Below are positions 1-64,000 of a stretch of DNA of 64,000 nucleotides, piece after piece. Made by a program: the position numbers and the translations under genes. This DNA is from an uncultured Alphaproteobacteria bacterium. GTDB taxonomy: Bacteria > Pseudomonadota > Alphaproteobacteria > Rs-D84. The notes beneath the pieces were generated by a model that did no database searches, was not told the DNA's origin, and was given only the letters and a program-made list of their open reading frames with translations. The stretch covers positions 33,040-97,039 of the forward strand of contig CALXXD010000004.1 of assembly GCA_944392595.1 (NCBI GenBank). Reading direction: 5' to 3'. Positions within the stretch are counted from its first letter, which is position 1; every line of letters begins with the position of its first letter.

Positions 1-500
1 GTGGAACGACTGCCCCAACGGGACGACGTGTCGCGAATCGTAATTCTTTGCGGCCACAGTTCGCGCGGCGCGGTACGTACCATTTGTTTAACGGCCACCA
101 AAAATTCAGACCGAATAAAATCACGCACACGCCGCTCAAACATATCCGCCCCGCCCCCAACAACCAACGTTGCCGTTGCATCATCATGCACAATAAATTC
201 ATTCGCACGCCGCGATGGATCATGTTTTAACAAAACGCGCCGCCCCAAAAATTCAATTTCATCCCCCGGCCGCACAGTAATTTTCTGTGGCGCATTATCA
301 AAAATCCGTTCGCACCAATGACGCTTTTGTTCCAAAAATCGCAGCGCAGTTGATGTCGGTGTCATCCACGGTTTTGAAATATGAATTTCACGCGACGGGC
401 GCGTTTTCGGCCGCAGCGTAATATTGCGCAGTCCGCGTCGCGTTACGATAACGACGGGGATATGTTCGCCCGATGATAAAACAAATTCGTATTCAGACAT
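1..500 (-). CDS. YgjP/DUF45 (M48-like) metallopeptidase family protein, 3' end runs off window
   Basis: Manual translation from ATG at 500: MSEYEFVLSSGEHIPVVIVTRRGLRNITLRP...FLEQKRHW...ITIRDTSSRWGS. The RWGS motif and N-terminal pattern are typical of YgjP. Not in the ORF track because it has no stop in the window. Confidence 0.75.
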   Translation of the reverse strand, partial: MSEYEFVLSSGEHIPVVIVTRRGLRNITLRPKTRPSREIHISKPWMTPTSTALRFLEQKRHWCERIFDNAPQKITVRPGDEIEFLGRRVLLKHDPSRRANEFIVHDDATATLVVGGGADMFERRVRDFIRSEFLVAVKQMVRTAPRELWPQRITIRDTSSRWGSRS

Positions 501-509
501 AATATGATT

Positions 510-2294
510 TTATTTTACTTTTTTCAAAATATCGCGCGTAATTGCGTCTGAGTCAAATCCAAAATGCGCATACACATCGTGCCCATCACCCGACACACCA
601 AACGAATCGATACCAACAACCGCATCTGCAAATTCGAACCAAGGCGCGGATGCCGCGGCCTCGATTGCGACAACAAACCCGGCCAATATTTTATCTTTAT
701 ACTTTTTGTCTTGGCGTCTGAAATCCGCAACAGACGGCATACTGACCACCTGGACCGCATCACCCAATTTTTTTGCAACATCCACGGCCAAGGGTACCTC
801 GGTCCCGGTTGCGATAATCGTCACACGCACGCGATGCGCGGTTGCAGAATGAACTATATACGCCCCGCGGGATAAATCCGCATTCGATGGCGTTTCAATT
901 TGATTAAATTTTTGGCGCGATAACACAATTGCGCTGGGGTGATGAACATCTGCAATGGCGGATTCCCATGCGTGTGCAACCTCGGCCCCGTTGCATGGGC
1001 GATATACATTCAAATTCGGAATTAACCGCAGTGAAGGCAATTGCTCAATCGGCTGATGCGTTGGGCCATCCGCACCAACGGCAATACTGTCGTGCGTAAA
1101 TACATAAATCGCAGGTAACCCGGACATCGCCGCCAACCGCACAGCCGGACGCATATAATCACTGAACACCAAAAAAGTCGAACCATACACGCGCACACCA
1201 CCCGCCAACATACCGTTCATTATCGCGCCCATGGCATGTTCGCGCACACCAAAGTTTATATAATTTCCGCGAAAATCAGGCGCCACAATATCCACAGACG
1301 ATTTTGTTTTTACATTTGTACTGTGTCCTAAATCCGCACTGGCACCGATTAAATCAGCCCCCGCCGCACGCAAAGATTCCAAATACACGCCCGATAATTC
1401 ACGCGTGGATGCCACATCCCCCAAATCAGGCACAGGGATTTTATTCGTTTTTATTTTTGAAAACTTTGGCGAATATTTTTCATGCTTTTCATCCGCGATT
1501 GTTGCCCACAAATCATCGCCATCGTATGATATATTACGCCCAACCAACCGCATCATTTCTGCATCAGACAAATCCAACCCGTGCGCCGCAGACATCCCGG
1601 CCAAACTGGAATCACGGCCAATAATTGTTTTTGCATCAACAAACGTCGGCGCGCCCCGTCCCGTAACACCACGCAAAGCGCGATTCAAATCTGCAAAATT
1701 ATTTCCATCAACATACTTAACATTCCACCCGGCCGCCGCCATCCGCCCAGGCATATCAACATCAACCAACGCCGCGCCATCAATGGTTACGCCGTTATCA
1801 TCCCAAATCAAAACCAGATTATCCAAATCATACCGTCCCGCGAATGCGATTGCCTCGGCTGCGACGCCTTCGCTTAAATCACCATCCCCGCACAGACAAT
1901 ACACAACGCCATCAGAACCACGGATTTTTTCAGCCAATGCCAACCCGACCGCGTTCCCAACACCCTGCCCCAACGGACCTGTTGTGGCAAAAACACCATC
2001 AATTCCGCATTCTGGATGTCCCGGCAAACCGCCAATTTTTCGAAAACTTTCCAAATCGCCGACATCATATCCCGCCAAACTTAGCACAGAATACAACAAC
2101 GCACTGCCATGCCCGGCGGACAAAACGAACCTGTCGCGGCCACGACGCAGAAAATTCGCATAAATCGTGGTGACAATATCCGCCGCCCCCAGCACGATTC
2201 CGACATGTCCAGACCCCGCATGACGCACGGCATCCAACGCATGCGCACGCACGGATTTAGACATTTCTTGTAATTGTTTGGCATCAAATCTCAT
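510..2294 (-). CDS. tkt: Transketolase (compact, 594 aa)
   Basis: SGH, RDRFVLSAGH, TTGPLGQG, GDG TPP-binding, FGVREHAM and THDSIAVGADGPTHQPIEQ motifs. Confidence 0.97.
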   Translation of the reverse strand: MRFDAKQLQEMSKSVRAHALDAVRHAGSGHVGIVLGAADIVTTIYANFLRRGRDRFVLSAGHGSALLYSVLSLAGYDVGDLESFRKIGGLPGHPECGIDGVFATTGPLGQGVGNAVGLALAEKIRGSDGVVYCLCGDGDLSEGVAAEAIAFAGRYDLDNLVLIWDDNGVTIDGAALVDVDMPGRMAAAGWNVKYVDGNNFADLNRALRGVTGRGAPTFVDAKTIIGRDSSLAGMSAAHGLDLSDAEMMRLVGRNISYDGDDLWATIADEKHEKYSPKFSKIKTNKIPVPDLGDVASTRELSGVYLESLRAAGADLIGASADLGHSTNVKTKSSVDIVAPDFRGNYINFGVREHAMGAIMNGMLAGGVRVYGSTFLVFSDYMRPAVRLAAMSGLPAIYVFTHDSIAVGADGPTHQPIEQLPSLRLIPNLNVYRPCNGAEVAHAWESAIADVHHPSAIVLSRQKFNQIETPSNADLSRGAYIVHSATAHRVRVTIIATGTEVPLAVDVAKKLGDAVQVVSMPSVADFRRQDKKYKDKILAGFVVAIEAAASAPWFEFADAVVGIDSFGVSGDGHDVYAHFGFDSDAITRDILKKVK

Positions 2295-2330
2295 TTTATG
2301 ATATTATATCACAAAACAAGGTTATAAGAA

Positions 2331-2759
2331 ATGTTAAAAATTTGGACAGACGGCAGTTGTTTGGGTAACCCCGGCCCCGGCGGATGGGCGTTTATTGCGA
2401 CCGACGGCAAGAACGTTGCGGAAAGAAGTGGCGGTGAAAAAGACACTACGAACAACCGCATGGAATTGACGGCAGTAATAAGGGCATTGACGGCTGCAAA
2501 GAAACACGATGAATTAGAGCTTCACACAGACAGCCAATATGTAAAGAACGGCATGGAAAAATGGGTTCAGCAGTGGAAGAACAACAACTGGAAGAACGCG
2601 GAAAGGAAGCCTGTAAAGAATAAAGAGCTTTGGCAGCAGCTAGACCAGCTTGCGCAGACGAAGCGCATAAAATGGGTATGGGTAAAGGGTCACGCAGGTC
2701 ATGACATGAACGAAAGGTGCGACACGCTTGCCCGAACCGCCGCAGAAGAAATAAAATAA
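2331..2759 (+). CDS. rnhA: Ribonuclease HI
   Basis: TDGSCLGNPGPGGW, TTNNRMEL, TDSQY and WVKGHAGH..NERCD motifs. Confidence 0.98.
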   Translation: MLKIWTDGSCLGNPGPGGWAFIATDGKNVAERSGGEKDTTNNRMELTAVIRALTAAKKHDELELHTDSQYVKNGMEKWVQQWKNNNWKNAERKPVKNKELWQQLDQLAQTKRIKWVWVKGHAGHDMNERCDTLARTAAEEIK

Positions 2760-2785
2760 AAATCCGCAGGAATGCGGATTTTTTT
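2758..2785. terminator. Bidirectional intrinsic terminator
   Basis: aaaaatccgca-ggaa-tgcggattttttt between convergent genes. Confidence 0.8.
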
Positions 2786-2827
2786 GTGCGGATGCACTTT
2801 TCGGACGGGGTCTGTTTTCAAATCAGA

Positions 2828-5140
2828 TTATTTCCATGCAGTTGGTATAGAACTGTAATCTTCTAACCCCGTCGCACCATAATACATATCACCAACATGA
2901 CCTCTGGTTGCGCCGGTAAAGAAGTCATATAAATATGTTCCATCGGGCATTCTGGCAGAAGGACCAGTTAACCCAGAACAATTATAAAATGTGTTTCTAA
3001 ACATATAACCTTTTGGACTGTTTGTTAAATTACCAAATAAACCAAGTGGTATTTCACCAGTTAAGCCCGAACAACGATAAAATGTGCCGGAAAACATCAT
3101 TTGTGCCGGTGCGCCGGATATATTTCCAAATAAGTTTTCTGGAATAGAACCGGTCAGCCCCGAACAACCAGAAAATGTGTATTTAAACATATCACTTGCG
3201 GGTGCGCCGGATATCCCCGCAAATAAGTTTTCTGGAATATTGCCCGAAAGGTTAGAACAACCATAAAATGTGCTGTCAAACATAGAACTTGCAGGTGCGC
3301 CGGATATCCCCGCAAATAAGTTTTCTGGAATATTGCCCGAAAGGTTAGAACAACCTTCAAATGTGCTTTGAAACATACAAGTTGCAGGTTTTCCGGATAT
3401 CCCCGCAAATAAGTTTTCTGGAATAGAACCAGTCAAACCCGAACAACCAGAAAATGTGCTGGAAAACATAGAAGTTGCAGGTGCGCCGGATATACCCGCA
3501 AATAAGGTTTCTGGAATGGTGCCTGTCAGCCCCCTACAACCATAAAATGTTCTGAAAAACATAGCACTTGCAGGTAGCCCGGATATATTTCCAAATAAGT
3601 TTTCTGGAATAGAACCAGTCAAACCCGAACAACCAGAAAATGTGCTGGAAAACATAGAAGTTGCAGGTGCGCCGGATATACCCGCAAATAAGTTTTCTGG
3701 AATAGAACCCGTAAGCCCCGAACAACCAGAAAATGTGTTGTAAAACATAGAACTTGCAGGTGTGCCGGATATATTTCCAAATAAGTTTTCTGGAATGGTG
3801 CCTGTCAGCCCCGAACAACCATTAAATGTGTCTTGAAACATATAATCTGCCGGTGCGCCGGATATCCCCGCAAATAAAGGTCCGCCGATACCAGTTAAGC
3901 CCGAACAACCTTCAAATGTGCTTCTAAACATAGAACTTGCAGGTGTGCCGGATATATTTCCAAATAAGTTTTCTGGAATGGTGCCTGTCAGCCCCGAACA
4001 ACCATTAAATGTGTCTTGAAACATATAACCTGCCGGTGTGCCGGATATACCCGCAAATAAGTTTTCTGGAATAGAACCAGTCAAACCCGAACAACCAGAA
4101 AATGTGCTGGAAAACATAGAAGTTGCAGGTGCGCCGGATATCCCCGCAAATAAAGGTCCGCCGATACCAGTTAAGCCCGAACAACCATAAAATGTTCTGT
4201 AAAACATAGAAGTTGCAGGTGCGCCGGATATACCCGCAAATAAGTTTTCTGGAATAGAACCCGTAAGCCCCGAACAACCAGAAAATGTGTTGTAAAACAT
4301 AGAACTTGCAGGTGTGCCGGATATATTTCCAAATAAGTTTTCTGGAATGGTGCCTGTCAGCCCCGAACAACCATTAAATGTGTCTTGAAACATATAATCT
4401 GCCGGTGCGCCGGATATCCCCGCAAATAAGTCTGCAGGGATTTCACCGGTTAAATTACTGTTGTTATAAAAAGTCCGACAAAATCTTGGCTGTGTGCCGT
4501 CGGCAAGCGTTCCGAATATCGCCCCAAGACTGCCCGATATACCGGCTGTATTTATATTACTGTTGAAACTTATTGCGGCTGTTGATGTGCTGGTATTATA
4601 TGCAGTTGCTTTGCCACCAATACCAATAGTATATTCACCTGCACTGTCATAAGTATGCCTGTATATCGTGCTTGTAGTATTTGTTTTGTTTATATTATCA
4701 ACAGTTCCGTCACCCCAATTTATAGAAAAACTGCCCGCTGCGCTTATATAAAACTCAAAACTACTTGTATTCCCCGCAGTTGTAACATAAAACATCGGCT
4801 TGTATGTTATTAACCTGTTTACCGCGTCACCTGCTGCAATTATATCTACGGCTTGTTTCGTCGCGTATACTGGGTCTGTCCCGTATGATGTCAAAGGCTC
4901 TTCATTTAATAAATTATTCGCCCTGTCCACCACCGTCAGTAAATATTCCATATTAGCAACCAGTTTTGCGTTTTCTGGATAATAAGGGACTTCTATCCCC
5001 CATCGCTGATTTACTAACTTATGAATGTATTCAACGTTCGCAACTTGCGCAGATTGCGCCGGATTTATGCTTGCACCACAAAATAGAAAAAATATACCCA
5101 GTATTAAGCTTTTTAATATTCTCATTTCTCTTTCCTGCAA
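2828..5140 (-). CDS. Secreted/surface leucine-rich repeat protein (BspA/DUF285-like LRR) with a PKD-like domain
   Basis: Signal peptide; INWGDG...HTY..AGEYTI PKD-like motif; about 17 tandem 30-31 aa repeats of MFxxTFxGCSGLTGxIPENLFxxISGxPAxx. Confidence 0.8.
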   Translation of the reverse strand: MQEREMRILKSLILGIFFLFCGASINPAQSAQVANVEYIHKLVNQRWGIEVPYYPENAKLVANMEYLLTVVDRANNLLNEEPLTSYGTDPVYATKQAVDIIAAGDAVNRLITYKPMFYVTTAGNTSSFEFYISAAGSFSINWGDGTVDNINKTNTTSTIYRHTYDSAGEYTIGIGGKATAYNTSTSTAAISFNSNINTAGISGSLGAIFGTLADGTQPRFCRTFYNNSNLTGEIPADLFAGISGAPADYMFQDTFNGCSGLTGTIPENLFGNISGTPASSMFYNTFSGCSGLTGSIPENLFAGISGAPATSMFYRTFYGCSGLTGIGGPLFAGISGAPATSMFSSTFSGCSGLTGSIPENLFAGISGTPAGYMFQDTFNGCSGLTGTIPENLFGNISGTPASSMFRSTFEGCSGLTGIGGPLFAGISGAPADYMFQDTFNGCSGLTGTIPENLFGNISGTPASSMFYNTFSGCSGLTGSIPENLFAGISGAPATSMFSSTFSGCSGLTGSIPENLFGNISGLPASAMFFRTFYGCRGLTGTIPETLFAGISGAPATSMFSSTFSGCSGLTGSIPENLFAGISGKPATCMFQSTFEGCSNLSGNIPENLFAGISGAPASSMFDSTFYGCSNLSGNIPENLFAGISGAPASDMFKYTFSGCSGLTGSIPENLFGNISGAPAQMMFSGTFYRCSGLTGEIPLGLFGNLTNSPKGYMFRNTFYNCSGLTGPSARMPDGTYLYDFFTGATRGHVGDMYYGATGLEDYSSIPTAWK
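2960..4485 (-). repeat. Intragenic tandem repeat array (93/90 bp units, about 17 copies)
   Basis: Near-identical DNA units, e.g. ataagttttctggaat...gccccgaacaacc, recur with a period of about 93 bp. Confidence 0.95.
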
Positions 5141-5251
5141 TAAATAACAATACTTATTACTTAACTGTAATATATTTCAACTTTTCCTTGCAAGAAAAAA
5201 CTTCAAAATATGAAAAACGAATCGCCGACTAGATTTATTTAAACGACTTTA

Positions 5252-5638
5252 TTACGACGCTGGTAAAGTCGGCGTATTAACAGATAATGTCCCAGCAACA
5301 GTATAAGTCCCACTTAACGTCTGATTCGTTCCAGCCGTTATATCAACCTTGTTTGCCAATGCGTTCTTTACAGCCAATGCACTGGGATACTTCGTGTTAT
5401 CCTCCAATTCCCCGTCAAAGTTATCTACTTTATTAGCAATATCTTCTTTACCAGTGACAGCGTCTGCGATTTTCCCAGCCAAATCAGCCGTATTAACTTT
5501 AGCCGCCAAACCATCATCCACATATGCCTTGGACGCAATATATACCTTGGACGCAGTATCTGCAATGGCAGATTTTAACGGTGTCAAAAAGCAAAAAATA
5601 CTAAATGACACTATCAAAAAATGTAACTTTTTTAACAT
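5252..5638 (-). CDS. Small secreted protein with fibre/adhesin-like motifs
   Basis: Signal peptide; ASKAYVD and GKEDIANKV...TKYPSALAVK motifs resemble trimeric fibre stalk repeats. Confidence 0.6.
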   Translation of the reverse strand: MLKKLHFLIVSFSIFCFLTPLKSAIADTASKVYIASKAYVDDGLAAKVNTADLAGKIADAVTGKEDIANKVDNFDGELEDNTKYPSALAVKNALANKVDITAGTNQTLSGTYTVAGTLSVNTPTLPAS

Positions 5639-5763
5639 TTCTCTCTCTAACCATTTTTAATACAATGGTAATTTTAATACAATGGTAATTGTATCATATT
5701 TTAGATTTATATACAAGCCATAAAAACATCAAAATATTATCCCTTAAAACCAAGGCTAAAAAA

Positions 5764-5860
5764 ATGTTAAAAATTTGGACAGACGGCAGTTGTTTGGGTA
5801 ACCCCGGTCAAAAAACGCTGTGACGAATTGGCACGCACCGCTGCCGAAAAGATGAAATAA
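5764..5860 (+). pseudogene. rnhA: Internally deleted, frameshifted rnhA remnant
   Basis: 5762-5807 is identical to 2329-2374 (MLKIWTDGSCLGNPG). It is joined out of frame to KRCDELARTAAEKMK*, homologous to the rnhA C-terminus ERCDTLARTAAEEIK*. Confidence 0.9.
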
Positions 5861-5886
5861 AAAATCGCCGAAAAAAAATCGCCGAT

Positions 5887-6108
5887 TTATTTTTTACGAT
5901 TTGAACGCAACTTGTCTGTATAAACCATGCCCATACCAATCAGCATCCAATATACAACAATACTACATTGCCCCCAGCTGTTATCAAACAAATAACCGCC
6001 GTCTATTAAATACGATGTTACATCCATTCCAACGCTCAAAAGCGCAATTAACACACCCCACAATATCCAAAATAAAACTTTCTTTTGCTTATTATTTAAT
6101 TTTTTCAT
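5887..6108 (-). CDS. Small two-TM membrane protein
   Basis: 73 aa with two hydrophobic segments; ATGA overlap with the rlmE stop; GGAGG SD. Confidence 0.7.
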   Translation of the reverse strand: MKKLNNKQKKVLFWILWGVLIALLSVGMDVTSYLIDGGYLFDNSWGQCSIVVYWMLIGMGMVYTDKLRSNRKK

Positions 6109-6773
6109 CCGTTTCCTCCTTTGAATCCCAACGCAACGATGAACATTTCAACACTGTCCTTGCGCGATGCAGGCGGTTTAATATGATGCACCGATTCGAA
6201 TTTTTCGCGAATTTGTTTTAATAATTCATTTGTTGTGCCACCTGTAAAAGACTTTGCGACAAACACACCCCCGGGCTTTAACGCACGACACGCAAAATCA
6301 AAAGCATATTCCAATAGCACCATTTGCCGAATATGATCGGTTTTTTTATGTCCAACTGTATTTGGCGCCATATCAGACAGCACAACATCCACAGTCCCAT
6401 GCGTTGCACCATCGGTCGGCAAATTTAATTTTTGCACCAACCAATCCAGCGCAGCATCCGACGTAAAATCACCCTGGTAAAATTCAACCCCCGGGATTGG
6501 TGTTATTTCCAACAAATCCATGGCGAACACACGCGACCGCGGAAACGCACGCATAACATATTGCGACCAAGACCCCGGCGCAGCCCCCAAATCCACCACA
6601 ACCTGGCCATTTTTCAGGAATTTATATTTTTCATTTATTTCAATCAACTTATATGCGGCACGTGCGCGATAACCATCACGATGTGCGCGCGCAACGTACG
6701 GGTCAGCCGCCTGGCGTTGAATCCATGCAGCCGATGATTTTTTCGATGCGATTTTCTTGTTCAGAATTTTCAT
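6105..6773 (-). CDS. rlmE: 23S rRNA Um2552 methyltransferase RlmE/FtsJ
   Basis: GYRARAAYKL, VVDLGAAPGSWSQ, VLSDMAPN and KPPASRKDSVE motifs. Confidence 0.96.
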   Translation of the reverse strand: MKILNKKIASKKSSAAWIQRQAADPYVARAHRDGYRARAAYKLIEINEKYKFLKNGQVVVDLGAAPGSWSQYVMRAFPRSRVFAMDLLEITPIPGVEFYQGDFTSDAALDWLVQKLNLPTDGATHGTVDVVLSDMAPNTVGHKKTDHIRQMVLLEYAFDFACRALKPGGVFVAKSFTGGTTNELLKQIREKFESVHHIKPPASRKDSVEMFIVALGFKGGNG

Positions 6774-6785
6774 CGCCCCGCCCCA

Positions 6786-7055
6786 TTAACGTTGATTGCG
6801 ATTGACACTGATTTGATTGCGCGTTTTTCTGTATAACTTAATAGCCGACGCCAAAGCCGCCCGCCCACGACGTTCTGCGTCAAACGCATCACGCGTTCTG
6901 AAAAACACTTTACGTGTTCCATGATACAGATACTCTATATCAACAACATACCCCAACAAGAACCGCTGTCCCCCTTCGATTAAAGGCTTTCTGAAACGCG
7001 GATACGGCACTTTAACAGAAACCGGCGTCCAATCAAATAATTTTAACCAATTCAT
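6786..7055 (-). CDS. Hypothetical protein (basic C-terminus ...RNQR)
   Basis: 89 aa ORF directly abutting the upstream gene, co-oriented in an operon. Confidence 0.65.
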   Translation of the reverse strand: MNWLKLFDWTPVSVKVPYPRFRKPLIEGGQRFLLGYVVDIEYLYHGTRKVFFRTRDAFDAERRGRAALASAIKLYRKTRNQISVNRNQR

Positions 7056-7601
7056 TTACTGTCCATTTTTATTCGGAACACCCCCAGGCTGCTGCTGACG
7101 CATTTTTTCCATCACAGCCTCCATCCCGCCCATACGTTGCACCATGGCCATTTGCTGGCGCATTTTTGCATGCTGTTTGATAATATGTTCGACATCACGC
7201 ACAGTACAACCAGCCGTTTCAGCAATCCGCGTCTTTGCATTTGCAAAAATCTTATCAGGTTCCGCACGTTCAGCGGGTGTCATCGCTTCCAATATTTTTA
7301 TTTGTGCATCAACACTGCCGTCTTTGATTTTTTCTTTCATCGCAGCCACAGCACCCGACATCCCAGGCACCATTTTTAACAATCCGCTGAAATTGCTCAT
7401 CTTTTTAATTTGTTTCAATTGCATCAGCATATCATTCAAATCGAATTGCCCGTTCATCATACGCTGGGCAGATTCTTTCATACCACTGGGCATTTTTTCT
7501 TCCAGTTTTTTTAATTCTTTTTCATCGATTTGTGCATTCGCATTATCAGCGGCAACCGTATCAACAACTTTTTTATCTTTTTTCTTGCCAAATCCAAACA
7601 T
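7056..7601 (-). CDS. Stand-alone SRP54/Ffh M-domain (signal-peptide-binding) protein with no NG GTPase
   Basis: GQFDLNDMLMQLKQIKKM..LLKMVPGM...AMTPAERAEP...RIA...G..V.DV..IIKQ...Met-rich tail aligns with the Ffh M domain; it has its own SD (AAGGAG) and ATG. Confidence 0.85.
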   Translation of the reverse strand: MFGFGKKKDKKVVDTVAADNANAQIDEKELKKLEEKMPSGMKESAQRMMNGQFDLNDMLMQLKQIKKMSNFSGLLKMVPGMSGAVAAMKEKIKDGSVDAQIKILEAMTPAERAEPDKIFANAKTRIAETAGCTVRDVEHIIKQHAKMRQQMAMVQRMGGMEAVMEKMRQQQPGGVPNKNGQ

Positions 7602-7633
7602 AATATTTCTCCTTGGGTTTTATAAGATATACT

Positions 7634-10492
7634 TTATTTTTTCCGTGGCGCATTGTCCAGATACTTTTTCAAATATTTTCCAGTCAGTGATTCAGGATTT
7701 TCCGCCACCTGCTCTGGCGTACCGGTGGCAATAACGCGCCCGCCATTTGCACCACCACCGGGACCCAAATCAATAATCCAATCAGCGGTTTTAATTACTT
7801 CCAAATTATGCTCGATAACAATCACAGTATTGCCCGCATCGACCAATTCATGCAACACAGACAACAACAACTTAATATCTGCGAAATGCAGCCCCGTGGT
7901 TGGTTCATCCAAAATATAGATTGTTTGTCCCGTACTGCGTGCCGCCAATTCTTTGGATAATTTAATACGTTGGGCTTCGCCGCCCGATAAATCCAGCGAA
8001 CTTTGTCCCAATTTGATATAATCCAACCCGACACGCTTTAATAATTCCAACTTGCGTGCAATTTGCGGAACATTGCTGAAAAATCTGTATGCTTCTTCGA
8101 CCGTCATATTTAACACATCGGCAATCGATTTACCTTTGTATTTAACGGCCAAAGTTTCATCATTGTACCGCGCGCCATGGCATTTGTCACATTCGACATA
8201 TACATCAGCCAAGAAATTCATTTCGATTTTTATCTGGCCGTCACCTTGGCACGCTTCACATCGCCCACCTTTGACATTGAACGAAAAACGCCCCGGTCCA
8301 TATCCGCGCGCCTTGGCTTCGGGCAAACCTGCAAAAAAATCGCGAATATTTGAAAATACCCCTGTATAAGTGGCCGGATTGCTGCGTGGTGTGCGTCCAA
8401 TTGGCGATTGGTCTATATCAACAACTTTATCGACATATTCCATACCACGAATAATATCGTGCGCCCCCGTTTCCAATTTAGAATTATACAACGCGCGCAT
8501 CAGTGCGGGATACAACGTATCCAACAATAACGTCGATTTACCCGACCCCGACACACCCGTCAGCGCGACAAATTTTCCCAACGGGAAATCCACATTTATA
8601 TTTTTCAGATTATTTTCGCGCGCACCATTAATTGAAATCACGTGCCCATTTCCATCGCGACGCTTTTTGGGAACTTCTATTTTCCGCTTGCCAGATAAAT
8701 ATTGCCCCGTCAAAGAATCTTTATTTTTAATAACCGCATCCGGCGTACCTGCTGCGACAACACGCCCGCCATTTATACCCGCGCCCGGTCCAATATCCAC
8801 CAAGAAATCAGCCGCCCGCATGGCATCTTCGTCATGTTCGACCACAACGACAGTGTTGTCTTTGTCGCGCAGCATTTTCAGCGTATCCAACAATTTATCA
8901 TTATCGCTTTGATGCAACCCGATGGACGGTTCATCCAAAACATATAACACACCGGACAGACCACTGCCGATTTGCGACGCCAAACGAATACGCTGCGCTT
9001 CGCCCCCAGACAAAGTCCCCGACATACGTGACAAAGTCAAATATCCCAATCCAACATTTTGTAAAAATTGCAGACGACTGGTAATTTCACGCAAAATGAC
9101 ACGCGCAATATCATTTTCTTTTTGAGTTAAATGATTTGGCAAATCAGAAAACCATTTCAGCGATTGATCCACCGCCATATCGCACGCATCCATAATATCC
9201 AACCCATAAATTTTCACACACAACGCCTGGATATTTAATCGTTTGCCGTGACACATCGGGCATGGCGTCTCGGATTGGTACTTTGCCAATTCGCTGCGCA
9301 CAGCCTCGGAATCCGATTCGCGCCAACGGCGTTCGATATTTGGGATAACGCCTTCGTAAGGCTTTTCATAAACAAATCCATTCCAGTTTATTTTAATGGG
9401 TTCATCACCACTGCCGTACAGTATAATATCTTTCTGTTGCTGGGTTAATGTATGCCAAGGCTTTGACAGCGGGATTTTATATTTTTTATGTAACGCATCC
9501 AACAAATGGTCAAATTGGCTTAACATCCCCCCGCGCGACCAAGGCGCAATCGCCCCATCCAGAATAGATTTCGATGGGTCTGGTATCACCAAATCAGGCG
9601 ACATATTTAATTGCACACCCAACCCATCGCACGCCGGACACGCCCCCATTGGCGCATTAAAAGAAAATAATCGCGGCTCAATTTTTGGAACAGTAAAACC
9701 ACTGACGGGACACGCATAATTTTGCGAATATAAAACATCTTCGTTCGTATCCAAACGTCGCACCAACACAGACCCCGGCACCAAACGTAACGAACCTTCA
9801 AAAGACGCATACATACGCGACCGAAATTCATCAACATCCACATCCGCCGCACCCGCGGCCGGCATCTGCAACCTATCCACAATTACAAATATTGTGTGCT
9901 TTTTATTTTTATCCAACGGCGGTACAGCCGATAAATCGTGTAATTCACCATCGATTATCGCACGCTGATAACCCTGCTTTACCAAAAAAGCGATTTCCTT
10001 TTTATATTCGCCTTTGCGTTCGCGCACCAGTGGCGCCATGATAAAGATTTTTACCCCGGCCGGTATTTTCATGGTCCAATCGACCATCTCAGGTATAGTT
10101 TGCGATTTAATCGGCAACCCAGTTACCGGCGAATGCGGCACACCAATACGCGCCCACAACAAACGCAGATAATCATAAATTTCGGTAACCGTCCCAACGG
10201 TCGAACGCGGATTTTTCGATGTAGTTTTTTGTTCAATGGAAATCGCGGGTGACAGACCCTCGATTAAATCAACATCAGGCTTTTTCTGCATATCCAAAAA
10301 CTGACGCGCGTACGCAGACAGCGATTCGACATATCTGCGCTGGCCTTCGGCATAAATGGTATTAAACGCCAGCGACGATTTGCCCGAACCGGACACGCCT
10401 GTAAAGACCACCAATTTATTTTTTGGTATGTCCAAATCAATATCTTTAAGATTATTTTCGCGGGCCCCGCGAATTTTTATAAATCCACCCAT
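7634..10492 (-). CDS. uvrA: Excinuclease ABC subunit A
   Basis: Two ABC ATPase cassettes ([17 protein letters not shown]), zinc fingers and [16 protein letters not shown]. Confidence 0.99.
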
Positions 10493-10592
10493 AGCACGAA
10501 TAAATATAGAAAAAATATATAAAATTACAATATCAAAAGCAAAAAAAAGTTACCCGAATTGACACCCGGGTAACAATTTCACAATCAACGAT

Positions 10593-11438
10593 TTACTTTA
10601 TCAAATCATCTGGATTTAACGAAATATCAGACACGCGCGCGTGATCTGCGCCCTGCTTTGGTGCCAATTCGCCATTAACCCAAACATCAACACCACCCGC
10701 ATTACCGAACACAGCCTTATATCCATCGCCCGCCGGCACATAATAAATATCACCCGGCACCAAAACGCGACTGAATACAGTATTCCCACGTGAATCTTCA
10801 ACCTTTACCCAAGATTCACCCGTCGCCTGTAAAATCACATTGGCCGAATCCGCATTATCGGTACCAAAACGTTCGCGCACATCGGCATTAAATGGCAATT
10901 CCGCAGTCCCCGCACCATCAACCGCCACGGCCGCCACAGGTGACTGGGTTGGTGTTGCATCTTCACCCGACAAAGCCCAAATTGTTACCCCACCAATAAC
11001 AACCAACAGCGCAACCAATCCGCAAACAACCCAAATCCAACGCCGACGAACAAACGCCACAGTTGCGCCCCACGCACGACGCAACGCACTTTCTTTATCA
11101 CCCGCGCCATCCGCCACAGATTTATTGTCTTCATCCGCCATATCATCAACAATCAAACCCAATTCGCGTTTGACTTTATTCACAATTTCGTCCGGATCCA
11201 ACCCCAATTCCATTGCATAATTCCGCGCGAATCCCAAAATATACACGGTTTCAGGAATAACCTTGTAATCGCCATCTTCCAACGCCTGTAAAAATTCTTC
11301 ACGGATACATAACTGCTTTGATATTGTGGGGATTTCACGTTTGCGGCGCCCGGTCGTACGCGCATTACGCAAAATTTCACCCGCGGTCATTTCAGTATTA
11401 TTTTCATTATGAATTTCTGTTTTTTCGTTTTCGTTCAT
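10593..11438 (-). CDS. rodZ: Cytoskeleton protein RodZ (HTH + TM + DUF4115)
   Basis: AGEILRNAR..LCIREEFLQALEDG...YILGFARNYA..LGLD, a TM helix and SWVKVED...GNAGGVDV; start placed at ATG 11438 after GGAG. Confidence 0.88.
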   Translation of the reverse strand: MNENEKTEIHNENNTEMTAGEILRNARTTGRRKREIPTISKQLCIREEFLQALEDGDYKVIPETVYILGFARNYAMELGLDPDEIVNKVKRELGLIVDDMADEDNKSVADGAGDKESALRRAWGATVAFVRRRWIWVVCGLVALLVVIGGVTIWALSGEDATPTQSPVAAVAVDGAGTAELPFNADVRERFGTDNADSANVILQATGESWVKVEDSRGNTVFSRVLVPGDIYYVPAGDGYKAVFGNAGGVDVWVNGELAPKQGADHARVSDISLNPDDLIK

Positions 11439-11476
11439 ATTTGTAATCTCCCGAATATTTTTTTCAATCATAGAAT

Positions 11477-12400
11477 CTATATATTCAATTCGCAACCCCA
11501 AAATTCACAAATTTCGCGGCGCATGTCATCGGCATTTGAAATCTGATTTACACGAATTCTGAAATCCGCCGAATTCGGAATTCCAACAGAATACCAGGCC
11601 GCATGTTTGCGAAACATCTGGGTCGCGTTTTTTTCGCCGTAATATTCCAACATATATTCAAAATGTCGCAACGCCACCGCGCCGATATTCCCGGGCGCCA
11701 CGCATTCGCCAGCCAATTCGCCCAAAATCCATGGCCGCCCCAGCATTCCGCGCCCGATCATTACCCCCGAATACCCCAAACCACGCACGCGTGCAACATC
11801 AGCATCTGTTTTAATATCGCCATTACCAATAATCGGAATCGGCACATTTTCCAACCGCGGCAAATCAGACACACCATTATATAGTTGCGCCCGCGTACGC
11901 CCATGTAACGCGGCAAATTGTACCCCACAATCTGCGGCAATATGTATCAAATCAGCCCAATCACGATGGGCATCATCCCACCCCAATCGCGTTTTAATCG
12001 ACACAGGAATCCCAACCGCCGAAACAACCGCGCGCATAATTTTTTCAGCCAACCTATGATCACGCATTAAATTTGCACCCGCCCCACTGCGCGTTGCAAC
12101 CTTTGGCACGGGACACCCCATATTTATGTCAATCCAACTTGCACCCGCATCCTGTAAAATTCGTGCCGCATCCGCCATCAGTTCGGCATTCGCACCAAAA
12201 ATCTGGGCGCCAATGGGTGCCTCGTCATCATATCGGTCAAAATTACGCAGGCAATTTTTATGCGCCCCCACCAACGAATGGCACGAAATCATTTCAGTAT
12301 ATAGCGGCGCATTCGGAGAAAACATCCGCACAATACGGCGAAACGGCCTGTCTGTTACACCGGCCAATGGGGCGCCAAAAATTTGATTATTTACCAACAT
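11477..12400 (-). CDS. dusB: tRNA-dihydrouridine synthase (DusB-like)
   Basis: APLAGVTDRPFR, IDINMGCP, LHGRTRAQ, GNGDI and MIGRG motifs. Confidence 0.93.
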   Translation of the reverse strand: MLVNNQIFGAPLAGVTDRPFRRIVRMFSPNAPLYTEMISCHSLVGAHKNCLRNFDRYDDEAPIGAQIFGANAELMADAARILQDAGASWIDINMGCPVPKVATRSGAGANLMRDHRLAEKIMRAVVSAVGIPVSIKTRLGWDDAHRDWADLIHIAADCGVQFAALHGRTRAQLYNGVSDLPRLENVPIPIIGNGDIKTDADVARVRGLGYSGVMIGRGMLGRPWILGELAGECVAPGNIGAVALRHFEYMLEYYGEKNATQMFRKHAAWYSVGIPNSADFRIRVNQISNADDMRREICEFWGCELNI

Positions 12401-12419
12401 TTATGATATAATGCCACCG
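12401..12419. promoter_or_regulatory. Overlapping divergent extended -10 promoters for probable leaderless mRNAs
   Basis: On +, TGaTATAAT (-10 at 12407-12412) lies 7 nt before ATG 12420. On -, TGgCATTAT lies 7 nt before ATG 12400. No SD on either side. Confidence 0.6.
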
Positions 12420-12746
12420 ATGAAGGAAAAAATCAAAAATTTCTTTGGCTTTTTGGGGCGCGCTTGGTCGGATGGAATATACGGCAAATTCGGCATCGCG
12501 TTGCTGATACTTGCGATATATATGTTCATCCGTATGTTTTGGGGCGACGTCAATGTCCAACAATTTATCATAAACATCTGGCGTCTGGATGGCGAACAAG
12601 AACAATTGGCAACCGAACAAGCCGAGTTACGCGCAATACGCCGTCATATCGAATTATTACAGGGGTACAGTTCTGATTACGTCGAAGAATTGGGATTAAA
12701 ATATTTGAACATTGGCGACCCTGATTTCAAGATTTTGAAAATATAA
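12420..12746 (+). CDS. Septum formation initiator / FtsB-like protein
   Basis: One TM helix followed by a coiled coil and DYVEELGLKYLN (DivIC/FtsB pattern). Confidence 0.7.
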   Translation: MKEKIKNFFGFLGRAWSDGIYGKFGIALLILAIYMFIRMFWGDVNVQQFIINIWRLDGEQEQLATEQAELRAIRRHIELLQGYSSDYVEELGLKYLNIGDPDFKILKI

Positions 12747-12768
12747 AAATCCGCCAAACGGCGGATTT

Positions 12769-13239
12769 TTAATTCAAAAACACAACTGCACCATTCAAAT
12801 ACAACGCAAACACCAACCATAACAAATACGGCCACACCATGTAATACGCAGGCCGACTGATTGGCCGAAATGCGGTCATCATCCATACTGTCACGCCAAT
12901 CAACGCAATCAGCACAACCAACGCCGCCGCCATTAAATTCACACCAAAGAATAAATAAGACCACAACGCATTTAACACAACGTGCGCCCCAAACGCCCAA
13001 TAAGACATCGATTTGCTGTACCGCGTTCTATCAACAATAATTAAATATAACGCGATACCCAAAATCAGATACAAAATCGGCCATACAACCGCAAACACCC
13101 ACCCCGCCGGCATCACCGCGGGTTTTACCAACGCGTTATACCACACGTCAGACGCCCCATCCGGGGAAAACATCACACCTATAATCCCCGGCAAGAAAGA
13201 GATTACAATGGCCAAAACAAACAACCAAAATTTTTTCAT
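12769..13239 (-). CDS. tspO: TspO/MBR family tryptophan-rich sensory protein
   Basis: WYNALVKP..PAGWVFAVVWPILY, LNALWSYLFFG and PYLLWLVFALYLN motifs. Confidence 0.95.
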   Translation of the reverse strand: MKKFWLFVLAIVISFLPGIIGVMFSPDGASDVWYNALVKPAVMPAGWVFAVVWPILYLILGIALYLIIVDRTRYSKSMSYWAFGAHVVLNALWSYLFFGVNLMAAALVVLIALIGVTVWMMTAFRPISRPAYYMVWPYLLWLVFALYLNGAVVFLN

Positions 13240-13350
13240 TAAAAACTCCCTTTGTTTTTATATATGGCCATTATAACACGCGCACCCCCACAACGCCCCA
13301 GGTATGATTTCCCAATAAAAAAACGCCCACGGCGTATAACATTATTCATT

Positions 13351-13500
13351 CGCCCTGCAGGATTGCTGCGCCACCCGGCAAAATTTACCGGGTCAAACCG
13401 GCATAATGCGGTCCGCCCTTTTGCGGCGGTTCAAACTGCTTTTTCGCAGGTTCAAATCCTGGGGCTTGCTCAAAAATCAAACCGCCGTTTCCCGGCGGTT
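13351..13500. repeat. tRNA-derived palindromic element (tRIP-like) downstream of tRNA-Arg
   Basis: 13351-13364 cgccctgcaggatt duplicates the tRNA 3' part; an inverted T-arm copy gcaggttcaaatcctg lies near 13446-13461; several short hairpins. Confidence 0.6.
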
Positions 13501-13507
13501 AAATTTC

Positions 13508-13584
13508 TGGCGCGCCCTGCAGGATTCGAACCTGCGACCTGCGGATTAGAAATCCGATGCTCTATCCAGCTGGGCTAAGGGCGC
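13508..13584 (-). tRNA. tRNA-Arg(TCT)
   Basis: Reverse complement GCGCCCTTAGCCCAGCTGGATAGAGCATCGGATTTCTAATCCGCAGGTCGCAGGTTCGAATCCTGCAGGGCGCGCCA folds as a cloverleaf with anticodon TCT and an encoded CCA. Confidence 0.97.
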
Positions 13585-13657
13585 GTTGCGCATATCTTAC
13601 AACATATTCCAGGAAATTTCAAGCCAACATAAAAAATCGCCCAAACGGGCGATTTTT

Positions 13658-14296
13658 TTAATCATTTACCAATCTTTTCAATTTTAATATTTCAATGTAC
13701 ATATACACATCCGCCGCGGCATACAGTAATAATGTTATGGCCAAATAATACACCATAACAACTGCGCCCGCCATAGGATAGAACAGTAAAAATACCGCCA
13801 GCGCAATCAGTATAATTGACATAATCAAATCAAACCAATAATTGCCAAACCGCGCGCGTATCATGTTTATCGAGAATATCAGCGACAAAATCGCACGCAA
13901 CGCAAACAAGATTACAAATATATAAACCAACGCCGCGACCGATCCAACCGGATATATACAGAACAATACACCCAACACAACCGTCAGCAATCCGAACACC
14001 ACATCGAACCATCCGCCACCCATGTCACGCGAAACAACGAAACCTGCGATTGTGCGATACAATCCGAACAACACCAAAGCCACACCAATCACCAACGTCA
14101 GCGCAGTTAAAATCGCAACCGGTTTAATCACCATCAGTATTGCCGCCACGCCAAACAACAACGCTTCGCATATCAGCAAAGGCGCACTTTTGTTATACAA
14201 ACGTTTAACCGACGACGCGATTGGATTATAATTCGCCGCGCGCGACGTGCGACGTGATTTTACAGATTTTGTTTTTTCAGACTTTGATTTTGGCAT
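13658..14296 (-). CDS. HdeD/DUF308 family membrane protein
   Basis: Six TM segments in a repeated DUF308-like pattern; SD AAGGGAG before ATG 14296. Confidence 0.75.
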   Translation of the reverse strand: MPKSKSEKTKSVKSRRTSRAANYNPIASSVKRLYNKSAPLLICEALLFGVAAILMVIKPVAILTALTLVIGVALVLFGLYRTIAGFVVSRDMGGGWFDVVFGLLTVVLGVLFCIYPVGSVAALVYIFVILFALRAILSLIFSINMIRARFGNYWFDLIMSIILIALAVFLLFYPMAGAVVMVYYLAITLLLYAAADVYMYIEILKLKRLVND

Positions 14297-14375
14297 TATA
14301 AAACTCCCTTCCTTGGACACAAAGAATTATAATACCATTCGCCAAAAAATTCAACCATACATTTATGGGAAACTT

Positions 14376-15176
14376 TTACCGCGACTTTTGATTATCACGC
14401 GCAACAGCCTTCAAAATTCTTTCCATCGTATCAGATGGCAGACTGGATGTAATCGCAATCGTGTATTTATCTTTGCCGGTTTTCAAGTCTTTTCCAGGCA
14501 TCAGACGCTTATATTCTTCTGCTGAAATATCGGTTACATACGGAACAATTTTTCGCCCCAATGTCCATAAATACGAATCCAGTTCTTTATATTCCACAAC
14601 TCTGCAAAATCTGTTTATATATTTGCAGTATTCCATATAGTTATAATTTTTGCGTGTTTTTGATACAAGATTCGTGCCTTTATTTCTGTACCAAAAATCC
14701 AACAGCCCGGCAACCAAACTGTCATAAATTGGGAATTTATCATCATGAAACCGATACCGCGATATAATGGAAAAATATTTAGACGTAAATGAAAACGCCA
14801 CACTGCGCAACACGGGCACCCCATGCTCATCATGTTTTTCGCGTGCATCAACTTGGTCTTTTATCACGCTTTGAACAACATTTTTGTCACCACTGTCCAT
14901 CGCGCCCAAAATATCGCCATGGCGGTTATACAAAATTTTCGACAAAGCATAACAATCGTCCCCACCCATACGAGTACTGTAAAACGAGTTAATCAACGTG
15001 ACCATGTGATAAACGTCTTCAAATTTTGAATTTTTGTTAATTAAAGAATTCGCGACATCACCCAACACCCGTTCATCACAGGCATACCGCCCACTCAACG
15101 GATTTTCTTTATTAAAGCGCCGAATGGTATCAGCGTTAATGATTAAATTTTCTTTTTTATCGTCCCAGTATTTCAT
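14376..15176 (-). CDS. Hypothetical protein, probable HhH DNA-glycosylase-like fold
   Basis: LINSFYST...SFTSKY...FPIYDSLV...KELDSYLW pattern matches a widespread uncharacterised family (SFAxKY..YPIYDSxV). Confidence 0.55.
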   Translation of the reverse strand: MKYWDDKKENLIINADTIRRFNKENPLSGRYACDERVLGDVANSLINKNSKFEDVYHMVTLINSFYSTRMGGDDCYALSKILYNRHGDILGAMDSGDKNVVQSVIKDQVDAREKHDEHGVPVLRSVAFSFTSKYFSIISRYRFHDDKFPIYDSLVAGLLDFWYRNKGTNLVSKTRKNYNYMEYCKYINRFCRVVEYKELDSYLWTLGRKIVPYVTDISAEEYKRLMPGKDLKTGKDKYTIAITSSLPSDTMERILKAVARDNQKSR

Positions 15177-15270
15177 AACACCACCATATTTTTATACTAA
15201 AAACAGTCTAGACAAAATAACAAAATTGTCAAGTATTATAACACCCCGCCCCACAAAAATCCGAAATCGA

Positions 15271-16476
15271 CTATAAATTTTTTATCTTAAATACTTTGTT
15301 CAGTGGTATAAGAATAAACACCACCAATACTAAAAATATTATTGTTGTTGCCGCCACACCAAAATTACTTAACAACGGCTTTGCCGCCATCAACACCACA
15401 CCAGATATTCCCATATTAAACATTGAACTTACACTTAATACTGTGCCGCGCTCGTTTGATTGAATTCTGTGATGTATATAATCATTAAAGACCAACACAC
15501 ACATCGTCTGAACGGCGGGGATAATCGCAACCATTCCGCATATTGCATACACCAGCGGCATCATAAACCCATTTGAATTTATCATCAAAAGCACCGCAGA
15601 AAACCCCAGCACCAACGCCCCAACACAACCCAACAATAACCTTTTGGCACCCAAAGCATTCAGAATTTTATGTGCAAATTTGGAAAACAATACCCTGCTT
15701 CCTTGATTGACGGCAAAGAACACCCCAAACAATGCAACAGGTACCAAAGCCAACTCCATCGCCGGCTGCAACAACCATAATAATACTATCGTAAATGTTG
15801 AATATATCGCAGGAAACAACATCAACCACTTTATTTCTGGATGTTTCACAGACATCTTTACTATACCAAGACAATCTTTCAGTGGGCTTGCCTCTGGTAC
15901 AACTTTACGCCTGACTTCTTTGATTTCCGGCAAAAACAGCATCAACAAAAATCCAAAGAATACTACAAACGCCTCTACACCCAACAATACATTCTCGCCC
16001 CGTGCCAACAATACCCCGCCTATGACCATGGAAATAAACGCCCCCACTTGCGCAAATGACTTTATTGAACCATTTTCTTTCACATATTGATTTTCCTTAC
16101 CGTCTCGCTTTAACAGGTCATACACATAGGCTTCACCCGTACCAGAAAGTAGTGCGTCGGCCATTCCCATAAGTGACTCACAAACCACAACAGCCCAAAA
16201 TCCCTGGGCCCATATCAATAAAAGCATTCCCAAAAATTGTAAAAGCGCGGCCAAAACCATAATTTTCTTTCTAGAAAAAACGTCGGCCAAATAACCACTG
16301 GGTATTTCAAACAAAAACGCCGCTATTCTGAAAATTCCCTGAATTAAAAAGAAATCCGCCAACGAAACACCCTTGCCCAAATACACCAACGTGATGACAG
16401 GAATTAACGGCATAAAATAGAGGCAAAATCTAGATAATTTTAATATCAGCAACGCGCCAGCATTAGACATTTTCAT
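15271..16476 (-). CDS. MFS transporter (efflux-like)
   Basis: About 12 TM segments; FEIPSGYLADVFSRKK motif A; SGT.EA.VYD. Confidence 0.92.
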   Translation of the reverse strand: MKMSNAGALLILKLSRFCLYFMPLIPVITLVYLGKGVSLADFFLIQGIFRIAAFLFEIPSGYLADVFSRKKIMVLAALLQFLGMLLLIWAQGFWAVVVCESLMGMADALLSGTGEAYVYDLLKRDGKENQYVKENGSIKSFAQVGAFISMVIGGVLLARGENVLLGVEAFVVFFGFLLMLFLPEIKEVRRKVVPEASPLKDCLGIVKMSVKHPEIKWLMLFPAIYSTFTIVLLWLLQPAMELALVPVALFGVFFAVNQGSRVLFSKFAHKILNALGAKRLLLGCVGALVLGFSAVLLMINSNGFMMPLVYAICGMVAIIPAVQTMCVLVFNDYIHHRIQSNERGTVLSVSSMFNMGISGVVLMAAKPLLSNFGVAATTIIFLVLVVFILIPLNKVFKIKNL

Positions 16477-16516
16477 CTCGTTATTTTATTTAATACAACC
16501 TTGTCAAAGAATATTT

Positions 16517-17092
16517 TTACACAATACTTGACCTGTTTTTTTCCAATTTTATTGCATTATCTTCATTAACAATTGCAAAAACCGCTGTATCACAGAAATG
16601 ATTTACCGATTTCATAAATACATCTTTCTTCATTATGCCCTCACAAACAAAACCCACTTTTTCTGCCAACTTCATACTTGGAATATTTTCTGTTGCACAT
16701 TCTATTTTTATACGAACGAACCCAGCTCTAATAAGTTCTGTTACCAAAAGTTTGACCGCTTCTGTCATATAACCATGTTCGGCATATTCTGGATTTATCT
16801 CGTACCCTAACTGGCACGCCATTCGCCATGTACTGACATCCCAACAATTTACAGTACCGATGATTCTGTCACCAAGAAAAATAGTATAATAAAAATCTTT
16901 GCGGTTTTTATCACTGTTTAATTCGGTAAAATAATCAAAAATTTCTTTTTCACTTTTCCAACAACTATTCTGCCATTTCATAAAGAAATCTTGATTATCT
17001 TTGACATATTGCCACACAGCACTGGCATGCGACGATAAAGAACGGCGCAATTGCACCCGTTCACCCTTTATATAATCTGGTAAGATATTCAT
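16517..17092 (-). CDS. GNAT acetyltransferase, RimJ/RimL family
   Basis: LGYEINPEYAEHGYMTEAV and ENIPSMKLAEKVGFVCEG motifs. Confidence 0.9.
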   Translation of the reverse strand: MNILPDYIKGERVQLRRSLSSHASAVWQYVKDNQDFFMKWQNSCWKSEKEIFDYFTELNSDKNRKDFYYTIFLGDRIIGTVNCWDVSTWRMACQLGYEINPEYAEHGYMTEAVKLLVTELIRAGFVRIKIECATENIPSMKLAEKVGFVCEGIMKKDVFMKSVNHFCDTAVFAIVNEDNAIKLEKNRSSIV

Positions 17093-17116
17093 TTAGCAGC
17101 ACTCTTTGCCAAAAGA

Positions 17117-17178
17117 ATAACAAAAAAACATGTTAAAATCTATTTATTTTCACCACACAAAATCGACTAAAACACATA
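17117..17178. repeat. 62 bp perfect direct repeat, copy 1 (carries a candidate - strand promoter TAGATT-17-TATTCT)
   Basis: Identical to 27242-27303. Confidence 0.95.
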
Positions 17179-17450
17179 ACACCACACAATAAGGAACAGG
17201 GAAAAACAGGGATTTTTTGCAAAAAACGGACATTTTGATCAAAACTCACACAACCTGCACTAGAATCTACCCGTGGCTTTCTAAGCGCTTACGCCCTACC
17301 TGCCCCAAATTTCCCTACAAAAATAACAGGGGATTTTTTATAACATATCAGGGAACTCCCAGCGAATAACAGGGAAAACTTAAAATTTATATTACAACAC
17401 CAAAATATTATGCTAGGATTACACTTAAATAAGAATCAAGGTACATAAAA

Positions 17451-18080
17451 ATGAAACTGCTTTTTATGCGCCACGGCGAAAGTAAATCACAAGCCAAATT
17501 GGTGCAAAACTCTGATCCAGACATTTTAAATAATTTGACGAGTGACGGTGCACAACAAGTAAAAGATGCATCAAAAATTTTCAACGGGAAACTAAATGCT
17601 GTATATTCTTCCCCATACATCCGCACCAAGGAAACTGCACAAATCTTTCTTGATACAATCAAACAAACATTATCTATCATTACAGACGAAAGATTACGCG
17701 AAATAGATTACGGCTTTCATGGCGGTGACACAAAAAAACACCCAGAAATGATAGAAGTTGCTACTAAACAAATTGCCGGGGATTATGAAATCAGATTTGG
17801 GCGCACAGGTGAAAACAAAAGGGAAATAGTCACACGTTTCTTCAATTTTATGATAGATATATTTAACAAGCATGATACAGACGATACAATACTTGCAATA
17901 ACTCACGGCCGCGCAATTTCAATAATTGAATACGAGTTCTGTAAAATCAATAATATTACATGCGAGCTTAGCGGAACAAAGAACGCACAAATTAAAGAAA
18001 TTATACTAACCGACGACAGAATAAACAAAGCCGAACAACACTTACAATCTATAAACAAAGTAAAAAACACAATTATATAG
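17451..18080 (+). CDS. Histidine phosphatase (phosphoglycerate mutase family)
   Basis: RHGES, SSPYIRTKETA, LREIDYG and THG motifs. Confidence 0.92.
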   Translation: MKLLFMRHGESKSQAKLVQNSDPDILNNLTSDGAQQVKDASKIFNGKLNAVYSSPYIRTKETAQIFLDTIKQTLSIITDERLREIDYGFHGGDTKKHPEMIEVATKQIAGDYEIRFGRTGENKREIVTRFFNFMIDIFNKHDTDDTILAITHGRAISIIEYEFCKINNITCELSGTKNAQIKEIILTDDRINKAEQHLQSINKVKNTII

Positions 18081-18197
18081 CCGTATAAAAAACTATAATA
18101 CGTTGTACCACCATTTTATTTGCGCTGTTTTTTACACGCGCACCAACCATGACACAACGAATTTATTGAATTTTTTGTTACAAGTGATACAATAAAA

Positions 18198-18746
18198 ATG
18201 ATGAATAAAAACTTACATAAAACTCTTTATCATGGTTCTGGCATAAAAATAACTGATGGGGTTATCCATGCGAAACCGGCACATATAAACCATATGCAAA
18301 CAGAAGTTACTGCTGTATTTGCAACTTCTGATTTCATACATGCTAAAAGTTACGCGATTATGCGATTGGTTGGTAATGGTTGGCTAACGCCGTATGAAAG
18401 AAATGGTGTATACGTCCAGGAATTAAATCCAAATATTCCCCCCAAGGCGTATGTTTATGAACTGGATTCCATCGGTTTTAAACAGGATACAGATGGTAAT
18501 TATTATTGTTTAACAGACAAACGGATAAACAAGGTTATCGAGATTGATGTTATGCAGGAAATCACAAACGGCAATATCAAAATATATGTTTTGAAAGATA
18601 AATTTAATACACCAAATATATCCGGGGTCGAATGGCACGAATTTGTTAAAGACAAAAACAACTTTGAATTGTATAAACCGGATTCCAACGGGGTTAATTT
18701 ATCCGTTTTGACCAAAATGTTGAAAAGTAAGTCGAATATCGTATAA
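18198..18746 (+). CDS. Hypothetical protein with a probable ADP-ribosyltransferase-like fold
   Basis: LYHGS...AVFATSD..HAKSYA...YVYEL pattern of H-Y-type ARTs (Arr-like). Confidence 0.5.
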   Translation: MMNKNLHKTLYHGSGIKITDGVIHAKPAHINHMQTEVTAVFATSDFIHAKSYAIMRLVGNGWLTPYERNGVYVQELNPNIPPKAYVYELDSIGFKQDTDGNYYCLTDKRINKVIEIDVMQEITNGNIKIYVLKDKFNTPNISGVEWHEFVKDKNNFELYKPDSNGVNLSVLTKMLKSKSNIV

Positions 18747-18771
18747 GTAATGAATTTTTTGGGTAATATTA

Positions 18772-19572
18772 ATGAAATATGTACCAGATTTAACTTTGTT
18801 GGATTCTTGGTCAGATGTAAAATCGCATTTGCGTTCGCCGGCGTTGGCGGTGTTTGAATTTGATAATAAAAAATTAATTTATTGCGGAACGAAACACGGC
18901 GCAGACAAGTCCTTTAAATTAATAGATAAATGTTTTTCTGATTTTGATATTGATTGTGTGGTCACGGAATACAGTCGTAAAGCAACATTAATGCCAAATG
19001 CCGGTAAAATCACAACTAAAAATGAACTGGAATATGCGGCACTGCTTGGTATGCGCGCAGGTCTAGATGTTGTCTTTGCCGATACTGCTAAAACAGATTG
19101 GATTTCTGATTTGGTTGCATTGTCGCCGGATTATGCACATAAAATGCAGACATTTTTTATGTTGAACGATGCGCATCTTTACAAAAAAACATTTAATGAA
19201 AATTTTTCTATTAATCGCGCGATTAAAAATGTTATTCATAAGTTCTGGAATGACGATTTTCCAAAGCCGATGAATGAATCAGAATTCAAAAAATACTTTT
19301 TACAGAATTTTGACATTAAAATCACAGACGATAATATCAGTGATATGTTGGCCGAACATCCAAAGTGGAACGAACCAAACAAACAAGGCAACCTGATAAA
19401 TAAATTGCATGCCGATATAAATTTATATTCGCGCGATCCATATATGATAAAATGCATTTTTAATGCGGTGAATTCTCATAATTGCGTGCTGGCAACATTT
19501 GGCGCGGGACATTTTGACGATGCACGCCGCGTTTTGGAACATTCATTTGGCACACCAAAGATAATAGGCTAA
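18772..19572 (+). CDS. Hypothetical protein (possible TraB/Tiki-like hydrolase fold)
   Basis: 266 aa ORF; GTKH near the N-terminus, VVTE, and RD..M...FGAGH near the C-terminus. Confidence 0.55.
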   Translation: MKYVPDLTLLDSWSDVKSHLRSPALAVFEFDNKKLIYCGTKHGADKSFKLIDKCFSDFDIDCVVTEYSRKATLMPNAGKITTKNELEYAALLGMRAGLDVVFADTAKTDWISDLVALSPDYAHKMQTFFMLNDAHLYKKTFNENFSINRAIKNVIHKFWNDDFPKPMNESEFKKYFLQNFDIKITDDNISDMLAEHPKWNEPNKQGNLINKLHADINLYSRDPYMIKCIFNAVNSHNCVLATFGAGHFDDARRVLEHSFGTPKIIG

Positions 19573-19614
19573 CCCACATACGCCGTACGATAATTTGAAA
19601 ATCGATTATAATTT

Positions 19615-19668
19615 TTATAAATTTTTTATCTCAAATACTTTTTTCAATGGTATAAGAATAAGCACTAC
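19615..19668 (-). pseudogene. 3' remnant of a paralog of the island MFS gene
   Basis: Encodes VVLILIPLKKVFEIKNL* versus VVFILIPLNKVFKIKNL* at 15271-15324. Confidence 0.8.
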
Positions 19669-19777
19669 CCACGGCACATACAACAACAAACAGAAAATTT
19701 GATAAAACAACAGCGAAACCATTTTTACATTGTTTTTTGGGCGATATGTGATACTTTTCGAAAAAAGGAGCCCCAAC

Positions 19778-20125
19778 ATGCCGCAACAGACCAACCCCTC
19801 TGACTATCTGAACAAAATTGTATCTGTTGTTATGGACAGGCCATTGGGCACAAAGCACCCCAAACATGGCTTTGTGTACGAAGTAAATTACGGCTATATT
19901 CCAAACACAGTTTCTGGTGACGGCGAAGAGCTTGACGCATATGTTTTAGGCATAGACAAACCACTAAAAGAATTCACAGGACGTTGTGTAGCAATTATTC
20001 ACCGTACAAACGATAACGATGATAAACTGATAGTTGTTCCGGACGGCTTAAAGATAACAAACCAATTCATAGAACAAAAAACTAAATTCCAAGAACAATG
20101 GTTCAAACATGAGATTATTAGATAG
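19778..20125 (+). CDS. Small inorganic pyrophosphatase (family I-like)
   Basis: DRPLGTKHP..YEVNYGYIP...DGEELDAY...DDKL motifs; AAGGAG SD before ATG 19778. Confidence 0.88.
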   Translation: MPQQTNPSDYLNKIVSVVMDRPLGTKHPKHGFVYEVNYGYIPNTVSGDGEELDAYVLGIDKPLKEFTGRCVAIIHRTNDNDDKLIVVPDGLKITNQFIEQKTKFQEQWFKHEIIR

Positions 20126-20158
20126 TCTTACATAAAAATTAAAATTACGAAACCTATC

Positions 20159-20455
20159 TTACCGCGCTTTATATTTATCACAAAGTGTCGCTATTTTACG
20201 TGCTGCACGCATCATCTCGCTGTGGAATCGTTTTAACTCATACGTAGAAACGCAATTTTCTTCTTTTTCAGATATTTTCCACGTACCATCTTTACATAAA
20301 AACTCTTTTATTTGTTCACCACCTATGGTTGGGCAAGCCACCCTTTTTTCATCTTCATCATAATAGACATCAAAACCGAACTTACAATGTTCTTCACACC
20401 CCGTACAAAAATCGCAAACATCCGTATTTATTTTCTTTTCCTGCGTGAATCCCAT
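20159..20455 (-). CDS. Hypothetical Cys-motif protein
   Basis: CDFCTGCEEHC motif; AAAGG SD; ends KYKAR. Confidence 0.65.
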   Translation of the reverse strand: MGFTQEKKINTDVCDFCTGCEEHCKFGFDVYYDEDEKRVACPTIGGEQIKEFLCKDGTWKISEKEENCVSTYELKRFHSEMMRAARKIATLCDKYKAR

Positions 20456-20653
20456 ATTTTTACCTTTTTTTTCAAAAAAATATTACAAATACGTACATTT
20501 GTCAACTCAAAAACGCCCTACATCTCAAATTGACTGTCATAAAATGTCATATCTGAAATTTGGGCGGATTTGGCAATTGTAAAATCACATACCGTGCATT
20601 TTTGAATATAAAACCCCGCATTTTCGGCGCAAGCAGCATATTTTAATCGGGGC

Positions 20654-20806
20654 GAATCCGAGTATATGAGAACAAGCGTCAGCGCCGTTCGAATAACTAC
20701 GAGGATACCCACAGGCATAAGCCGAGGGAATCCGAGTATATAAGAACAAGCCCTGCGCAGTTCGCATAAATACGAGGATACACGCAGGTCGCAACGCGAC
20801 CGAGTG
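20654..20806. repeat. Structured palindromic repeat family A, 2 units
   Basis: GAATCCGAGTA...TACGAGGATAC units at 20654-20708 and 20728-20781, near-identical to 32297-32382. Confidence 0.9.
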
Positions 20807-21471
20807 AAAGATTCTCCCCCCCCCCCCAACAAACCGCCGTTTGTCATTTGAATCCGCACGCGTCGCCAAAAAAATTAAAACCGCCGCATTTGCGACGGTT
20901 TGAATTTTCTGGTCGGGATTGTTTTATCAACGGTATTCTGCATCCATTACAAATCCCTGATACACACGAAATTTCAGGGAATCCATCTCAAAAACCGCCA
21001 TTTTCCGCCATAAAAACACACCCTTGCCTAAAATTAACAGGGAATAATTTGATAAAAACAAGGAACGACCCAACAACATCAAGGAAACACAACGAAAAAA
21101 TCTTGCAAAATCAATGCACTTTGCTAGATCATCATCAACAAAGCACCATATTATTTATAATAGCAACACTTATCGCACCATTATTTTTTAACCACACAAA
21201 ACCAAATTTTACTCCAAAAAAAGCAATATTTTTACACAATTTTACAAAAATAGAGCATCGCTTTTTAGCGACGCTGTTTTATTAAAATCTAAGCGCTTTC
21301 AGCATACTATATGTAAAATTCTTATACATAGTTCTGGCGCACTTTTCACATCGAACTACCGATTGATTGCTGCAACAAGCACTTACATAAGATTGCAAAA
21401 CAAAAACATTGTTGAAAATGCGCGTTTTAGTGCTAGTATATCAGTATATAATCCAACAAAAAATAAAAAAC

Positions 21472-22629
21472 ATGCTGTTACGTAATAATTTATTTAATTT
21501 TGATAGACCACAAAATTTTGATACAATGCCTGTATCAAAGCTCATGAAGGGGCTTGTTTTCGATTTTGATGACATGTATATTCCATTTTTTACACCGATT
21601 GGTACCTCTATGCTAAATAATGTAGAAAACGTTTTTAGAACCAATTTAGAACAAGTCAATTCATATGAAATACAAATACCATTGATTATGAGCAACGCTT
21701 CTTTGCAAACAGGACAAGAAGTAGGTTCTCTGTTCGAAAGAAAAATTATGCGGCTATCTGGCAAAATGTCTGAATACCATCTTATGACGTCTCCGGAAAT
21801 GGTGTTTATTAATCTTTTTGCCAAAAATGGCATCGATTCGAATTCCATGCCTATAAAATATCATTATATATCTAATATTTTTCGTGATATGCCGGATCCT
21901 AAGCACATATTACGAACAAAACAAATACGCATAATTGGCGGGGTGGCTTTTGATAAAAACGCACAAACACGCCAATTAACCGAAAATCAACTGACAGAAG
22001 CATTACGCAAATCTTTGGTAGATTTTAAAATCCCTTTCCATACAGAACGTTTCGCTAATGGTGCATCAAGTGAATTTTTTTATCTAAACTCCAAGGAAAA
22101 TGAAACTTATATGATTCCAAGTCTTGATCCAAACAATAGAACAAAATCTATCAGTCTTGGTATGATTTACGATTATAGTGCAGAATGTCCAAACGATTTT
22201 TTACACATAGACCCTCTTACAAAGCTTGCTTCTAAAACATTTGTTACCTCATATGCTTTTGGACTTCAGAGAGTATTGTATGTTATTATGGATCATTATA
22301 GAGACAACAAAGGCTTTAATTTACCTGCTAATATTCGCCCCTACGACGTTGTTTTTATTTCAAGCAAAGAAAATATGGAACTTGTCAAAAAAATGACATC
22401 TGACTTATCCAATGCGGGCATAACGACATGCATTGACAATATATTTGGTCGGGCACATACAAAGCGTATGGACAATGCGGACTATATCGGTGCCGGCATA
22501 AAAACCGTTATACGAAATAATACTTTATCTGCTTTTGACAGATCAGGAAATTTGCACATCAAAACATCCGACCCCCAAGAAGTCATAAATACAATTATTG
22601 GAATGATAAAACAACAGAGAATAAAATGA
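21472..22629 (+). CDS. Divergent prolyl-tRNA synthetase-like paralog (class II catalytic core + anticodon-binding domain, no editing domain)
   Basis: Motif 1 (PIG..ML..VE..FR..L....YEIQIP), motif 2 (FRD...ILRTKQI), motif 3 (SYAFGLQR..GFNLPANIRPYDV) and the anticodon-binding domain ADYIG. Confidence 0.8.
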   Translation: MLLRNNLFNFDRPQNFDTMPVSKLMKGLVFDFDDMYIPFFTPIGTSMLNNVENVFRTNLEQVNSYEIQIPLIMSNASLQTGQEVGSLFERKIMRLSGKMSEYHLMTSPEMVFINLFAKNGIDSNSMPIKYHYISNIFRDMPDPKHILRTKQIRIIGGVAFDKNAQTRQLTENQLTEALRKSLVDFKIPFHTERFANGASSEFFYLNSKENETYMIPSLDPNNRTKSISLGMIYDYSAECPNDFLHIDPLTKLASKTFVTSYAFGLQRVLYVIMDHYRDNKGFNLPANIRPYDVVFISSKENMELVKKMTSDLSNAGITTCIDNIFGRAHTKRMDNADYIGAGIKTVIRNNTLSAFDRSGNLHIKTSDPQEVINTIIGMIKQQRIK

Positions 22630-23870
22630 ATATCCCCGAAAGACTTTCAAAATATATAGTCAGCATAGAACCATATAAAGCGGCATGGCATGATATGGAA
22701 CTTGGCTTTGTAGATATACGTAAATTATTAAATCTATCTGATGATCAGCTTGAAGTTATTGAAAAACACGGGCTATTTAAAGACAACAAAAAAAGAACTT
22801 GCAGATATATAACAAACAGATCCACACCGCTTACCGTGGACGAGGTTATTGCATTGGTAACAGGCAATTTTATAGAACACAAGAATAAACGCCACAACAG
22901 AAATACAAATTATGAGATTAATTGGAAAGTTGTCTATGAACGCAGACTGTTAGAGGATTTTTCGGTACCTGCACTACCTGTCGTACCTCTTGACAAAGTG
23001 CAGCACCTGCCCCCATATCACAAACATTTTCCAATTCACTTGATTCAACGTTTATCAGAAATGCCAAGCGTACAGTATAACAATATCTTTGAGAGAAAAC
23101 TTATTTGGAATCCATATTTAAACACCGAAAGATTTGGACATGACTGGGTAAAAAACAAAGAATTTGTTCATAATCCAAAAAAAATAAACGTTCATAAAAG
23201 TTGCTTTGGTTACAACAAAGAAACGAAACGTACAGAACGCTTCATGGACTCTGCTTTGGGATACGATTTTTGGAATCAGGTTTTTTGGTTAGCGCGCTTA
23301 TCTCCTGAAAAATGGCGTAAAATAGAACGATATAACTTATTAATGTTTTCTGCTTATGATATGTCTTGTTATATGAATCTAGATGACAAAACACTAGAAA
23401 AACTTGTGCGCAAGGCCATGTTCAGACACGTTCACTATGCTTTTTCTCGAAACGTTTGGAACGTTACTTTAAGACTGGATATTCTGGACGATTTAGCCAT
23501 CAGAAAATATGGGAAACTGTTTGAAGATATACAGCACTATAAAAAAGCACAAGAGTTAAAACAACAAGCCATGCACATATCGTTAGGATGGGGCAATAAT
23601 TCTGAAGAGCATGTAAAAAATGAATTGGCGCCAACCATGATACCCAAATCCACATGTATAGAAATCCTGTCAAAATATGGTATTAATTGGACGGAAACCA
23701 TATCTGAACTATCATTAAAAAAACAATATTGGAAAGTTAGCGCAAAACTTCACCCAGATAAAGCAAAGCCATCAAATGCAACAGAACAAGAAGCAAAATT
23801 CAAAGAGCTGACCTTGGCTGTTAACACACTAAGAAAATACATGTCTATGAACAACACTAAAAGAAGATAA
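22626..23870 (+). CDS. Hypothetical protein with a C-terminal J (DnaJ) domain
   Basis: LKKQYWKVSAKLHPDK...EAKFKELTLAVNTL; ATGA overlap with the ProRS-like gene. Confidence 0.75.
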   Translation: MNIPERLSKYIVSIEPYKAAWHDMELGFVDIRKLLNLSDDQLEVIEKHGLFKDNKKRTCRYITNRSTPLTVDEVIALVTGNFIEHKNKRHNRNTNYEINWKVVYERRLLEDFSVPALPVVPLDKVQHLPPYHKHFPIHLIQRLSEMPSVQYNNIFERKLIWNPYLNTERFGHDWVKNKEFVHNPKKINVHKSCFGYNKETKRTERFMDSALGYDFWNQVFWLARLSPEKWRKIERYNLLMFSAYDMSCYMNLDDKTLEKLVRKAMFRHVHYAFSRNVWNVTLRLDILDDLAIRKYGKLFEDIQHYKKAQELKQQAMHISLGWGNNSEEHVKNELAPTMIPKSTCIEILSKYGINWTETISELSLKKQYWKVSAKLHPDKAKPSNATEQEAKFKELTLAVNTLRKYMSMNNTKRR

Positions 23871-23884
23871 AAGCCCCACTCATT

Positions 23885-24454
23885 TCAAACAACTGTTTCT
23901 ATGTACAAATCCTGATGTGTCGTTCTTTCTGGATGCCACATTATACATTTTATAAGTCCATCATTTGACGACACAGCTTCAATCACCCCCTCATATACCG
24001 CATCTATTTTTAGCCCCTCGCCCAATTTATCAACCGCATAACCATGATATGAATTTACTATCAATCCCAAATTATTTATCTTTATGAAATGATTAACCCT
24101 GACATGACCATCAACCTTTTTGAGCGTGCCACCAAAATACTCGTTTACCACTTGCATTCCCCGACATATCGCCAAGACCGGTATTTTATTTTTGATAGCA
24201 TAATCCAACAAGGACTTTTCAAAAACATCTCTTAAATGATTACTATCACTACTTTCTACTGAATTCAAACTATTTCCACCCGACAGAATTAACAGTCCAA
24301 AGTCAAACTCCTGGGGTCGTTGCTTATATGATATTGGCATTATTCTAATACCATATCTAGCAGCAAAATCATACCAGGCAGAATCTAATGATTCTCTAAT
24401 TTCGTTACGTTGTTCATCCTTGGTTATAATTTGAGTTATTATAGCTGTTTTCAT
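23885..24454 (-). CDS. Class I glutamine amidotransferase / peptidase C26, resembling gamma-glutamyl-CDP-amidate hydrolase (Cj1417-type)
   Basis: ITQ...E.RESL...W, LILSGGN, RD.FE, AICRGMQ, NSYH and MWHPER motifs. Confidence 0.82.
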   Translation of the reverse strand: MKTAIITQIITKDEQRNEIRESLDSAWYDFAARYGIRIMPISYKQRPQEFDFGLLILSGGNSLNSVESSDSNHLRDVFEKSLLDYAIKNKIPVLAICRGMQVVNEYFGGTLKKVDGHVRVNHFIKINNLGLIVNSYHGYAVDKLGEGLKIDAVYEGVIEAVSSNDGLIKCIMWHPERTTHQDLYIETVV

Positions 24455-24491
24455 GTTATTACCCTTAACGTCTTGTTTAATGCGTCTATTT

Positions 24492-25217
24492 CTATTGTGT
24501 TTGCATTATCTGTCGAACACCGAAATAAGTTCCTATGCTTTCTATGATAGGTGCATATGTTGGTGTAAAAACAACCCAATCTTTTTGTACATTCGTAGTT
24601 TTTTTTATAAACGACAGTATCGCATCTAATCCATGAGTTCCCCCCATTACAACGGCTACATTGTTGTAATTTATAAATCCAGCATCCCAGCGTTTTCTTT
24701 CTTGTTCTGCAATAAAAACACGCGTATCAATATATCCTAATGAATCTGAATACCCAAACCAGTTATGTTTATTTGCAACATCTATCGCAACATTAACAAT
24801 CGCAGGAGGTGAAAAATATTGCGGATCGTCCACCCCGCGACTTAAAAATAGGATATCATCATTATATAAGCTGCCATATGTGTCATAACGAAAAAAACAA
24901 TCAAATACTTCTTTTTTATTTGCTTCTGGAATGTTATTAAAATTTTGAATTGATATATTTTTTCGCCATTTTTCTGTCTCTTTAGATAAGATTTTTTTTA
25001 GACCTATACTTTCAAATTTTTTATCTGATTTGCCACTCAATACCATCTTGTCCCGACATTTTAAGCTAGGGCGTTTTATAGCAATGATGTCGTTCAACCT
25101 ACTTAACGATTTATCAATCGCGCTTTTTATAAAACGATCTCCGCTATAGGAGTCGTCTAACACTGACCTTAATGCCTTGTATTCTTTTTTTAACAAAACA
25201 GCTTTCCGTAACAACAT
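24492..25217 (-). pseudogene. Truncated PLP-dependent aminotransferase class I/II
   Basis: LSRG.DD, GYSDSLG, VAVVMGGTHGL and PTYA are present, but the ORF stops before the PLP-binding Asp/Lys region. Confidence 0.65.
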
Positions 25218-25218
25218 A

Positions 25219-26271
25219 CTACATTACTGCGTTTTCCAATATGGAAAATGTTTTATTGTCAACATCTATCTTTGCCATTGTACCATATGGTATCAAAAAC
25301 ATTGGATCCGTATGACCAAAATCAAGATTTGAAACAATTGGTATGTCTAGATTATTTTCTGTTTTTACAACTTGCAAGACCGCATCCGCATACTTATCCA
25401 GCTCGTCTACCGACACGTTTGCGGGCCGCCCAATAACGATACCATTAAGACGCTCTAAAACGCCAGTAGCCGCATAGTTTCTCATCCATCTAACGACATA
25501 ATCAGCAGGAGGAGCTTCTTCACATGTTTCTATAAAAAATATTGCACCATCATACGTATCTAAGGAAGGCCACACTTTCGTTCCTTTTAACATCTCCATT
25601 ACTTCCAGGCTACCACCAATTAAACGACCTGTAACAGTTCCTTGACCATTGATAAACTTGAAACCTTGCGATTCTTTTATTTGTCTTTTTACACTCTGAT
25701 TTGCAGGATCTTTCCACGGCAATTCTTCATCTGTCCAACCATTCATATTAGGCTTAATTTCACCTATTTCAAAGGTAGAAAACAAAGTCTTGTATACAGA
25801 ATCTTTAAAATAATCGAACATGCCCCCATTTTCTGAAAATCCACCACACATCATGCAGGGTCCATAAAAAGGCTGAACACCTGCCGACAAAAACGCATAG
25901 TGCAAAACGGTATTGTCGGAATAACCTAATAGTATTTTTGGATTATTGCGTATTAGATCAAAATCTATATACGGCAACATTCTGATAGAATCGTCACCCC
26001 CTATCATGGGAATAATCGCTTTTACATCTTTATTAGTTAACGCCCAATGCAAATCATCAACACGTTTTTTGGGGTTGTAAAAATTTTCTTCCGCGCTTAT
26101 TAACGTATTTGGCGCTTCAACAACTTTTAAGCCAAACTCTTCTTCCAACTGTTTCTTGCCTGCCAAATAACGTTCTGGATATACAGAAGCCCCCGCCCAT
26201 GAAGGAGAGATTACAGCAACAGTATCTCCAGGTTCCAATTTTGTGGGTTTTATTAAGTCTGATAGTATCAT
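25219..26271 (-). CDS. S66 family peptidase (MccF/LD-carboxypeptidase-like)
   Basis: GDTVAVISPS, IGGDDS, LGYSDNT (catalytic Ser), GRLIGG, FIETCEE (Glu) and DFGHTDP (His). Confidence 0.93.
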   Translation of the reverse strand: MILSDLIKPTKLEPGDTVAVISPSWAGASVYPERYLAGKKQLEEEFGLKVVEAPNTLISAEENFYNPKKRVDDLHWALTNKDVKAIIPMIGGDDSIRMLPYIDFDLIRNNPKILLGYSDNTVLHYAFLSAGVQPFYGPCMMCGGFSENGGMFDYFKDSVYKTLFSTFEIGEIKPNMNGWTDEELPWKDPANQSVKRQIKESQGFKFINGQGTVTGRLIGGSLEVMEMLKGTKVWPSLDTYDGAIFFIETCEEAPPADYVVRWMRNYAATGVLERLNGIVIGRPANVSVDELDKYADAVLQVVKTENNLDIPIVSNLDFGHTDPMFLIPYGTMAKIDVDNKTFSILENAVM

Positions 26272-26477
26272 TACAACCCCCTTACATAGGATTTAATTTT
26301 GATAAAACCTTTTTATCAATGCACTCACTTTACAATAAAAAAGCAGATCACTTCAAGAAAAAACGGACTTATTCAAATAAAGTACTTATCGCCTACACAC
26401 ACAAATTTCATTTCCAATCTTGAAATAATCACTCAAAATCCGCCAAATATAAATCAAATGGCCGCAATATAAAGTAG

Positions 26478-27248
26478 CTACATCTGAGATTTAAGCACAC
26501 TACCACAACATTTTTTATACTTCTTGCCACTACCACATGGACATTTTTCATTAACGCCTATCTTTCTTGGTTTGTCTGAGTCCGGCCACTCCCTATCAAA
26601 CAAATGATTCCAATCACTAATTTTTTGTCTAAACACACCCTGCTTTATTCTTTCAGAATTCCAATATTCCTGCTCTGTTTGCGGCCAATCTTTAAATTCT
26701 GCATAAACCATATCTGTACCCGAAACGCGTCTATGTTTAGGTGGCTCAATAGCAATTCCAACTATTTTATCAATATGCACATTTTCTTCCGTGCATTTAG
26801 CTTTCGCAAAATGAGCATAACACTCCAACATATTTCTTCTAGCATCTATATAATCCTGAAAATCACTAAATCTTATACTATCAACTTGCAAGAAAATATA
26901 TAACAACCCCTGAGTTACACGTGACATAAAAGCCGTCATACGTATTTGATCCTGTTCGCACCTATCTATAGCACCTAACATAGCATTAGAAAATATACGC
27001 CTAGAAAGTCGGTCCTCCATCGCCATATACCGCAATAATACATCTTTATCACTCGGTTGTGATTGATAAACTATCTCCGTAATACCGTTCAAAACACAAT
27101 ACGAAATATCTCGTAATAACTCATCCCAAAAATAACTTTGTCTATCGGCAGCGATTTTAGACAAATAATCTCGACCTTGATTCAACGCCCCCCAATCTTC
27201 TTCTAAAAACAAACAACCATCGCAATTTTTTTCATCTTCGGATAACAA
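26478..27248 (-). pseudogene. C-terminal fragment of a SEC-C motif protein
   Basis: Ends KIGVNEKCPCGSGKKYKKCC. The 5' end has only a TTG inside the 62 bp repeat and no SD, suggesting truncation. Confidence 0.65.
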
Positions 27249-27303
27249 AAAAACATGTTAAAATCTATTTATTTTCACCACACAAAATCGACTAAAACAC
27301 ATA
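27242..27303. repeat. 62 bp perfect direct repeat, copy 2
   Basis: Identical to 17117-17178. Confidence 0.95.
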
Positions 27304-27334
27304 CGGCGCGCAATAAAAAACAGGATTTTTATTC

Positions 27335-28213
27335 TTACTGTGGTAAAGACAAACACAATTTCAATTTTTTTATGTTGTTATCTGGCGATTTATGATTTTG
27401 TAAATCTTCTTGTATATTACACATCATGTTTATAACAGATTGAAACTGTTGCCGTATCGGTAAAAATTGGTCTCCATTATCACCGTATCCTGTTAAGATA
27501 TCCTTTGCACCAGTTCCATAATAATAATGCATATCACGAGCAGGTTCCGCATAATGCGCGGCCCCGAAATCAATCAATCCAGTTATTCTTTTTGATTCAC
27601 AATCAAATATCATATTTCCAAAATGTAAATCGCAATGCACAAAAACAGGTGTCGCGGGATATTCAGATGAGATTTGTTTATATTTCTCAGCTAAATTATC
27701 AGCACTATTTATAATATCTTTTGGCAATGCTTTTCTAACATTGAAATCACAATATTTATTAAAAGCATCTAAATTATCAATATATGTTTCAACGTTCCTG
27801 TTAAGCCATACATAATCAGATGGTGCACAATCATGCAGATTGCGCATAATTCTGCCTATTTGCTGCAATATATCAGACTTAGTCTTTTCATCAAAAGAAT
27901 CATGCAATTCTTGAGTATATGTTATACCGTTAAGGAAACTTTCACCAATGATATATTTACCATCAATGCTATTGCCACTGTATAATATTTCAGGTATACG
28001 AACACACAATTTATTGGCTAAATGTTGTAAAATCTTTACTTCTTTATCTTGGTCGTTCATATATTCGTCTTCAAGTTTTGGAATTTTAAAAACAATTTTA
28101 TCATTAACTAAACACGCATAGGCATACTTGCCATCACCCAGAATCGAAAAATTATTTATAGATAGTCCTGGGAAAGTAGTTTGAATAATATTTTTTAACT
28201 GTTTTATGTCCAT
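27335..28213 (-). CDS. Aminoglycoside phosphotransferase family kinase (APH(2'')-like)
   Basis: LGDG...LVNDKIVFKIPK, HCDLHFGN and GLIDFG motifs; TTGACT-16-TATAAT lies 7 nt before ATG 28213. Confidence 0.88.
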   Translation of the reverse strand: MDIKQLKNIIQTTFPGLSINNFSILGDGKYAYACLVNDKIVFKIPKLEDEYMNDQDKEVKILQHLANKLCVRIPEILYSGNSIDGKYIIGESFLNGITYTQELHDSFDEKTKSDILQQIGRIMRNLHDCAPSDYVWLNRNVETYIDNLDAFNKYCDFNVRKALPKDIINSADNLAEKYKQISSEYPATPVFVHCDLHFGNMIFDCESKRITGLIDFGAAHYAEPARDMHYYYGTGAKDILTGYGDNGDQFLPIRQQFQSVINMMCNIQEDLQNHKSPDNNIKKLKLCLSLPQ

Positions 28214-28392
28214 ATCGGTTATTATATATGGTGCCAACAAAGAGTCAAACAAAACATCACCAGACAATAATCATCTGAACGGAGAATTACACAGTCATAA
28301 GATAATATCTGAAATTTGGGTGGATTTGGCGTTCTTAAAATCACATGCATTTTTGAATATAAAATCCCGCGTTTTCGGCGCTATACACGATT

Positions 28393-28416
28393 AAAGCCGT
28401 GGATAACCACGGCTTT
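28393..28416 (-). terminator. Terminator downstream of tRNA-Pro
   Basis: aaagccgtgg-ataa-ccacggcttt hairpin. Confidence 0.75.
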
Positions 28417-28425
28417 CCTTATTTC

Positions 28426-28502
28426 TGGTCGGGGCGAAAGGATTCGAACCTTCGACACCTTGGTCCCAAACCAAGTACTCTACCAGACTGAGCTACGCCC
28501 CG
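28426..28502 (-). tRNA. tRNA-Pro(TGG)
   Basis: Reverse complement CGGGGCGTAGCTCAGTCTGGTAGAGTACTTGGTTTGGGACCAAGGTGTCGAAGGTTCGAATCCTTTCGCCCCGACCA; anticodon TGG. Confidence 0.97.
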
Positions 28503-28581
28503 AAACAGGGGGAATTATATCAAGATTTTTAATAATTGCAAATTTTTCTTGTCTGATTGACGTAAAATTTTTACAATATAA

Positions 28582-29637
28582 ATGATGTATATAAAAACTG
28601 GGATTTTTGCAGTGTTTTTTGCATTATTGCCGTTATGTTCCACAATGGCGGCAACGTCGCGCGCGTCTGATTATGTCAGTGCGAACACATACAACAATCT
28701 GTATCCATACATGAATAACACCATGCGCACCCAATTAAACCCGGGCGTCACACCATCAAATTCGAATGCACAAATTAACGTTTTGGCACGCACCAAATTG
28801 AACGGCACGGCCGCGACACGCAACGTTGTGCCACGTCGTGCAACAACCACGACATCAGCCCGCAGCGCAACAACGGGTACATCCACGGCACGCTCTGCGA
28901 CATCTGCGCGCGCGGCAACCGCAACCCGTAATGTATCTGCGCGCCGCGCAACATCGGGCACATCGACTGCGCGTGCGGCCACGCCAACGTCTTCATCCAC
29001 GCGTCGTGTCGTCGCACGCAGTGGAACGGGCACAACCGCAATGCGCACCGGCCAAAGGACGACCCGTGGCAATGGCACATCAAATGTATCAACCGCACGC
29101 CAAACCAGCACCGGCGCGACATACGTAACTGACTCGGAACCAGTAACATCATCGCGTTGCATGGCCGACTATGTTGAATGCATGGACAGTTATTGCGAAC
29201 GTGCAGACACAGAATACAATCGTTGCTATTGCAGTTCGAAACTGGCGCAAATTAATGCCAAGCACAAGCCCGAGATTGACCGATTAATCAAAGAAATCCT
29301 GACGGCCCAGGGCAAAAACCAATGGACCCAGGACGAAATGGATGAATATTGGGAAGATGTTGTAAATCAATACACAGGCACAAATTCATGGGCTAATTTA
29401 GAAGAGGCGCTGGATATAGATTGGGCCAGCACGGAAAGCACTGTCCGCGGCCAGCAGGCATTCGCCATGGGGCACCAATATTGTTCCCAGCACCTGCGCG
29501 GATGCGCGTACATGCAAAACAATCTGCGCGACGCATACAGGTCTGAAATTGCGCGTGATTGCGCGGCATACGAATCATCGTTACAAATCTTGGAAAACGT
29601 TGCCGAAAGTGTTGCCCAGGCATACAAAAACAAATAA
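28582..29637 (+). CDS. Secreted protein with a Thr/Ala/Arg low-complexity linker and a Cys-rich C-terminal domain
   Basis: Signal peptide; ARSAT/TARA repeats; C...Y..CMD.YC........RCYCS. Confidence 0.75.
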   Translation: MMYIKTGIFAVFFALLPLCSTMAATSRASDYVSANTYNNLYPYMNNTMRTQLNPGVTPSNSNAQINVLARTKLNGTAATRNVVPRRATTTTSARSATTGTSTARSATSARAATATRNVSARRATSGTSTARAATPTSSSTRRVVARSGTGTTAMRTGQRTTRGNGTSNVSTARQTSTGATYVTDSEPVTSSRCMADYVECMDSYCERADTEYNRCYCSSKLAQINAKHKPEIDRLIKEILTAQGKNQWTQDEMDEYWEDVVNQYTGTNSWANLEEALDIDWASTESTVRGQQAFAMGHQYCSQHLRGCAYMQNNLRDAYRSEIARDCAAYESSLQILENVAESVAQAYKNK

Positions 29638-29640
29638 AAT

Positions 29641-29844
29641 TTATCTACGTTTTTCTGCCCTTTGATTGGAACACATTAAATTATGTCGATATATGTTGCG
29701 CGCCAAATCGTCGCTGATTACGTTCCAGTCGCTTGCCCGTCCATAAATCGGGACGCATGGCACACAAGCATTATTCTGCAATTGTGTACTCCGTGCGCAG
29801 GATGCGACGAATATCGCGCACCCCAGTATTAAAAACTTTTTCAT
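29641..29844 (-). CDS. Small lipoprotein, o-spanin (Rz1)-like
   Basis: Lipobox VASC; C..C.PIY....D...ISDDLARNIYRHN..C; overlaps the 3' end of the upstream gene in another frame. Confidence 0.6.
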   Translation of the reverse strand: MKKFLILGCAIFVASCARSTQLQNNACVPCVPIYGRASDWNVISDDLARNIYRHNLMCSNQRAEKRR

Positions 29845-30001
29845 TTACATTCACCATATTTTCAAGATTAACGGATTGTTGTTCTGCGCGAATTTCTGCA
29901 ATTTGTGTGGCACATTTTTGTGATGCCACGCGCCCGCCCGCCCAATATGCTCCGGTGCATACCCCGGCACACATTGCCGCAATAACAAAGTATTTTTTCA
30001 T
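29771..30001 (-). CDS. Small membrane-anchored coiled-coil protein, i-spanin (Rz)-like
   Basis: N-terminal TM helix (GAYWAGG) then a helical periplasmic part; GGAGG SD before ATG 30001. Confidence 0.55.
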   Translation of the reverse strand: MKKYFVIAAMCAGVCTGAYWAGGRVASQKCATQIAEIRAEQQSVNLENMVNVNEKVFNTGVRDIRRILRTEYTIAE

Positions 30002-30240
30002 ACGCCCTCCCCCATAAAAACAAAAAACGGGATTAACACGCACCCGTAACGTTATTTGTTATTTAAGATTATTCACATGACGATCATTTTTTCTAACCTC
30101 GGCGTCAATCATCTCGGTTATCGTCGCCGCACTTAAATTGGTCGATACCAATGATAACACCCCGTAATAAATCACACACACGCCAATCTATAAAAAAATC
30201 CCGCCTTGCGGCGGGAGAGGCATCACAACCCGTTAAAAAT

Positions 30241-31509
30241 TTACTGATTCATCGACGCAAAGAAATCTGCATTCGTTTTCGTTACACGTAATTTATCCAA
30301 TAAAAACTCCATCGCTTCCAGTGTTCCCATTGGGTTAATTATGCGGCGTAAAACATACATCTTTGACAATGTGTCTTTGCCAACCAGTAAATCTTCTTTG
30401 CGTGTGCCTGATTTAGTAATATCAATCGCAGGATACACGCGTTTATCAGACAATTTGCGATCCAAAATAATTTCGCTGTTGCCTGTACCCTTGAACTCTT
30501 CGAAAATAACTTCGTCCATTTTGGAACCCGTATCAACCAACGCAGTCGCAATGATTGTCAAAGAACCGCCGCCTTCGATGTTACGGGCCGCGCCAAAGAA
30601 ACGTTTTGGACGCTGCAACGCGTACGCATCAACACCACCGGTTAACACTTTCCCACTGGACGGGACAACTGTATTATACGCGCGCCCCAATCGGGTGATT
30701 GAATCCAATAAAATAACAACGTCTTGCCCAGATTCAACCAATCGTTTGGCTTTTTCAATAACCATCTCGGCCACTTGAATATGGCGCGCGGCCGGTTCAT
30801 CAAATGTGGATGAAATAACCTCGCCCTTGACACTGCGTTGCATATCTGTAACTTCTTCGGGACGTTCGTCAATCAACAGCACGATTAACTTAACATCAGG
30901 ATAATTTGTCGCGATACTGTGCGCGATATTTTGCAGCATAACAGTTTTACCGGTACGCGGTGGTGCAACAATCAAACTGCGCTGTCCGCGCCCTGTGGGG
31001 GCAATTAAATCAATAACACGCGCAGACAAACTGCGGCCTTTATCTTTGTCATCAACAACCTCCATTTTCAGCATTTCATCTGGGTACAACGGGGTCATAT
31101 CGTCAAACGACACACGATGACGCAGTTTATCCGGATCGCCACCATTAACCCGTTCGATTGTTTCCAACGCGAAATAACGTTCAGATTCATTCTGGGGTGC
31201 CTGGATTTGACCCTCGATATAATCGCCGGTTTTCAATCCGTACTTTTTGATTAACGCGGGCGACACATACAAATCATCGGGCCCGGCCAAATAATTGCTT
31301 TCCGGTGCGCGCAGAAAACCAAAACCATCCTGCATACGTTCCAACACACCATCGCCGATTAAAGTAACCTTTTTATCCGCGGCGAAAACGCGCATAACCG
31401 CAAAACGCAGTTGTTGCACATTTAACTGGGCCGGATTTTCGATCCCCATATCTTCGGCCATTTTTAATAATTGCTGTGGCGATTTAGCCTTTAATTCATT
31501 AATATGCAT
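30241..31509 (-). CDS. rho: Transcription termination factor Rho
   Basis: [26 protein letters not shown] and FEEFKGTGN motifs. Confidence 0.99.
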
Positions 31510-31689
31510 AAATAATCCTTTTGGAAACTATGGAACCCAGAACGAGCCCCACCAATTGATGTAACCATTATATACCTTTTTTATGAAAAAGTCAAGTCTG
31601 CCCGCCATTACCCGCGATTTTCACTTGATTTTTTTGGTAAATCTTGCTCCAATAAACATATACGAAAATACTAAACAAAGGACACTACT

Positions 31690-32157
31690 ATGGCAGGCAG
31701 CATAAATAAAGTAATATTGGTCGGTAATGTTGGTCAAGATCCCCAGGTTCGCACAATGCAAAGCGGACAAAAGGTGGTAAGTTTTTCCCTGGCAACATCT
31801 GACCGTTGGCGCGACAGACAAACGGGCGAACAAAAAGAACAAACAGAATGGCATCGTGTTGTGATATTCAACCCGAATTTGGTCGAGGTCGCCGAACGTA
31901 TGCTGCAAAAGGGAACAAAATTATATCTCGAAGGTTCTTTGCGCACACGCAAATGGCAAAACCAGCAAGGCATTGATGTTTATACAACCGAAGTCGTATT
32001 GAATCAATTTGCGGGTCAAATGGTGATTTTGGCGGGCGCGAAAAGTCTGGACGGCGGCGCATCAACTGGCGGTGATTATGGCCAACCTGCATCGCAGCCG
32101 GCACAACCCCGCGAAGAAATATCCGTCGCCGATATTGGCGATGACATCCCATTTTAA
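31690..32157 (+). CDS. ssb: Single-stranded DNA-binding protein
   Basis: MAGSINKVILVGN, TEWHRVV and the DDIPF C-terminal tail. Confidence 0.99.
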   Translation: MAGSINKVILVGNVGQDPQVRTMQSGQKVVSFSLATSDRWRDRQTGEQKEQTEWHRVVIFNPNLVEVAERMLQKGTKLYLEGSLRTRKWQNQQGIDVYTTEVVLNQFAGQMVILAGAKSLDGGASTGGDYGQPASQPAQPREEISVADIGDDIPF

Positions 32158-32482
32158 TGGGATGGCATCGCCACGGTGATGAATCCGAGTATGTGAAAAC
32201 AAGCGTCAGCGCAGTTTGAACAACTACGAGGATACGCGCCGTGACATATGTCACAAGCGACCTTCCATTTTAATGGGATGGCATCGCCACGGTGATGAAT
32301 CCGAGTATATGAGAACAAGCGTCAGCGCCGTTCGAATAACTACGAGGATACCCACAGGCGTAAGCCGAGGGAATCCGAGTATGTGAAAACGAGCAACGCG
32401 AAGTTTGAACAACTACGAGGATACGCGCAGCAATATATTGCAAGCGACCTTCCATTCTAATGGAATGGCGTCACCCGGTGAC
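32143..32482. repeat. Composite array: 3 copies of the ssb 3' end/hairpin interleaved with 3 units of structured repeat family A
   Basis: gacNtNccattYtaatggRatggc at 32143, 32259 and 32446; family A units at 32181-32235, 32297-32351 and 32371-32424. Confidence 0.9.
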
Positions 32483-32542
32483 AACAAAAAATCAACAAAA
32501 TTTTATTACACAATAAAAAAACCGCCCAATGGGCGGTTATTA

Positions 32543-35500
32543 TCAGAACCGATACGATCCGGTAACCTTGATGTTGTGTAATTGTATCGCATCGTTATAT
32601 TGATAACGATAATCAATTCCAAACTGTAATCCCATCGCAGACAAGAATTCAACACCACCACCAATATTTGCCCACAACGGATCAATATCAATATCATATT
32701 TGGTATATGTATGTGCCGGCGCAAATTTATATTTTACAAAATCTGGCGCCCCCAATACATCGTATTCAACACCGATTGACGCGTATGGACGGATCTGGAA
32801 CCACGCCGACGGGTAAATACGCTTTTGTGCAATCAAAGAATACCCAGGTGTCAAAATCAGATACCCATCAGATTGCATATCCATATAATCTTGGCCTGCG
32901 GCATGTTCTGTGATATCAAAACCAAAGTTATATCCAACACGCGCATACGCATTACCAACGATATACTGATTCAGCCAATCATGCATCAAACCCCATTCAC
33001 TGATTAAACTGAACGCGGTACCACTGCCATCGATTGGGTTCATAAATGTTTGGTTACGCGCTATATCGAAAATATGTACATCCAAAAACGCATTTCCATA
33101 CAGACGCGTTTTTTCACCCAATATTTTCATCATATAACCACCCACACCAACATTCCAATCATCAACGGTCATATCGGCAAACCCACGCATTGGTGTATCC
33201 GGCAAATATCCCAAATCCACAACATCTGAATTATCAGTCGAAGAATTTGAAACATGCGCGGTCAATCCCAAAATAGTTGTTTCGGAATCTTGCCAATCAA
33301 ACCCGGCGGCGATGCTGAATCTGTCACCGTATGCGCGGCCATCTTGGACGTTTTGCGAAACGAATCCATAATCCACATCAACCCAAGCCTTGCTTAAACT
33401 GCGGTTACGATTCCAAATAAATTCATCAAACATACGATCTTCGAAATCACGGAAATTGGTATGTTCGTTCAGCGCAACAGCACCCGCAATTTGTTCCAAT
33501 TCACGCGCCTGGAACAAACGACTGAACCGCGCCAAAGGATCGGCATCGCCGGTCAAATAATAATTTTCCATGCGATCATACAACGCATCCGCCATTTCTG
33601 CGAAATTCGTACCTTTGAACATAGCAGGCAAAATTTCAATCGGCGCACTTTCACTGAAACCGACATTGATAATTTGCCCTGCGATTAAATCGTCCAGCGC
33701 GCCCGCAGAAACATATTCGCCATCAGTATGCGACGGCACACCTGCAACGATGGGCTGCAATTTGAATACTTCAATCGGCCCGCCATAATTCGGATTAAAC
33801 ACTACATACAAACTGTCGATTTTTCCATCACCATCGCTGTCGCGTTCAGTAATATAAATCGGCAAACCATTATCCTCGCTGCCTGATTCCAGCGAACCGT
33901 CACCTTTTATCGAACTTGCATAATCGATGCATATCGAACCGTCCGCATTACAGAACTTCACATCCAAATTGCGCAGGTGTTCAAAACCATCGGAAATGTC
34001 AATTCCGCCATCTGCATGCACCAACCAAATGGCATCGCCCATATCAACGTTTTCGAACAAAGTAACACCAACTGTTGGCTGGGCATCATTCGTCCCCAGT
34101 GACACACCGGTAATATTTGAAATCATCTTGCCATCTGTAATTTCAATCAGCGCACCTGCATTTTGTTCAGCATTGGTGATTTCACCGAATTTATTAACAC
34201 CATCATCGGTTATAGAAGACCAATAATCCTTGCCATCGGCCGTTGTGGCATCATTGAACACAACAGCCCATAAATCACTGCTGTTATTAAACGTATAATC
34301 GCCGTTGATTGTTGCCTTTTGTACGCCCCAGAAATCAACACCACCGGACACATTACCATTAACGGTTATATCCAACCAATCGTCACCCAAACGTGCAAAC
34401 CGTACATCACCCAACGCATCAATATTACCATTAACAACAACGGAATTCGTATTCACCAACAATTCACCAGAATCTTGATTAATTCCAGAAACGGTGAAAG
34501 CATTGCTTGAAATGGTATAATTATCGGAATTAATGCCAACCTGACCCGCGATTAAATCACCCAAAACATTTTGATTCAAAACTGTACCGGTTGTAAATTT
34601 GCCCGCAGTCGTCAATCCAGCCCCCGCCAAAGTTATCGTGCCATTCGCACCAAAACCGGTCACGTCAAACGAAGAAATTGTCACAACACCCGCACCGGAA
34701 TCCAGTGTCAAATCACCTGCATTTTTGGCAATTGAACCCAAAGTAATTCCATCGGCATTAATCGTTAATTTCGCGCCATCTCCAACGGTCAATGATTCGT
34801 TAATCTCTGCGGTGCCGTCCAAATTCCACAAACCGTCCGTCCCCGCCATCGCGGTATAATCCCCAGAAACCGTCAATCCCACGGCATTCAATTCAAATTT
34901 TTCAGTATCCAAATTCAATGCCCACGGCGTCCCAGTTCCCGACGTATCGGTCACGGTTCCCTGGATAACATCGCCCGTAACGGTCACATTACCTGTAACG
35001 TCAATTGAACTTGCATCAACAATCTGAACCGCGCCGGTTGTACTTGACTGACCACTTGTAACGGACAAAGCGCCACCAATATCAATGTCGGCGGCGGCAA
35101 TATTTGCACGACCACCACTGACCGAAACATCACCACCAACAATCACAGATTCCGCGGCATTATCGCCATTTCCGCCAATTGCCACCACACCGGCCGCAAC
35201 ATCAACAGAACCACCAACATCAACAGTCCCGGCCGCGGCAATATCAACCTCGACTTCGGCACTGGATGCGACATTGTTTGAAATTCCGCCCGTAATATTA
35301 ACAGACCCATTTTTGCTTGCGATACTGATGCTGTCGCCACCATTTGCAACATTGCCCTTAACCGTAACATCGCCCGCATTGGCCACAACGCCAACCGTGC
35401 CGCCGGTTACATTTCTGATACCACCAACGGTAACAACACCACCAGAAATACTCAACGCGCCAGCATTTTCAATCGCACCACCAACGGTAACACCACCGTC

Positions 35501-37789
35501 ATTATTCGCGGTTAATGTCAAAGTTTTTCCCGACACCAAATCCAACACACCGGAAATATCAATTGATGTATCCGATACCAATTCCAATTCGGTTGCGGCC
35601 TCGTCGGCAATTAACCCGACACGGTCATTAACGGCATTACCATCAAAATACAGTCCGCCATCAATATCAATCGCGCCACCCGCAACAACTGAACCAGTAT
35701 GCATAACAAACTTTGAACCATTATTGATGCTTAACCCACCACCAATTTCATTTGTACCTGCAACCAACTCCAATGTTCCGCCATTATCAACGGTCACAGA
35801 ATTTGTAACAGATAAATGATTGTCGAATTCGTCACCCAACACCAATGTATTAGTCGCGCCCGACACATTTACCGAATCGCCAACGGACATGGTCCCCGCC
35901 GCCAAAGTGACATTATGCGCCCCCGCCGCCGTAACATTGATATTGCCACCGATATTTAACGCAGCCTGATTTTCACCATCGGTCGCAACGTAATTTGATT
36001 TTAATGTAAAATCTTCTACACCACTGGCCGCGATAACAATGTCGCCACCATTGTCGGACGCCGCACCAACCGTAACATCACCATCAATGGATATTGAACC
36101 CGCGGCTGTAACATTACTCGTTGCCTTGGCAATATTCAGTGTCGCGCCCGACTGAATATCAATCACGCCATTTACAGTCACGCCGCCCGCCAAATTATTC
36201 AGATTAATTGCCCCGGCATCTGCATCAATCGAACCAACGGTTAAACCGTTATTATTGTCATCACCCGTGGCATTAATATTTATGTTTCCACCACTGCTGA
36301 CCAATGCGCCATTAACCGCGATTGTGTTACCATCAATATTAATTTCACCAGACGCATTAGTAACCGATTGCCCAATCGTAACCGTGCCATCCGCCACAGA
36401 CGCCGCAACATTCAAAGTACCACCAGACACGTTTGAAACGCTGCCATCAATCTGAACTGTGTCACCACCGTACAAAGCCATAACATTGCCGGCACTTGCG
36501 CCATTATGCACCACACTGCCCTTAACGGTCAAAGAACCAGCCGACGCAATTTCAGTACTTGCCGCATCCGCGCTCGAACGCACATCACCATTCACAGTTA
36601 CACTGTTCGTGCCATCGACAATCGTATCACTGATTTCAAAATTGCCAATTTCCAGGCTGTTTCCATTATTTGTCACATTACCAACGGCGATTGTCGGCGC
36701 ATGCACCCGCATATCACCGCCATTATTTGTTACATCAATCCAAGCCGTCCCTTGGGCAGTGCTGACAGTCCCCTGCTTTACAATCAGTGTAAATTCATTC
36801 AATTTGTTTGTAAATACGCCCAGCCATCTGTCCACACCGGCACCCAAATCCAAACTCCCGGTTGTCAGCGAAAACGTATTATCCGCCCCCATGGCACTTA
36901 AATCAAAACCGTTCGCCAAATTCGTTTTGCCGGCAATATTGATATTCAAATTTCCCTTGTTCACAAACGACGCGTTATCTGAATCGCCACCGGACACAGT
37001 CAAACTTGCCCCAGTAATATTCATAGTCCCATCGTTCGAATCGTTTTTGATTGTAGCGGTAACTGCTATCTCGCCCGCGGCTTTAACAGTCATACCATTG
37101 CTGCTGGAATTATAAATACTGCCCCCAACGGTTATCCCGCCGGATTCTGCCGCAACGGATTCTGCCGCAACACTAACATTGCCCGCAGTTCCGCGATTTT
37201 CTATATCACCATCACTTACAATTGTCCCAGCGGCTATATTGGCATTTCCCGCGCCAGTATTATGAAAGCCATCGATATCCAAATCACCCGCAATATCAAT
37301 ATCTGTATTGCCCGTGGCATTTGTAATCGCACCCGATGTCATACTGCCCGCCGCAATATTCAAATCCGCAGCCGCATTAATAACACCCTTCGCAGTCAAA
37401 GTATTGACACCAGTAATCGTCAAATTACCATTCGCATTAACAGAGCCCAGATTAATTGCAATCGTATTGGTATTTTCCGGATCAACACCCAGCGCCAACG
37501 AATATCCATTCTCAATTTTTAATTCATTCGTAACCGTAAATGACACACCCGACGCGTCACCATTATAAAATAACGAGAAATCTGGCCCCGCACCATCAGC
37601 CGTATAAGTATAAATATTATTATCCAGATCCGGATTTTCCGGCACGCTGTATCCAATCAGCACATTCGTCGCACTGACAGAATCCGAAAACACAGCCCCC
37701 GAACCCGTCAATGGATTATCAAAACTAAAAGCAGCCTGGGCACCCATTGGCGCCAAGCACAACATAAAGAATATTGTTTTTTTCATCAT
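32543..37789 (-). CDS. Large autotransporter-like outer-membrane adhesin (1748 aa)
   Basis: Signal peptide; long G/N/T/V-rich beta-helix-like passenger; C-terminal ~290 aa amphipathic beta-barrel ending GSYRF. Confidence 0.82.
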   Translation of the reverse strand: MMKKTIFFMLCLAPMGAQAAFSFDNPLTGSGAVFSDSVSATNVLIGYSVPENPDLDNNIYTYTADGAGPDFSLFYNGDASGVSFTVTNELKIENGYSLALGVDPENTNTIAINLGSVNANGNLTITGVNTLTAKGVINAAADLNIAAGSMTSGAITNATGNTDIDIAGDLDIDGFHNTGAGNANIAAGTIVSDGDIENRGTAGNVSVAAESVAAESGGITVGGSIYNSSSNGMTVKAAGEIAVTATIKNDSNDGTMNITGASLTVSGGDSDNASFVNKGNLNINIAGKTNLANGFDLSAMGADNTFSLTTGSLDLGAGVDRWLGVFTNKLNEFTLIVKQGTVSTAQGTAWIDVTNNGGDMRVHAPTIAVGNVTNNGNSLEIGNFEISDTIVDGTNSVTVNGDVRSSADAASTEIASAGSLTVKGSVVHNGASAGNVMALYGGDTVQIDGSVSNVSGGTLNVAASVADGTVTIGQSVTNASGEINIDGNTIAVNGALVSSGGNININATGDDNNNGLTVGSIDADAGAINLNNLAGGVTVNGVIDIQSGATLNIAKATSNVTAAGSISIDGDVTVGAASDNGGDIVIAASGVEDFTLKSNYVATDGENQAALNIGGNINVTAAGAHNVTLAAGTMSVGDSVNVSGATNTLVLGDEFDNHLSVTNSVTVDNGGTLELVAGTNEIGGGLSINNGSKFVMHTGSVVAGGAIDIDGGLYFDGNAVNDRVGLIADEAATELELVSDTSIDISGVLDLVSGKTLTLTANNDGGVTVGGAIENAGALSISGGVVTVGGIRNVTGGTVGVVANAGDVTVKGNVANGGDSISIASKNGSVNITGGISNNVASSAEVEVDIAAAGTVDVGGSVDVAAGVVAIGGNGDNAAESVIVGGDVSVSGGRANIAAADIDIGGALSVTSGQSSTTGAVQIVDASSIDVTGNVTVTGDVIQGTVTDTSGTGTPWALNLDTEKFELNAVGLTVSGDYTAMAGTDGLWNLDGTAEINESLTVGDGAKLTINADGITLGSIAKNAGDLTLDSGAGVVTISSFDVTGFGANGTITLAGAGLTTAGKFTTGTVLNQNVLGDLIAGQVGINSDNYTISSNAFTVSGINQDSGELLVNTNSVVVNGNIDALGDVRFARLGDDWLDITVNGNVSGGVDFWGVQKATINGDYTFNNSSDLWAVVFNDATTADGKDYWSSITDDGVNKFGEITNAEQNAGALIEITDGKMISNITGVSLGTNDAQPTVGVTLFENVDMGDAIWLVHADGGIDISDGFEHLRNLDVKFCNADGSICIDYASSIKGDGSLESGSEDNGLPIYITERDSDGDGKIDSLYVVFNPNYGGPIEVFKLQPIVAGVPSHTDGEYVSAGALDDLIAGQIINVGFSESAPIEILPAMFKGTNFAEMADALYDRMENYYLTGDADPLARFSRLFQARELEQIAGAVALNEHTNFRDFEDRMFDEFIWNRNRSLSKAWVDVDYGFVSQNVQDGRAYGDRFSIAAGFDWQDSETTILGLTAHVSNSSTDNSDVVDLGYLPDTPMRGFADMTVDDWNVGVGGYMMKILGEKTRLYGNAFLDVHIFDIARNQTFMNPIDGSGTAFSLISEWGLMHDWLNQYIVGNAYARVGYNFGFDITEHAAGQDYMDMQSDGYLILTPGYSLIAQKRIYPSAWFQIRPYASIGVEYDVLGAPDFVKYKFAPAHTYTKYDIDIDPLWANIGGGVEFLSAMGLQFGIDYRYQYNDAIQLHNIKVTGSYRF

Positions 37790-37872
37790 AATTTTTTATT
37801 TCTTTCCGTCCAAATTTATGCTTATATTATTACACAATTCCCAGATTAAGACAAGCCGGAATTGCAAAATAA

Positions 37873-39168
<1,296 letters not shown>

Positions 39169-39174
39169 AAATAA

Positions 39175-39381
39175 ATGATAACACCGTCCGATATTTTATT
39201 GGTTGCAAAATACGCAGTTGCGATAATGATTGTTATCACAATCGTATTGGCGCCGGCATGGTTGGCGCGTCAAACCGGTAAAAATAAACAGGATATGATT
39301 CTGGTTCGTCTGGCCAGTTGGATATTCGGCTGGACGGGCATCGGATGGCTTTGGTCATTATTTTGGTCATCAAAAAAATAA
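39175..39381 (+). CDS. Superinfection immunity protein family (T4 Imm-like)
   Basis: P.W.A.......IFGWTGIGWLWSLFWS signature; 68 aa with two TM segments. Confidence 0.72.
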   Translation: MITPSDILLVAKYAVAIMIVITIVLAPAWLARQTGKNKQDMILVRLASWIFGWTGIGWLWSLFWSSKK

Positions 39382-39612
39382 TCCCCACCCTGGGGATTTT
39401 TTTACCCAAAAATAAAACGCCCCCGCGGAATAAAGTTTCCACACAGAGGGAAACTCAGCCCGCAACGAGAACACAACAAGTTCCTCATCTAGCGGAGGGG
39501 TGGCGCGATACCGGGCCCCACGAAAATGCAATTTTTCGTGGGTGGTTGTGCCGGGGTGGTCTGTTCCAAATGCCCACATTGTGGGGCATATACTACATAA
39601 CACGAACGCACC

Positions 39613-40015
39613 AATGCCCACCGCCCCCGGGCCCCGCGCAAACCCTGTTTGCGTGGGTGGATTCCGGGCGGGGGGTGTCGCGCCCCGCGCGACGGGGGGT
39701 GGGGACTTGTCACCCGAAGCCTTGGCGAAGGATGATTTATCACCCGAAGCCTCGGCGAAGGGTAATCTGTCACGAGTAACGAGTTGCGAGTAACTAGTAA
39801 CCAATGCCCACCGCCAAAGAATAGAAAGAATCACAGTAATTCGTCGCGTTGGTCGTATGAATGCCCACCGCCCCCGGGCCCCGCGCAAACCCTGTTTGCG
39901 TGGGTGGATTTCGGGCGGGGGGTGTCGCGCCCCGCGCGACGGGGGGTGGGTCTTGTCACCCGAAGCCTTGGCGAAGGATGAAACACGAGTAACTAGTAAC
40001 AAGTCACGAGTAACT
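39613..40015. repeat. GC-rich palindromic repeat family B, two copies, plus cacgagtaac short repeats
   Basis: About 120 bp units at 39613-39735 and 39860-39981; a third copy lies at 51816-51941. Confidence 0.9.
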
Positions 40016-40022
40016 CCCCCTT

Positions 40023-40162
40023 GTCATTGCGAAGGAGCGCGAAACGTTGAAAACGTTGGCGTACGCCTGTGGCAATCCAGTTATAATATGTCTGCGGGCA
40101 TTCGCCCGCAGTGCTTTTTTATTTACTGGATCGCCACGGTCGTTTTACTCCCTCGCGATGAC
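40023..40162. repeat. REP/RPE-like palindromic element
   Basis: gtcattgcga...gtggcaatccag...ctggatcgccac...tcgcgatgac nested inverted repeats. Confidence 0.75.
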
Positions 40163-40411
40163 AAAGGGGACTAAGTGGATAATCCCGCAGTCTCTAAACC
40201 ACCCCGCCCCAACCACCCACGCGACACGTCGCGCGGGGCCCGGGTATTTGGGCACCCCTCCAATGGAGGGGAACTTAGCCCGCGACGGGAAATACGAGTC
40301 ACGAGTTAGGAGTCACGAGTAACTAAGCACCCAAGCCGCGATAAAAAATATAAAAAGAAAAAATCCCGCGGGACACGACACCCCACGGGACAAAAATCAA
40401 TTTTTCACAGG

Positions 40412-40567
40412 TTATTTCTGAATTTGTCCATCATCAATTTTCAAATTCCGCTTTAACCATTCTGCCTTTAAATTAACAACTGATGCGGCATGTCTGTACC
40501 CCGCACCACGCGTTTTGGCATTCAATGTTGCGGCTGCTTTTGTAAGATCATTTGTCTTTTCAGTCAT
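40412..40567 (-). CDS. Possible small protein (51 aa)
   Basis: ATG ORF MTEKTNDLTKAAATLNAKTRGAGYRHAASVVNLKAEWLKRNLKIDDGQIQK with an upstream TTGACA..TATATT promoter-like sequence; shorter than the ORF-track cutoff. Confidence 0.4.
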   Translation of the reverse strand: MTEKTNDLTKAAATLNAKTRGAGYRHAASVVNLKAEWLKRNLKIDDGQIQK

Positions 40568-40658
40568 ATTCAACGCCTTTATATAACCACCACGGCAAGA
40601 CGAAATATATACTAATAATTGTTTTTTGTCAAGTATTTACTTCGCCCCGCCCTGTAAA

Positions 40659-42287
40659 TTATTCAGAACACCCGTACATTCCGCATACCTCTGTTTGGTC
40701 GGGCATAACATATTCTTCGACCACAGTAATCGGTTTTTGCGGTTTTTCTGTATAATGAACTTCCTTGATAACCTGGACACGGCGATTCGCAGCATTCGCG
40801 ACACCATCGCCCGTCTGGACGGCCAAATCTTCTTCACCCGCAGAAACCGCGACGATTTGGCTGGCCGGGATGCCGTATTTAATCAGCATTTTTTGAACTG
40901 CATCTGCGCGCCGCCCGCCCAAAGCATAGTTATAATCATTTGTACCCATCGTATCCGTATGTCCGATAACAGAAACTTTGATATTTTTACTTTCCTGGGT
41001 TGCAGACGCCAACTGCTTGATTAACTGTTCATATTCAGGCTTGATTGTGGCCTTGTCAAAATCGAACAAGATTTCGAACACTTCCTCCATCACGCGCTGT
41101 TTGGGTTCCAACGGAATTTGTTGCACTTTGATAAATGTTTTTTCGTATGATTTTTGTGCGTTCGCATTTGCAGCCGCCAACTGATCCAATCTTTGATTAA
41201 TCGCCATCAGTTCGGCCCGCATTGCCATCATCATATTAATAAACTCTTCGCGCGTAACCAATTCATCGCTGACCTGGGGAATTTGTTCAGTTTGAACATC
41301 CATCACCTGGGCTTCTTCAACACCGCCACCATCCACAGCAGTTTCGGCGGCCACAGGCACACAATTGGTATCATCTTTATGCACACAGCGACGCACGCTG
41401 TTATCATTAACGTTATTGCTGTCACTGATGGTTTTGTCACCGCCATAGATATTTTGATTAAACACCAACGGCTGCACAGGTTCTGGATTAATTAAATGTT
41501 CAGGCACATTAACGTTATTAACAATAATTACCCCCTCGCGCGCTTTGGATCCCCGCATAGCAGACAAATTGCGCGTATCAGGGTAATATTCCTGGGTCTG
41601 CTTTTTCTGGACCTTTGGCGTAACGGTATCGCGTTCAACCGCCACCAAGACGTCCCCAGTTGCCGTCATTGTTGTTTGCGTTGTTTCAGTTGTAATCTGG
41701 CTGACACCATCCTGGGTTGTAACAGTATTGCTGATAACGGTTCCGCTGTTATTTTCCAACGCCTGCATAGTTTTATAAAAACGCCCACGGCATTCTTCGG
41801 CGGTCCCGGTCTGACCACTGGCCGCAGCGGTCAGCCAACAATCATATTTTGCCTGGGCCTCGGCCGCCAATTGAGGCTGAGTCATACTGGCGTCATTTAC
41901 CAACTGATCTAATAATTCATTGTACGCGTTATGCAATTCGAACGAAGCCTGTTCATCCTCGACCGGCCAATTATCCAGCATTTCCGGATACGGCAATTCG
42001 CCACTGAACGCGGCCACAGCCTTTTGTGCGAAATATTCACCAATATCAGGATAACCACTTGTACCCGCATTATAAATTGCATACGAACGATAATTCATCG
42101 CCAACTGATTCAGAAAAGAATCTTTGTGTGGTGCAGAATAAACATCCAAACTTTCCACATAATCAACCGTCGGCGTCGCCACAGGCGCATATTCACCCGA
42201 TTGATTATTACCCGCACAGGCCGCCAAAGCAACCACAGACGTCATCACCAACACACGTGAAGCAAAAACAAAAGATTTATTTTTCAT
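40659..42287 (-). CDS. OmpA family lipoprotein
   Basis: Lipobox LAAC; AQAKYDCW domain; C-terminal FDFDKA..GHTD..YNYALG.RRA..NRRV. Confidence 0.92.
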   Translation of the reverse strand: MKNKSFVFASRVLVMTSVVALAACAGNNQSGEYAPVATPTVDYVESLDVYSAPHKDSFLNQLAMNYRSYAIYNAGTSGYPDIGEYFAQKAVAAFSGELPYPEMLDNWPVEDEQASFELHNAYNELLDQLVNDASMTQPQLAAEAQAKYDCWLTAAASGQTGTAEECRGRFYKTMQALENNSGTVISNTVTTQDGVSQITTETTQTTMTATGDVLVAVERDTVTPKVQKKQTQEYYPDTRNLSAMRGSKAREGVIIVNNVNVPEHLINPEPVQPLVFNQNIYGGDKTISDSNNVNDNSVRRCVHKDDTNCVPVAAETAVDGGGVEEAQVMDVQTEQIPQVSDELVTREEFINMMMAMRAELMAINQRLDQLAAANANAQKSYEKTFIKVQQIPLEPKQRVMEEVFEILFDFDKATIKPEYEQLIKQLASATQESKNIKVSVIGHTDTMGTNDYNYALGGRRADAVQKMLIKYGIPASQIVAVSAGEEDLAVQTGDGVANAANRRVQVIKEVHYTEKPQKPITVVEEYVMPDQTEVCGMYGCSE

Positions 42288-42386
42288 AAAAAATCCCTTT
42301 CTGTAATCTTTGTTATTATACGATTTTTTGACATACGAGTAAAGCGAAAATCACGTATTAAATTAAAAACCGCCACACGGCGATTT

Positions 42387-43202
42387 TTAATTGCCCAAAA
42401 ACTGGACCGCCAAATTTCCAATATTTCCAATAGATCCCAAACCACCGCCACTGGTGATGCCACTTACCGCATCCATAATAGTCCCAGTATTCGTTGGTTG
42501 TCCCAAATTGGTAATCGTGTCCGTCAAAAATTCGCCCCACATTTGACGTTTGCGCGCAGACAATTTCGCATCGGAACACTTTTCAATTTTATTCGTCAAA
42601 TTTCCAAACATAGTAACTTCATTCGCCCCATATAAATCTTCGGCAGAAAAGTCAATCAAGTTGAAAACATCATAAATATTCGACACTGTAACTGTTTCAT
42701 CGCGCGAGCAACCCGACAACGATCCGTCGGAACAGTGCGTTGCGACCTTGGCCATTGGGAAACCATACCAAACCATATTTTTATCGCTGTCAGAACCGAA
42801 CCAATCATAACAAATCACGTCCTGCATATCAGTTCCCGCCGCGATACCAACACGCCTTGCATATCCACCCTCGGGCGATTCACAGCGCTCCATCCCCAAC
42901 CTGCGTTCGACCTGATCCGCGGTCATAGCGCCTGTTTTTGCCCATTCTTTTACCATATTATTGACCCAATTGATTTCTTGACTGGTTGGGATACATTCAG
43001 CAGTTAATTGCCTTTGTTGATTGGTTAATTGTTGAACCCCGCCAATAATCCCCAGCACAGTTGGAACCAAACTTGCCGTGGTGGTCGAAGTTGTCGATTC
43101 AGCCGCCGCAACCGGTGCGGCTTTGTTAATCGTAATGGCAAAGCCCGGCATCCCAGCCAAGCAAACCACTGCACAGACAAAAAGCAGTAAAAATTTTTTC
43201 AT
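42387..43202 (-). CDS. Secreted Cys-containing hypothetical protein
   Basis: Signal peptide; 271 aa ORF. Confidence 0.75.
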   Translation of the reverse strand: MKKFLLLFVCAVVCLAGMPGFAITINKAAPVAAAESTTSTTTASLVPTVLGIIGGVQQLTNQQRQLTAECIPTSQEINWVNNMVKEWAKTGAMTADQVERRLGMERCESPEGGYARRVGIAAGTDMQDVICYDWFGSDSDKNMVWYGFPMAKVATHCSDGSLSGCSRDETVTVSNIYDVFNLIDFSAEDLYGANEVTMFGNLTNKIEKCSDAKLSARKRQMWGEFLTDTITNLGQPTNTGTIMDAVSGITSGGGLGSIGNIGNLAVQFLGN

Positions 43203-43288
43203 CTCTCTTGTGACGAATTATAACACAAAAAAAAATTGGAATAAATATAAAAATTGCATTTTGCATAATGTCGCGCTAAACTGGACAC

Positions 43289-43768
43289 GTGCAAGGTGAC
43301 AAACGCAGTTTTATAATCTTTTTCAAACACAGACGCCTGAAACGCCTGTGGCAGTTTTTCTTTACAGGCTGGGGATTGGTTATGGTTGCTGCGTTAATTG
43401 CGGGTTCGTTATTCACGCGTCAATTATTATGGACGCCAATATCTGCCATAAATATGACGGACATAGTAACAAATCAATTCAAAATGTCGAACGCATCATT
43501 TGCAGGCACTGATACAAATGGCGAACCTTTTGACATCCACGCCGACAGTGGCCGCCAAGAATACAACCAACCCGACATAATATTGCTGGACAAAGTATCC
43601 GGGAACATAACCCGCGTATCAGATGGAAAAAAAATAACCGATAATATAACCGCCGACATTGGACGATATAATCGAAAAACACGAACGATTACTTTGATGG
43701 ACAACGTCCGCATAGATTCCAGCAATGGCGACAAAGTCAGAACAGATGAATTGGTGATAAAATTATGA
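43289..43768 (+). CDS. lptC: LPS export protein LptC-like
   Basis: N-terminal TM helix; M.N..F.G.D.NG.PF.I.A jelly-roll pattern; lies upstream of lptB. Confidence 0.75.
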   Translation: MQGDKRSFIIFFKHRRLKRLWQFFFTGWGLVMVAALIAGSLFTRQLLWTPISAINMTDIVTNQFKMSNASFAGTDTNGEPFDIHADSGRQEYNQPDIILLDKVSGNITRVSDGKKITDNITADIGRYNRKTRTITLMDNVRIDSSNGDKVRTDELVIKL

Positions 43769-44493
43769 AACAGTCAGTATTACGCATAGAACATTTATCA
43801 AAATCGTATGGCAAACGCATGGTTCTGCGCGACATATCCATGGTTGCGCGCCAGGGCGAATCGGTCGGGCTGTTGGGGCCGAACGGCGCGGGGAAAACAA
43901 CCGCATTTTATTGTATCACGGGCCAGTTAAACGCAACTGGCGGCCAAATATTCTTAAACTCCCAGGACATAACACACCTGCCGTTTTATCAACGGGCGCG
44001 TCTGCATATCGGATACCTGCCCCAGGAAAACAGTGTTTTTCGCGGGCTGACTGTGGAACAAAATATCATGGCCATACTCGAGGTTGTCGAACCCGACCGC
44101 AAAAAACGCAAAAAGAAACTGGACGCATTGTTGGATGAATTTTCAATCACCGCCCTGCGGCGCAGCCCTGCGACCGCATTATCAGGTGGCGAACGCAGAC
44201 GCGTTGAAATTGCGCGCGCATTGGCAAATGACCCAAAATTTATATTATTGGACGAACCGTTCGCAGGCATTGACCCAATCGCAGTAAATGAAATTCGTGA
44301 TTTGGTGTCCCAATTAAAAAATCGCGGATTGGGTGTGATTATAACCGATCACAACGTTCGTGAAACATTGGGAATTACCGACCGCAGTTATGTGCTGCAC
44401 GACGGAAAAATTTTGAAACACGGCACAACCGATGAAATTGTCCAAGATGAAATGGTAAAGAAAGTATATCTGGGCAAAGATTTCGTGATGTAA
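43765..44493 (+). CDS. lptB: LPS export ABC ATPase LptB
   Basis: GPNGAGKTT, GYLPQE, LSGGERRRVEIAR, DEPFAGIDP and ITDHNVRETL motifs. Confidence 0.97.
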   Translation: MKQSVLRIEHLSKSYGKRMVLRDISMVARQGESVGLLGPNGAGKTTAFYCITGQLNATGGQIFLNSQDITHLPFYQRARLHIGYLPQENSVFRGLTVEQNIMAILEVVEPDRKKRKKKLDALLDEFSITALRRSPATALSGGERRRVEIARALANDPKFILLDEPFAGIDPIAVNEIRDLVSQLKNRGLGVIITDHNVRETLGITDRSYVLHDGKILKHGTTDEIVQDEMVKKVYLGKDFVM

Positions 44494-44562
44494 CCACGGC
44501 AACTCACAACAGAAATGCTTATCTTGCGGGGTTTGGTCCCGCTTCAATGCGGGACACCCCAT

Positions 44563-44841
44563 TTATTCCAACGGACACGCAGACGTAAATTCATATGAAC
44601 CGGTATTGTCTGTATATGTTGTATTCGTTGGTGCATACATTATGCACGAACCGGCCGGTGATGAAATCAGACAACTGTACGCCGTACCGGCGGATGTATA
44701 TCCGACGGGGCACTTGTTATCCGCAATTTCCATATATTCTTCCACAATCGCAACGTATCCAGCGGGACACGAAGTAGACGGTGCGACCGCAGATGCGCCA
44801 ATCGGCGCAATCGACATAATTAAAATAAATATTCGTTTCAT
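44563..44841 (-). CDS. Small secreted Cys-rich protein
   Basis: Signal peptide; CPAGY/CPVGY repeats. Confidence 0.75.
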   Translation of the reverse strand: MKRIFILIMSIAPIGASAVAPSTSCPAGYVAIVEEYMEIADNKCPVGYTSAGTAYSCLISSPAGSCIMYAPTNTTYTDNTGSYEFTSACPLE

Positions 44842-44853
44842 ATTCGCCCCCGT

Positions 44854-45273
44854 TTAGTCAGATAGCCCACTAAACAGCGCCGACCGGAAAGCAGAGTTCA
44901 TCCGAGCGTTAATCGCACAGTCGTGTGCGCAAAGGCTTCTGCAATTTAAAGCATCCCCACTCATATTGTTGAACACCCACGACGAAACCGCTGGTGAAAC
45001 CATTTTGCACCAACAATATTTGTTATCGTCGGTTGCACTGGTCGTGACATTTTCGGATTTTGTGCCAGCTGAACCACCATTTTGAGATCCGCAAAATGCA
45101 ACACCCTGAATTTCTATACCGCCACAGGTTGCAGACCAATTTGACTGACCGGGAGCGCCAGAGAAACTGCTACACGTTGTTGACGGCGTTAGTTTTACGC
45201 ATTTTGTGACCGCATACGTTGGCGGGATTGTTACCGCAAAAATTATGCCGGCGATGATCAAATGTTTTTTCAT
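44854..45273 (-). CDS. Small secreted Cys-rich protein (YCWC...WVF...C...CA..CA...FR..LF family)
   Basis: AAGGAGG SD before ATG 45273; signal peptide; 9 Cys. Confidence 0.8.
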   Translation of the reverse strand: MKKHLIIAGIIFAVTIPPTYAVTKCVKLTPSTTCSSFSGAPGQSNWSATCGGIEIQGVAFCGSQNGGSAGTKSENVTTSATDDNKYCWCKMVSPAVSSWVFNNMSGDALNCRSLCAHDCAINARMNSAFRSALFSGLSD

Positions 45274-45299
45274 TCTAAACCTCCTTTTTTTCATTGCGA

Positions 45300-45403
45300 A
45301 TGAAAAAACCACCAAAAAGTTTAGGTGGTTGGAGGTTAGTAACTATGCAAGATAGTGTTGCTTATTCGATATATTCGCAACCCTCCAACCAAAAGTGGAG
45401 GCG
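45300..45403 (-). promoter_or_regulatory. Candidate attenuator/riboswitch leader
   Basis: Terminator AACCACC..GGTGGTT-TTTT (45303-45330) overlaps an antiterminator helix (45382-45390 with 45327-45335) and a competing helix (45396-45401). Confidence 0.6.
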
Positions 45404-45560
45404 ATATTTTATGTCATCTCTGACACTTGCACGGGTTACTACACCCCATTGATGAAATACTCATCAACGTTTTTTATGTTACCACAGGCGTCAATTAAAT
45501 CAACAGCAAAGTTTTACACTTTGGGCTTTCTAAATAAAAAAACCGGGATTTACCCGGTTT

Positions 45561-46151
45561 TTATTCTTCTTCGTCTTCATCATCATTGTCGTCATCAATA
45601 TCAACGGCATTCAGATCGATTTCCTTTGGAACGCCCAAAATATCTTCTATCTTTTCAGACGCCGCGTCCAAATCAATTTTGTGCAGAACGGCAAATTCCT
45701 GGGCCATGCGTTCCAACGCCCGCAAATACAACTGGCGCGCAGAAAACGTCATCGTATCTGTCGGAGTGCGCCGTTGCAGATCGCGTACAACCTCGGCCAG
45801 TTTCATGGGATCGCCCGAATTAATATTTTCCTCGTACTGGGCGGCGCGGCGTGCCCAAATCATACGTTTTGCGCCAGCCTTGCCCTTGGCTGCGGCAATA
45901 GCCTCGTCCATTTTTTTCGCAGACGTCAGCGGCCGCAGGCCCGAAATCTCGGCCCGTTCAACCGGTACGCGCAGCGTCATGTGATTACGTTCAAAATCAA
46001 TAACCAGCATTTTAATTTTCTGTCCGGCGACAACTTGTTCTTCGACCCGAACCAATTTTCCAACGCCCTGGGTTGGATAAACAACATACTGGCCTGTTTT
46101 AAAATCTAATTTTTTACTTGGCATAATACGGATACCTTTTACAGTTGCCAT
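45561..46151 (-). CDS. carD: CarD family transcriptional regulator
   Basis: F..G.YVVYP..GVG, LRVPV, GLRPL and W.RR...Y...INSGD...LAEVVRDL motifs. Confidence 0.93.
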   Translation of the reverse strand: MATVKGIRIMPSKKLDFKTGQYVVYPTQGVGKLVRVEEQVVAGQKIKMLVIDFERNHMTLRVPVERAEISGLRPLTSAKKMDEAIAAAKGKAGAKRMIWARRAAQYEENINSGDPMKLAEVVRDLQRRTPTDTMTFSARQLYLRALERMAQEFAVLHKIDLDAASEKIEDILGVPKEIDLNAVDIDDDNDDEDEEE

Positions 46152-46261
46152 TCTCTCGGTTCCACGTATTATATCACAAAAAACGCAAAAAACAAATAAT
46201 ACAGTAAAAAAAGAACCGTTCCGCCCCAAAAGTGGCGGAACGAAGTTCCAACACATCAAAA

Positions 46262-46819
46262 CTATCTTATCGGTCGGCGCAATGAACCAGACGTTCTGCG
46301 AACACTGGATTCACGACTGCCCGACGTAGTTTCGGCGGCAACCGCGCAAATCCATTGCCCACCCTGCAAAATAGCGGTTTGACCATCGGGGCATTCTGGT
46401 TCTTCTATGTTCCAAGAAAAACAACTGCCGCGTTGATACGAACGATACGTTGCATTATCGTCACCGCCATACGTGTATGCGCCATATTCAGGATTCCAAT
46501 ATCCAGTCGGCTGGCCACTGCACCATTTGCGATCGCCAAAACATTCAACGCAATTACCATTCGCGTCACACAATTCCATCGGATAAGCCGTTGATACATA
46601 ACCATTATTCGCACGATCGCCCTTGCCCATGGCTTTACCCGTTTCCAAATCGCGACACCACAGTTTTTGACATTCTGCGGCGGTTATGCCGTCTATATCT
46701 TTGTGCTCGACCAGAATATAGCCCGGCCCACACGACGTAAATTTATCCGCCCGCGCCCCAGGCACAGCCACAATCACAGTGCAAACCATAACAAACAAAG
46801 AAAATAAAATATTTTTCAT
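46262..46819 (-). CDS. Secreted Cys-rich hypothetical protein
   Basis: Signal peptide ending ARA; multiple Cys. Confidence 0.75.
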   Translation of the reverse strand: MKNILFSLFVMVCTVIVAVPGARADKFTSCGPGYILVEHKDIDGITAAECQKLWCRDLETGKAMGKGDRANNGYVSTAYPMELCDANGNCVECFGDRKWCSGQPTGYWNPEYGAYTYGGDDNATYRSYQRGSCFSWNIEEPECPDGQTAILQGGQWICAVAAETTSGSRESSVRRTSGSLRRPIR

Positions 46820-46878
46820 GCTCTCTTCTCTTTACTGTTATATTTTACACATTTTGTCACGTTTTTGCAAACCACTTT

Positions 46879-47307
46879 TTACTGACCCAACCCAGCCGGC
46901 GAAAAACGTCCGACATTATTAAACAATTCCTGGATTGCGTTCAGTTCAATTGCGGCCGGAATTTCAGTTTCATCTTCGGAAATAATCACATCAGGCAAAT
47001 CATCATCGTGCAGCACCCTAATATCCGTCACGCGCGTTCCATCAACCCACGCCAATAACACGGTTTGATTATCATATTTCAACGGCAACGGCCCGCGATA
47101 ATTTTCATCCGCGCCGTAATAAATCCAAACAGTATCGCCGTATATAGTTTTCACCTGGGGCGAACCGATTTCGTCCGTTAATTGTTTTGTTGTTTTTATA
47201 TCCGCAACAACCGTATCCAAATCAGGCGGAAAAACGTACCCACGATGTTTGGTCTGAAAAGTACAGCCCGCCAAAACCACCGCAAAAATGATAAATATTT
47301 TTTTCAT
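46879..47307 (-). CDS. bamE: Outer-membrane assembly lipoprotein BamE (SmpA/OmlA)
   Basis: Lipobox LAGC; RGY, IGSP and WIYY pattern. Confidence 0.8.
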   Translation of the reverse strand: MKKIFIIFAVVLAGCTFQTKHRGYVFPPDLDTVVADIKTTKQLTDEIGSPQVKTIYGDTVWIYYGADENYRGPLPLKYDNQTVLLAWVDGTRVTDIRVLHDDDLPDVIISEDETEIPAAIELNAIQELFNNVGRFSPAGLGQ

Positions 47308-47396
47308 ACCCCAAATGTACATCAAACCCAGCCCCACGCGCAACAAAAAATTATTCCGTCCCCAAGCAACAAAAAAACGGGGCAGTGCCCCGTTTT

Positions 47397-50300
47397 TTAT
47401 CCCTCGCCGTTTTCTTTGACCTCGGGCGAATTCATCATCGCAAAGTGCGCGATATATTTTTTCAATTCGCTGCGATAATGGTTGTTTTCCTTGGCTTCGG
47501 CCACCAACCGGTCAAAGTGCGGATTGGCCGCACGTGCCGCCGCAAAACGACTTTCTGTTTTCAAGAAATCTTCCAACGGCGTCGTTTCATCGACATTCGA
47601 ATCCATCGTCAGCGGACTGTGCCCATCCAAAATCAACGACGGGTCAAACCGATACAGCGGCCATGCGCCCGTGCTGACCTGTTGCGATTGGTGTTCTGGG
47701 CCATTTTGCAATGGGAAACCATGCGCGATACACGGCGCATACGCCAATATTATTGACGCTCCTGGGAATGCGGCCGCCTCGCGGAATGCGCGTATTGCCT
47801 GGGCTTGATTGGCACCCAATGCGATTTGCGCGACATACGCGCCCGACATCATGGCAATCATACCCAAATCTTTTTTGGCGTGCTCTTTCCCGCCAATGGC
47901 AAATTTCATACTTGCGCCGAACGGCGTAGCCTTGGATTGTTGGCCACCAGTGTTGGAATAACCTTCGGTATCCAAAACCAAGATATTAACATTTTCGCCA
48001 CTGTGCAAAACATGGTCCAAACCGCCGTATCCAATATCGTACGCCCAACCGTCGCCACCGATAATCCACACATATTTATCGACGATTTCACCGATTAAAC
48101 TGCGCGCCATGGCCGCCCGTGGCGAATCGATTTTTTCCAATTTCGCGCGTAATTCAGTTTCGATTTCACGCTGTTTGTCTGGGTCGCGTTCCGCAAAGAT
48201 TTCTTCGACGTTTGGAATATTTAACTCAAACAATAAACCTTTTAACGTATCGCGTTTTTGATTCAGCGCGATTCGCATACCCAAACCGTATTCAGCATTA
48301 TCTTCGAATAATGAATTCGACCACGCAGGCCCACGCCCATTCGCATCCGCCGTCCAAGGCGTAGTCGGCAAATTCCCACCATATATCGACGAACATCCCG
48401 TCGCATTTGCCACTATCATACGATCGCCAAACAAATGGGACATCATTTTAATATATGGTGTTTCGCCACACCCCGCGCAAGCACCCGGGAATTCGAAATA
48501 ATGCGGCAACAATTCAACATGCTTTGGAATATTCAGATTTAATTTTTCCCGCGGCATATCTGGGATTTTTTGCGCCGCATCGAATCGTTTTTGCTGGTCA
48601 CCGGAATCACGCAGCGCCATCATAGACAATGCCTGGACCGGACAATTTTTCACGCAAACATTGCACCCCGTACAATCCGCTGGCGAAATATTTAACGTAT
48701 AATACATGTTTTCGCCCAATTCAGGCGTTTTCATCGGCACAACAATTACGCCATCTGCGCGCGCACGTTCGGCCTCGTCCGCGGTCATAGCCTTGATACG
48801 AATCGCCGCATGCGGACACAGCATCGAACATTTACCGCACTGGATACATTTTTCCAAATCAACGGTTGCAACCCGGTCGGAAATCGCGCGCTTTTCGTAT
48901 TTTGCGGTACCAACGGGATATTGCCCTGCCCCGAATTCACCATCAACACGGAAACGCGACACAGGAATTTCATCCCCACGTTGCGCCGCCATTTCGCCCA
49001 ACGTTCCAGCAATTTCGGCCGGTGCAGCACTTGTCATCGCCGGCACAAAATCAGGCGCAAAATTGGATACAGACGATGGCAATTTGTACTCGTGCAGATA
49101 ATCCGCCGCCTTATCAACCGCGGCCCAGTTCGCCTGGACAACATCCATACCCTTTTTCTTGTATGTTTTTTCAATTGCAACCTTGGCACTGGTTGCGGCA
49201 ACAGCCGGGTCAATAACATGCGTTAAATTAAAGAAGTTCAACATAATAAACGTGTTGATACGATTTCCCAACCCCAGTTCGGCCGCGGCTGAATTCGCAT
49301 CCAGGAAAAACACACGCGCACGAATTCGCATCAAATGTTCCTGGGTTTCACGTGGCAAATTCGCAAACGCGACATCGGGCGCCATGGATGTGTTAATCAT
49401 CACAGTCCCGCCCGCGCGCAGCCCGCGGAATATATCAAAACGTTGTGCAATCATAAAATTCGAAACACTGATAAAATCAGCAACTTCGATTAAATATTGA
49501 CTTTGAATTGGTTTATCCGAAAAACGTATATGCGACGCGGTCAGTCCGCCCGACTTTTTCGAATCATACACAGCATACGATTGCGGATATAAATCAGAAT
49601 TTTCCCCAACGATTTTAACGATGTTTTTAACCGCGCCAACCGTACCATCCGAACCAATACCGTACAGTATTGCCGTCTTGAAATTGTCATCCTGGACGGA
49701 AAACGCAGGATCTGTTTTCAACGACAAACCGGTCAAATCATCTTCGATACCGACTGTAAAATTATGATGCAAAGTTTCGCGCATCAGATTTTCAAACACA
49801 GCCTTGACATCGCGCGGCTTGAATTCTTTTGATCCCAAACCATAACGCCCACCGAATACAGCGGCCTTGTCCCCAACAACCGTTTTAACATCTTGATACA
49901 GCGGTTCGCCCAAAGAACCCGGTTCTTTACATCTGTCCAAAACGGCAATACGTTTAACAGACTTTGGCAAAGCCGCCAAAAACGCATCACGTGGGAATGG
50001 ACGGAACAAATGCACTTTTAACAATCCCAATCCGGCCGGCAAATGCGCCATAGTTTCTTCGATTGTTTCGCATGCACTGCCCATTGCGACGATAACATTT
50101 TCAGCATTCGGATCACCAACATAATCGACCAAGTTATATTTGCGCCCCGTCAGTTTTGCAAACTTATCCATACATTCTTGAACAATTTCTGGTGTTTTCG
50201 CATACAGCGGGTTTGCGGCCTCGCGTCCTTGGAAAAACACATCGGGATTTTGTGCAGTTCCACGAATCGTCGGATGATCAGGCGTCATCCCGCGCGCACG

Positions 50301-50903
50301 ATTTGCCAAAATTAAATCATCAGGCAACATTTCGCGCAACACATCGTCTTCTATACGCGTCAGTCGTGATTCTTCGTGACTGGTGCGGAACCCATCAAAG
50401 AAATGTAAAAACGGCACACGCGCGCGCAGCGTTGCGGCATGCGCAATTGCCGCCAAATCATGCGCCTGTTGCACATTATGACTGGACAACAAGGCAAAAC
50501 CAGTTTGCCGCACAGACATAACATCGCTGTGATCACCAAATATAGACAACGCATGCGTTGCCAAAGCGCGCGCCGCAACATGCATCACGAACGGCGTTTG
50601 TTCGCCTGCGATTTTGTACATATTCGGAATCATTAACAACAATCCTTGGGACGCCGTAAAAGTCGTCGCCAAAGATCCCATTTGCAACGCACCGTGCATC
50701 GCACCTGCGGCCCCGCCCTCGGATTGCATTTCAATTATTTGCGGAATCGCGCCCCAGATATTTTTTTTATGCTGGAACGACCATTCGTCCGCCAATTCGC
50801 CCATAGTACTGCTGGGGGTGATTGGATAAATTGCCGCGAAATCAACGCATCTGTACGCGACATCAGCCGCCGCCCAGTTTCCATCAACAATTAAATTTGC
50901 CAT
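47397..50903 (-). CDS. nifJ: Pyruvate:ferredoxin (flavodoxin) oxidoreductase
   Basis: IYPITPSS, GSDGTVGA, two 4Fe-4S motifs, GACAGCGE and GGDGWAYDIG. Confidence 0.98.
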   Translation of the reverse strand: MANLIVDGNWAAADVAYRCVDFAAIYPITPSSTMGELADEWSFQHKKNIWGAIPQIIEMQSEGGAAGAMHGALQMGSLATTFTASQGLLLMIPNMYKIAGEQTPFVMHVAARALATHALSIFGDHSDVMSVRQTGFALLSSHNVQQAHDLAAIAHAATLRARVPFLHFFDGFRTSHEESRLTRIEDDVLREMLPDDLILANRARGMTPDHPTIRGTAQNPDVFFQGREAANPLYAKTPEIVQECMDKFAKLTGRKYNLVDYVGDPNAENVIVAMGSACETIEETMAHLPAGLGLLKVHLFRPFPRDAFLAALPKSVKRIAVLDRCKEPGSLGEPLYQDVKTVVGDKAAVFGGRYGLGSKEFKPRDVKAVFENLMRETLHHNFTVGIEDDLTGLSLKTDPAFSVQDDNFKTAILYGIGSDGTVGAVKNIVKIVGENSDLYPQSYAVYDSKKSGGLTASHIRFSDKPIQSQYLIEVADFISVSNFMIAQRFDIFRGLRAGGTVMINTSMAPDVAFANLPRETQEHLMRIRARVFFLDANSAAAELGLGNRINTFIMLNFFNLTHVIDPAVAATSAKVAIEKTYKKKGMDVVQANWAAVDKAADYLHEYKLPSSVSNFAPDFVPAMTSAAPAEIAGTLGEMAAQRGDEIPVSRFRVDGEFGAGQYPVGTAKYEKRAISDRVATVDLEKCIQCGKCSMLCPHAAIRIKAMTADEAERARADGVIVVPMKTPELGENMYYTLNISPADCTGCNVCVKNCPVQALSMMALRDSGDQQKRFDAAQKIPDMPREKLNLNIPKHVELLPHYFEFPGACAGCGETPYIKMMSHLFGDRMIVANATGCSSIYGGNLPTTPWTADANGRGPAWSNSLFEDNAEYGLGMRIALNQKRDTLKGLLFELNIPNVEEIFAERDPDKQREIETELRAKLEKIDSPRAAMARSLIGEIVDKYVWIIGGDGWAYDIGYGGLDHVLHSGENVNILVLDTEGYSNTGGQQSKATPFGASMKFAIGGKEHAKKDLGMIAMMSGAYVAQIALGANQAQAIRAFREAAAFPGASIILAYAPCIAHGFPLQNGPEHQSQQVSTGAWPLYRFDPSLILDGHSPLTMDSNVDETTPLEDFLKTESRFAAARAANPHFDRLVAEAKENNHYRSELKKYIAHFAMMNSPEVKENGEG

Positions 50904-51046
50904 TTTTTATTCCTGTTCCCTTTTATAAAAATTCGTACAGGCCATATCATACCCCCATTTTATCCCCAAGGCAAGACTTATAAAACACATTGACAAACCG
51001 TTATTTTTGTACCATAATCACAAAAAATATAACCAGGAGTTTTAAT

Positions 51047-51763
51047 ATGCAACAACCTGAATCCAAAAGACCACAAAGACGTGCATTGCCTGAAATATTG
51101 AACCGCAGCGGCCAGAAAAACTACATTTCTGGTAACAAAGTTTTTATTTTGGGTCAGATTGATAACACATCATGCAACGAACTGATTGGTAATTTAAGCA
51201 ATCTGGTGGATTCACTTGATTGGGTTCCATTATATGAATTGAATCTGGCGAAACTGCAAAGTCCATACTTATTCTTCCCCGACCCAAGTGATTGCCCTGT
51301 GATTGACATATATTTGGATTCGCCGGGTGGTTCTATGTCAACAACCAAAAGCATAATGACATTATTGAACTTGGCGCGAAACAAAGGCGCAATTATCCGC
51401 ACAATGGTTATGGGTACGGCCGCATCCTGCGCCAGCATAATCGCAGTCCAGGGCACACCCGGATTTCGTACGATGTATGAACAATCGTATAATTTGATTC
51501 ATTATGGTTACTCGGTATATGACGTGGACAAGCCCACAGAAATAGACAAAGCAGCAAAGTATGAAAAAGAAATGCGTAAAAATTTCTTTGCACCGTATTT
51601 GCAATATACACAATTGACCCAAAACGAATTGGATGAATTGCAAAAAACAGAATACAGCATGTTATCTGCGCGCGAATGTTTGCGCCACGGAATGTGCGAT
51701 TGGATTTTGATGCCTGATGGTAAATTCGTAAAACGCAGAATCACAAAACAAAAAACACGATAA
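51047..51763 (+). CDS. Divergent ClpP-family (S14) protease
   Basis: IYLDSPGG, GTAASCAS (Ser), LIH (His) and LSARECLRHGMCD; AGGAG SD before ATG 51047. Confidence 0.82.
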   Translation: MQQPESKRPQRRALPEILNRSGQKNYISGNKVFILGQIDNTSCNELIGNLSNLVDSLDWVPLYELNLAKLQSPYLFFPDPSDCPVIDIYLDSPGGSMSTTKSIMTLLNLARNKGAIIRTMVMGTAASCASIIAVQGTPGFRTMYEQSYNLIHYGYSVYDVDKPTEIDKAAKYEKEMRKNFFAPYLQYTQLTQNELDELQKTEYSMLSARECLRHGMCDWILMPDGKFVKRRITKQKTR

Positions 51764-51815
51764 ACAACGGGGCATACGCCCCGTTGTTTGTTACTCCGCG
51801 CCCTTGTCATTCCCG

Positions 51816-51941
51816 CGCCCGGGGTCCCCGCAAACAAAGTTTGCGTGGGTGGAATCCGGGCGGGGGGTGTCGTGCAAAGCACGACGGGGGGTGGGGTTTA
51901 TCACCCGAAGCCTTGGCGAAGGATGAGAACACGAGTAACTA
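51816..51941. repeat. Palindromic repeat family B, copy 3
   Basis: Matches 39613-39735 with compensatory stem changes; lies between two terminator hairpins. Confidence 0.88.
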
Positions 51942-51963
51942 AAACGCCCCATCGGGGCGTTTT

Positions 51964-53376
51964 TTATTCCGCTTCATCTTCTGATAACGCATCACCCTCA
52001 TCCGATTCTGATGCGGCAATACTTTCTGGTGTTGCGGGGATTAAATCGGCGTGCGCCTGTAATTTAACCATCGCGCGCACCATATCCATCGCACGTTGCA
52101 ATTGGTAATCCAGCGCATCTTTTTCTTCATCTGTTAATTCTTTATCATCGTCATCAGATTTATCTTTATCCTTTTTCTCGGCTTCTTCATTTTTCAATGA
52201 ATTTTTGAAAGACGCCTCGGAATACAGACTTTCGCGCCGTTCCAAAACCTCTACTTTACTTTGCAGAACTTCTATATCCGGAGTAATGCCCTCGTTCTGG
52301 ATGGAACGCCCCGACGGTGTATAGTAACGCGCAATTGTAATATGTATCGCCGTACCATCCCCCAGTGGTTTTTGCTGTTGCACACTGCCCTTGCCGAACG
52401 ATTGAGACCCCATAACCAACGCGCGCCCATTATCCTGTAATGCACCTGCAACAATCTCGGACGCGGATGCAGACCCATGATTTATTAACACCACCACAGG
52501 TTTGCCATTTGCCAAATCGCCGGGCGCGGCAAAATTACGTTCTATATCAGTCGGTCGTTTGCCACGTGTTGAAACAATTTCGCCCGAATCCAAAAACGCA
52601 TCTGCCACATCGATTGCGGCGGTTAAATATCCGCCTGGGTTATTACGCACATCCAAGACATATCCGATAACGTCTTTGTCCTCTAACTTTTCCAGTGCTT
52701 TATTCAATTCTTTGGCGGTTGTCGCACCAAAATCAGATATACGAATATATCCGATTTTATCGGCATCTTCATCATCTTCGAACCCAGCCATCTTTTTTTC
52801 TTCAAACTTGACCGATTCCACTTTAATAATCGCACGTTTTAATGTAATTGTTCGCGGTTCTTCGCCTTCGGATATAACGGTTAATTTCACCTTGGTTCCG
52901 GGCCGCCCCTTCATTTTTTTAGTCGCCTGATTCAATGTTAAATCAAACACAGGCTCGTCATCAATGTGTGTGATATAATCGCCGGCCTTTATCCCCGCGC
53001 GTTCCGCCGGCGTATCATCAATCGGCGAAATCACGCGCACTGCGCCACGGTCGCTTGTAATTTGAATACCCAACCCGCCGAATTTGCCCAGTGATTTATC
53101 ATTAAATTCTTTGAAATCATCGGCCGACAAATAAGACGAATGCGGATCCAACGCCTGTAACATGCCATTCATTGCGGCTTCCAGCATTTTTTTCTCGTCC
53201 GCTTCTTCGACAAAATTATCACGCGCAGTTTCAAACACCAACGCCAATTTTTTCAACTGTTCGTAAATTTGTTCATCAGTCAAATGTTCCACAGGCTCGT
53301 CATCTTTGGCCTTGTCCGCGCCATACGCAACAACCGGCATTAACAAAGCCACCAAAACCAAGAATTTTTTCAACAT
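51964..53376 (-). CDS. ctpA: Carboxyl-terminal processing protease (S41)
   Basis: LDPHSSY, PDZ domain (GGLGI), LDVRNNPGG, SASASEI and FGKGSVQ motifs. Confidence 0.96.
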   Translation of the reverse strand: MLKKFLVLVALLMPVVAYGADKAKDDEPVEHLTDEQIYEQLKKLALVFETARDNFVEEADEKKMLEAAMNGMLQALDPHSSYLSADDFKEFNDKSLGKFGGLGIQITSDRGAVRVISPIDDTPAERAGIKAGDYITHIDDEPVFDLTLNQATKKMKGRPGTKVKLTVISEGEEPRTITLKRAIIKVESVKFEEKKMAGFEDDEDADKIGYIRISDFGATTAKELNKALEKLEDKDVIGYVLDVRNNPGGYLTAAIDVADAFLDSGEIVSTRGKRPTDIERNFAAPGDLANGKPVVVLINHGSASASEIVAGALQDNGRALVMGSQSFGKGSVQQQKPLGDGTAIHITIARYYTPSGRSIQNEGITPDIEVLQSKVEVLERRESLYSEASFKNSLKNEEAEKKDKDKSDDDDKELTDEEKDALDYQLQRAMDMVRAMVKLQAHADLIPATPESIAASESDEGDALSEDEAE

Positions 53377-53535
53377 TATGATTCCTTTCGTAACTGCATT
53401 AATATATCACCACCAACCATAGAACAAAATCCCCCGCCCCGCAAGCCCGTTTTTGAATATTTTACATACTGAAATTACACAAAAACTTGACAAAATTGTA
53501 TTTTGGGCTATATTTATAACAAAGCGGGGTATGCC

Positions 53536-54255
53536 ATGCGCAAAAGCGACATAAAAGAACAAATAGAATCAAACAAAGAAATCATCACCGAATTGTCTTC
53601 GGGCGCAAAGTCATGCACCCGGCTGAACAATATGGGTTGGATGCACAGTGAATTGATTCATGAAACTGAAACCTTGTTTCAATATCCGAACTATATGCCG
53701 CCCGAAGAAAAAGAATACCATCTGAATTACATACACATTGGCAATCTGGGACGCGCATGGAATTACATCACGCGTAACAAAAAAACGCCAATTGATAATT
53801 ATCAAATTCGCCAACTGCACCGTATTTTGTCAAAAAACACCGACATCAAAGGGGGCGAATACAGATTTTCAGACGCATTCATTGAACAATTACAATGTGA
53901 TGCGCCAACATATCATATAATGTTGCAACGGCTGGGCGACATTGAATATAACATCAACAATTCAAACATGCCTGTTTTAATACGTGCATTTAATACTCAT
54001 TTTGACATTGTTTATGCCCAACCATTCAATGATTTTAACAAACGTGTTGCACGCCTGACCATGAATTGGTTTTTAATGCAAAATAACTATACGCCAATAT
54101 TCTTTAACAAAAAATCAGACAACCGCGATTATATGGTTGCGCTGTACCATCGCGCACACGAAGATTATAAATCGTATTCGTATTACATGTACAAATGTAT
54201 GCTGCGCACACAAAAAGATATTATACAATTAATAAAAAAATCCAAGGGGATGTAA
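53536..54255 (+). CDS. Fic/Doc family protein with a non-canonical motif
   Basis: IRQLHRIL, GGEYR and QPFNDFNKRVAR (versus HPFxDGNGRxxR). Confidence 0.85.
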   Translation: MRKSDIKEQIESNKEIITELSSGAKSCTRLNNMGWMHSELIHETETLFQYPNYMPPEEKEYHLNYIHIGNLGRAWNYITRNKKTPIDNYQIRQLHRILSKNTDIKGGEYRFSDAFIEQLQCDAPTYHIMLQRLGDIEYNINNSNMPVLIRAFNTHFDIVYAQPFNDFNKRVARLTMNWFLMQNNYTPIFFNKKSDNRDYMVALYHRAHEDYKSYSYYMYKCMLRTQKDIIQLIKKSKGM

Positions 54256-54261
54256 TAATAT

Positions 54262-55188
54262 ATGACGTCAATCATCAAAAATCTTAAAAACCACGGCCGC
54301 GAAACGTATGCGGTTTATTATGGGGATGAATTCGTACTGAAACGCCCCCTGCCGACTTTTGATGAAGAAACAAAAAACAAATGGCTTGCAAAACAGCATC
54401 ACACAAAATCCATTATTGATGAAATTCGCGAAGTAAAAAATCCTTTATATAATATCCCGTCTATGAAATTCATCAATGACGAAGAATATCAGATTTTGGA
54501 AGAACGCGCCCCCGGCGTTCCATTGACATCTGATGTATATAACAGTCTTACCAAACGCCAACAATTTGAAATTATAAACAGCGTCGCCAGTTTCTTGGTT
54601 GATATGAACGAATTAAAACCCGTTGGTCCAACACAAAAATATCATATAAAATACGAGTTAAAATTCAATCGTCTGACTAATTTTATCGACAATAAAATGT
54701 CGTTGTGGTTCAATGCGGGCGAAGTAAAACAAATGGCGCGCATTCGGGATAAAATCGGTACATTTGAATACGAAACACGCACCGCTTGGTCGCACGCAGA
54801 CATCAATCCAGGCAACGTGTTATACGACCCGAACACCAGCAAAATTTCATTTATCGATTTTGCCGAAGCCGGGTATAAATACATATACCGTGATATTTTC
54901 GCACCATTGCAAATTGAACTGGATATTTACAAGCGCGTGTATGAGGTATATTGTAAATTACACGACAAAAATTTATACCCCATGCCCAGCCTTAAAAACG
55001 ACACTTTGCGCGAAATTATGAAATACCGCATTATGGTTGTTTGGTTGCGTCGATTTATCAAAGCATCCGATGATTTACGAATAAATCCATCCGGTAAAAA
55101 AAGCGCAGATAATAACACAGAAAAAATCGCCTTTATGCGCCAACAAATGCAGAACTTTATCGATTTGGAAAAACAAATCGCCCGATAA
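54262..55188 (+). CDS. APH/choline-kinase-like phosphotransferase
   Basis: GRE...VLKRP, HADINPGNVL and FIDF motifs. Confidence 0.85.
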   Translation: MTSIIKNLKNHGRETYAVYYGDEFVLKRPLPTFDEETKNKWLAKQHHTKSIIDEIREVKNPLYNIPSMKFINDEEYQILEERAPGVPLTSDVYNSLTKRQQFEIINSVASFLVDMNELKPVGPTQKYHIKYELKFNRLTNFIDNKMSLWFNAGEVKQMARIRDKIGTFEYETRTAWSHADINPGNVLYDPNTSKISFIDFAEAGYKYIYRDIFAPLQIELDIYKRVYEVYCKLHDKNLYPMPSLKNDTLREIMKYRIMVVWLRRFIKASDDLRINPSGKKSADNNTEKIAFMRQQMQNFIDLEKQIAR

Positions 55189-55200
55189 CGAACCGCTTTA

Positions 55201-56283
55201 TCAATCTTCTTCGCGGAACAAACGCGCCGGATCAACAGCTTTATCGCCACGACGAACTTCCAGATACATCTCGGACTTATCGGAATCCATACGCCCAATG
55301 GGCTCGCCGGCCAAAACCTCTTGCCCAACCATCACGCTTATTTCGCCCAAATTTGTCATAACGGTATTATATCCATTTTTATGCGACATAATAACCACCC
55401 GACCAAAGCCTTTGAATCTGTCGGCGAATTTGACTGTGCCATCCGCGGGCGCCATAACCAAAGCATCCCCACGCACACGAATACGCCATCCATCGGATTT
55501 CAATCCCAACGCAGATTTTTCACCGAAATGCACAACAACGCGCCCACGTACAGGCTTGTTCAATTTACGAATTGAAAAACGTGAATCACCCGACATTTCC
55601 GTACTCCCCACGCCGGCCATCAGTTCAGATATAGTCTTTGCACGCGCCGACAAATCGCGCAATTTTTTTTGCAAATCAGATTGCTGGTTTCGTAACTTTT
55701 GATTTTGCGCCGAACGCGTACGCAACAATTTATCCAGTTCGTCTTTTTCATCGGCGTAACGTTTGGCGGTTCGATCCAGTTTTTCTTTTTCGACGGCACG
55801 TGCATTGCGAATTTCTGCCAATTCACGAATCTGTTCGGTCGCGCGCGCAATTTCAGAATCAAAATTATCCGCCGCCCCAGATAATATCGCAGATGTCAAA
55901 ACATAATCCCGCATATTTTCAGAATCAAAATTTGGATGCGACGCAACGAATAAAATCGTCGCAGCAGCATCGGCAATTCGTTCCCGGTTTTGCTGTAATT
56001 CTGATTCCAACTTGTCACGTTGGGCGTCCAACTCTTGAATTTTTTTTGCAACTGCACTGCGTTGTTCTTCCAACACACTAACTTTATCGGCGGCGCGCAC
56101 CAATTTCTTTTTTGTGGAATCAATTTCACGCTGGGACGTTTTAACTTGCTGTGAAATTTTTTTATTTTGCTGTTCTGTTTTTTTAATTTGCGCCTGGATG
56201 TTGGCCAATTCGTTGGCGGCAACAGCCGGCTGGGTCGTCGCCATAAATCCAACCAACAAAACAGCAAATATTTTTTTCATCAA
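55201..56283 (-). CDS. envC: Murein hydrolase activator EnvC (coiled coil + degenerate M23)
   Basis: Signal peptide, long coiled coil, PVRG..FG, APADG and LAGEPIG.M. Confidence 0.88.
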   Translation of the reverse strand: MMKKIFAVLLVGFMATTQPAVAANELANIQAQIKKTEQQNKKISQQVKTSQREIDSTKKKLVRAADKVSVLEEQRSAVAKKIQELDAQRDKLESELQQNRERIADAAATILFVASHPNFDSENMRDYVLTSAILSGAADNFDSEIARATEQIRELAEIRNARAVEKEKLDRTAKRYADEKDELDKLLRTRSAQNQKLRNQQSDLQKKLRDLSARAKTISELMAGVGSTEMSGDSRFSIRKLNKPVRGRVVVHFGEKSALGLKSDGWRIRVRGDALVMAPADGTVKFADRFKGFGRVVIMSHKNGYNTVMTNLGEISVMVGQEVLAGEPIGRMDSDKSEMYLEVRRGDKAVDPARLFREED

Positions 56284-57497
56284 TTCCGTTTGATAACGCG
56301 CAAGAAAACCTTTTTCCCACGTTGAACCATAATTTCATCACGTGGCGCAATTTCAGATTGCCAATCTGCAACGCGTTCGCCATCGATTTGAATTCCGCCC
56401 TGCTGCACCATACGACGCGCCTCGGATTTAGAATCGAACATTTTTATCGCAACCAAAAAATCCAAGATTCCCATCGGCGCATCCATATCAATCTGGACAG
56501 ACGGAATATTTTCGGAATTTGTACCGCCCGCGAACAACGCGTCTGCCGCACTTTCCGCCGCCACAGCCGCATCACGCCCATGCGCAATTTCTGTTGCCGC
56601 GAATGCCAATATTCGTTTGGCAGAATTTAATTCTGCCCCCTGTAACTTTGCCAGACGCGCAATTTCGTCCAACGGAATTTCTGTAAAGATTTTCAAAAAT
56701 TTTTCCACCAAATCATCGGGCGTATTACGGAAATATTGATAATATTCGTATGGCGATGTTTTATCTTCATTCACCCAAACGGCATTTCCCGCAGATTTTC
56801 CAATCTTTTCACCCTTGGAATCTGTTATCAGCGATGTAGATAAAACAAATACCTCGCGTCCCAATTTTTTACGCACCAATTCGACGCCCATCACACTGTT
56901 TCCCCATTGGTCTGCGCCGCAAAATTGCAATGAACATCCATATTTTTTATACAAAGTTAAAAAATCCACTGCCTGGAAAGTCATATAATTAAATTCCAAA
57001 AACGTCATACCGTTTTCCAAACGTCTGCGCACACTTTCCATAGACAACATACGTGGCACGGTAAAATCGGCCCCAAATTCGCGCAAAAAATCCATGTGCC
57101 CGTAATTTTTCATCCAATCATAATTATCAACCATAATGGCATCAGTTTCGCCATCGCCGAACTTTATAAATTTAGATATGGACTTTCGCAACCCATCGCT
57201 GTTTTTCTTAATCAGTTCATCAGTCATCATGGGACGGCCCTTATCACGCCCAGATGGATCGCCAATACGTCCGGTTGCACCACCGACCAATAAAATAGGT
57301 TTATGTCCATATTTTTGGAACCAACGTATCAGCATTAACGACGCCAGATGCCCAACGTGCAACGAATCACCGGTCGGGTCAGTCCCCCAATATCCGACAA
57401 CGCGCCCAGCATTTAACGCGTCATCCAAACCATCCAAGTTAGACGATTGGTTAATAAAACCACGTGCATCAAGTTCTTGTAATAATTCACTTTTCAT
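56280..57497 (-). CDS. tyrS: Tyrosine--tRNA ligase
   Basis: DPTGDSLHVGH, GADQWGN, KIGKS and a C-terminal S4 domain. Confidence 0.98.
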   Translation of the reverse strand: MKSELLQELDARGFINQSSNLDGLDDALNAGRVVGYWGTDPTGDSLHVGHLASLMLIRWFQKYGHKPILLVGGATGRIGDPSGRDKGRPMMTDELIKKNSDGLRKSISKFIKFGDGETDAIMVDNYDWMKNYGHMDFLREFGADFTVPRMLSMESVRRRLENGMTFLEFNYMTFQAVDFLTLYKKYGCSLQFCGADQWGNSVMGVELVRKKLGREVFVLSTSLITDSKGEKIGKSAGNAVWVNEDKTSPYEYYQYFRNTPDDLVEKFLKIFTEIPLDEIARLAKLQGAELNSAKRILAFAATEIAHGRDAAVAAESAADALFAGGTNSENIPSVQIDMDAPMGILDFLVAIKMFDSKSEARRMVQQGGIQIDGERVADWQSEIAPRDEIMVQRGKKVFLRVIKRN

Positions 57498-57508
57498 TTT
57501 GTTATTCC

Positions 57509-57895
57509 TTAACGTATTTTGGATATTCGGTCATGTAAAAACAACCGTAAATTTTCAGAAACCCTGAATGACGGCGTAATTCCGCGCGCAGACAACGCAC
57601 GCACCAAAATGTATTGGAAATACATTTTATCCCGACCATCCATATAATTTGCAACAAAATTTTGCACAGCATAATCACTAAGCGGTTTCACACTTAATAT
57701 TACACGATTACGATAAGACCACGCGACATACATATTTGGAATTTTACCAAACGCGCGCACTTTGTCCCCGATTTTCATACCATCTGCAAAATAGTCCGGC
57801 GCGAATAAACTGGTCTCAGATTTATCCGACGCACGCATCCACACGCGCGCGCCATCAGCATTTTGCTTTATATTATAAATTTTATATTTTTTCAT
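57509..57895 (-). CDS. Hypothetical protein (ends ...ISKIR)
   Basis: GAGG SD before ATG 57895; 128 aa. Confidence 0.6.
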   Translation of the reverse strand: MKKYKIYNIKQNADGARVWMRASDKSETSLFAPDYFADGMKIGDKVRAFGKIPNMYVAWSYRNRVILSVKPLSDYAVQNFVANYMDGRDKMYFQYILVRALSARGITPSFRVSENLRLFLHDRISKIR

Positions 57896-58014
57896 AACAT
57901 TCCTCGACAAAACAAAAATACCATCAAAACCGCAATTTTTCCAGAAAAATAAATCAACCAATTACAAAAAATCCGACCAACGGCCGGATTTTTTTATAAC
58001 CAAATGCTTGCCAA

Positions 58015-58884
58015 TTATGACAACATTTTTGCGACTTCATCGGCCAGGTTATCTTCGCGTTTCTGGATACCTTCACCCAAAACGAAATAAGCAAATCCAG
58101 CCAATTTACCACCGGCTTCTTCGACAACCTGCTTAACAGTTTTAGACGGATCCATAACGAACGGCTGTTCTTCCAAAACAGTTTCGGCATAATATTTGTG
58201 GATACGCCCCTGAACCATTTTTTCAACAACTTGTTCTGGTTTTCCATCGGTTGCACCAGATTCAATAAACACTTTCTTTTCACGTTCCACGGCAACCGGA
58301 TCCACATCATCGATTGTCATAAATTCAGGCTTGTTCGCGGCAATATGCATTGCGACCTTGTTACCGATTTCATCAATTTTGTCCGAATCACCGTTTATCG
58401 CAACCACAACACCAATCTGACCCATGCCTGGCACCAAAGCATTGTGGATATAAGTGTAAATATGATCACCGGTAACTTTGGAAATACGGCGCAGATTCAT
58501 ATTTTCACCGATTGTGGAAATTGTCGCGGCAATATCGTCTTTGACTGCATCCATTGTCGCATCAAAATCGCCCTGCAATTCAGCGGCTTTGGCGGCAATA
58601 TCAGACACCAATTTTTGGAATTTATCATTTTTCGCCACGAAATCAGTTTCGGCATTAACCTCGACTACGCAACCCATATTGTCGCATTTAACAACGGTCA
58701 CCAATCCAGATGCCGCAACACGACCGGCCTTTGACGCAGCCTTTACAATACCCTTTTGACGCAACCAATCGGCAGCAGCCTCGATATCGCCATTATTTTC
58801 AACCAACGCTTTTTTACAGTCCATCATACCTGCGGATGTTTTTTCGCGCAGTTCTTGGATTAACTTTGCGGTTACTTCTGCCAT
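58015..58884 (-). CDS. tsf: Elongation factor Ts
   Basis: LREKTSAGMMDCKKAL, EVNAETDFVAKN and MHIAA motifs. Confidence 0.98.
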   Translation of the reverse strand: MAEVTAKLIQELREKTSAGMMDCKKALVENNGDIEAAADWLRQKGIVKAASKAGRVAASGLVTVVKCDNMGCVVEVNAETDFVAKNDKFQKLVSDIAAKAAELQGDFDATMDAVKDDIAATISTIGENMNLRRISKVTGDHIYTYIHNALVPGMGQIGVVVAINGDSDKIDEIGNKVAMHIAANKPEFMTIDDVDPVAVEREKKVFIESGATDGKPEQVVEKMVQGRIHKYYAETVLEEQPFVMDPSKTVKQVVEEAGGKLAGFAYFVLGEGIQKREDNLADEVAKMLS

Positions 58885-58958
58885 TATTTCCCCCATTATA
58901 AATATTGTTCAAATGTGGTGTCTGGGGCATGCCCCAAACACCGATTAATACCCAAAAA

Positions 58959-59816
58959 TTATTTATCAGCCTTTTCAGCCTTGTCCATTAATTTGCTGCG
59001 ACGTTCTGCGCGTGCTTCGGACATTTTGGATTTTTGCTGGGCTTCTTTGTCTTTGATGTCTGCTTCGAATTCATCGGCAACATCACTCATATCAGATTCA
59101 ACCTTTTTACCGGCCGCACCGCCCAAACGTTTTTCGATACCGGACAAAATCGCATCAACGAACAAATCGCAATACAATTGGGTCGCGCGCGCGGCATCAT
59201 CATTACCCGGCACAGGATAATCCACCAATTCAGGATTCGCATTCGTATCGCAAATCGCAATTGTCGGAATGTCCAGGATTTTCGCCTCGCGTACAGCATT
59301 GATTTCGCGTGGCACGTCAATCACAACCATTGCCTGGGGCACGCCGTGCATTTCCAAAATACCACCGAAAATATCGCGCAATTTTGCGACTTCTTTGGTC
59401 ATGATACCAACTTCTTTCTTGGTCAGACCCAATTTATCGGCATTTTCAATATCAGATTCCATCTTTTTCAGACGGCGAATAGATTGCGAAACCGTTGTCC
59501 AGTTTGTCAGCATACCACCCAACCAGCGATTATTGACATAGAATTGTCCGCAACGTTCGGCCGCATCTTTAACAATATCTTTGGCCTGATGCTTGGTGGC
59601 AACGAACAAGATTTTTCCACCGGCCGCGGCGATCGCTTCCAACGCGACCAGCGCACGATGCAACAACGGTGCAGTCTTGTTCAAATTAATAATATGAATT
59701 TTATCTTTGACGCCATAAACATACGGTGTCATCAACGGATTCCAGCGACGGGTGTGGTGACCAAAATGGACGCCAGCCTCCATCAACTGCTGCATAGTAA
59801 ATGTTGGCAAAGCCAT
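58959..59816 (-). CDS. rpsB: 30S ribosomal protein S2
   Basis: EAGVHFGH, RWLGGMLTN, DTNANP and PGNDDA motifs. Confidence 0.99.
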   Translation of the reverse strand: MALPTFTMQQLMEAGVHFGHHTRRWNPLMTPYVYGVKDKIHIINLNKTAPLLHRALVALEAIAAAGGKILFVATKHQAKDIVKDAAERCGQFYVNNRWLGGMLTNWTTVSQSIRRLKKMESDIENADKLGLTKKEVGIMTKEVAKLRDIFGGILEMHGVPQAMVVIDVPREINAVREAKILDIPTIAICDTNANPELVDYPVPGNDDAARATQLYCDLFVDAILSGIEKRLGGAAGKKVESDMSDVADEFEADIKDKEAQQKSKMSEARAERRSKLMDKAEKADK

Positions 59817-59960
59817 TGTAATATCCTTTGTTTTCTGTTGTTATCCTGGTCGTTCAAAAACCAAATTTTCATTTGGACAGAAAATCGTTTTAACGAACGA
59901 CTGTGTTTTTCACGCCGAAACGTGTAGCCCGATAATAGACCAAACCCGCGCAAAAATCAA
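59817..59960 (-). promoter_or_regulatory. rpsB promoter and structured 5' leader
   Basis: TTGATT-17-TATTAT (59960-59932); leader stem gtcgttc/gaacgac (59849-59855 / 59895-59901). Confidence 0.55.
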
Positions 59961-60009
59961 GAATATTTTAACATTTTTCAAATAAATAAATTCCCATCGC
60001 CAAATTCAA

Positions 60010-60630
60010 TTATTCACCCACACATTCGTCAGCTGGGTTTAATCCATTTTTATCGATAAATTTGGCCAAAGTATCCCTATGCACGCGCAACCGCCGTGCG
60101 ATAACAGTCTTTTTACCCCCATCGGCCAAACGTTGGGAAATATATTGTTCGCGCCCCTCCAATTTACATGCGCGCACGCACCCCTTTGATCGCCCGACAT
60201 GCTTGCCTTCGGCCTTGACACGGGCCAAAGCCTCTTTTGTGCGTTGTGAAATTAAATTTCGTTCAATTTCGGCGGACACCCCAAACGCAAACGCCAACAC
60301 TTTACTGGTAATATCGGTCCCCAATCGATAATTATCTTTGATTGTCCAAATTCGCGCACCAATATCCATACAATGGTGTAAAATACTCATAATTTGTAAC
60401 AAATTACGCCCCAGTCGCGATAGTTCAGACGCAATTATCATATCATCTTTTTGAATTCTTTTAAGCAGCCGCCCCAATTTACGTTTATTCAAATCCTTGG
60501 TTGCAGATATGGTTTCTGCTATCCAGCAATCAATTACCAATTCTTGCTTTTCGCAAAATTTTTTAATTTCGAAACGTTGATTTTCTGTTGTCTGGTGATC
60601 TGTCGAGACACGTATATAGCCGTATATCAT
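60010..60630 (-). CDS. Serine recombinase, Mpi (master DNA invertase) family
   Basis: MIYGYIRVST..Q..ENQRFEI...SELSRLGRNL...WTIKDNYRLG.DI.SKVLAFAFG.SAEIERNLISQRTKEAL plus a C-terminal HTH. Confidence 0.9.
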   Translation of the reverse strand: MIYGYIRVSTDHQTTENQRFEIKKFCEKQELVIDCWIAETISATKDLNKRKLGRLLKRIQKDDMIIASELSRLGRNLLQIMSILHHCMDIGARIWTIKDNYRLGTDITSKVLAFAFGVSAEIERNLISQRTKEALARVKAEGKHVGRSKGCVRACKLEGREQYISQRLADGGKKTVIARRLRVHRDTLAKFIDKNGLNPADECVGE

Positions 60631-60803
60631 TTAATACTCCTTTGTTTTGGCGAACACGTGCATTCCCGCCCCTCTGACCAAGACGCCCAAATTCAGACAA
60701 AAATCCTAGGATTTAAAATTTGTCGTGGCAAAATTTAATTATTTGACTTGCGATTTTGCGTTTTCATTTCTAATATTACCCCGTATGGGGAAAGGGGATA
60801 TTT

Positions 60804-63800
60804 ATGCAAAAGAAAAATAAATCCAAAAAAACGGTAAAACGCACACCAATATGGAAACGCGCGATTTTGTGGGCTGTGTCCGTATTTGTGGTAATTGCCA
60901 TTGCGACGGCAACGATAATTATGCTGACACAATCGGGTGACAAAACGCGTCTGAATGCAAACATATCATCCCCAAACGTGGCAACATTTACCGATGACAA
61001 TACAATGTTTTTTGCAACACAAAACTCTGTTCCCGAACCCAATAACGACCGAAATCTGACCACACCTGACGATATAATCATATCTTATAACTTGGATTCT
61101 GGGCCATACGCGCCAGCATTCAAAATGGGCATTACGAATGAAGATTTGCCAAACAAAATAAAAATCACGCCATTTATTCGTGGCGAATGGTATATATTGA
61201 ATGACAGCGCGATTGGATTTGCACCAAAAACATCTTGGCCGGCGGGTGAAACATTCACTGTTAAATTGGATTCAGATTTATTTAACGACGATGTAAAGAT
61301 TGACACAAATCGCGTAAAGTTCGAAACGCCAAACATCGCCGCCACGGTCGATAACTTTAACTTATACACCGCGCCCACCGATAAAAAATCTGTCGTTGCA
61401 GTTGCGGTAATTTCATTTAATTATCAAATCGACACCAAAAATTTCACGGATAAAATCTCGTTACGAACGGACGGCGACGACACAGATTTCATCGTCAAAT
61501 TCGACAGATTTCACCGCACTGCATTCATTATATCCGCCCCAATTAAAATAACCGACACGCCACAAAATGTGCGCCTGAAAATAAACAGAATACCGGCCGC
61601 ATCCGGTGACAGTAAAACTGAAAAATTAACGGCCAACGTAACGATTGAATCCGCTGATAACATATTCAAAATTCAATCCATACAAACCAACATCGTAAAT
61701 CTGGATGACGGCAATTCGCAACAGTTAATATTACTGGACACCACGACCGCCGCGCAAAGCAATATTGATTGGTCAAAATATCTAACTGTGTATTTATTGC
61801 CCGAATATCGCGACGACGATGAACGCAACAACGAACAAATCCACAATTGGAAAAACGACGAAATAACGGACGAAGTTATATCACAATCACAAAAACTGGA
61901 CATCAAATCCGTTGATTTTGCCACCCCAAATGGCGTGCATCAATATGCGTTTTCTTATGCTGTATCAGACGATAACAATCGCGACATATACATTGAATTA
62001 AAACCGGGCGCAGTATCAGCAAATGGATTTACCATGAAAAATGGTATGAACACTGTATTGTGTGTTCCATATTTGCCAAAATCCGTTGAAATTGCGGGTT
62101 CCGGGGCGCTGTTGTCACTGTCAGGCGACCAAAAACTGGGATTGGTTGCACGCGGTGGCGCGGATATGGCGTATGTAAATTTATACAAAGTCAAATCATC
62201 TGAAATTAATCATTTAATATCCCAGACTTATAATGTATTTGCCGATGCGATGGCATTCAAATCTTGGGCATTTGGCGCATACGATATGTCGGTGGTGTTT
62301 CAAAAACAAATACCGTTCGCATCCACATCCAGAACGCGCGCGAATTACGCATCGATTGACTTGGGCGATTATCTGACGCGCACATACGGCGACAACACAG
62401 GCATATTTATAATTCAAACCGGCACATCTGAAAACGCAGCCGAATACAATGACAAACGTTTAATTTTATTAACTGATTTGGGAATAATTCGCAAAACAAA
62501 TCTGGACGGGTCATCGGTTGTATTTGTATCGAACCTTGGGGACGGCACACCCGCATCAGACACAGAAATATCAGTACTGGGGCGGAACGGCAATGCGGTC
62601 TGGGCGGGGCGCACAGACGGCGACGGGCGCGCAAATATTCCGTCACTGCCGTGGTCCGAATACAGAAATTCACGCGAACCGGTTGCAATTGTGGCCCGTC
62701 GCGGCAATGATGTTTCGTTCATTCCGTATAACGCGTATGACCAACGTGTGGAATATTCTAAATTCGACGTTGATGGCACTTACGCGGTCGCGACAAATCC
62801 GCTGAACGCGTACGTATTTTCAGACCGCGGCATATACCGCCCGGGCGAAGAAATAATTATAGGCGGCATAATTAAAAATAAATCATTCAAATCATTATCC
62901 GGCATTCCTGTGCGACTGCAAATTTTCGACCCACGTGGCCGCTTGGCGTTTGAAAAGACTTTTTCATTAACATCCGATGGTATGTTTGATGAAACGTATA
63001 ACATTCAAAATGGCGCGCCTTTGGGCACTTGGACGGCATACGTATATTCATTAACGTCGAATAATAATTTGAATGATATGCTGGGGATGATGAATTTCGA
63101 AGTCCAAGAATTCACCCCAGACACAATGAAAATCAATGCGCAAATTGCGGGCGCATCCAATAACGGTGGATGGATTTCGCCCGATAATTTAAGTGCATCT
63201 GTATCTTTGCGTAATATGTTTGGCACACCTGCGACGGGACGTCGTATATCTGCATACGCGACATTAACACCAACCGAATATTCATTCGATAAATTTCAGG
63301 GCTATAAATTTACACCGAATTTTATATCCGGCACAGGATTATCAGAAAACACCGCACGCCACAATCAAACTTATTCGGTTGAAATCCAAGACGTTACAAC
63401 CGATGACAAAGGCGTCGCAAAATTCGATATTAATTTCAATCAAACAATTCCATCGGGGACATACACATTAACACTGAACGTACGCGGGTTCGAATCAAAC
63501 AGTGGCCGCAACGTTCAAACCAACATAACGGCCCACGCGTCAAACGCAAAATACTTGTTGGGATGGCGCGCAAATGGTGATTTGGGATATATTAATCGCA
63601 ACGCATCACGCATGGTAAATATCGTCGCCGTTGATCACACTGCGACACCGACCGCCGCCAACGGATTAACCATGCGCGTAATCCAGCGCGAAAACCAAAC
63701 CACTTTGGTCAAAGATTACAGCAACACATACAAATACCAAACAATCACGCGCAACAAAATAATATCACAACGTCAAATAGACATCCCTTCAAATGGATTG

Positions 63801-64000
63801 GATATAACGCTGGACACCTCAAACGGTGGCAATTACATAATGCAAATTTTGGACGCTTCGGACAAGATTTTGACATCAGTCGAATACTTTGTCGCAGGCG
63901 CAAAAAACGACACTTTGCAATCTGACACAAACGCAGATTTGGAAATAAAATTAAACGGCGAACAATTCGCGCCCGGCGATAAAATTGAAATCAGCATAAC
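60804..64000 (+). CDS. Bacterial alpha-2-macroglobulin family protein, 3' end runs off window
   Basis: ATG 60804 after AAGGGG; N-terminal TM helix; in-frame DKRLILLTDLGII, VLGRNG, YVFSDRGIYRPGE and VQEFTPD motifs. Confidence 0.92.
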   Translation, partial: MQKKNKSKKTVKRTPIWKRAILWAVSVFVVIAIATATIIMLTQSGDKTRLNANISSPNVATFTDDNTMFFATQNSVPEPNNDRNLTTPDDIIISYNLDSGPYAPAFKMGITNEDLPNKIKITPFIRGEWYILNDSAIGFAPKTSWPAGETFTVKLDSDLFNDDVKIDTNRVKFETPNIAATVDNFNLYTAPTDKKSVVAVAVISFNYQIDTKNFTDKISLRTDGDDTDFIVKFDRFHRTAFIISAPIKITDTPQNVRLKINRIPAASGDSKTEKLTANVTIESADNIFKIQSIQTNIVNLDDGNSQQLILLDTTTAAQSNIDWSKYLTVYLLPEYRDDDERNNEQIHNWKNDEITDEVISQSQKLDIKSVDFATPNGVHQYAFSYAVSDDNNRDIYIELKPGAVSANGFTMKNGMNTVLCVPYLPKSVEIAGSGALLSLSGDQKLGLVARGGADMAYVNLYKVKSSEINHLISQTYNVFADAMAFKSWAFGAYDMSVVFQKQIPFASTSRTRANYASIDLGDYLTRTYGDNTGIFIIQTGTSENAAEYNDKRLILLTDLGIIRKTNLDGSSVVFVSNLGDGTPASDTEISVLGRNGNAVWAGRTDGDGRANIPSLPWSEYRNSREPVAIVARRGNDVSFIPYNAYDQRVEYSKFDVDGTYAVATNPLNAYVFSDRGIYRPGEEIIIGGIIKNKSFKSLSGIPVRLQIFDPRGRLAFEKTFSLTSDGMFDETYNIQNGAPLGTWTAYVYSLTSNNNLNDMLGMMNFEVQEFTPDTMKINAQIAGASNNGGWISPDNLSASVSLRNMFGTPATGRRISAYATLTPTEYSFDKFQGYKFTPNFISGTGLSENTARHNQTYSVEIQDVTTDDKGVAKFDINFNQTIPSGTYTLTLNVRGFESNSGRNVQTNITAHASNAKYLLGWRANGDLGYINRNASRMVNIVAVDHTATPTAANGLTMRVIQRENQTTLVKDYSNTYKYQTITRNKIISQRQIDIPSNGLDITLDTSNGGNYIMQILDASDKILTSVEYFVAGAKNDTLQSDTNADLEIKLNGEQFAPGDKIEISI

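Follow-up and report, generated by a model that had tools for sequence, protein, structure and literature searches.

A stand-alone M domain of the signal recognition particle protein Ffh in gut Alphaproteobacteria lacking detectable SRP GTPases and SRP RNA

What can remain of SRP, the signal recognition particle, once its GTPases and its RNA are gone, and what might the remnant do? To our knowledge, the GTPase cycle formed by SRP, its receptor and SRP RNA is held to be universal, and the locus described here raises this question in a living bacterium. The window, the whole stretch of 64,000 nucleotides that we analysed, comes from an uncultured alphaproteobacterium and carries on its minus strand (7056..7601, stop codon within) an intact, ATG-started open reading frame of 181 amino acids encoding a stand-alone M domain of Ffh. 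A Shine-Dalgarno sequence, AAGGAG, is read on the same strand at 7609..7614, 7 nt ahead of the ATG, and full-length ffh in related genera has a comparable ribosome-binding context 5′ of the gene. The earlier note on this DNA had described an intact gene with its own Shine-Dalgarno sequence, which is confirmed, on the minus strand. Two neighbours, both also on the minus strand, serve as synteny anchors: uvrA upstream (7634..10492; Pfam UvrA domains) and the rlmE/ftsJ methyltransferase gene downstream (6105..6773; Pfam FtsJ, 1.1e-59). In public annotation, proteins of this M-only type are labelled 'hypothetical protein'. Contigs bearing such genes are present in RNA-labelled libraries, a record of presence only (no level, ends or strand) that carried-over DNA could produce, and the promoter and terminator matches near the gene did not rise above shuffled expectation.

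The domain content of the protein is that of an Ffh M domain and nothing more. The Pfam family SRP_SPB (PF02978) matches with an E value of 8.9e-23 and 80.9 bits (cut-off 27), over residues 52-151 and the whole profile (1-91 of 91), while the NCBIfam ffh model TIGR00959 is matched only at its positions 314-427 of 428, scoring 82.4 bits where the cut-off is 473.2. Among the features expected of a TIGR00959 equivalog, the M domain was found; the N domain with the PF00448 G domain, the RNA-contact residues and SRP RNA, and FtsY were not. The two profile matches bear out the claim that the gene encodes the Ffh M domain alone. The core of the protein (residues 37-170; 7092..7493, minus strand) comprises Met-rich helices, a fingerloop, the former RNA-binding helix-turn-helix and a C-terminal Met-rich helix. 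The methionine content of residues 37-170 is 12.7%; the M domains of relatives have 10.6-12.2% and the genome as a whole 3.0%, so the Met-rich character described by the earlier note has been kept. That note had also proposed a structure prediction: the AlphaFold model has a pLDDT of 76.6, above 90 at residues 101-150 and below 50 at residues 8-24, and a Foldseek search with it returned Ffh/SRP54 M domains as top matches, chains of the mitoribosomal protein mL105 matching as well. By these predictions, the M-domain fold is retained intact in the M-only protein.

The face that contacts SRP RNA in Ffh has been rebuilt. In an alignment to the E. coli Ffh M domain (PDB 1dul/5aka), the former SRP-RNA-binding segment (residues 100-133; 7203..7304, minus strand) has its contact residues replaced, SMT becoming AMT and SRKRRIAAGSG becoming NAKTRIAETAG. 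Across 15 full-length relatives one Arg and one Gly never vary; both are replaced in 30/30 M-only sequences, where position 122 is A (R122 lost) and position 129 is H, K, Q, S or T (G129 lost). Further changes in the M-only sequences are the gain of E128 and of E or D at position 105, and S106 has become A in most of them. The net charge of residues 100-135 is +0.8 in M-only proteins versus +4.4 to +5.0 in full-length relatives, which amounts to about four positive charges gone. The altered RNA-contact motifs pointed out in the earlier note are therefore real, both by the E. coli alignment and by the comparison of 30 with 15 sequences. The adjoining fingerloop region (residues 81-99; 7305..7361, minus strand) is frozen across the M-only clade: within positions 84-96, twelve (all except 86) are invariant in 30 M-only sequences, whereas positions 84-93, 95 and 96 vary among the 15 full-length Ffh relatives. 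The C-terminal Met-rich helix is likewise frozen in the clade.

Ahead of the core stand a short conserved motif and a variable linker. The aromatic/basic N-terminus that had been noticed in this one protein proved to be a real feature of the group, since MFGFGKKK (codons 1-8; 7578..7601, minus strand; pN/pS 0.019) is exact in 77/88 M-only sequences and the remaining 11 carry close variants; the motif occurs once only in the window's genome. The FtsY proteins of relatives begin alike, with MFGLGKKL or MFGKFGQKL, and this likeness may be due to chance or convergence. With only eight residues, two of them Gly, the motif is not an amphipathic helix like the targeting sequences of FtsY. The linker that follows (residues 9-36; 7494..7577, minus strand) is variable (pN/pS 0.77) and predicted with low pLDDT; across the 88 M-only sequences it measures 7-32 amino acids (median 24), is rich in E, K, A, D and N, and has a mean net charge of -2.1.

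The rest of the SRP system was then sought in the window's genome (976,991 bp in 15 contigs, 98.67% complete), as the earlier note had suggested. The M-only gene is the sole ffh match there; the SRP GTPase domain PF00448 reached at best 12.8 bits, below the cut-off of 22.7, no FtsY was found (best match 11.9 bits) and the Rfam SRP RNA model RF00169 gave zero matches. The same searches for ffh, PF00448, ftsY and RF00169 gave matches in 12-14 of 14 named control genomes. Extended to all 328 genomes of the order at E<=1e-10, the search for PF00448 was positive in 0/257 genomes of the window's genus, in 0/12 of six other M-only genera and in 55/58 genomes of the remaining genera. The M-only total thus stands at 269 species-level genomes in at least seven genera. 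For the RNA, RF00169 alone is insufficient to prove loss because it under-detects in this family (3/5 full-ffh genomes match, all below the gathering score), and a lineage-specific model was used instead. This model recovers two full-ffh genomes missed by Rfam and is positive in 26/29 genomes of full-ffh genera (3 of the 26 being training sequences) and in 0/120 genomes of M-only genera; run at E<=1 on the window's genome and on two single-contig M-only genomes, it finds nothing. These absences were established mostly in metagenome-assembled genomes, the two single-contig genomes being included. Since the NG domains, FtsY and SRP RNA are all absent, in the window's genome and clade-wide, the M-only protein replaces SRP rather than supplementing it; the earlier note had left both options standing, and only the former survives.

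How this state arose can be read from the locus. In 80/80 M-only loci uvrA lies upstream of the gene, and rlmE lies downstream in 77/80, the other 3 loci ending early; the order uvrA-ffh-rlmE, with ffh full-length, is found in 7/7 loci, which come from five genera within the same family. Since related genera carry uvrA-ffh-rlmE at the same locus, the NG portion was deleted in place. A search of the 80 loci and the window at E<=1 for NG relics on the upstream side of the gene found none. In a tree of uvrA and rlmE, a single branch (SH-aLRT 100) separates the 14 M-only rows from all others, with one change, and the M-only group falls inside a single family of the order. The deletion was a single event in place, long ago, and the resulting clade consists of Candidatus Enterousia and its sister genera, small-genome gut alphaproteobacteria of the order Rs-D84. 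The earlier note had regarded a full-length ffh at this locus in relatives, taken as a sign of recent truncation, as an argument against its reading. Relatives do carry such a gene, but the truncation is old: at least 7 genera and 269 genomes have it in common, and strong conservation followed it, so that their full-length ffh does not refute that reading.

The gene has been maintained since by strong purifying selection, which answers a further question put by that note. Pooled over 80 species-level orthologues, pN/pS is 0.17 for the whole gene; by part, it is 0.086 for core residues 37-165, 0.019 for the N-terminal motif and 0.77 for the linker (80 sequences), with synonymous sites saturated (pS about 0.70). 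The reading frame is intact in 88/88 M-only sequences examined. Core identity is 0.81 within the M-only group, 0.65 within the full-length Ffh proteins of the family and 0.46 between the two groups. These data weigh on the suspicion that the gene is a pseudogene remnant, or that NG, FtsY and SRP RNA lie on unassembled or unbinned DNA. That most of the genomes are metagenome-assembled and that RF00169 is weak in this family lend the suspicion some ground, but the SRP GTPase count (0/269 versus 55/58), the lineage-specific RNA model (0/120 versus 26/29), the same picture in two single-contig genomes and the low core pN/pS with an unbroken frame already disfavour it, and we regard it as very improbable.

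The surroundings of the gene were also searched for partners. The 89-amino-acid ORF adjoining the M-only stop codon (6786..7055, minus strand) is variable and has no Pfam or NCBIfam match; with tblastn matches (32-50% identity) in just 22/80 loci, it was set aside as a partner. Further M-only forms were sought among short M-domain matches in a 50%-identity representative library. Besides P0121 and P0126, most of the 20 that were read look like Ffh fragments rather than stand-alone forms, since most start within Ffh, at the G-M linker or close to it, and nine of them at the M of its GMGD motif. Among the library matches read, P0126 looks like the only further M-only form; it is a singleton whose contig measures 2.6 kb, and a metagenome scan for its relatives found none.

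We found no published report of a bacterial M-only SRP protein. The closest precedent is mitochondrial: MAP67/mL105 is described as a relative of Ffh that has the M domain alone (Pyrih et al. 2021, PMC8321541; Tobiasson and Amunts 2020, PMC7326499; Polytomella mitoribosome 2022, PMC9576764). It is placed at the tunnel exit of the mitoribosome, contacting insertase-like density (PMC7326499, PMC9576764), with its C-terminal helix inside the tunnel and touching bL23m (PMC7326499), and its binding sites are built by mitochondrion-specific extensions (PMC9576764). Its authors propose that N and G were lost by internal deletion from a duplicated mtFfh (PMC8321541, PMC7326499, PMC9576764). As far as these reports describe mL105, our protein shares with it an M domain without N and G, the lack of SRP RNA and of a GTPase receptor, and an alphaproteobacterial ancestry, and our model matches the mL105 chains 6z1p_AT, 9g6k_Le and 9i05_AI in Foldseek with a probability of 0.94-0.98. 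Unlike mL105, described there as a nuclear-encoded, eukaryotic and structural part of the mitoribosome, the M-only gene is bacterial and derives in place from the only ffh copy; its conserved N-terminal aromatic/basic motif is a further difference. A profile of the M-only proteins finds 6z1p_AT at E 3.8e-6 and bacterial Ffh at E ~1e-22. With a sequence much nearer to that of bacterial Ffh, and a gene at the ancestral ffh locus, the M-only protein arose independently of mL105.

Bacterial Ffh itself has the homologous Met-rich M domain with the same fold, at the same chromosomal locus in relatives, but works with N and G domains, 4.5S RNA and FtsY; in the M-only clade N and G are missing, the RNA contacts are replaced and neither SRP RNA nor FtsY was found. 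The cpSRP54 protein of higher-plant chloroplasts has gone part of this way: SRP RNA has been lost and the RNA-binding motifs of the M domain have changed, while the NG GTPase is kept, the receptor cpFtsY is still used and a partner, cpSRP43, has been gained. The M-only clade differs in having neither the GTPase nor the receptor. Streptococcus mutans survives the loss of SRP (PMC8546722) and E. coli its deletion when suppressors slow translation (PMC7844537), life without the SRP cycle being aided by YidC paralogues in the one case or slower translation in the other. As presented in these reports, both are laboratory deletions in which Ffh was removed whole, whereas here a whole clade has lost the cycle naturally and its M domain has stayed under selection.

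The cells still have membrane proteins to insert and the means to do so. SecY, SecA, YidC, SecB and trigger factor were all found, and a crude hydropathy scan of the genome returned about 99 ORFs with at least two TM-like segments. Compensation by a ribosome-binding YidC tail of the Oxa1/YidC2 type was considered and rejected, the tails in 11 M-only genomes being as short as those in 11 full-SRP genomes; SecY shows no change in length, with 438-aa coverage in both groups. A complex prediction of SecY with the M-only protein scored 0.00, which is 'no answer' either way.

The reading that we find best, and which in our judgement stands in even balance between right and wrong, is that the protein is a capture factor that takes up signal anchors without GTP or RNA and, in bacteria, corresponds to mL105/MAP67. 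The gene would be the ffh remnant of a clade that dismantled its SRP cycle, with N and G deleted in place and FtsY and SRP RNA lost, leaving a protein of 150-180 amino acids made of an aromatic/polybasic N-motif, a presumably disordered linker and the M domain. At or near the ribosomal exit, the M domain would capture the hydrophobic signal anchors of nascent inner-membrane proteins, using its Met-rich groove, its fingerloop and its C-terminal helix. The FGFGKKK motif, on a flexible tether, would keep the complex and its cargo at the translocon or the anionic membrane, and the cargo would be handed to SecYEG or YidC without GTP hydrolysis, receptor or RNA. Signal-peptide binding, association with the ribosome and a membrane or translocon role of the N-motif are all inferred here from sequence and predicted structure. 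In the bacterial SRP, the principal protein contacts, those with uL23/uL29, belong to the N domain, and organisation of the M domain is aided by the RNA; since N domain and RNA are both gone, binding of the M-only protein to the ribosome should not be assumed. It also speaks against the capture reading that targeting in which no nucleotide is hydrolysed offers no evident means of release or proofreading. The genomic predictions that the earlier note put up for testing all turned out in its favour; taken as a whole, its interpretation, a minimal membrane-targeting or chaperone factor independent of RNA and GTP, is partly supported.

Other roles for a retained M domain have to be set against this one. 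The precedent of mL105 at the tunnel exit (PMC7326499), together with the Foldseek and profile matches to its chains, suggests that the protein could be a permanent ribosomal protein of the exit site, a constitutive and near-stoichiometric component of the large subunit; its basic N-motif and remodelled surfaces would then bind rRNA or ribosomal proteins instead of the membrane, and membrane contact would come through the nascent chain, SecA or YidC. A frozen fingerloop and C-terminal Met-rich helix are what a fixed interface should show, but the sites of mL105 depend on mitochondrion-specific extensions, as described in PMC9576764, and a long, variable, acidic linker is more in keeping with tethering to a surface some way off than with a rigid contact on the ribosome. 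We hold this exit-site role to be unlikely, though not negligible.

More doubtful is a purely cytosolic holdase, shielding hydrophobic segments during or after translation and passing them to SecA/SecB or YidC, with no targeting role and an N-motif that serves otherwise. The kept Met-rich groove, the presence of SecA, SecB, trigger factor and YidC, and the reported survival of SRP loss in S. mutans (PMC8546722) and suppressed E. coli (PMC7844537) agree with it; the near-invariance of the tethered N-motif and the freezing of the fingerloop, on the other hand, are left unexplained. The burst of change on the stem branch (0.46 core identity between groups, 0.65-0.81 within them) and the clade-specific residues fixed in the fingerloop and on what was the RNA face would fit a domain repurposed outside membrane-protein biogenesis, for instance for another amphipathic peptide or a regulatory partner. 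We consider such a change of role improbable, given that the signal-binding features (Met richness, hydrophobic helices, fold) are kept and that no conserved new neighbour gene pointing to another pathway was found in the 80 M-only loci.

More broadly, and tentatively, a single nucleotide-free protein of about 170 amino acids may have naturally replaced the whole SRP-receptor-RNA GTPase cycle, catching signal anchors while tethered or resident on the ribosome. If this is true, living Alphaproteobacteria would have independently replayed the reduction behind mitochondrial mL105, and a minimal co-translational targeting device would operate in a lineage common in animal and human guts. The clade would provide a bacterial, sequence-tractable counterpart of mL105/MAP67 in which the route of the deletion is visible (NG out in place, RNA face neutralised, fingerloop and C-terminal helix fixed), a route that for mitochondria is only proposed. 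The finding also bears on the marker sets for genome quality and phylogenomics that presume ffh and ftsY to be present. With at least 269 species-level genomes that lack both GTPases and still have SecYEG, SecA, YidC and about 100 polytopic membrane proteins, the clade would be a natural system in which to ask how little suffices for membrane-protein targeting, and what is gained from the GTPase cycle and from the RNA.

We identified, on the minus strand of the window, a gene of 181 aa (7056..7601) that encodes only the M domain of Ffh, hereafter the M-only gene. It starts with an ATG, and a Shine-Dalgarno sequence, AAGGAG, can be read 7 nt upstream. The gene follows uvrA (7634-10492, minus strand) by 32 nt and precedes rlmE/ftsJ (6105-6773, minus strand), from which it is separated by an 89-aa ORF (6786-7055, minus strand) that has no family match and whose ATG abuts the M-only stop codon. 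This small ORF is poorly conserved, being present in 22 of 80 loci of the genus with 32-50% identity, and the distance from the M-only gene to rlmE differs widely among these loci. Residues 52-151 of the M-only protein cover the whole Pfam SRP_SPB profile (E 8.9e-23, 80.9 bits, cut-off 27), while the NCBIfam ffh model is matched only at positions 314-427 of 428 (82.4 bits for a cut-off of 473.2). In two studies, gut libraries labelled as RNA yielded contigs that span portions of the gene, from which they differ by 1-5 mismatches; they document its presence only, and DNA carry-over is possible.

In the genome that carries the window (976,991 bp in 15 contigs, 98.67% complete, 0.38% contaminated), the M-only gene is the sole match to the ffh model. 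The SRP GTPase domain PF00448 scores at best 12.8 bits, below its cut-off of 22.7, the ftsY model reaches at best 11.9 bits and the Rfam model of bacterial SRP RNA has no match; in positive controls, these searches matched 12 to 14 of 14 genomes. Across a family sample of 151 genomes, an M-domain-level ffh match only was found throughout the window's genus (109/109 genomes, the window's own included) and in every genome of six other genera (g12 2/2, g17 1/1, g19 5/5, g20 1/1, g24 2/2 and g26 1/1), whereas ten further genera possess a full-length ffh and a second match to its GTPase half (NG), which is FtsY. At the level of the order (328 genomes, PF00448 at E<=1e-10), the GTPase domain is found in 0/257 genomes of the window's genus and 0/12 of the other M-only genera, to be compared with 55/58 in the remaining genera; a single genome of genus g27, 78% complete and devoid of any ffh match, also lacks it (0/1). 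These absence counts rest mostly on metagenome-assembled genomes. The M-only clade, Candidatus Enterousia (uncultured Alphaproteobacteria of the gut) and its sister genera, belongs to the order Rs-D84; Enterousia is reported to have reduced genomes that lack both the TCA cycle and the respiratory chain (PMC12306168).

The SRP RNA required a dedicated search. The Rfam model RF00169 matched 0/25 genomes of the window's genus vs 13/16 genomes of other families, but it is weak inside the family, where only 3/5 genomes with a full ffh were matched, all below the gathering score. As the SRP RNAs of this family either score under that threshold or escape Rfam, RF00169 under-detects in Rs-D84, and we therefore built a lineage-specific covariance model, R1, trained on nine SRP RNAs of relatives. 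R1 recovers two full-ffh genomes missed by Rfam (E about 1e-12) and matches 26/29 genomes from genera with a full ffh (three of these hits are training sequences); the RNAs of the full-SRP genera, including those at loci L134-L138, measure about 80-93 nt (E 1e-6 to 1e-15). In contrast, R1 matches 0/120 genomes of the M-only genera, and at E<=1 it leaves the window's genome, as well as two M-only genomes assembled as single contigs, without a match.

The gene neighbourhood indicates where the M-only gene comes from. Among the 80 loci of the window's genus, uvrA is upstream in 80/80 and rlmE downstream in 77/80, the three others ending early. The arrangement uvrA-(M-only)-rlmE recurs at seven loci of four other M-only genera; in relatives of the same family with a full-length ffh (seven loci, five genera), the arrangement is uvrA-ffh-rlmE. 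Since uvrA and rlmE flank both forms, the M-only gene occupies the former ffh position, where a deletion in place removed the NG part. A search for NG relics at the 80 loci and in the window had no match at E<=1. About 30-150 nt usually separate uvrA from the M-only gene, but this distance reaches about 1.7 kb at L127 (genome G042, genus g12) and 0.7 kb at L128 (G057, g26); there, the open frames upstream of the M-only start have no NG similarity. The starts of full-length ffh, ATGTTTGA (MFDNL..), and of the M-only gene, ATGTTTGG (MFGFG..), have a similar ribosome-binding context, a likeness that fits, as a slight indication, an internal deletion retaining the original start. In a tree of the flanking UvrA and RlmE proteins, built on 21 rows of which four are less than half filled, all 14 M-only rows fall together on one side of a branch (SH-aLRT 100) and a single change is needed; the M-domain tree agrees on this grouping (support 98). 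P0126, a protein from a representative-library search, also falls on the M-only side of the M-domain tree (support 94.6), on a long branch. This 138-aa singleton from a 2.6-kb contig is 48% identical to the M-only protein, starts with MGLFGKKK, keeps ..AMT and has a further degraded RNA motif (..RIAADSK). As P0126 groups with the M-only proteins but has no close match in the 151-genome sample, where its best matches are full-length Ffh (55-56% identical), the M-only lineage may have an earlier origin or a broader reach than the sampled genera suggest.

The M-only gene is under strong purifying selection. Pooled over 80 sequences (the window and 79 loci, L029 excluded), its pN/pS is 0.17. Codons 1-8 stand at 0.019 and the core (residues 37-165) at 0.086, the linker at 0.77 and the tail at 0.46; pS is about 0.70, which implies saturated synonymous sites. 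The N-terminal motif MFGFGKKK is exact in 77/88 M-only sequences (variants include MFGLGKKK, MFNFGKKT, MAWFGRSK and MSWFSKKK), has no second copy in the window's genome and is followed by an acidic or polar linker of 7-32 aa. This aromatic, polybasic motif is new, constrained and carried on a disordered tether. The RNA-binding face has been neutralised. With respect to 15 full-length M domains of relatives, the invariant Arg at position 122 has become Ala and the invariant Gly at position 129 has been replaced in 30/30 M-only sequences, acidic residues have appeared (Glu at 128, Glu/Asp at 105) and the SM motif has become AM in most sequences, some retaining Ser. Alignment to the E. coli Ffh M domain crystallised with 4.5S RNA reveals the same contact replacements, and the net charge of residues 100-135 is +0.8 vs +4.4 to +5.0 in full-length relatives. 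The domain itself is intact, with 12.7% Met (3.0% genome-wide), and in fingerloop 84-96 twelve positions (all but 86) are invariant among M-only sequences, whereas positions 84-93, 95 and 96 vary among full-length Ffh. M-only proteins share a core identity of 0.81 among themselves and the full-length Ffh of the family one of 0.65, but across the two groups it is 0.46; this pattern indicates that change was concentrated in a burst on the stem branch, after which the sequence froze.

AlphaFold2, run with a 45-row alignment, predicts a disordered segment (residues 8-24) followed by helices (27-170), with a mean pLDDT of 76.6, a pTM of 0.66 and pLDDT above 90 at residues 101-150. At E<=0.001, Foldseek retrieves the Ffh M-domain chains 5aka_5 (E 3.5e-4, TM 0.68 on target) and 5nco_i; SRP54/Ffh chains rank next, such as 1hq1_A (E 4.4e-2, TM 0.87), and Tetrahymena and Toxoplasma mitoribosome chains 6z1p_AT, 9g6k_Le and 9i05_AI are also found (probability 0.94-0.98).

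As none of the NG part, the intact RNA motifs, the SRP RNA and the receptor is present, the M-only protein is not an Ffh by the defining features of the family. Its nearest known counterpart is mitochondrial MAP67/mL105, an M-domain-only Ffh relative. MAP67 is proposed to have lost N and G through an internal deletion (PMC8321541); mL105 sits at the exit of the ribosomal tunnel, into which its C-terminal helix reaches (PMC7326499), and touches an insertase-like density (PMC9576764). The M-only protein differs in being bacterial, in having arisen in place from the only ffh copy and in being far closer to bacterial Ffh (a profile of M-only sequences finds bacterial Ffh at E about 1e-22, and the mL105 chain 6z1p_AT at 3.8e-6). 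Among the papers listed by our literature searches, we found no report of a natural bacterial M-only case, and none combines Rs-D84 with the signal recognition particle; the Enterousia paper (PMC12306168) makes no mention of SRP, ffh or ftsY.

Several other features of the window deserve mention. The sole Pfam match of a 256-aa protein (26481-27248, minus strand) is a C-terminal SEC-C motif, a SecA-type zinc-binding tail; SecA C-terminal domains occur on some eukaryotic MAP67 proteins (PMC8321541). A 770-aa protein (2831-5140, minus strand) combines an N-terminal signal-like segment with a unit of about 25 aa (..GCSGLTG.IPENLF.GISG.PA..) repeated many times in tandem, and neither it nor a 1748-aa ORF (32546-37789, minus strand) has a Pfam match at E<=1e-5. 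Pfam also identifies a pyruvate:ferredoxin oxidoreductase (47400-50903, minus strand), a TspO/MBR family protein (12772-13239, minus strand) and a bacterial alpha-2-macroglobulin cut by the window end (60804-63998, plus strand), which are consistent with an anaerobic, host-associated lifestyle.

How would such cells target membrane proteins? The window's genome still encodes YidC, SecY, SecA, SecB and trigger factor. Among 845 non-overlapping ORFs, a crude scan of hydropathy counts 99 with at least two TM-like segments and 51 with at least four; clients for co-translational insertion therefore remain. No obvious compensation emerged. A longer YidC C-tail was rejected as tails are short in 11 M-only and 11 full-SRP genomes alike, and a change in SecY was likewise discarded, SecY being collinear in both groups. 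That the gene or the absences reflect artefact or decay is disfavoured by the genome counts, the RNA counts and the selection figures. The main rival to a targeting factor is a permanent exit-site protein of the mL105 kind; a pure holdase or a repurposed domain are both less likely than this.

The FtsY N-termini of relatives resemble the N-terminal motif (MGIFSKISSLF.., MFGLGKKL.., MFGKFGQKL..; 12/13 loci), and this end of FtsY is known to serve in membrane targeting. On the reading we favour, a targeting factor, the M-only protein would still bind signal anchors by its M domain at or near the ribosome exit, its N-terminal motif would dock the loaded complex at either the anionic membrane or the translocon, and the cargo would then reach SecYEG or YidC without a GTPase cycle. 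We infer that the protein would work in the manner of MAP67/mL105 while standing outside that group.
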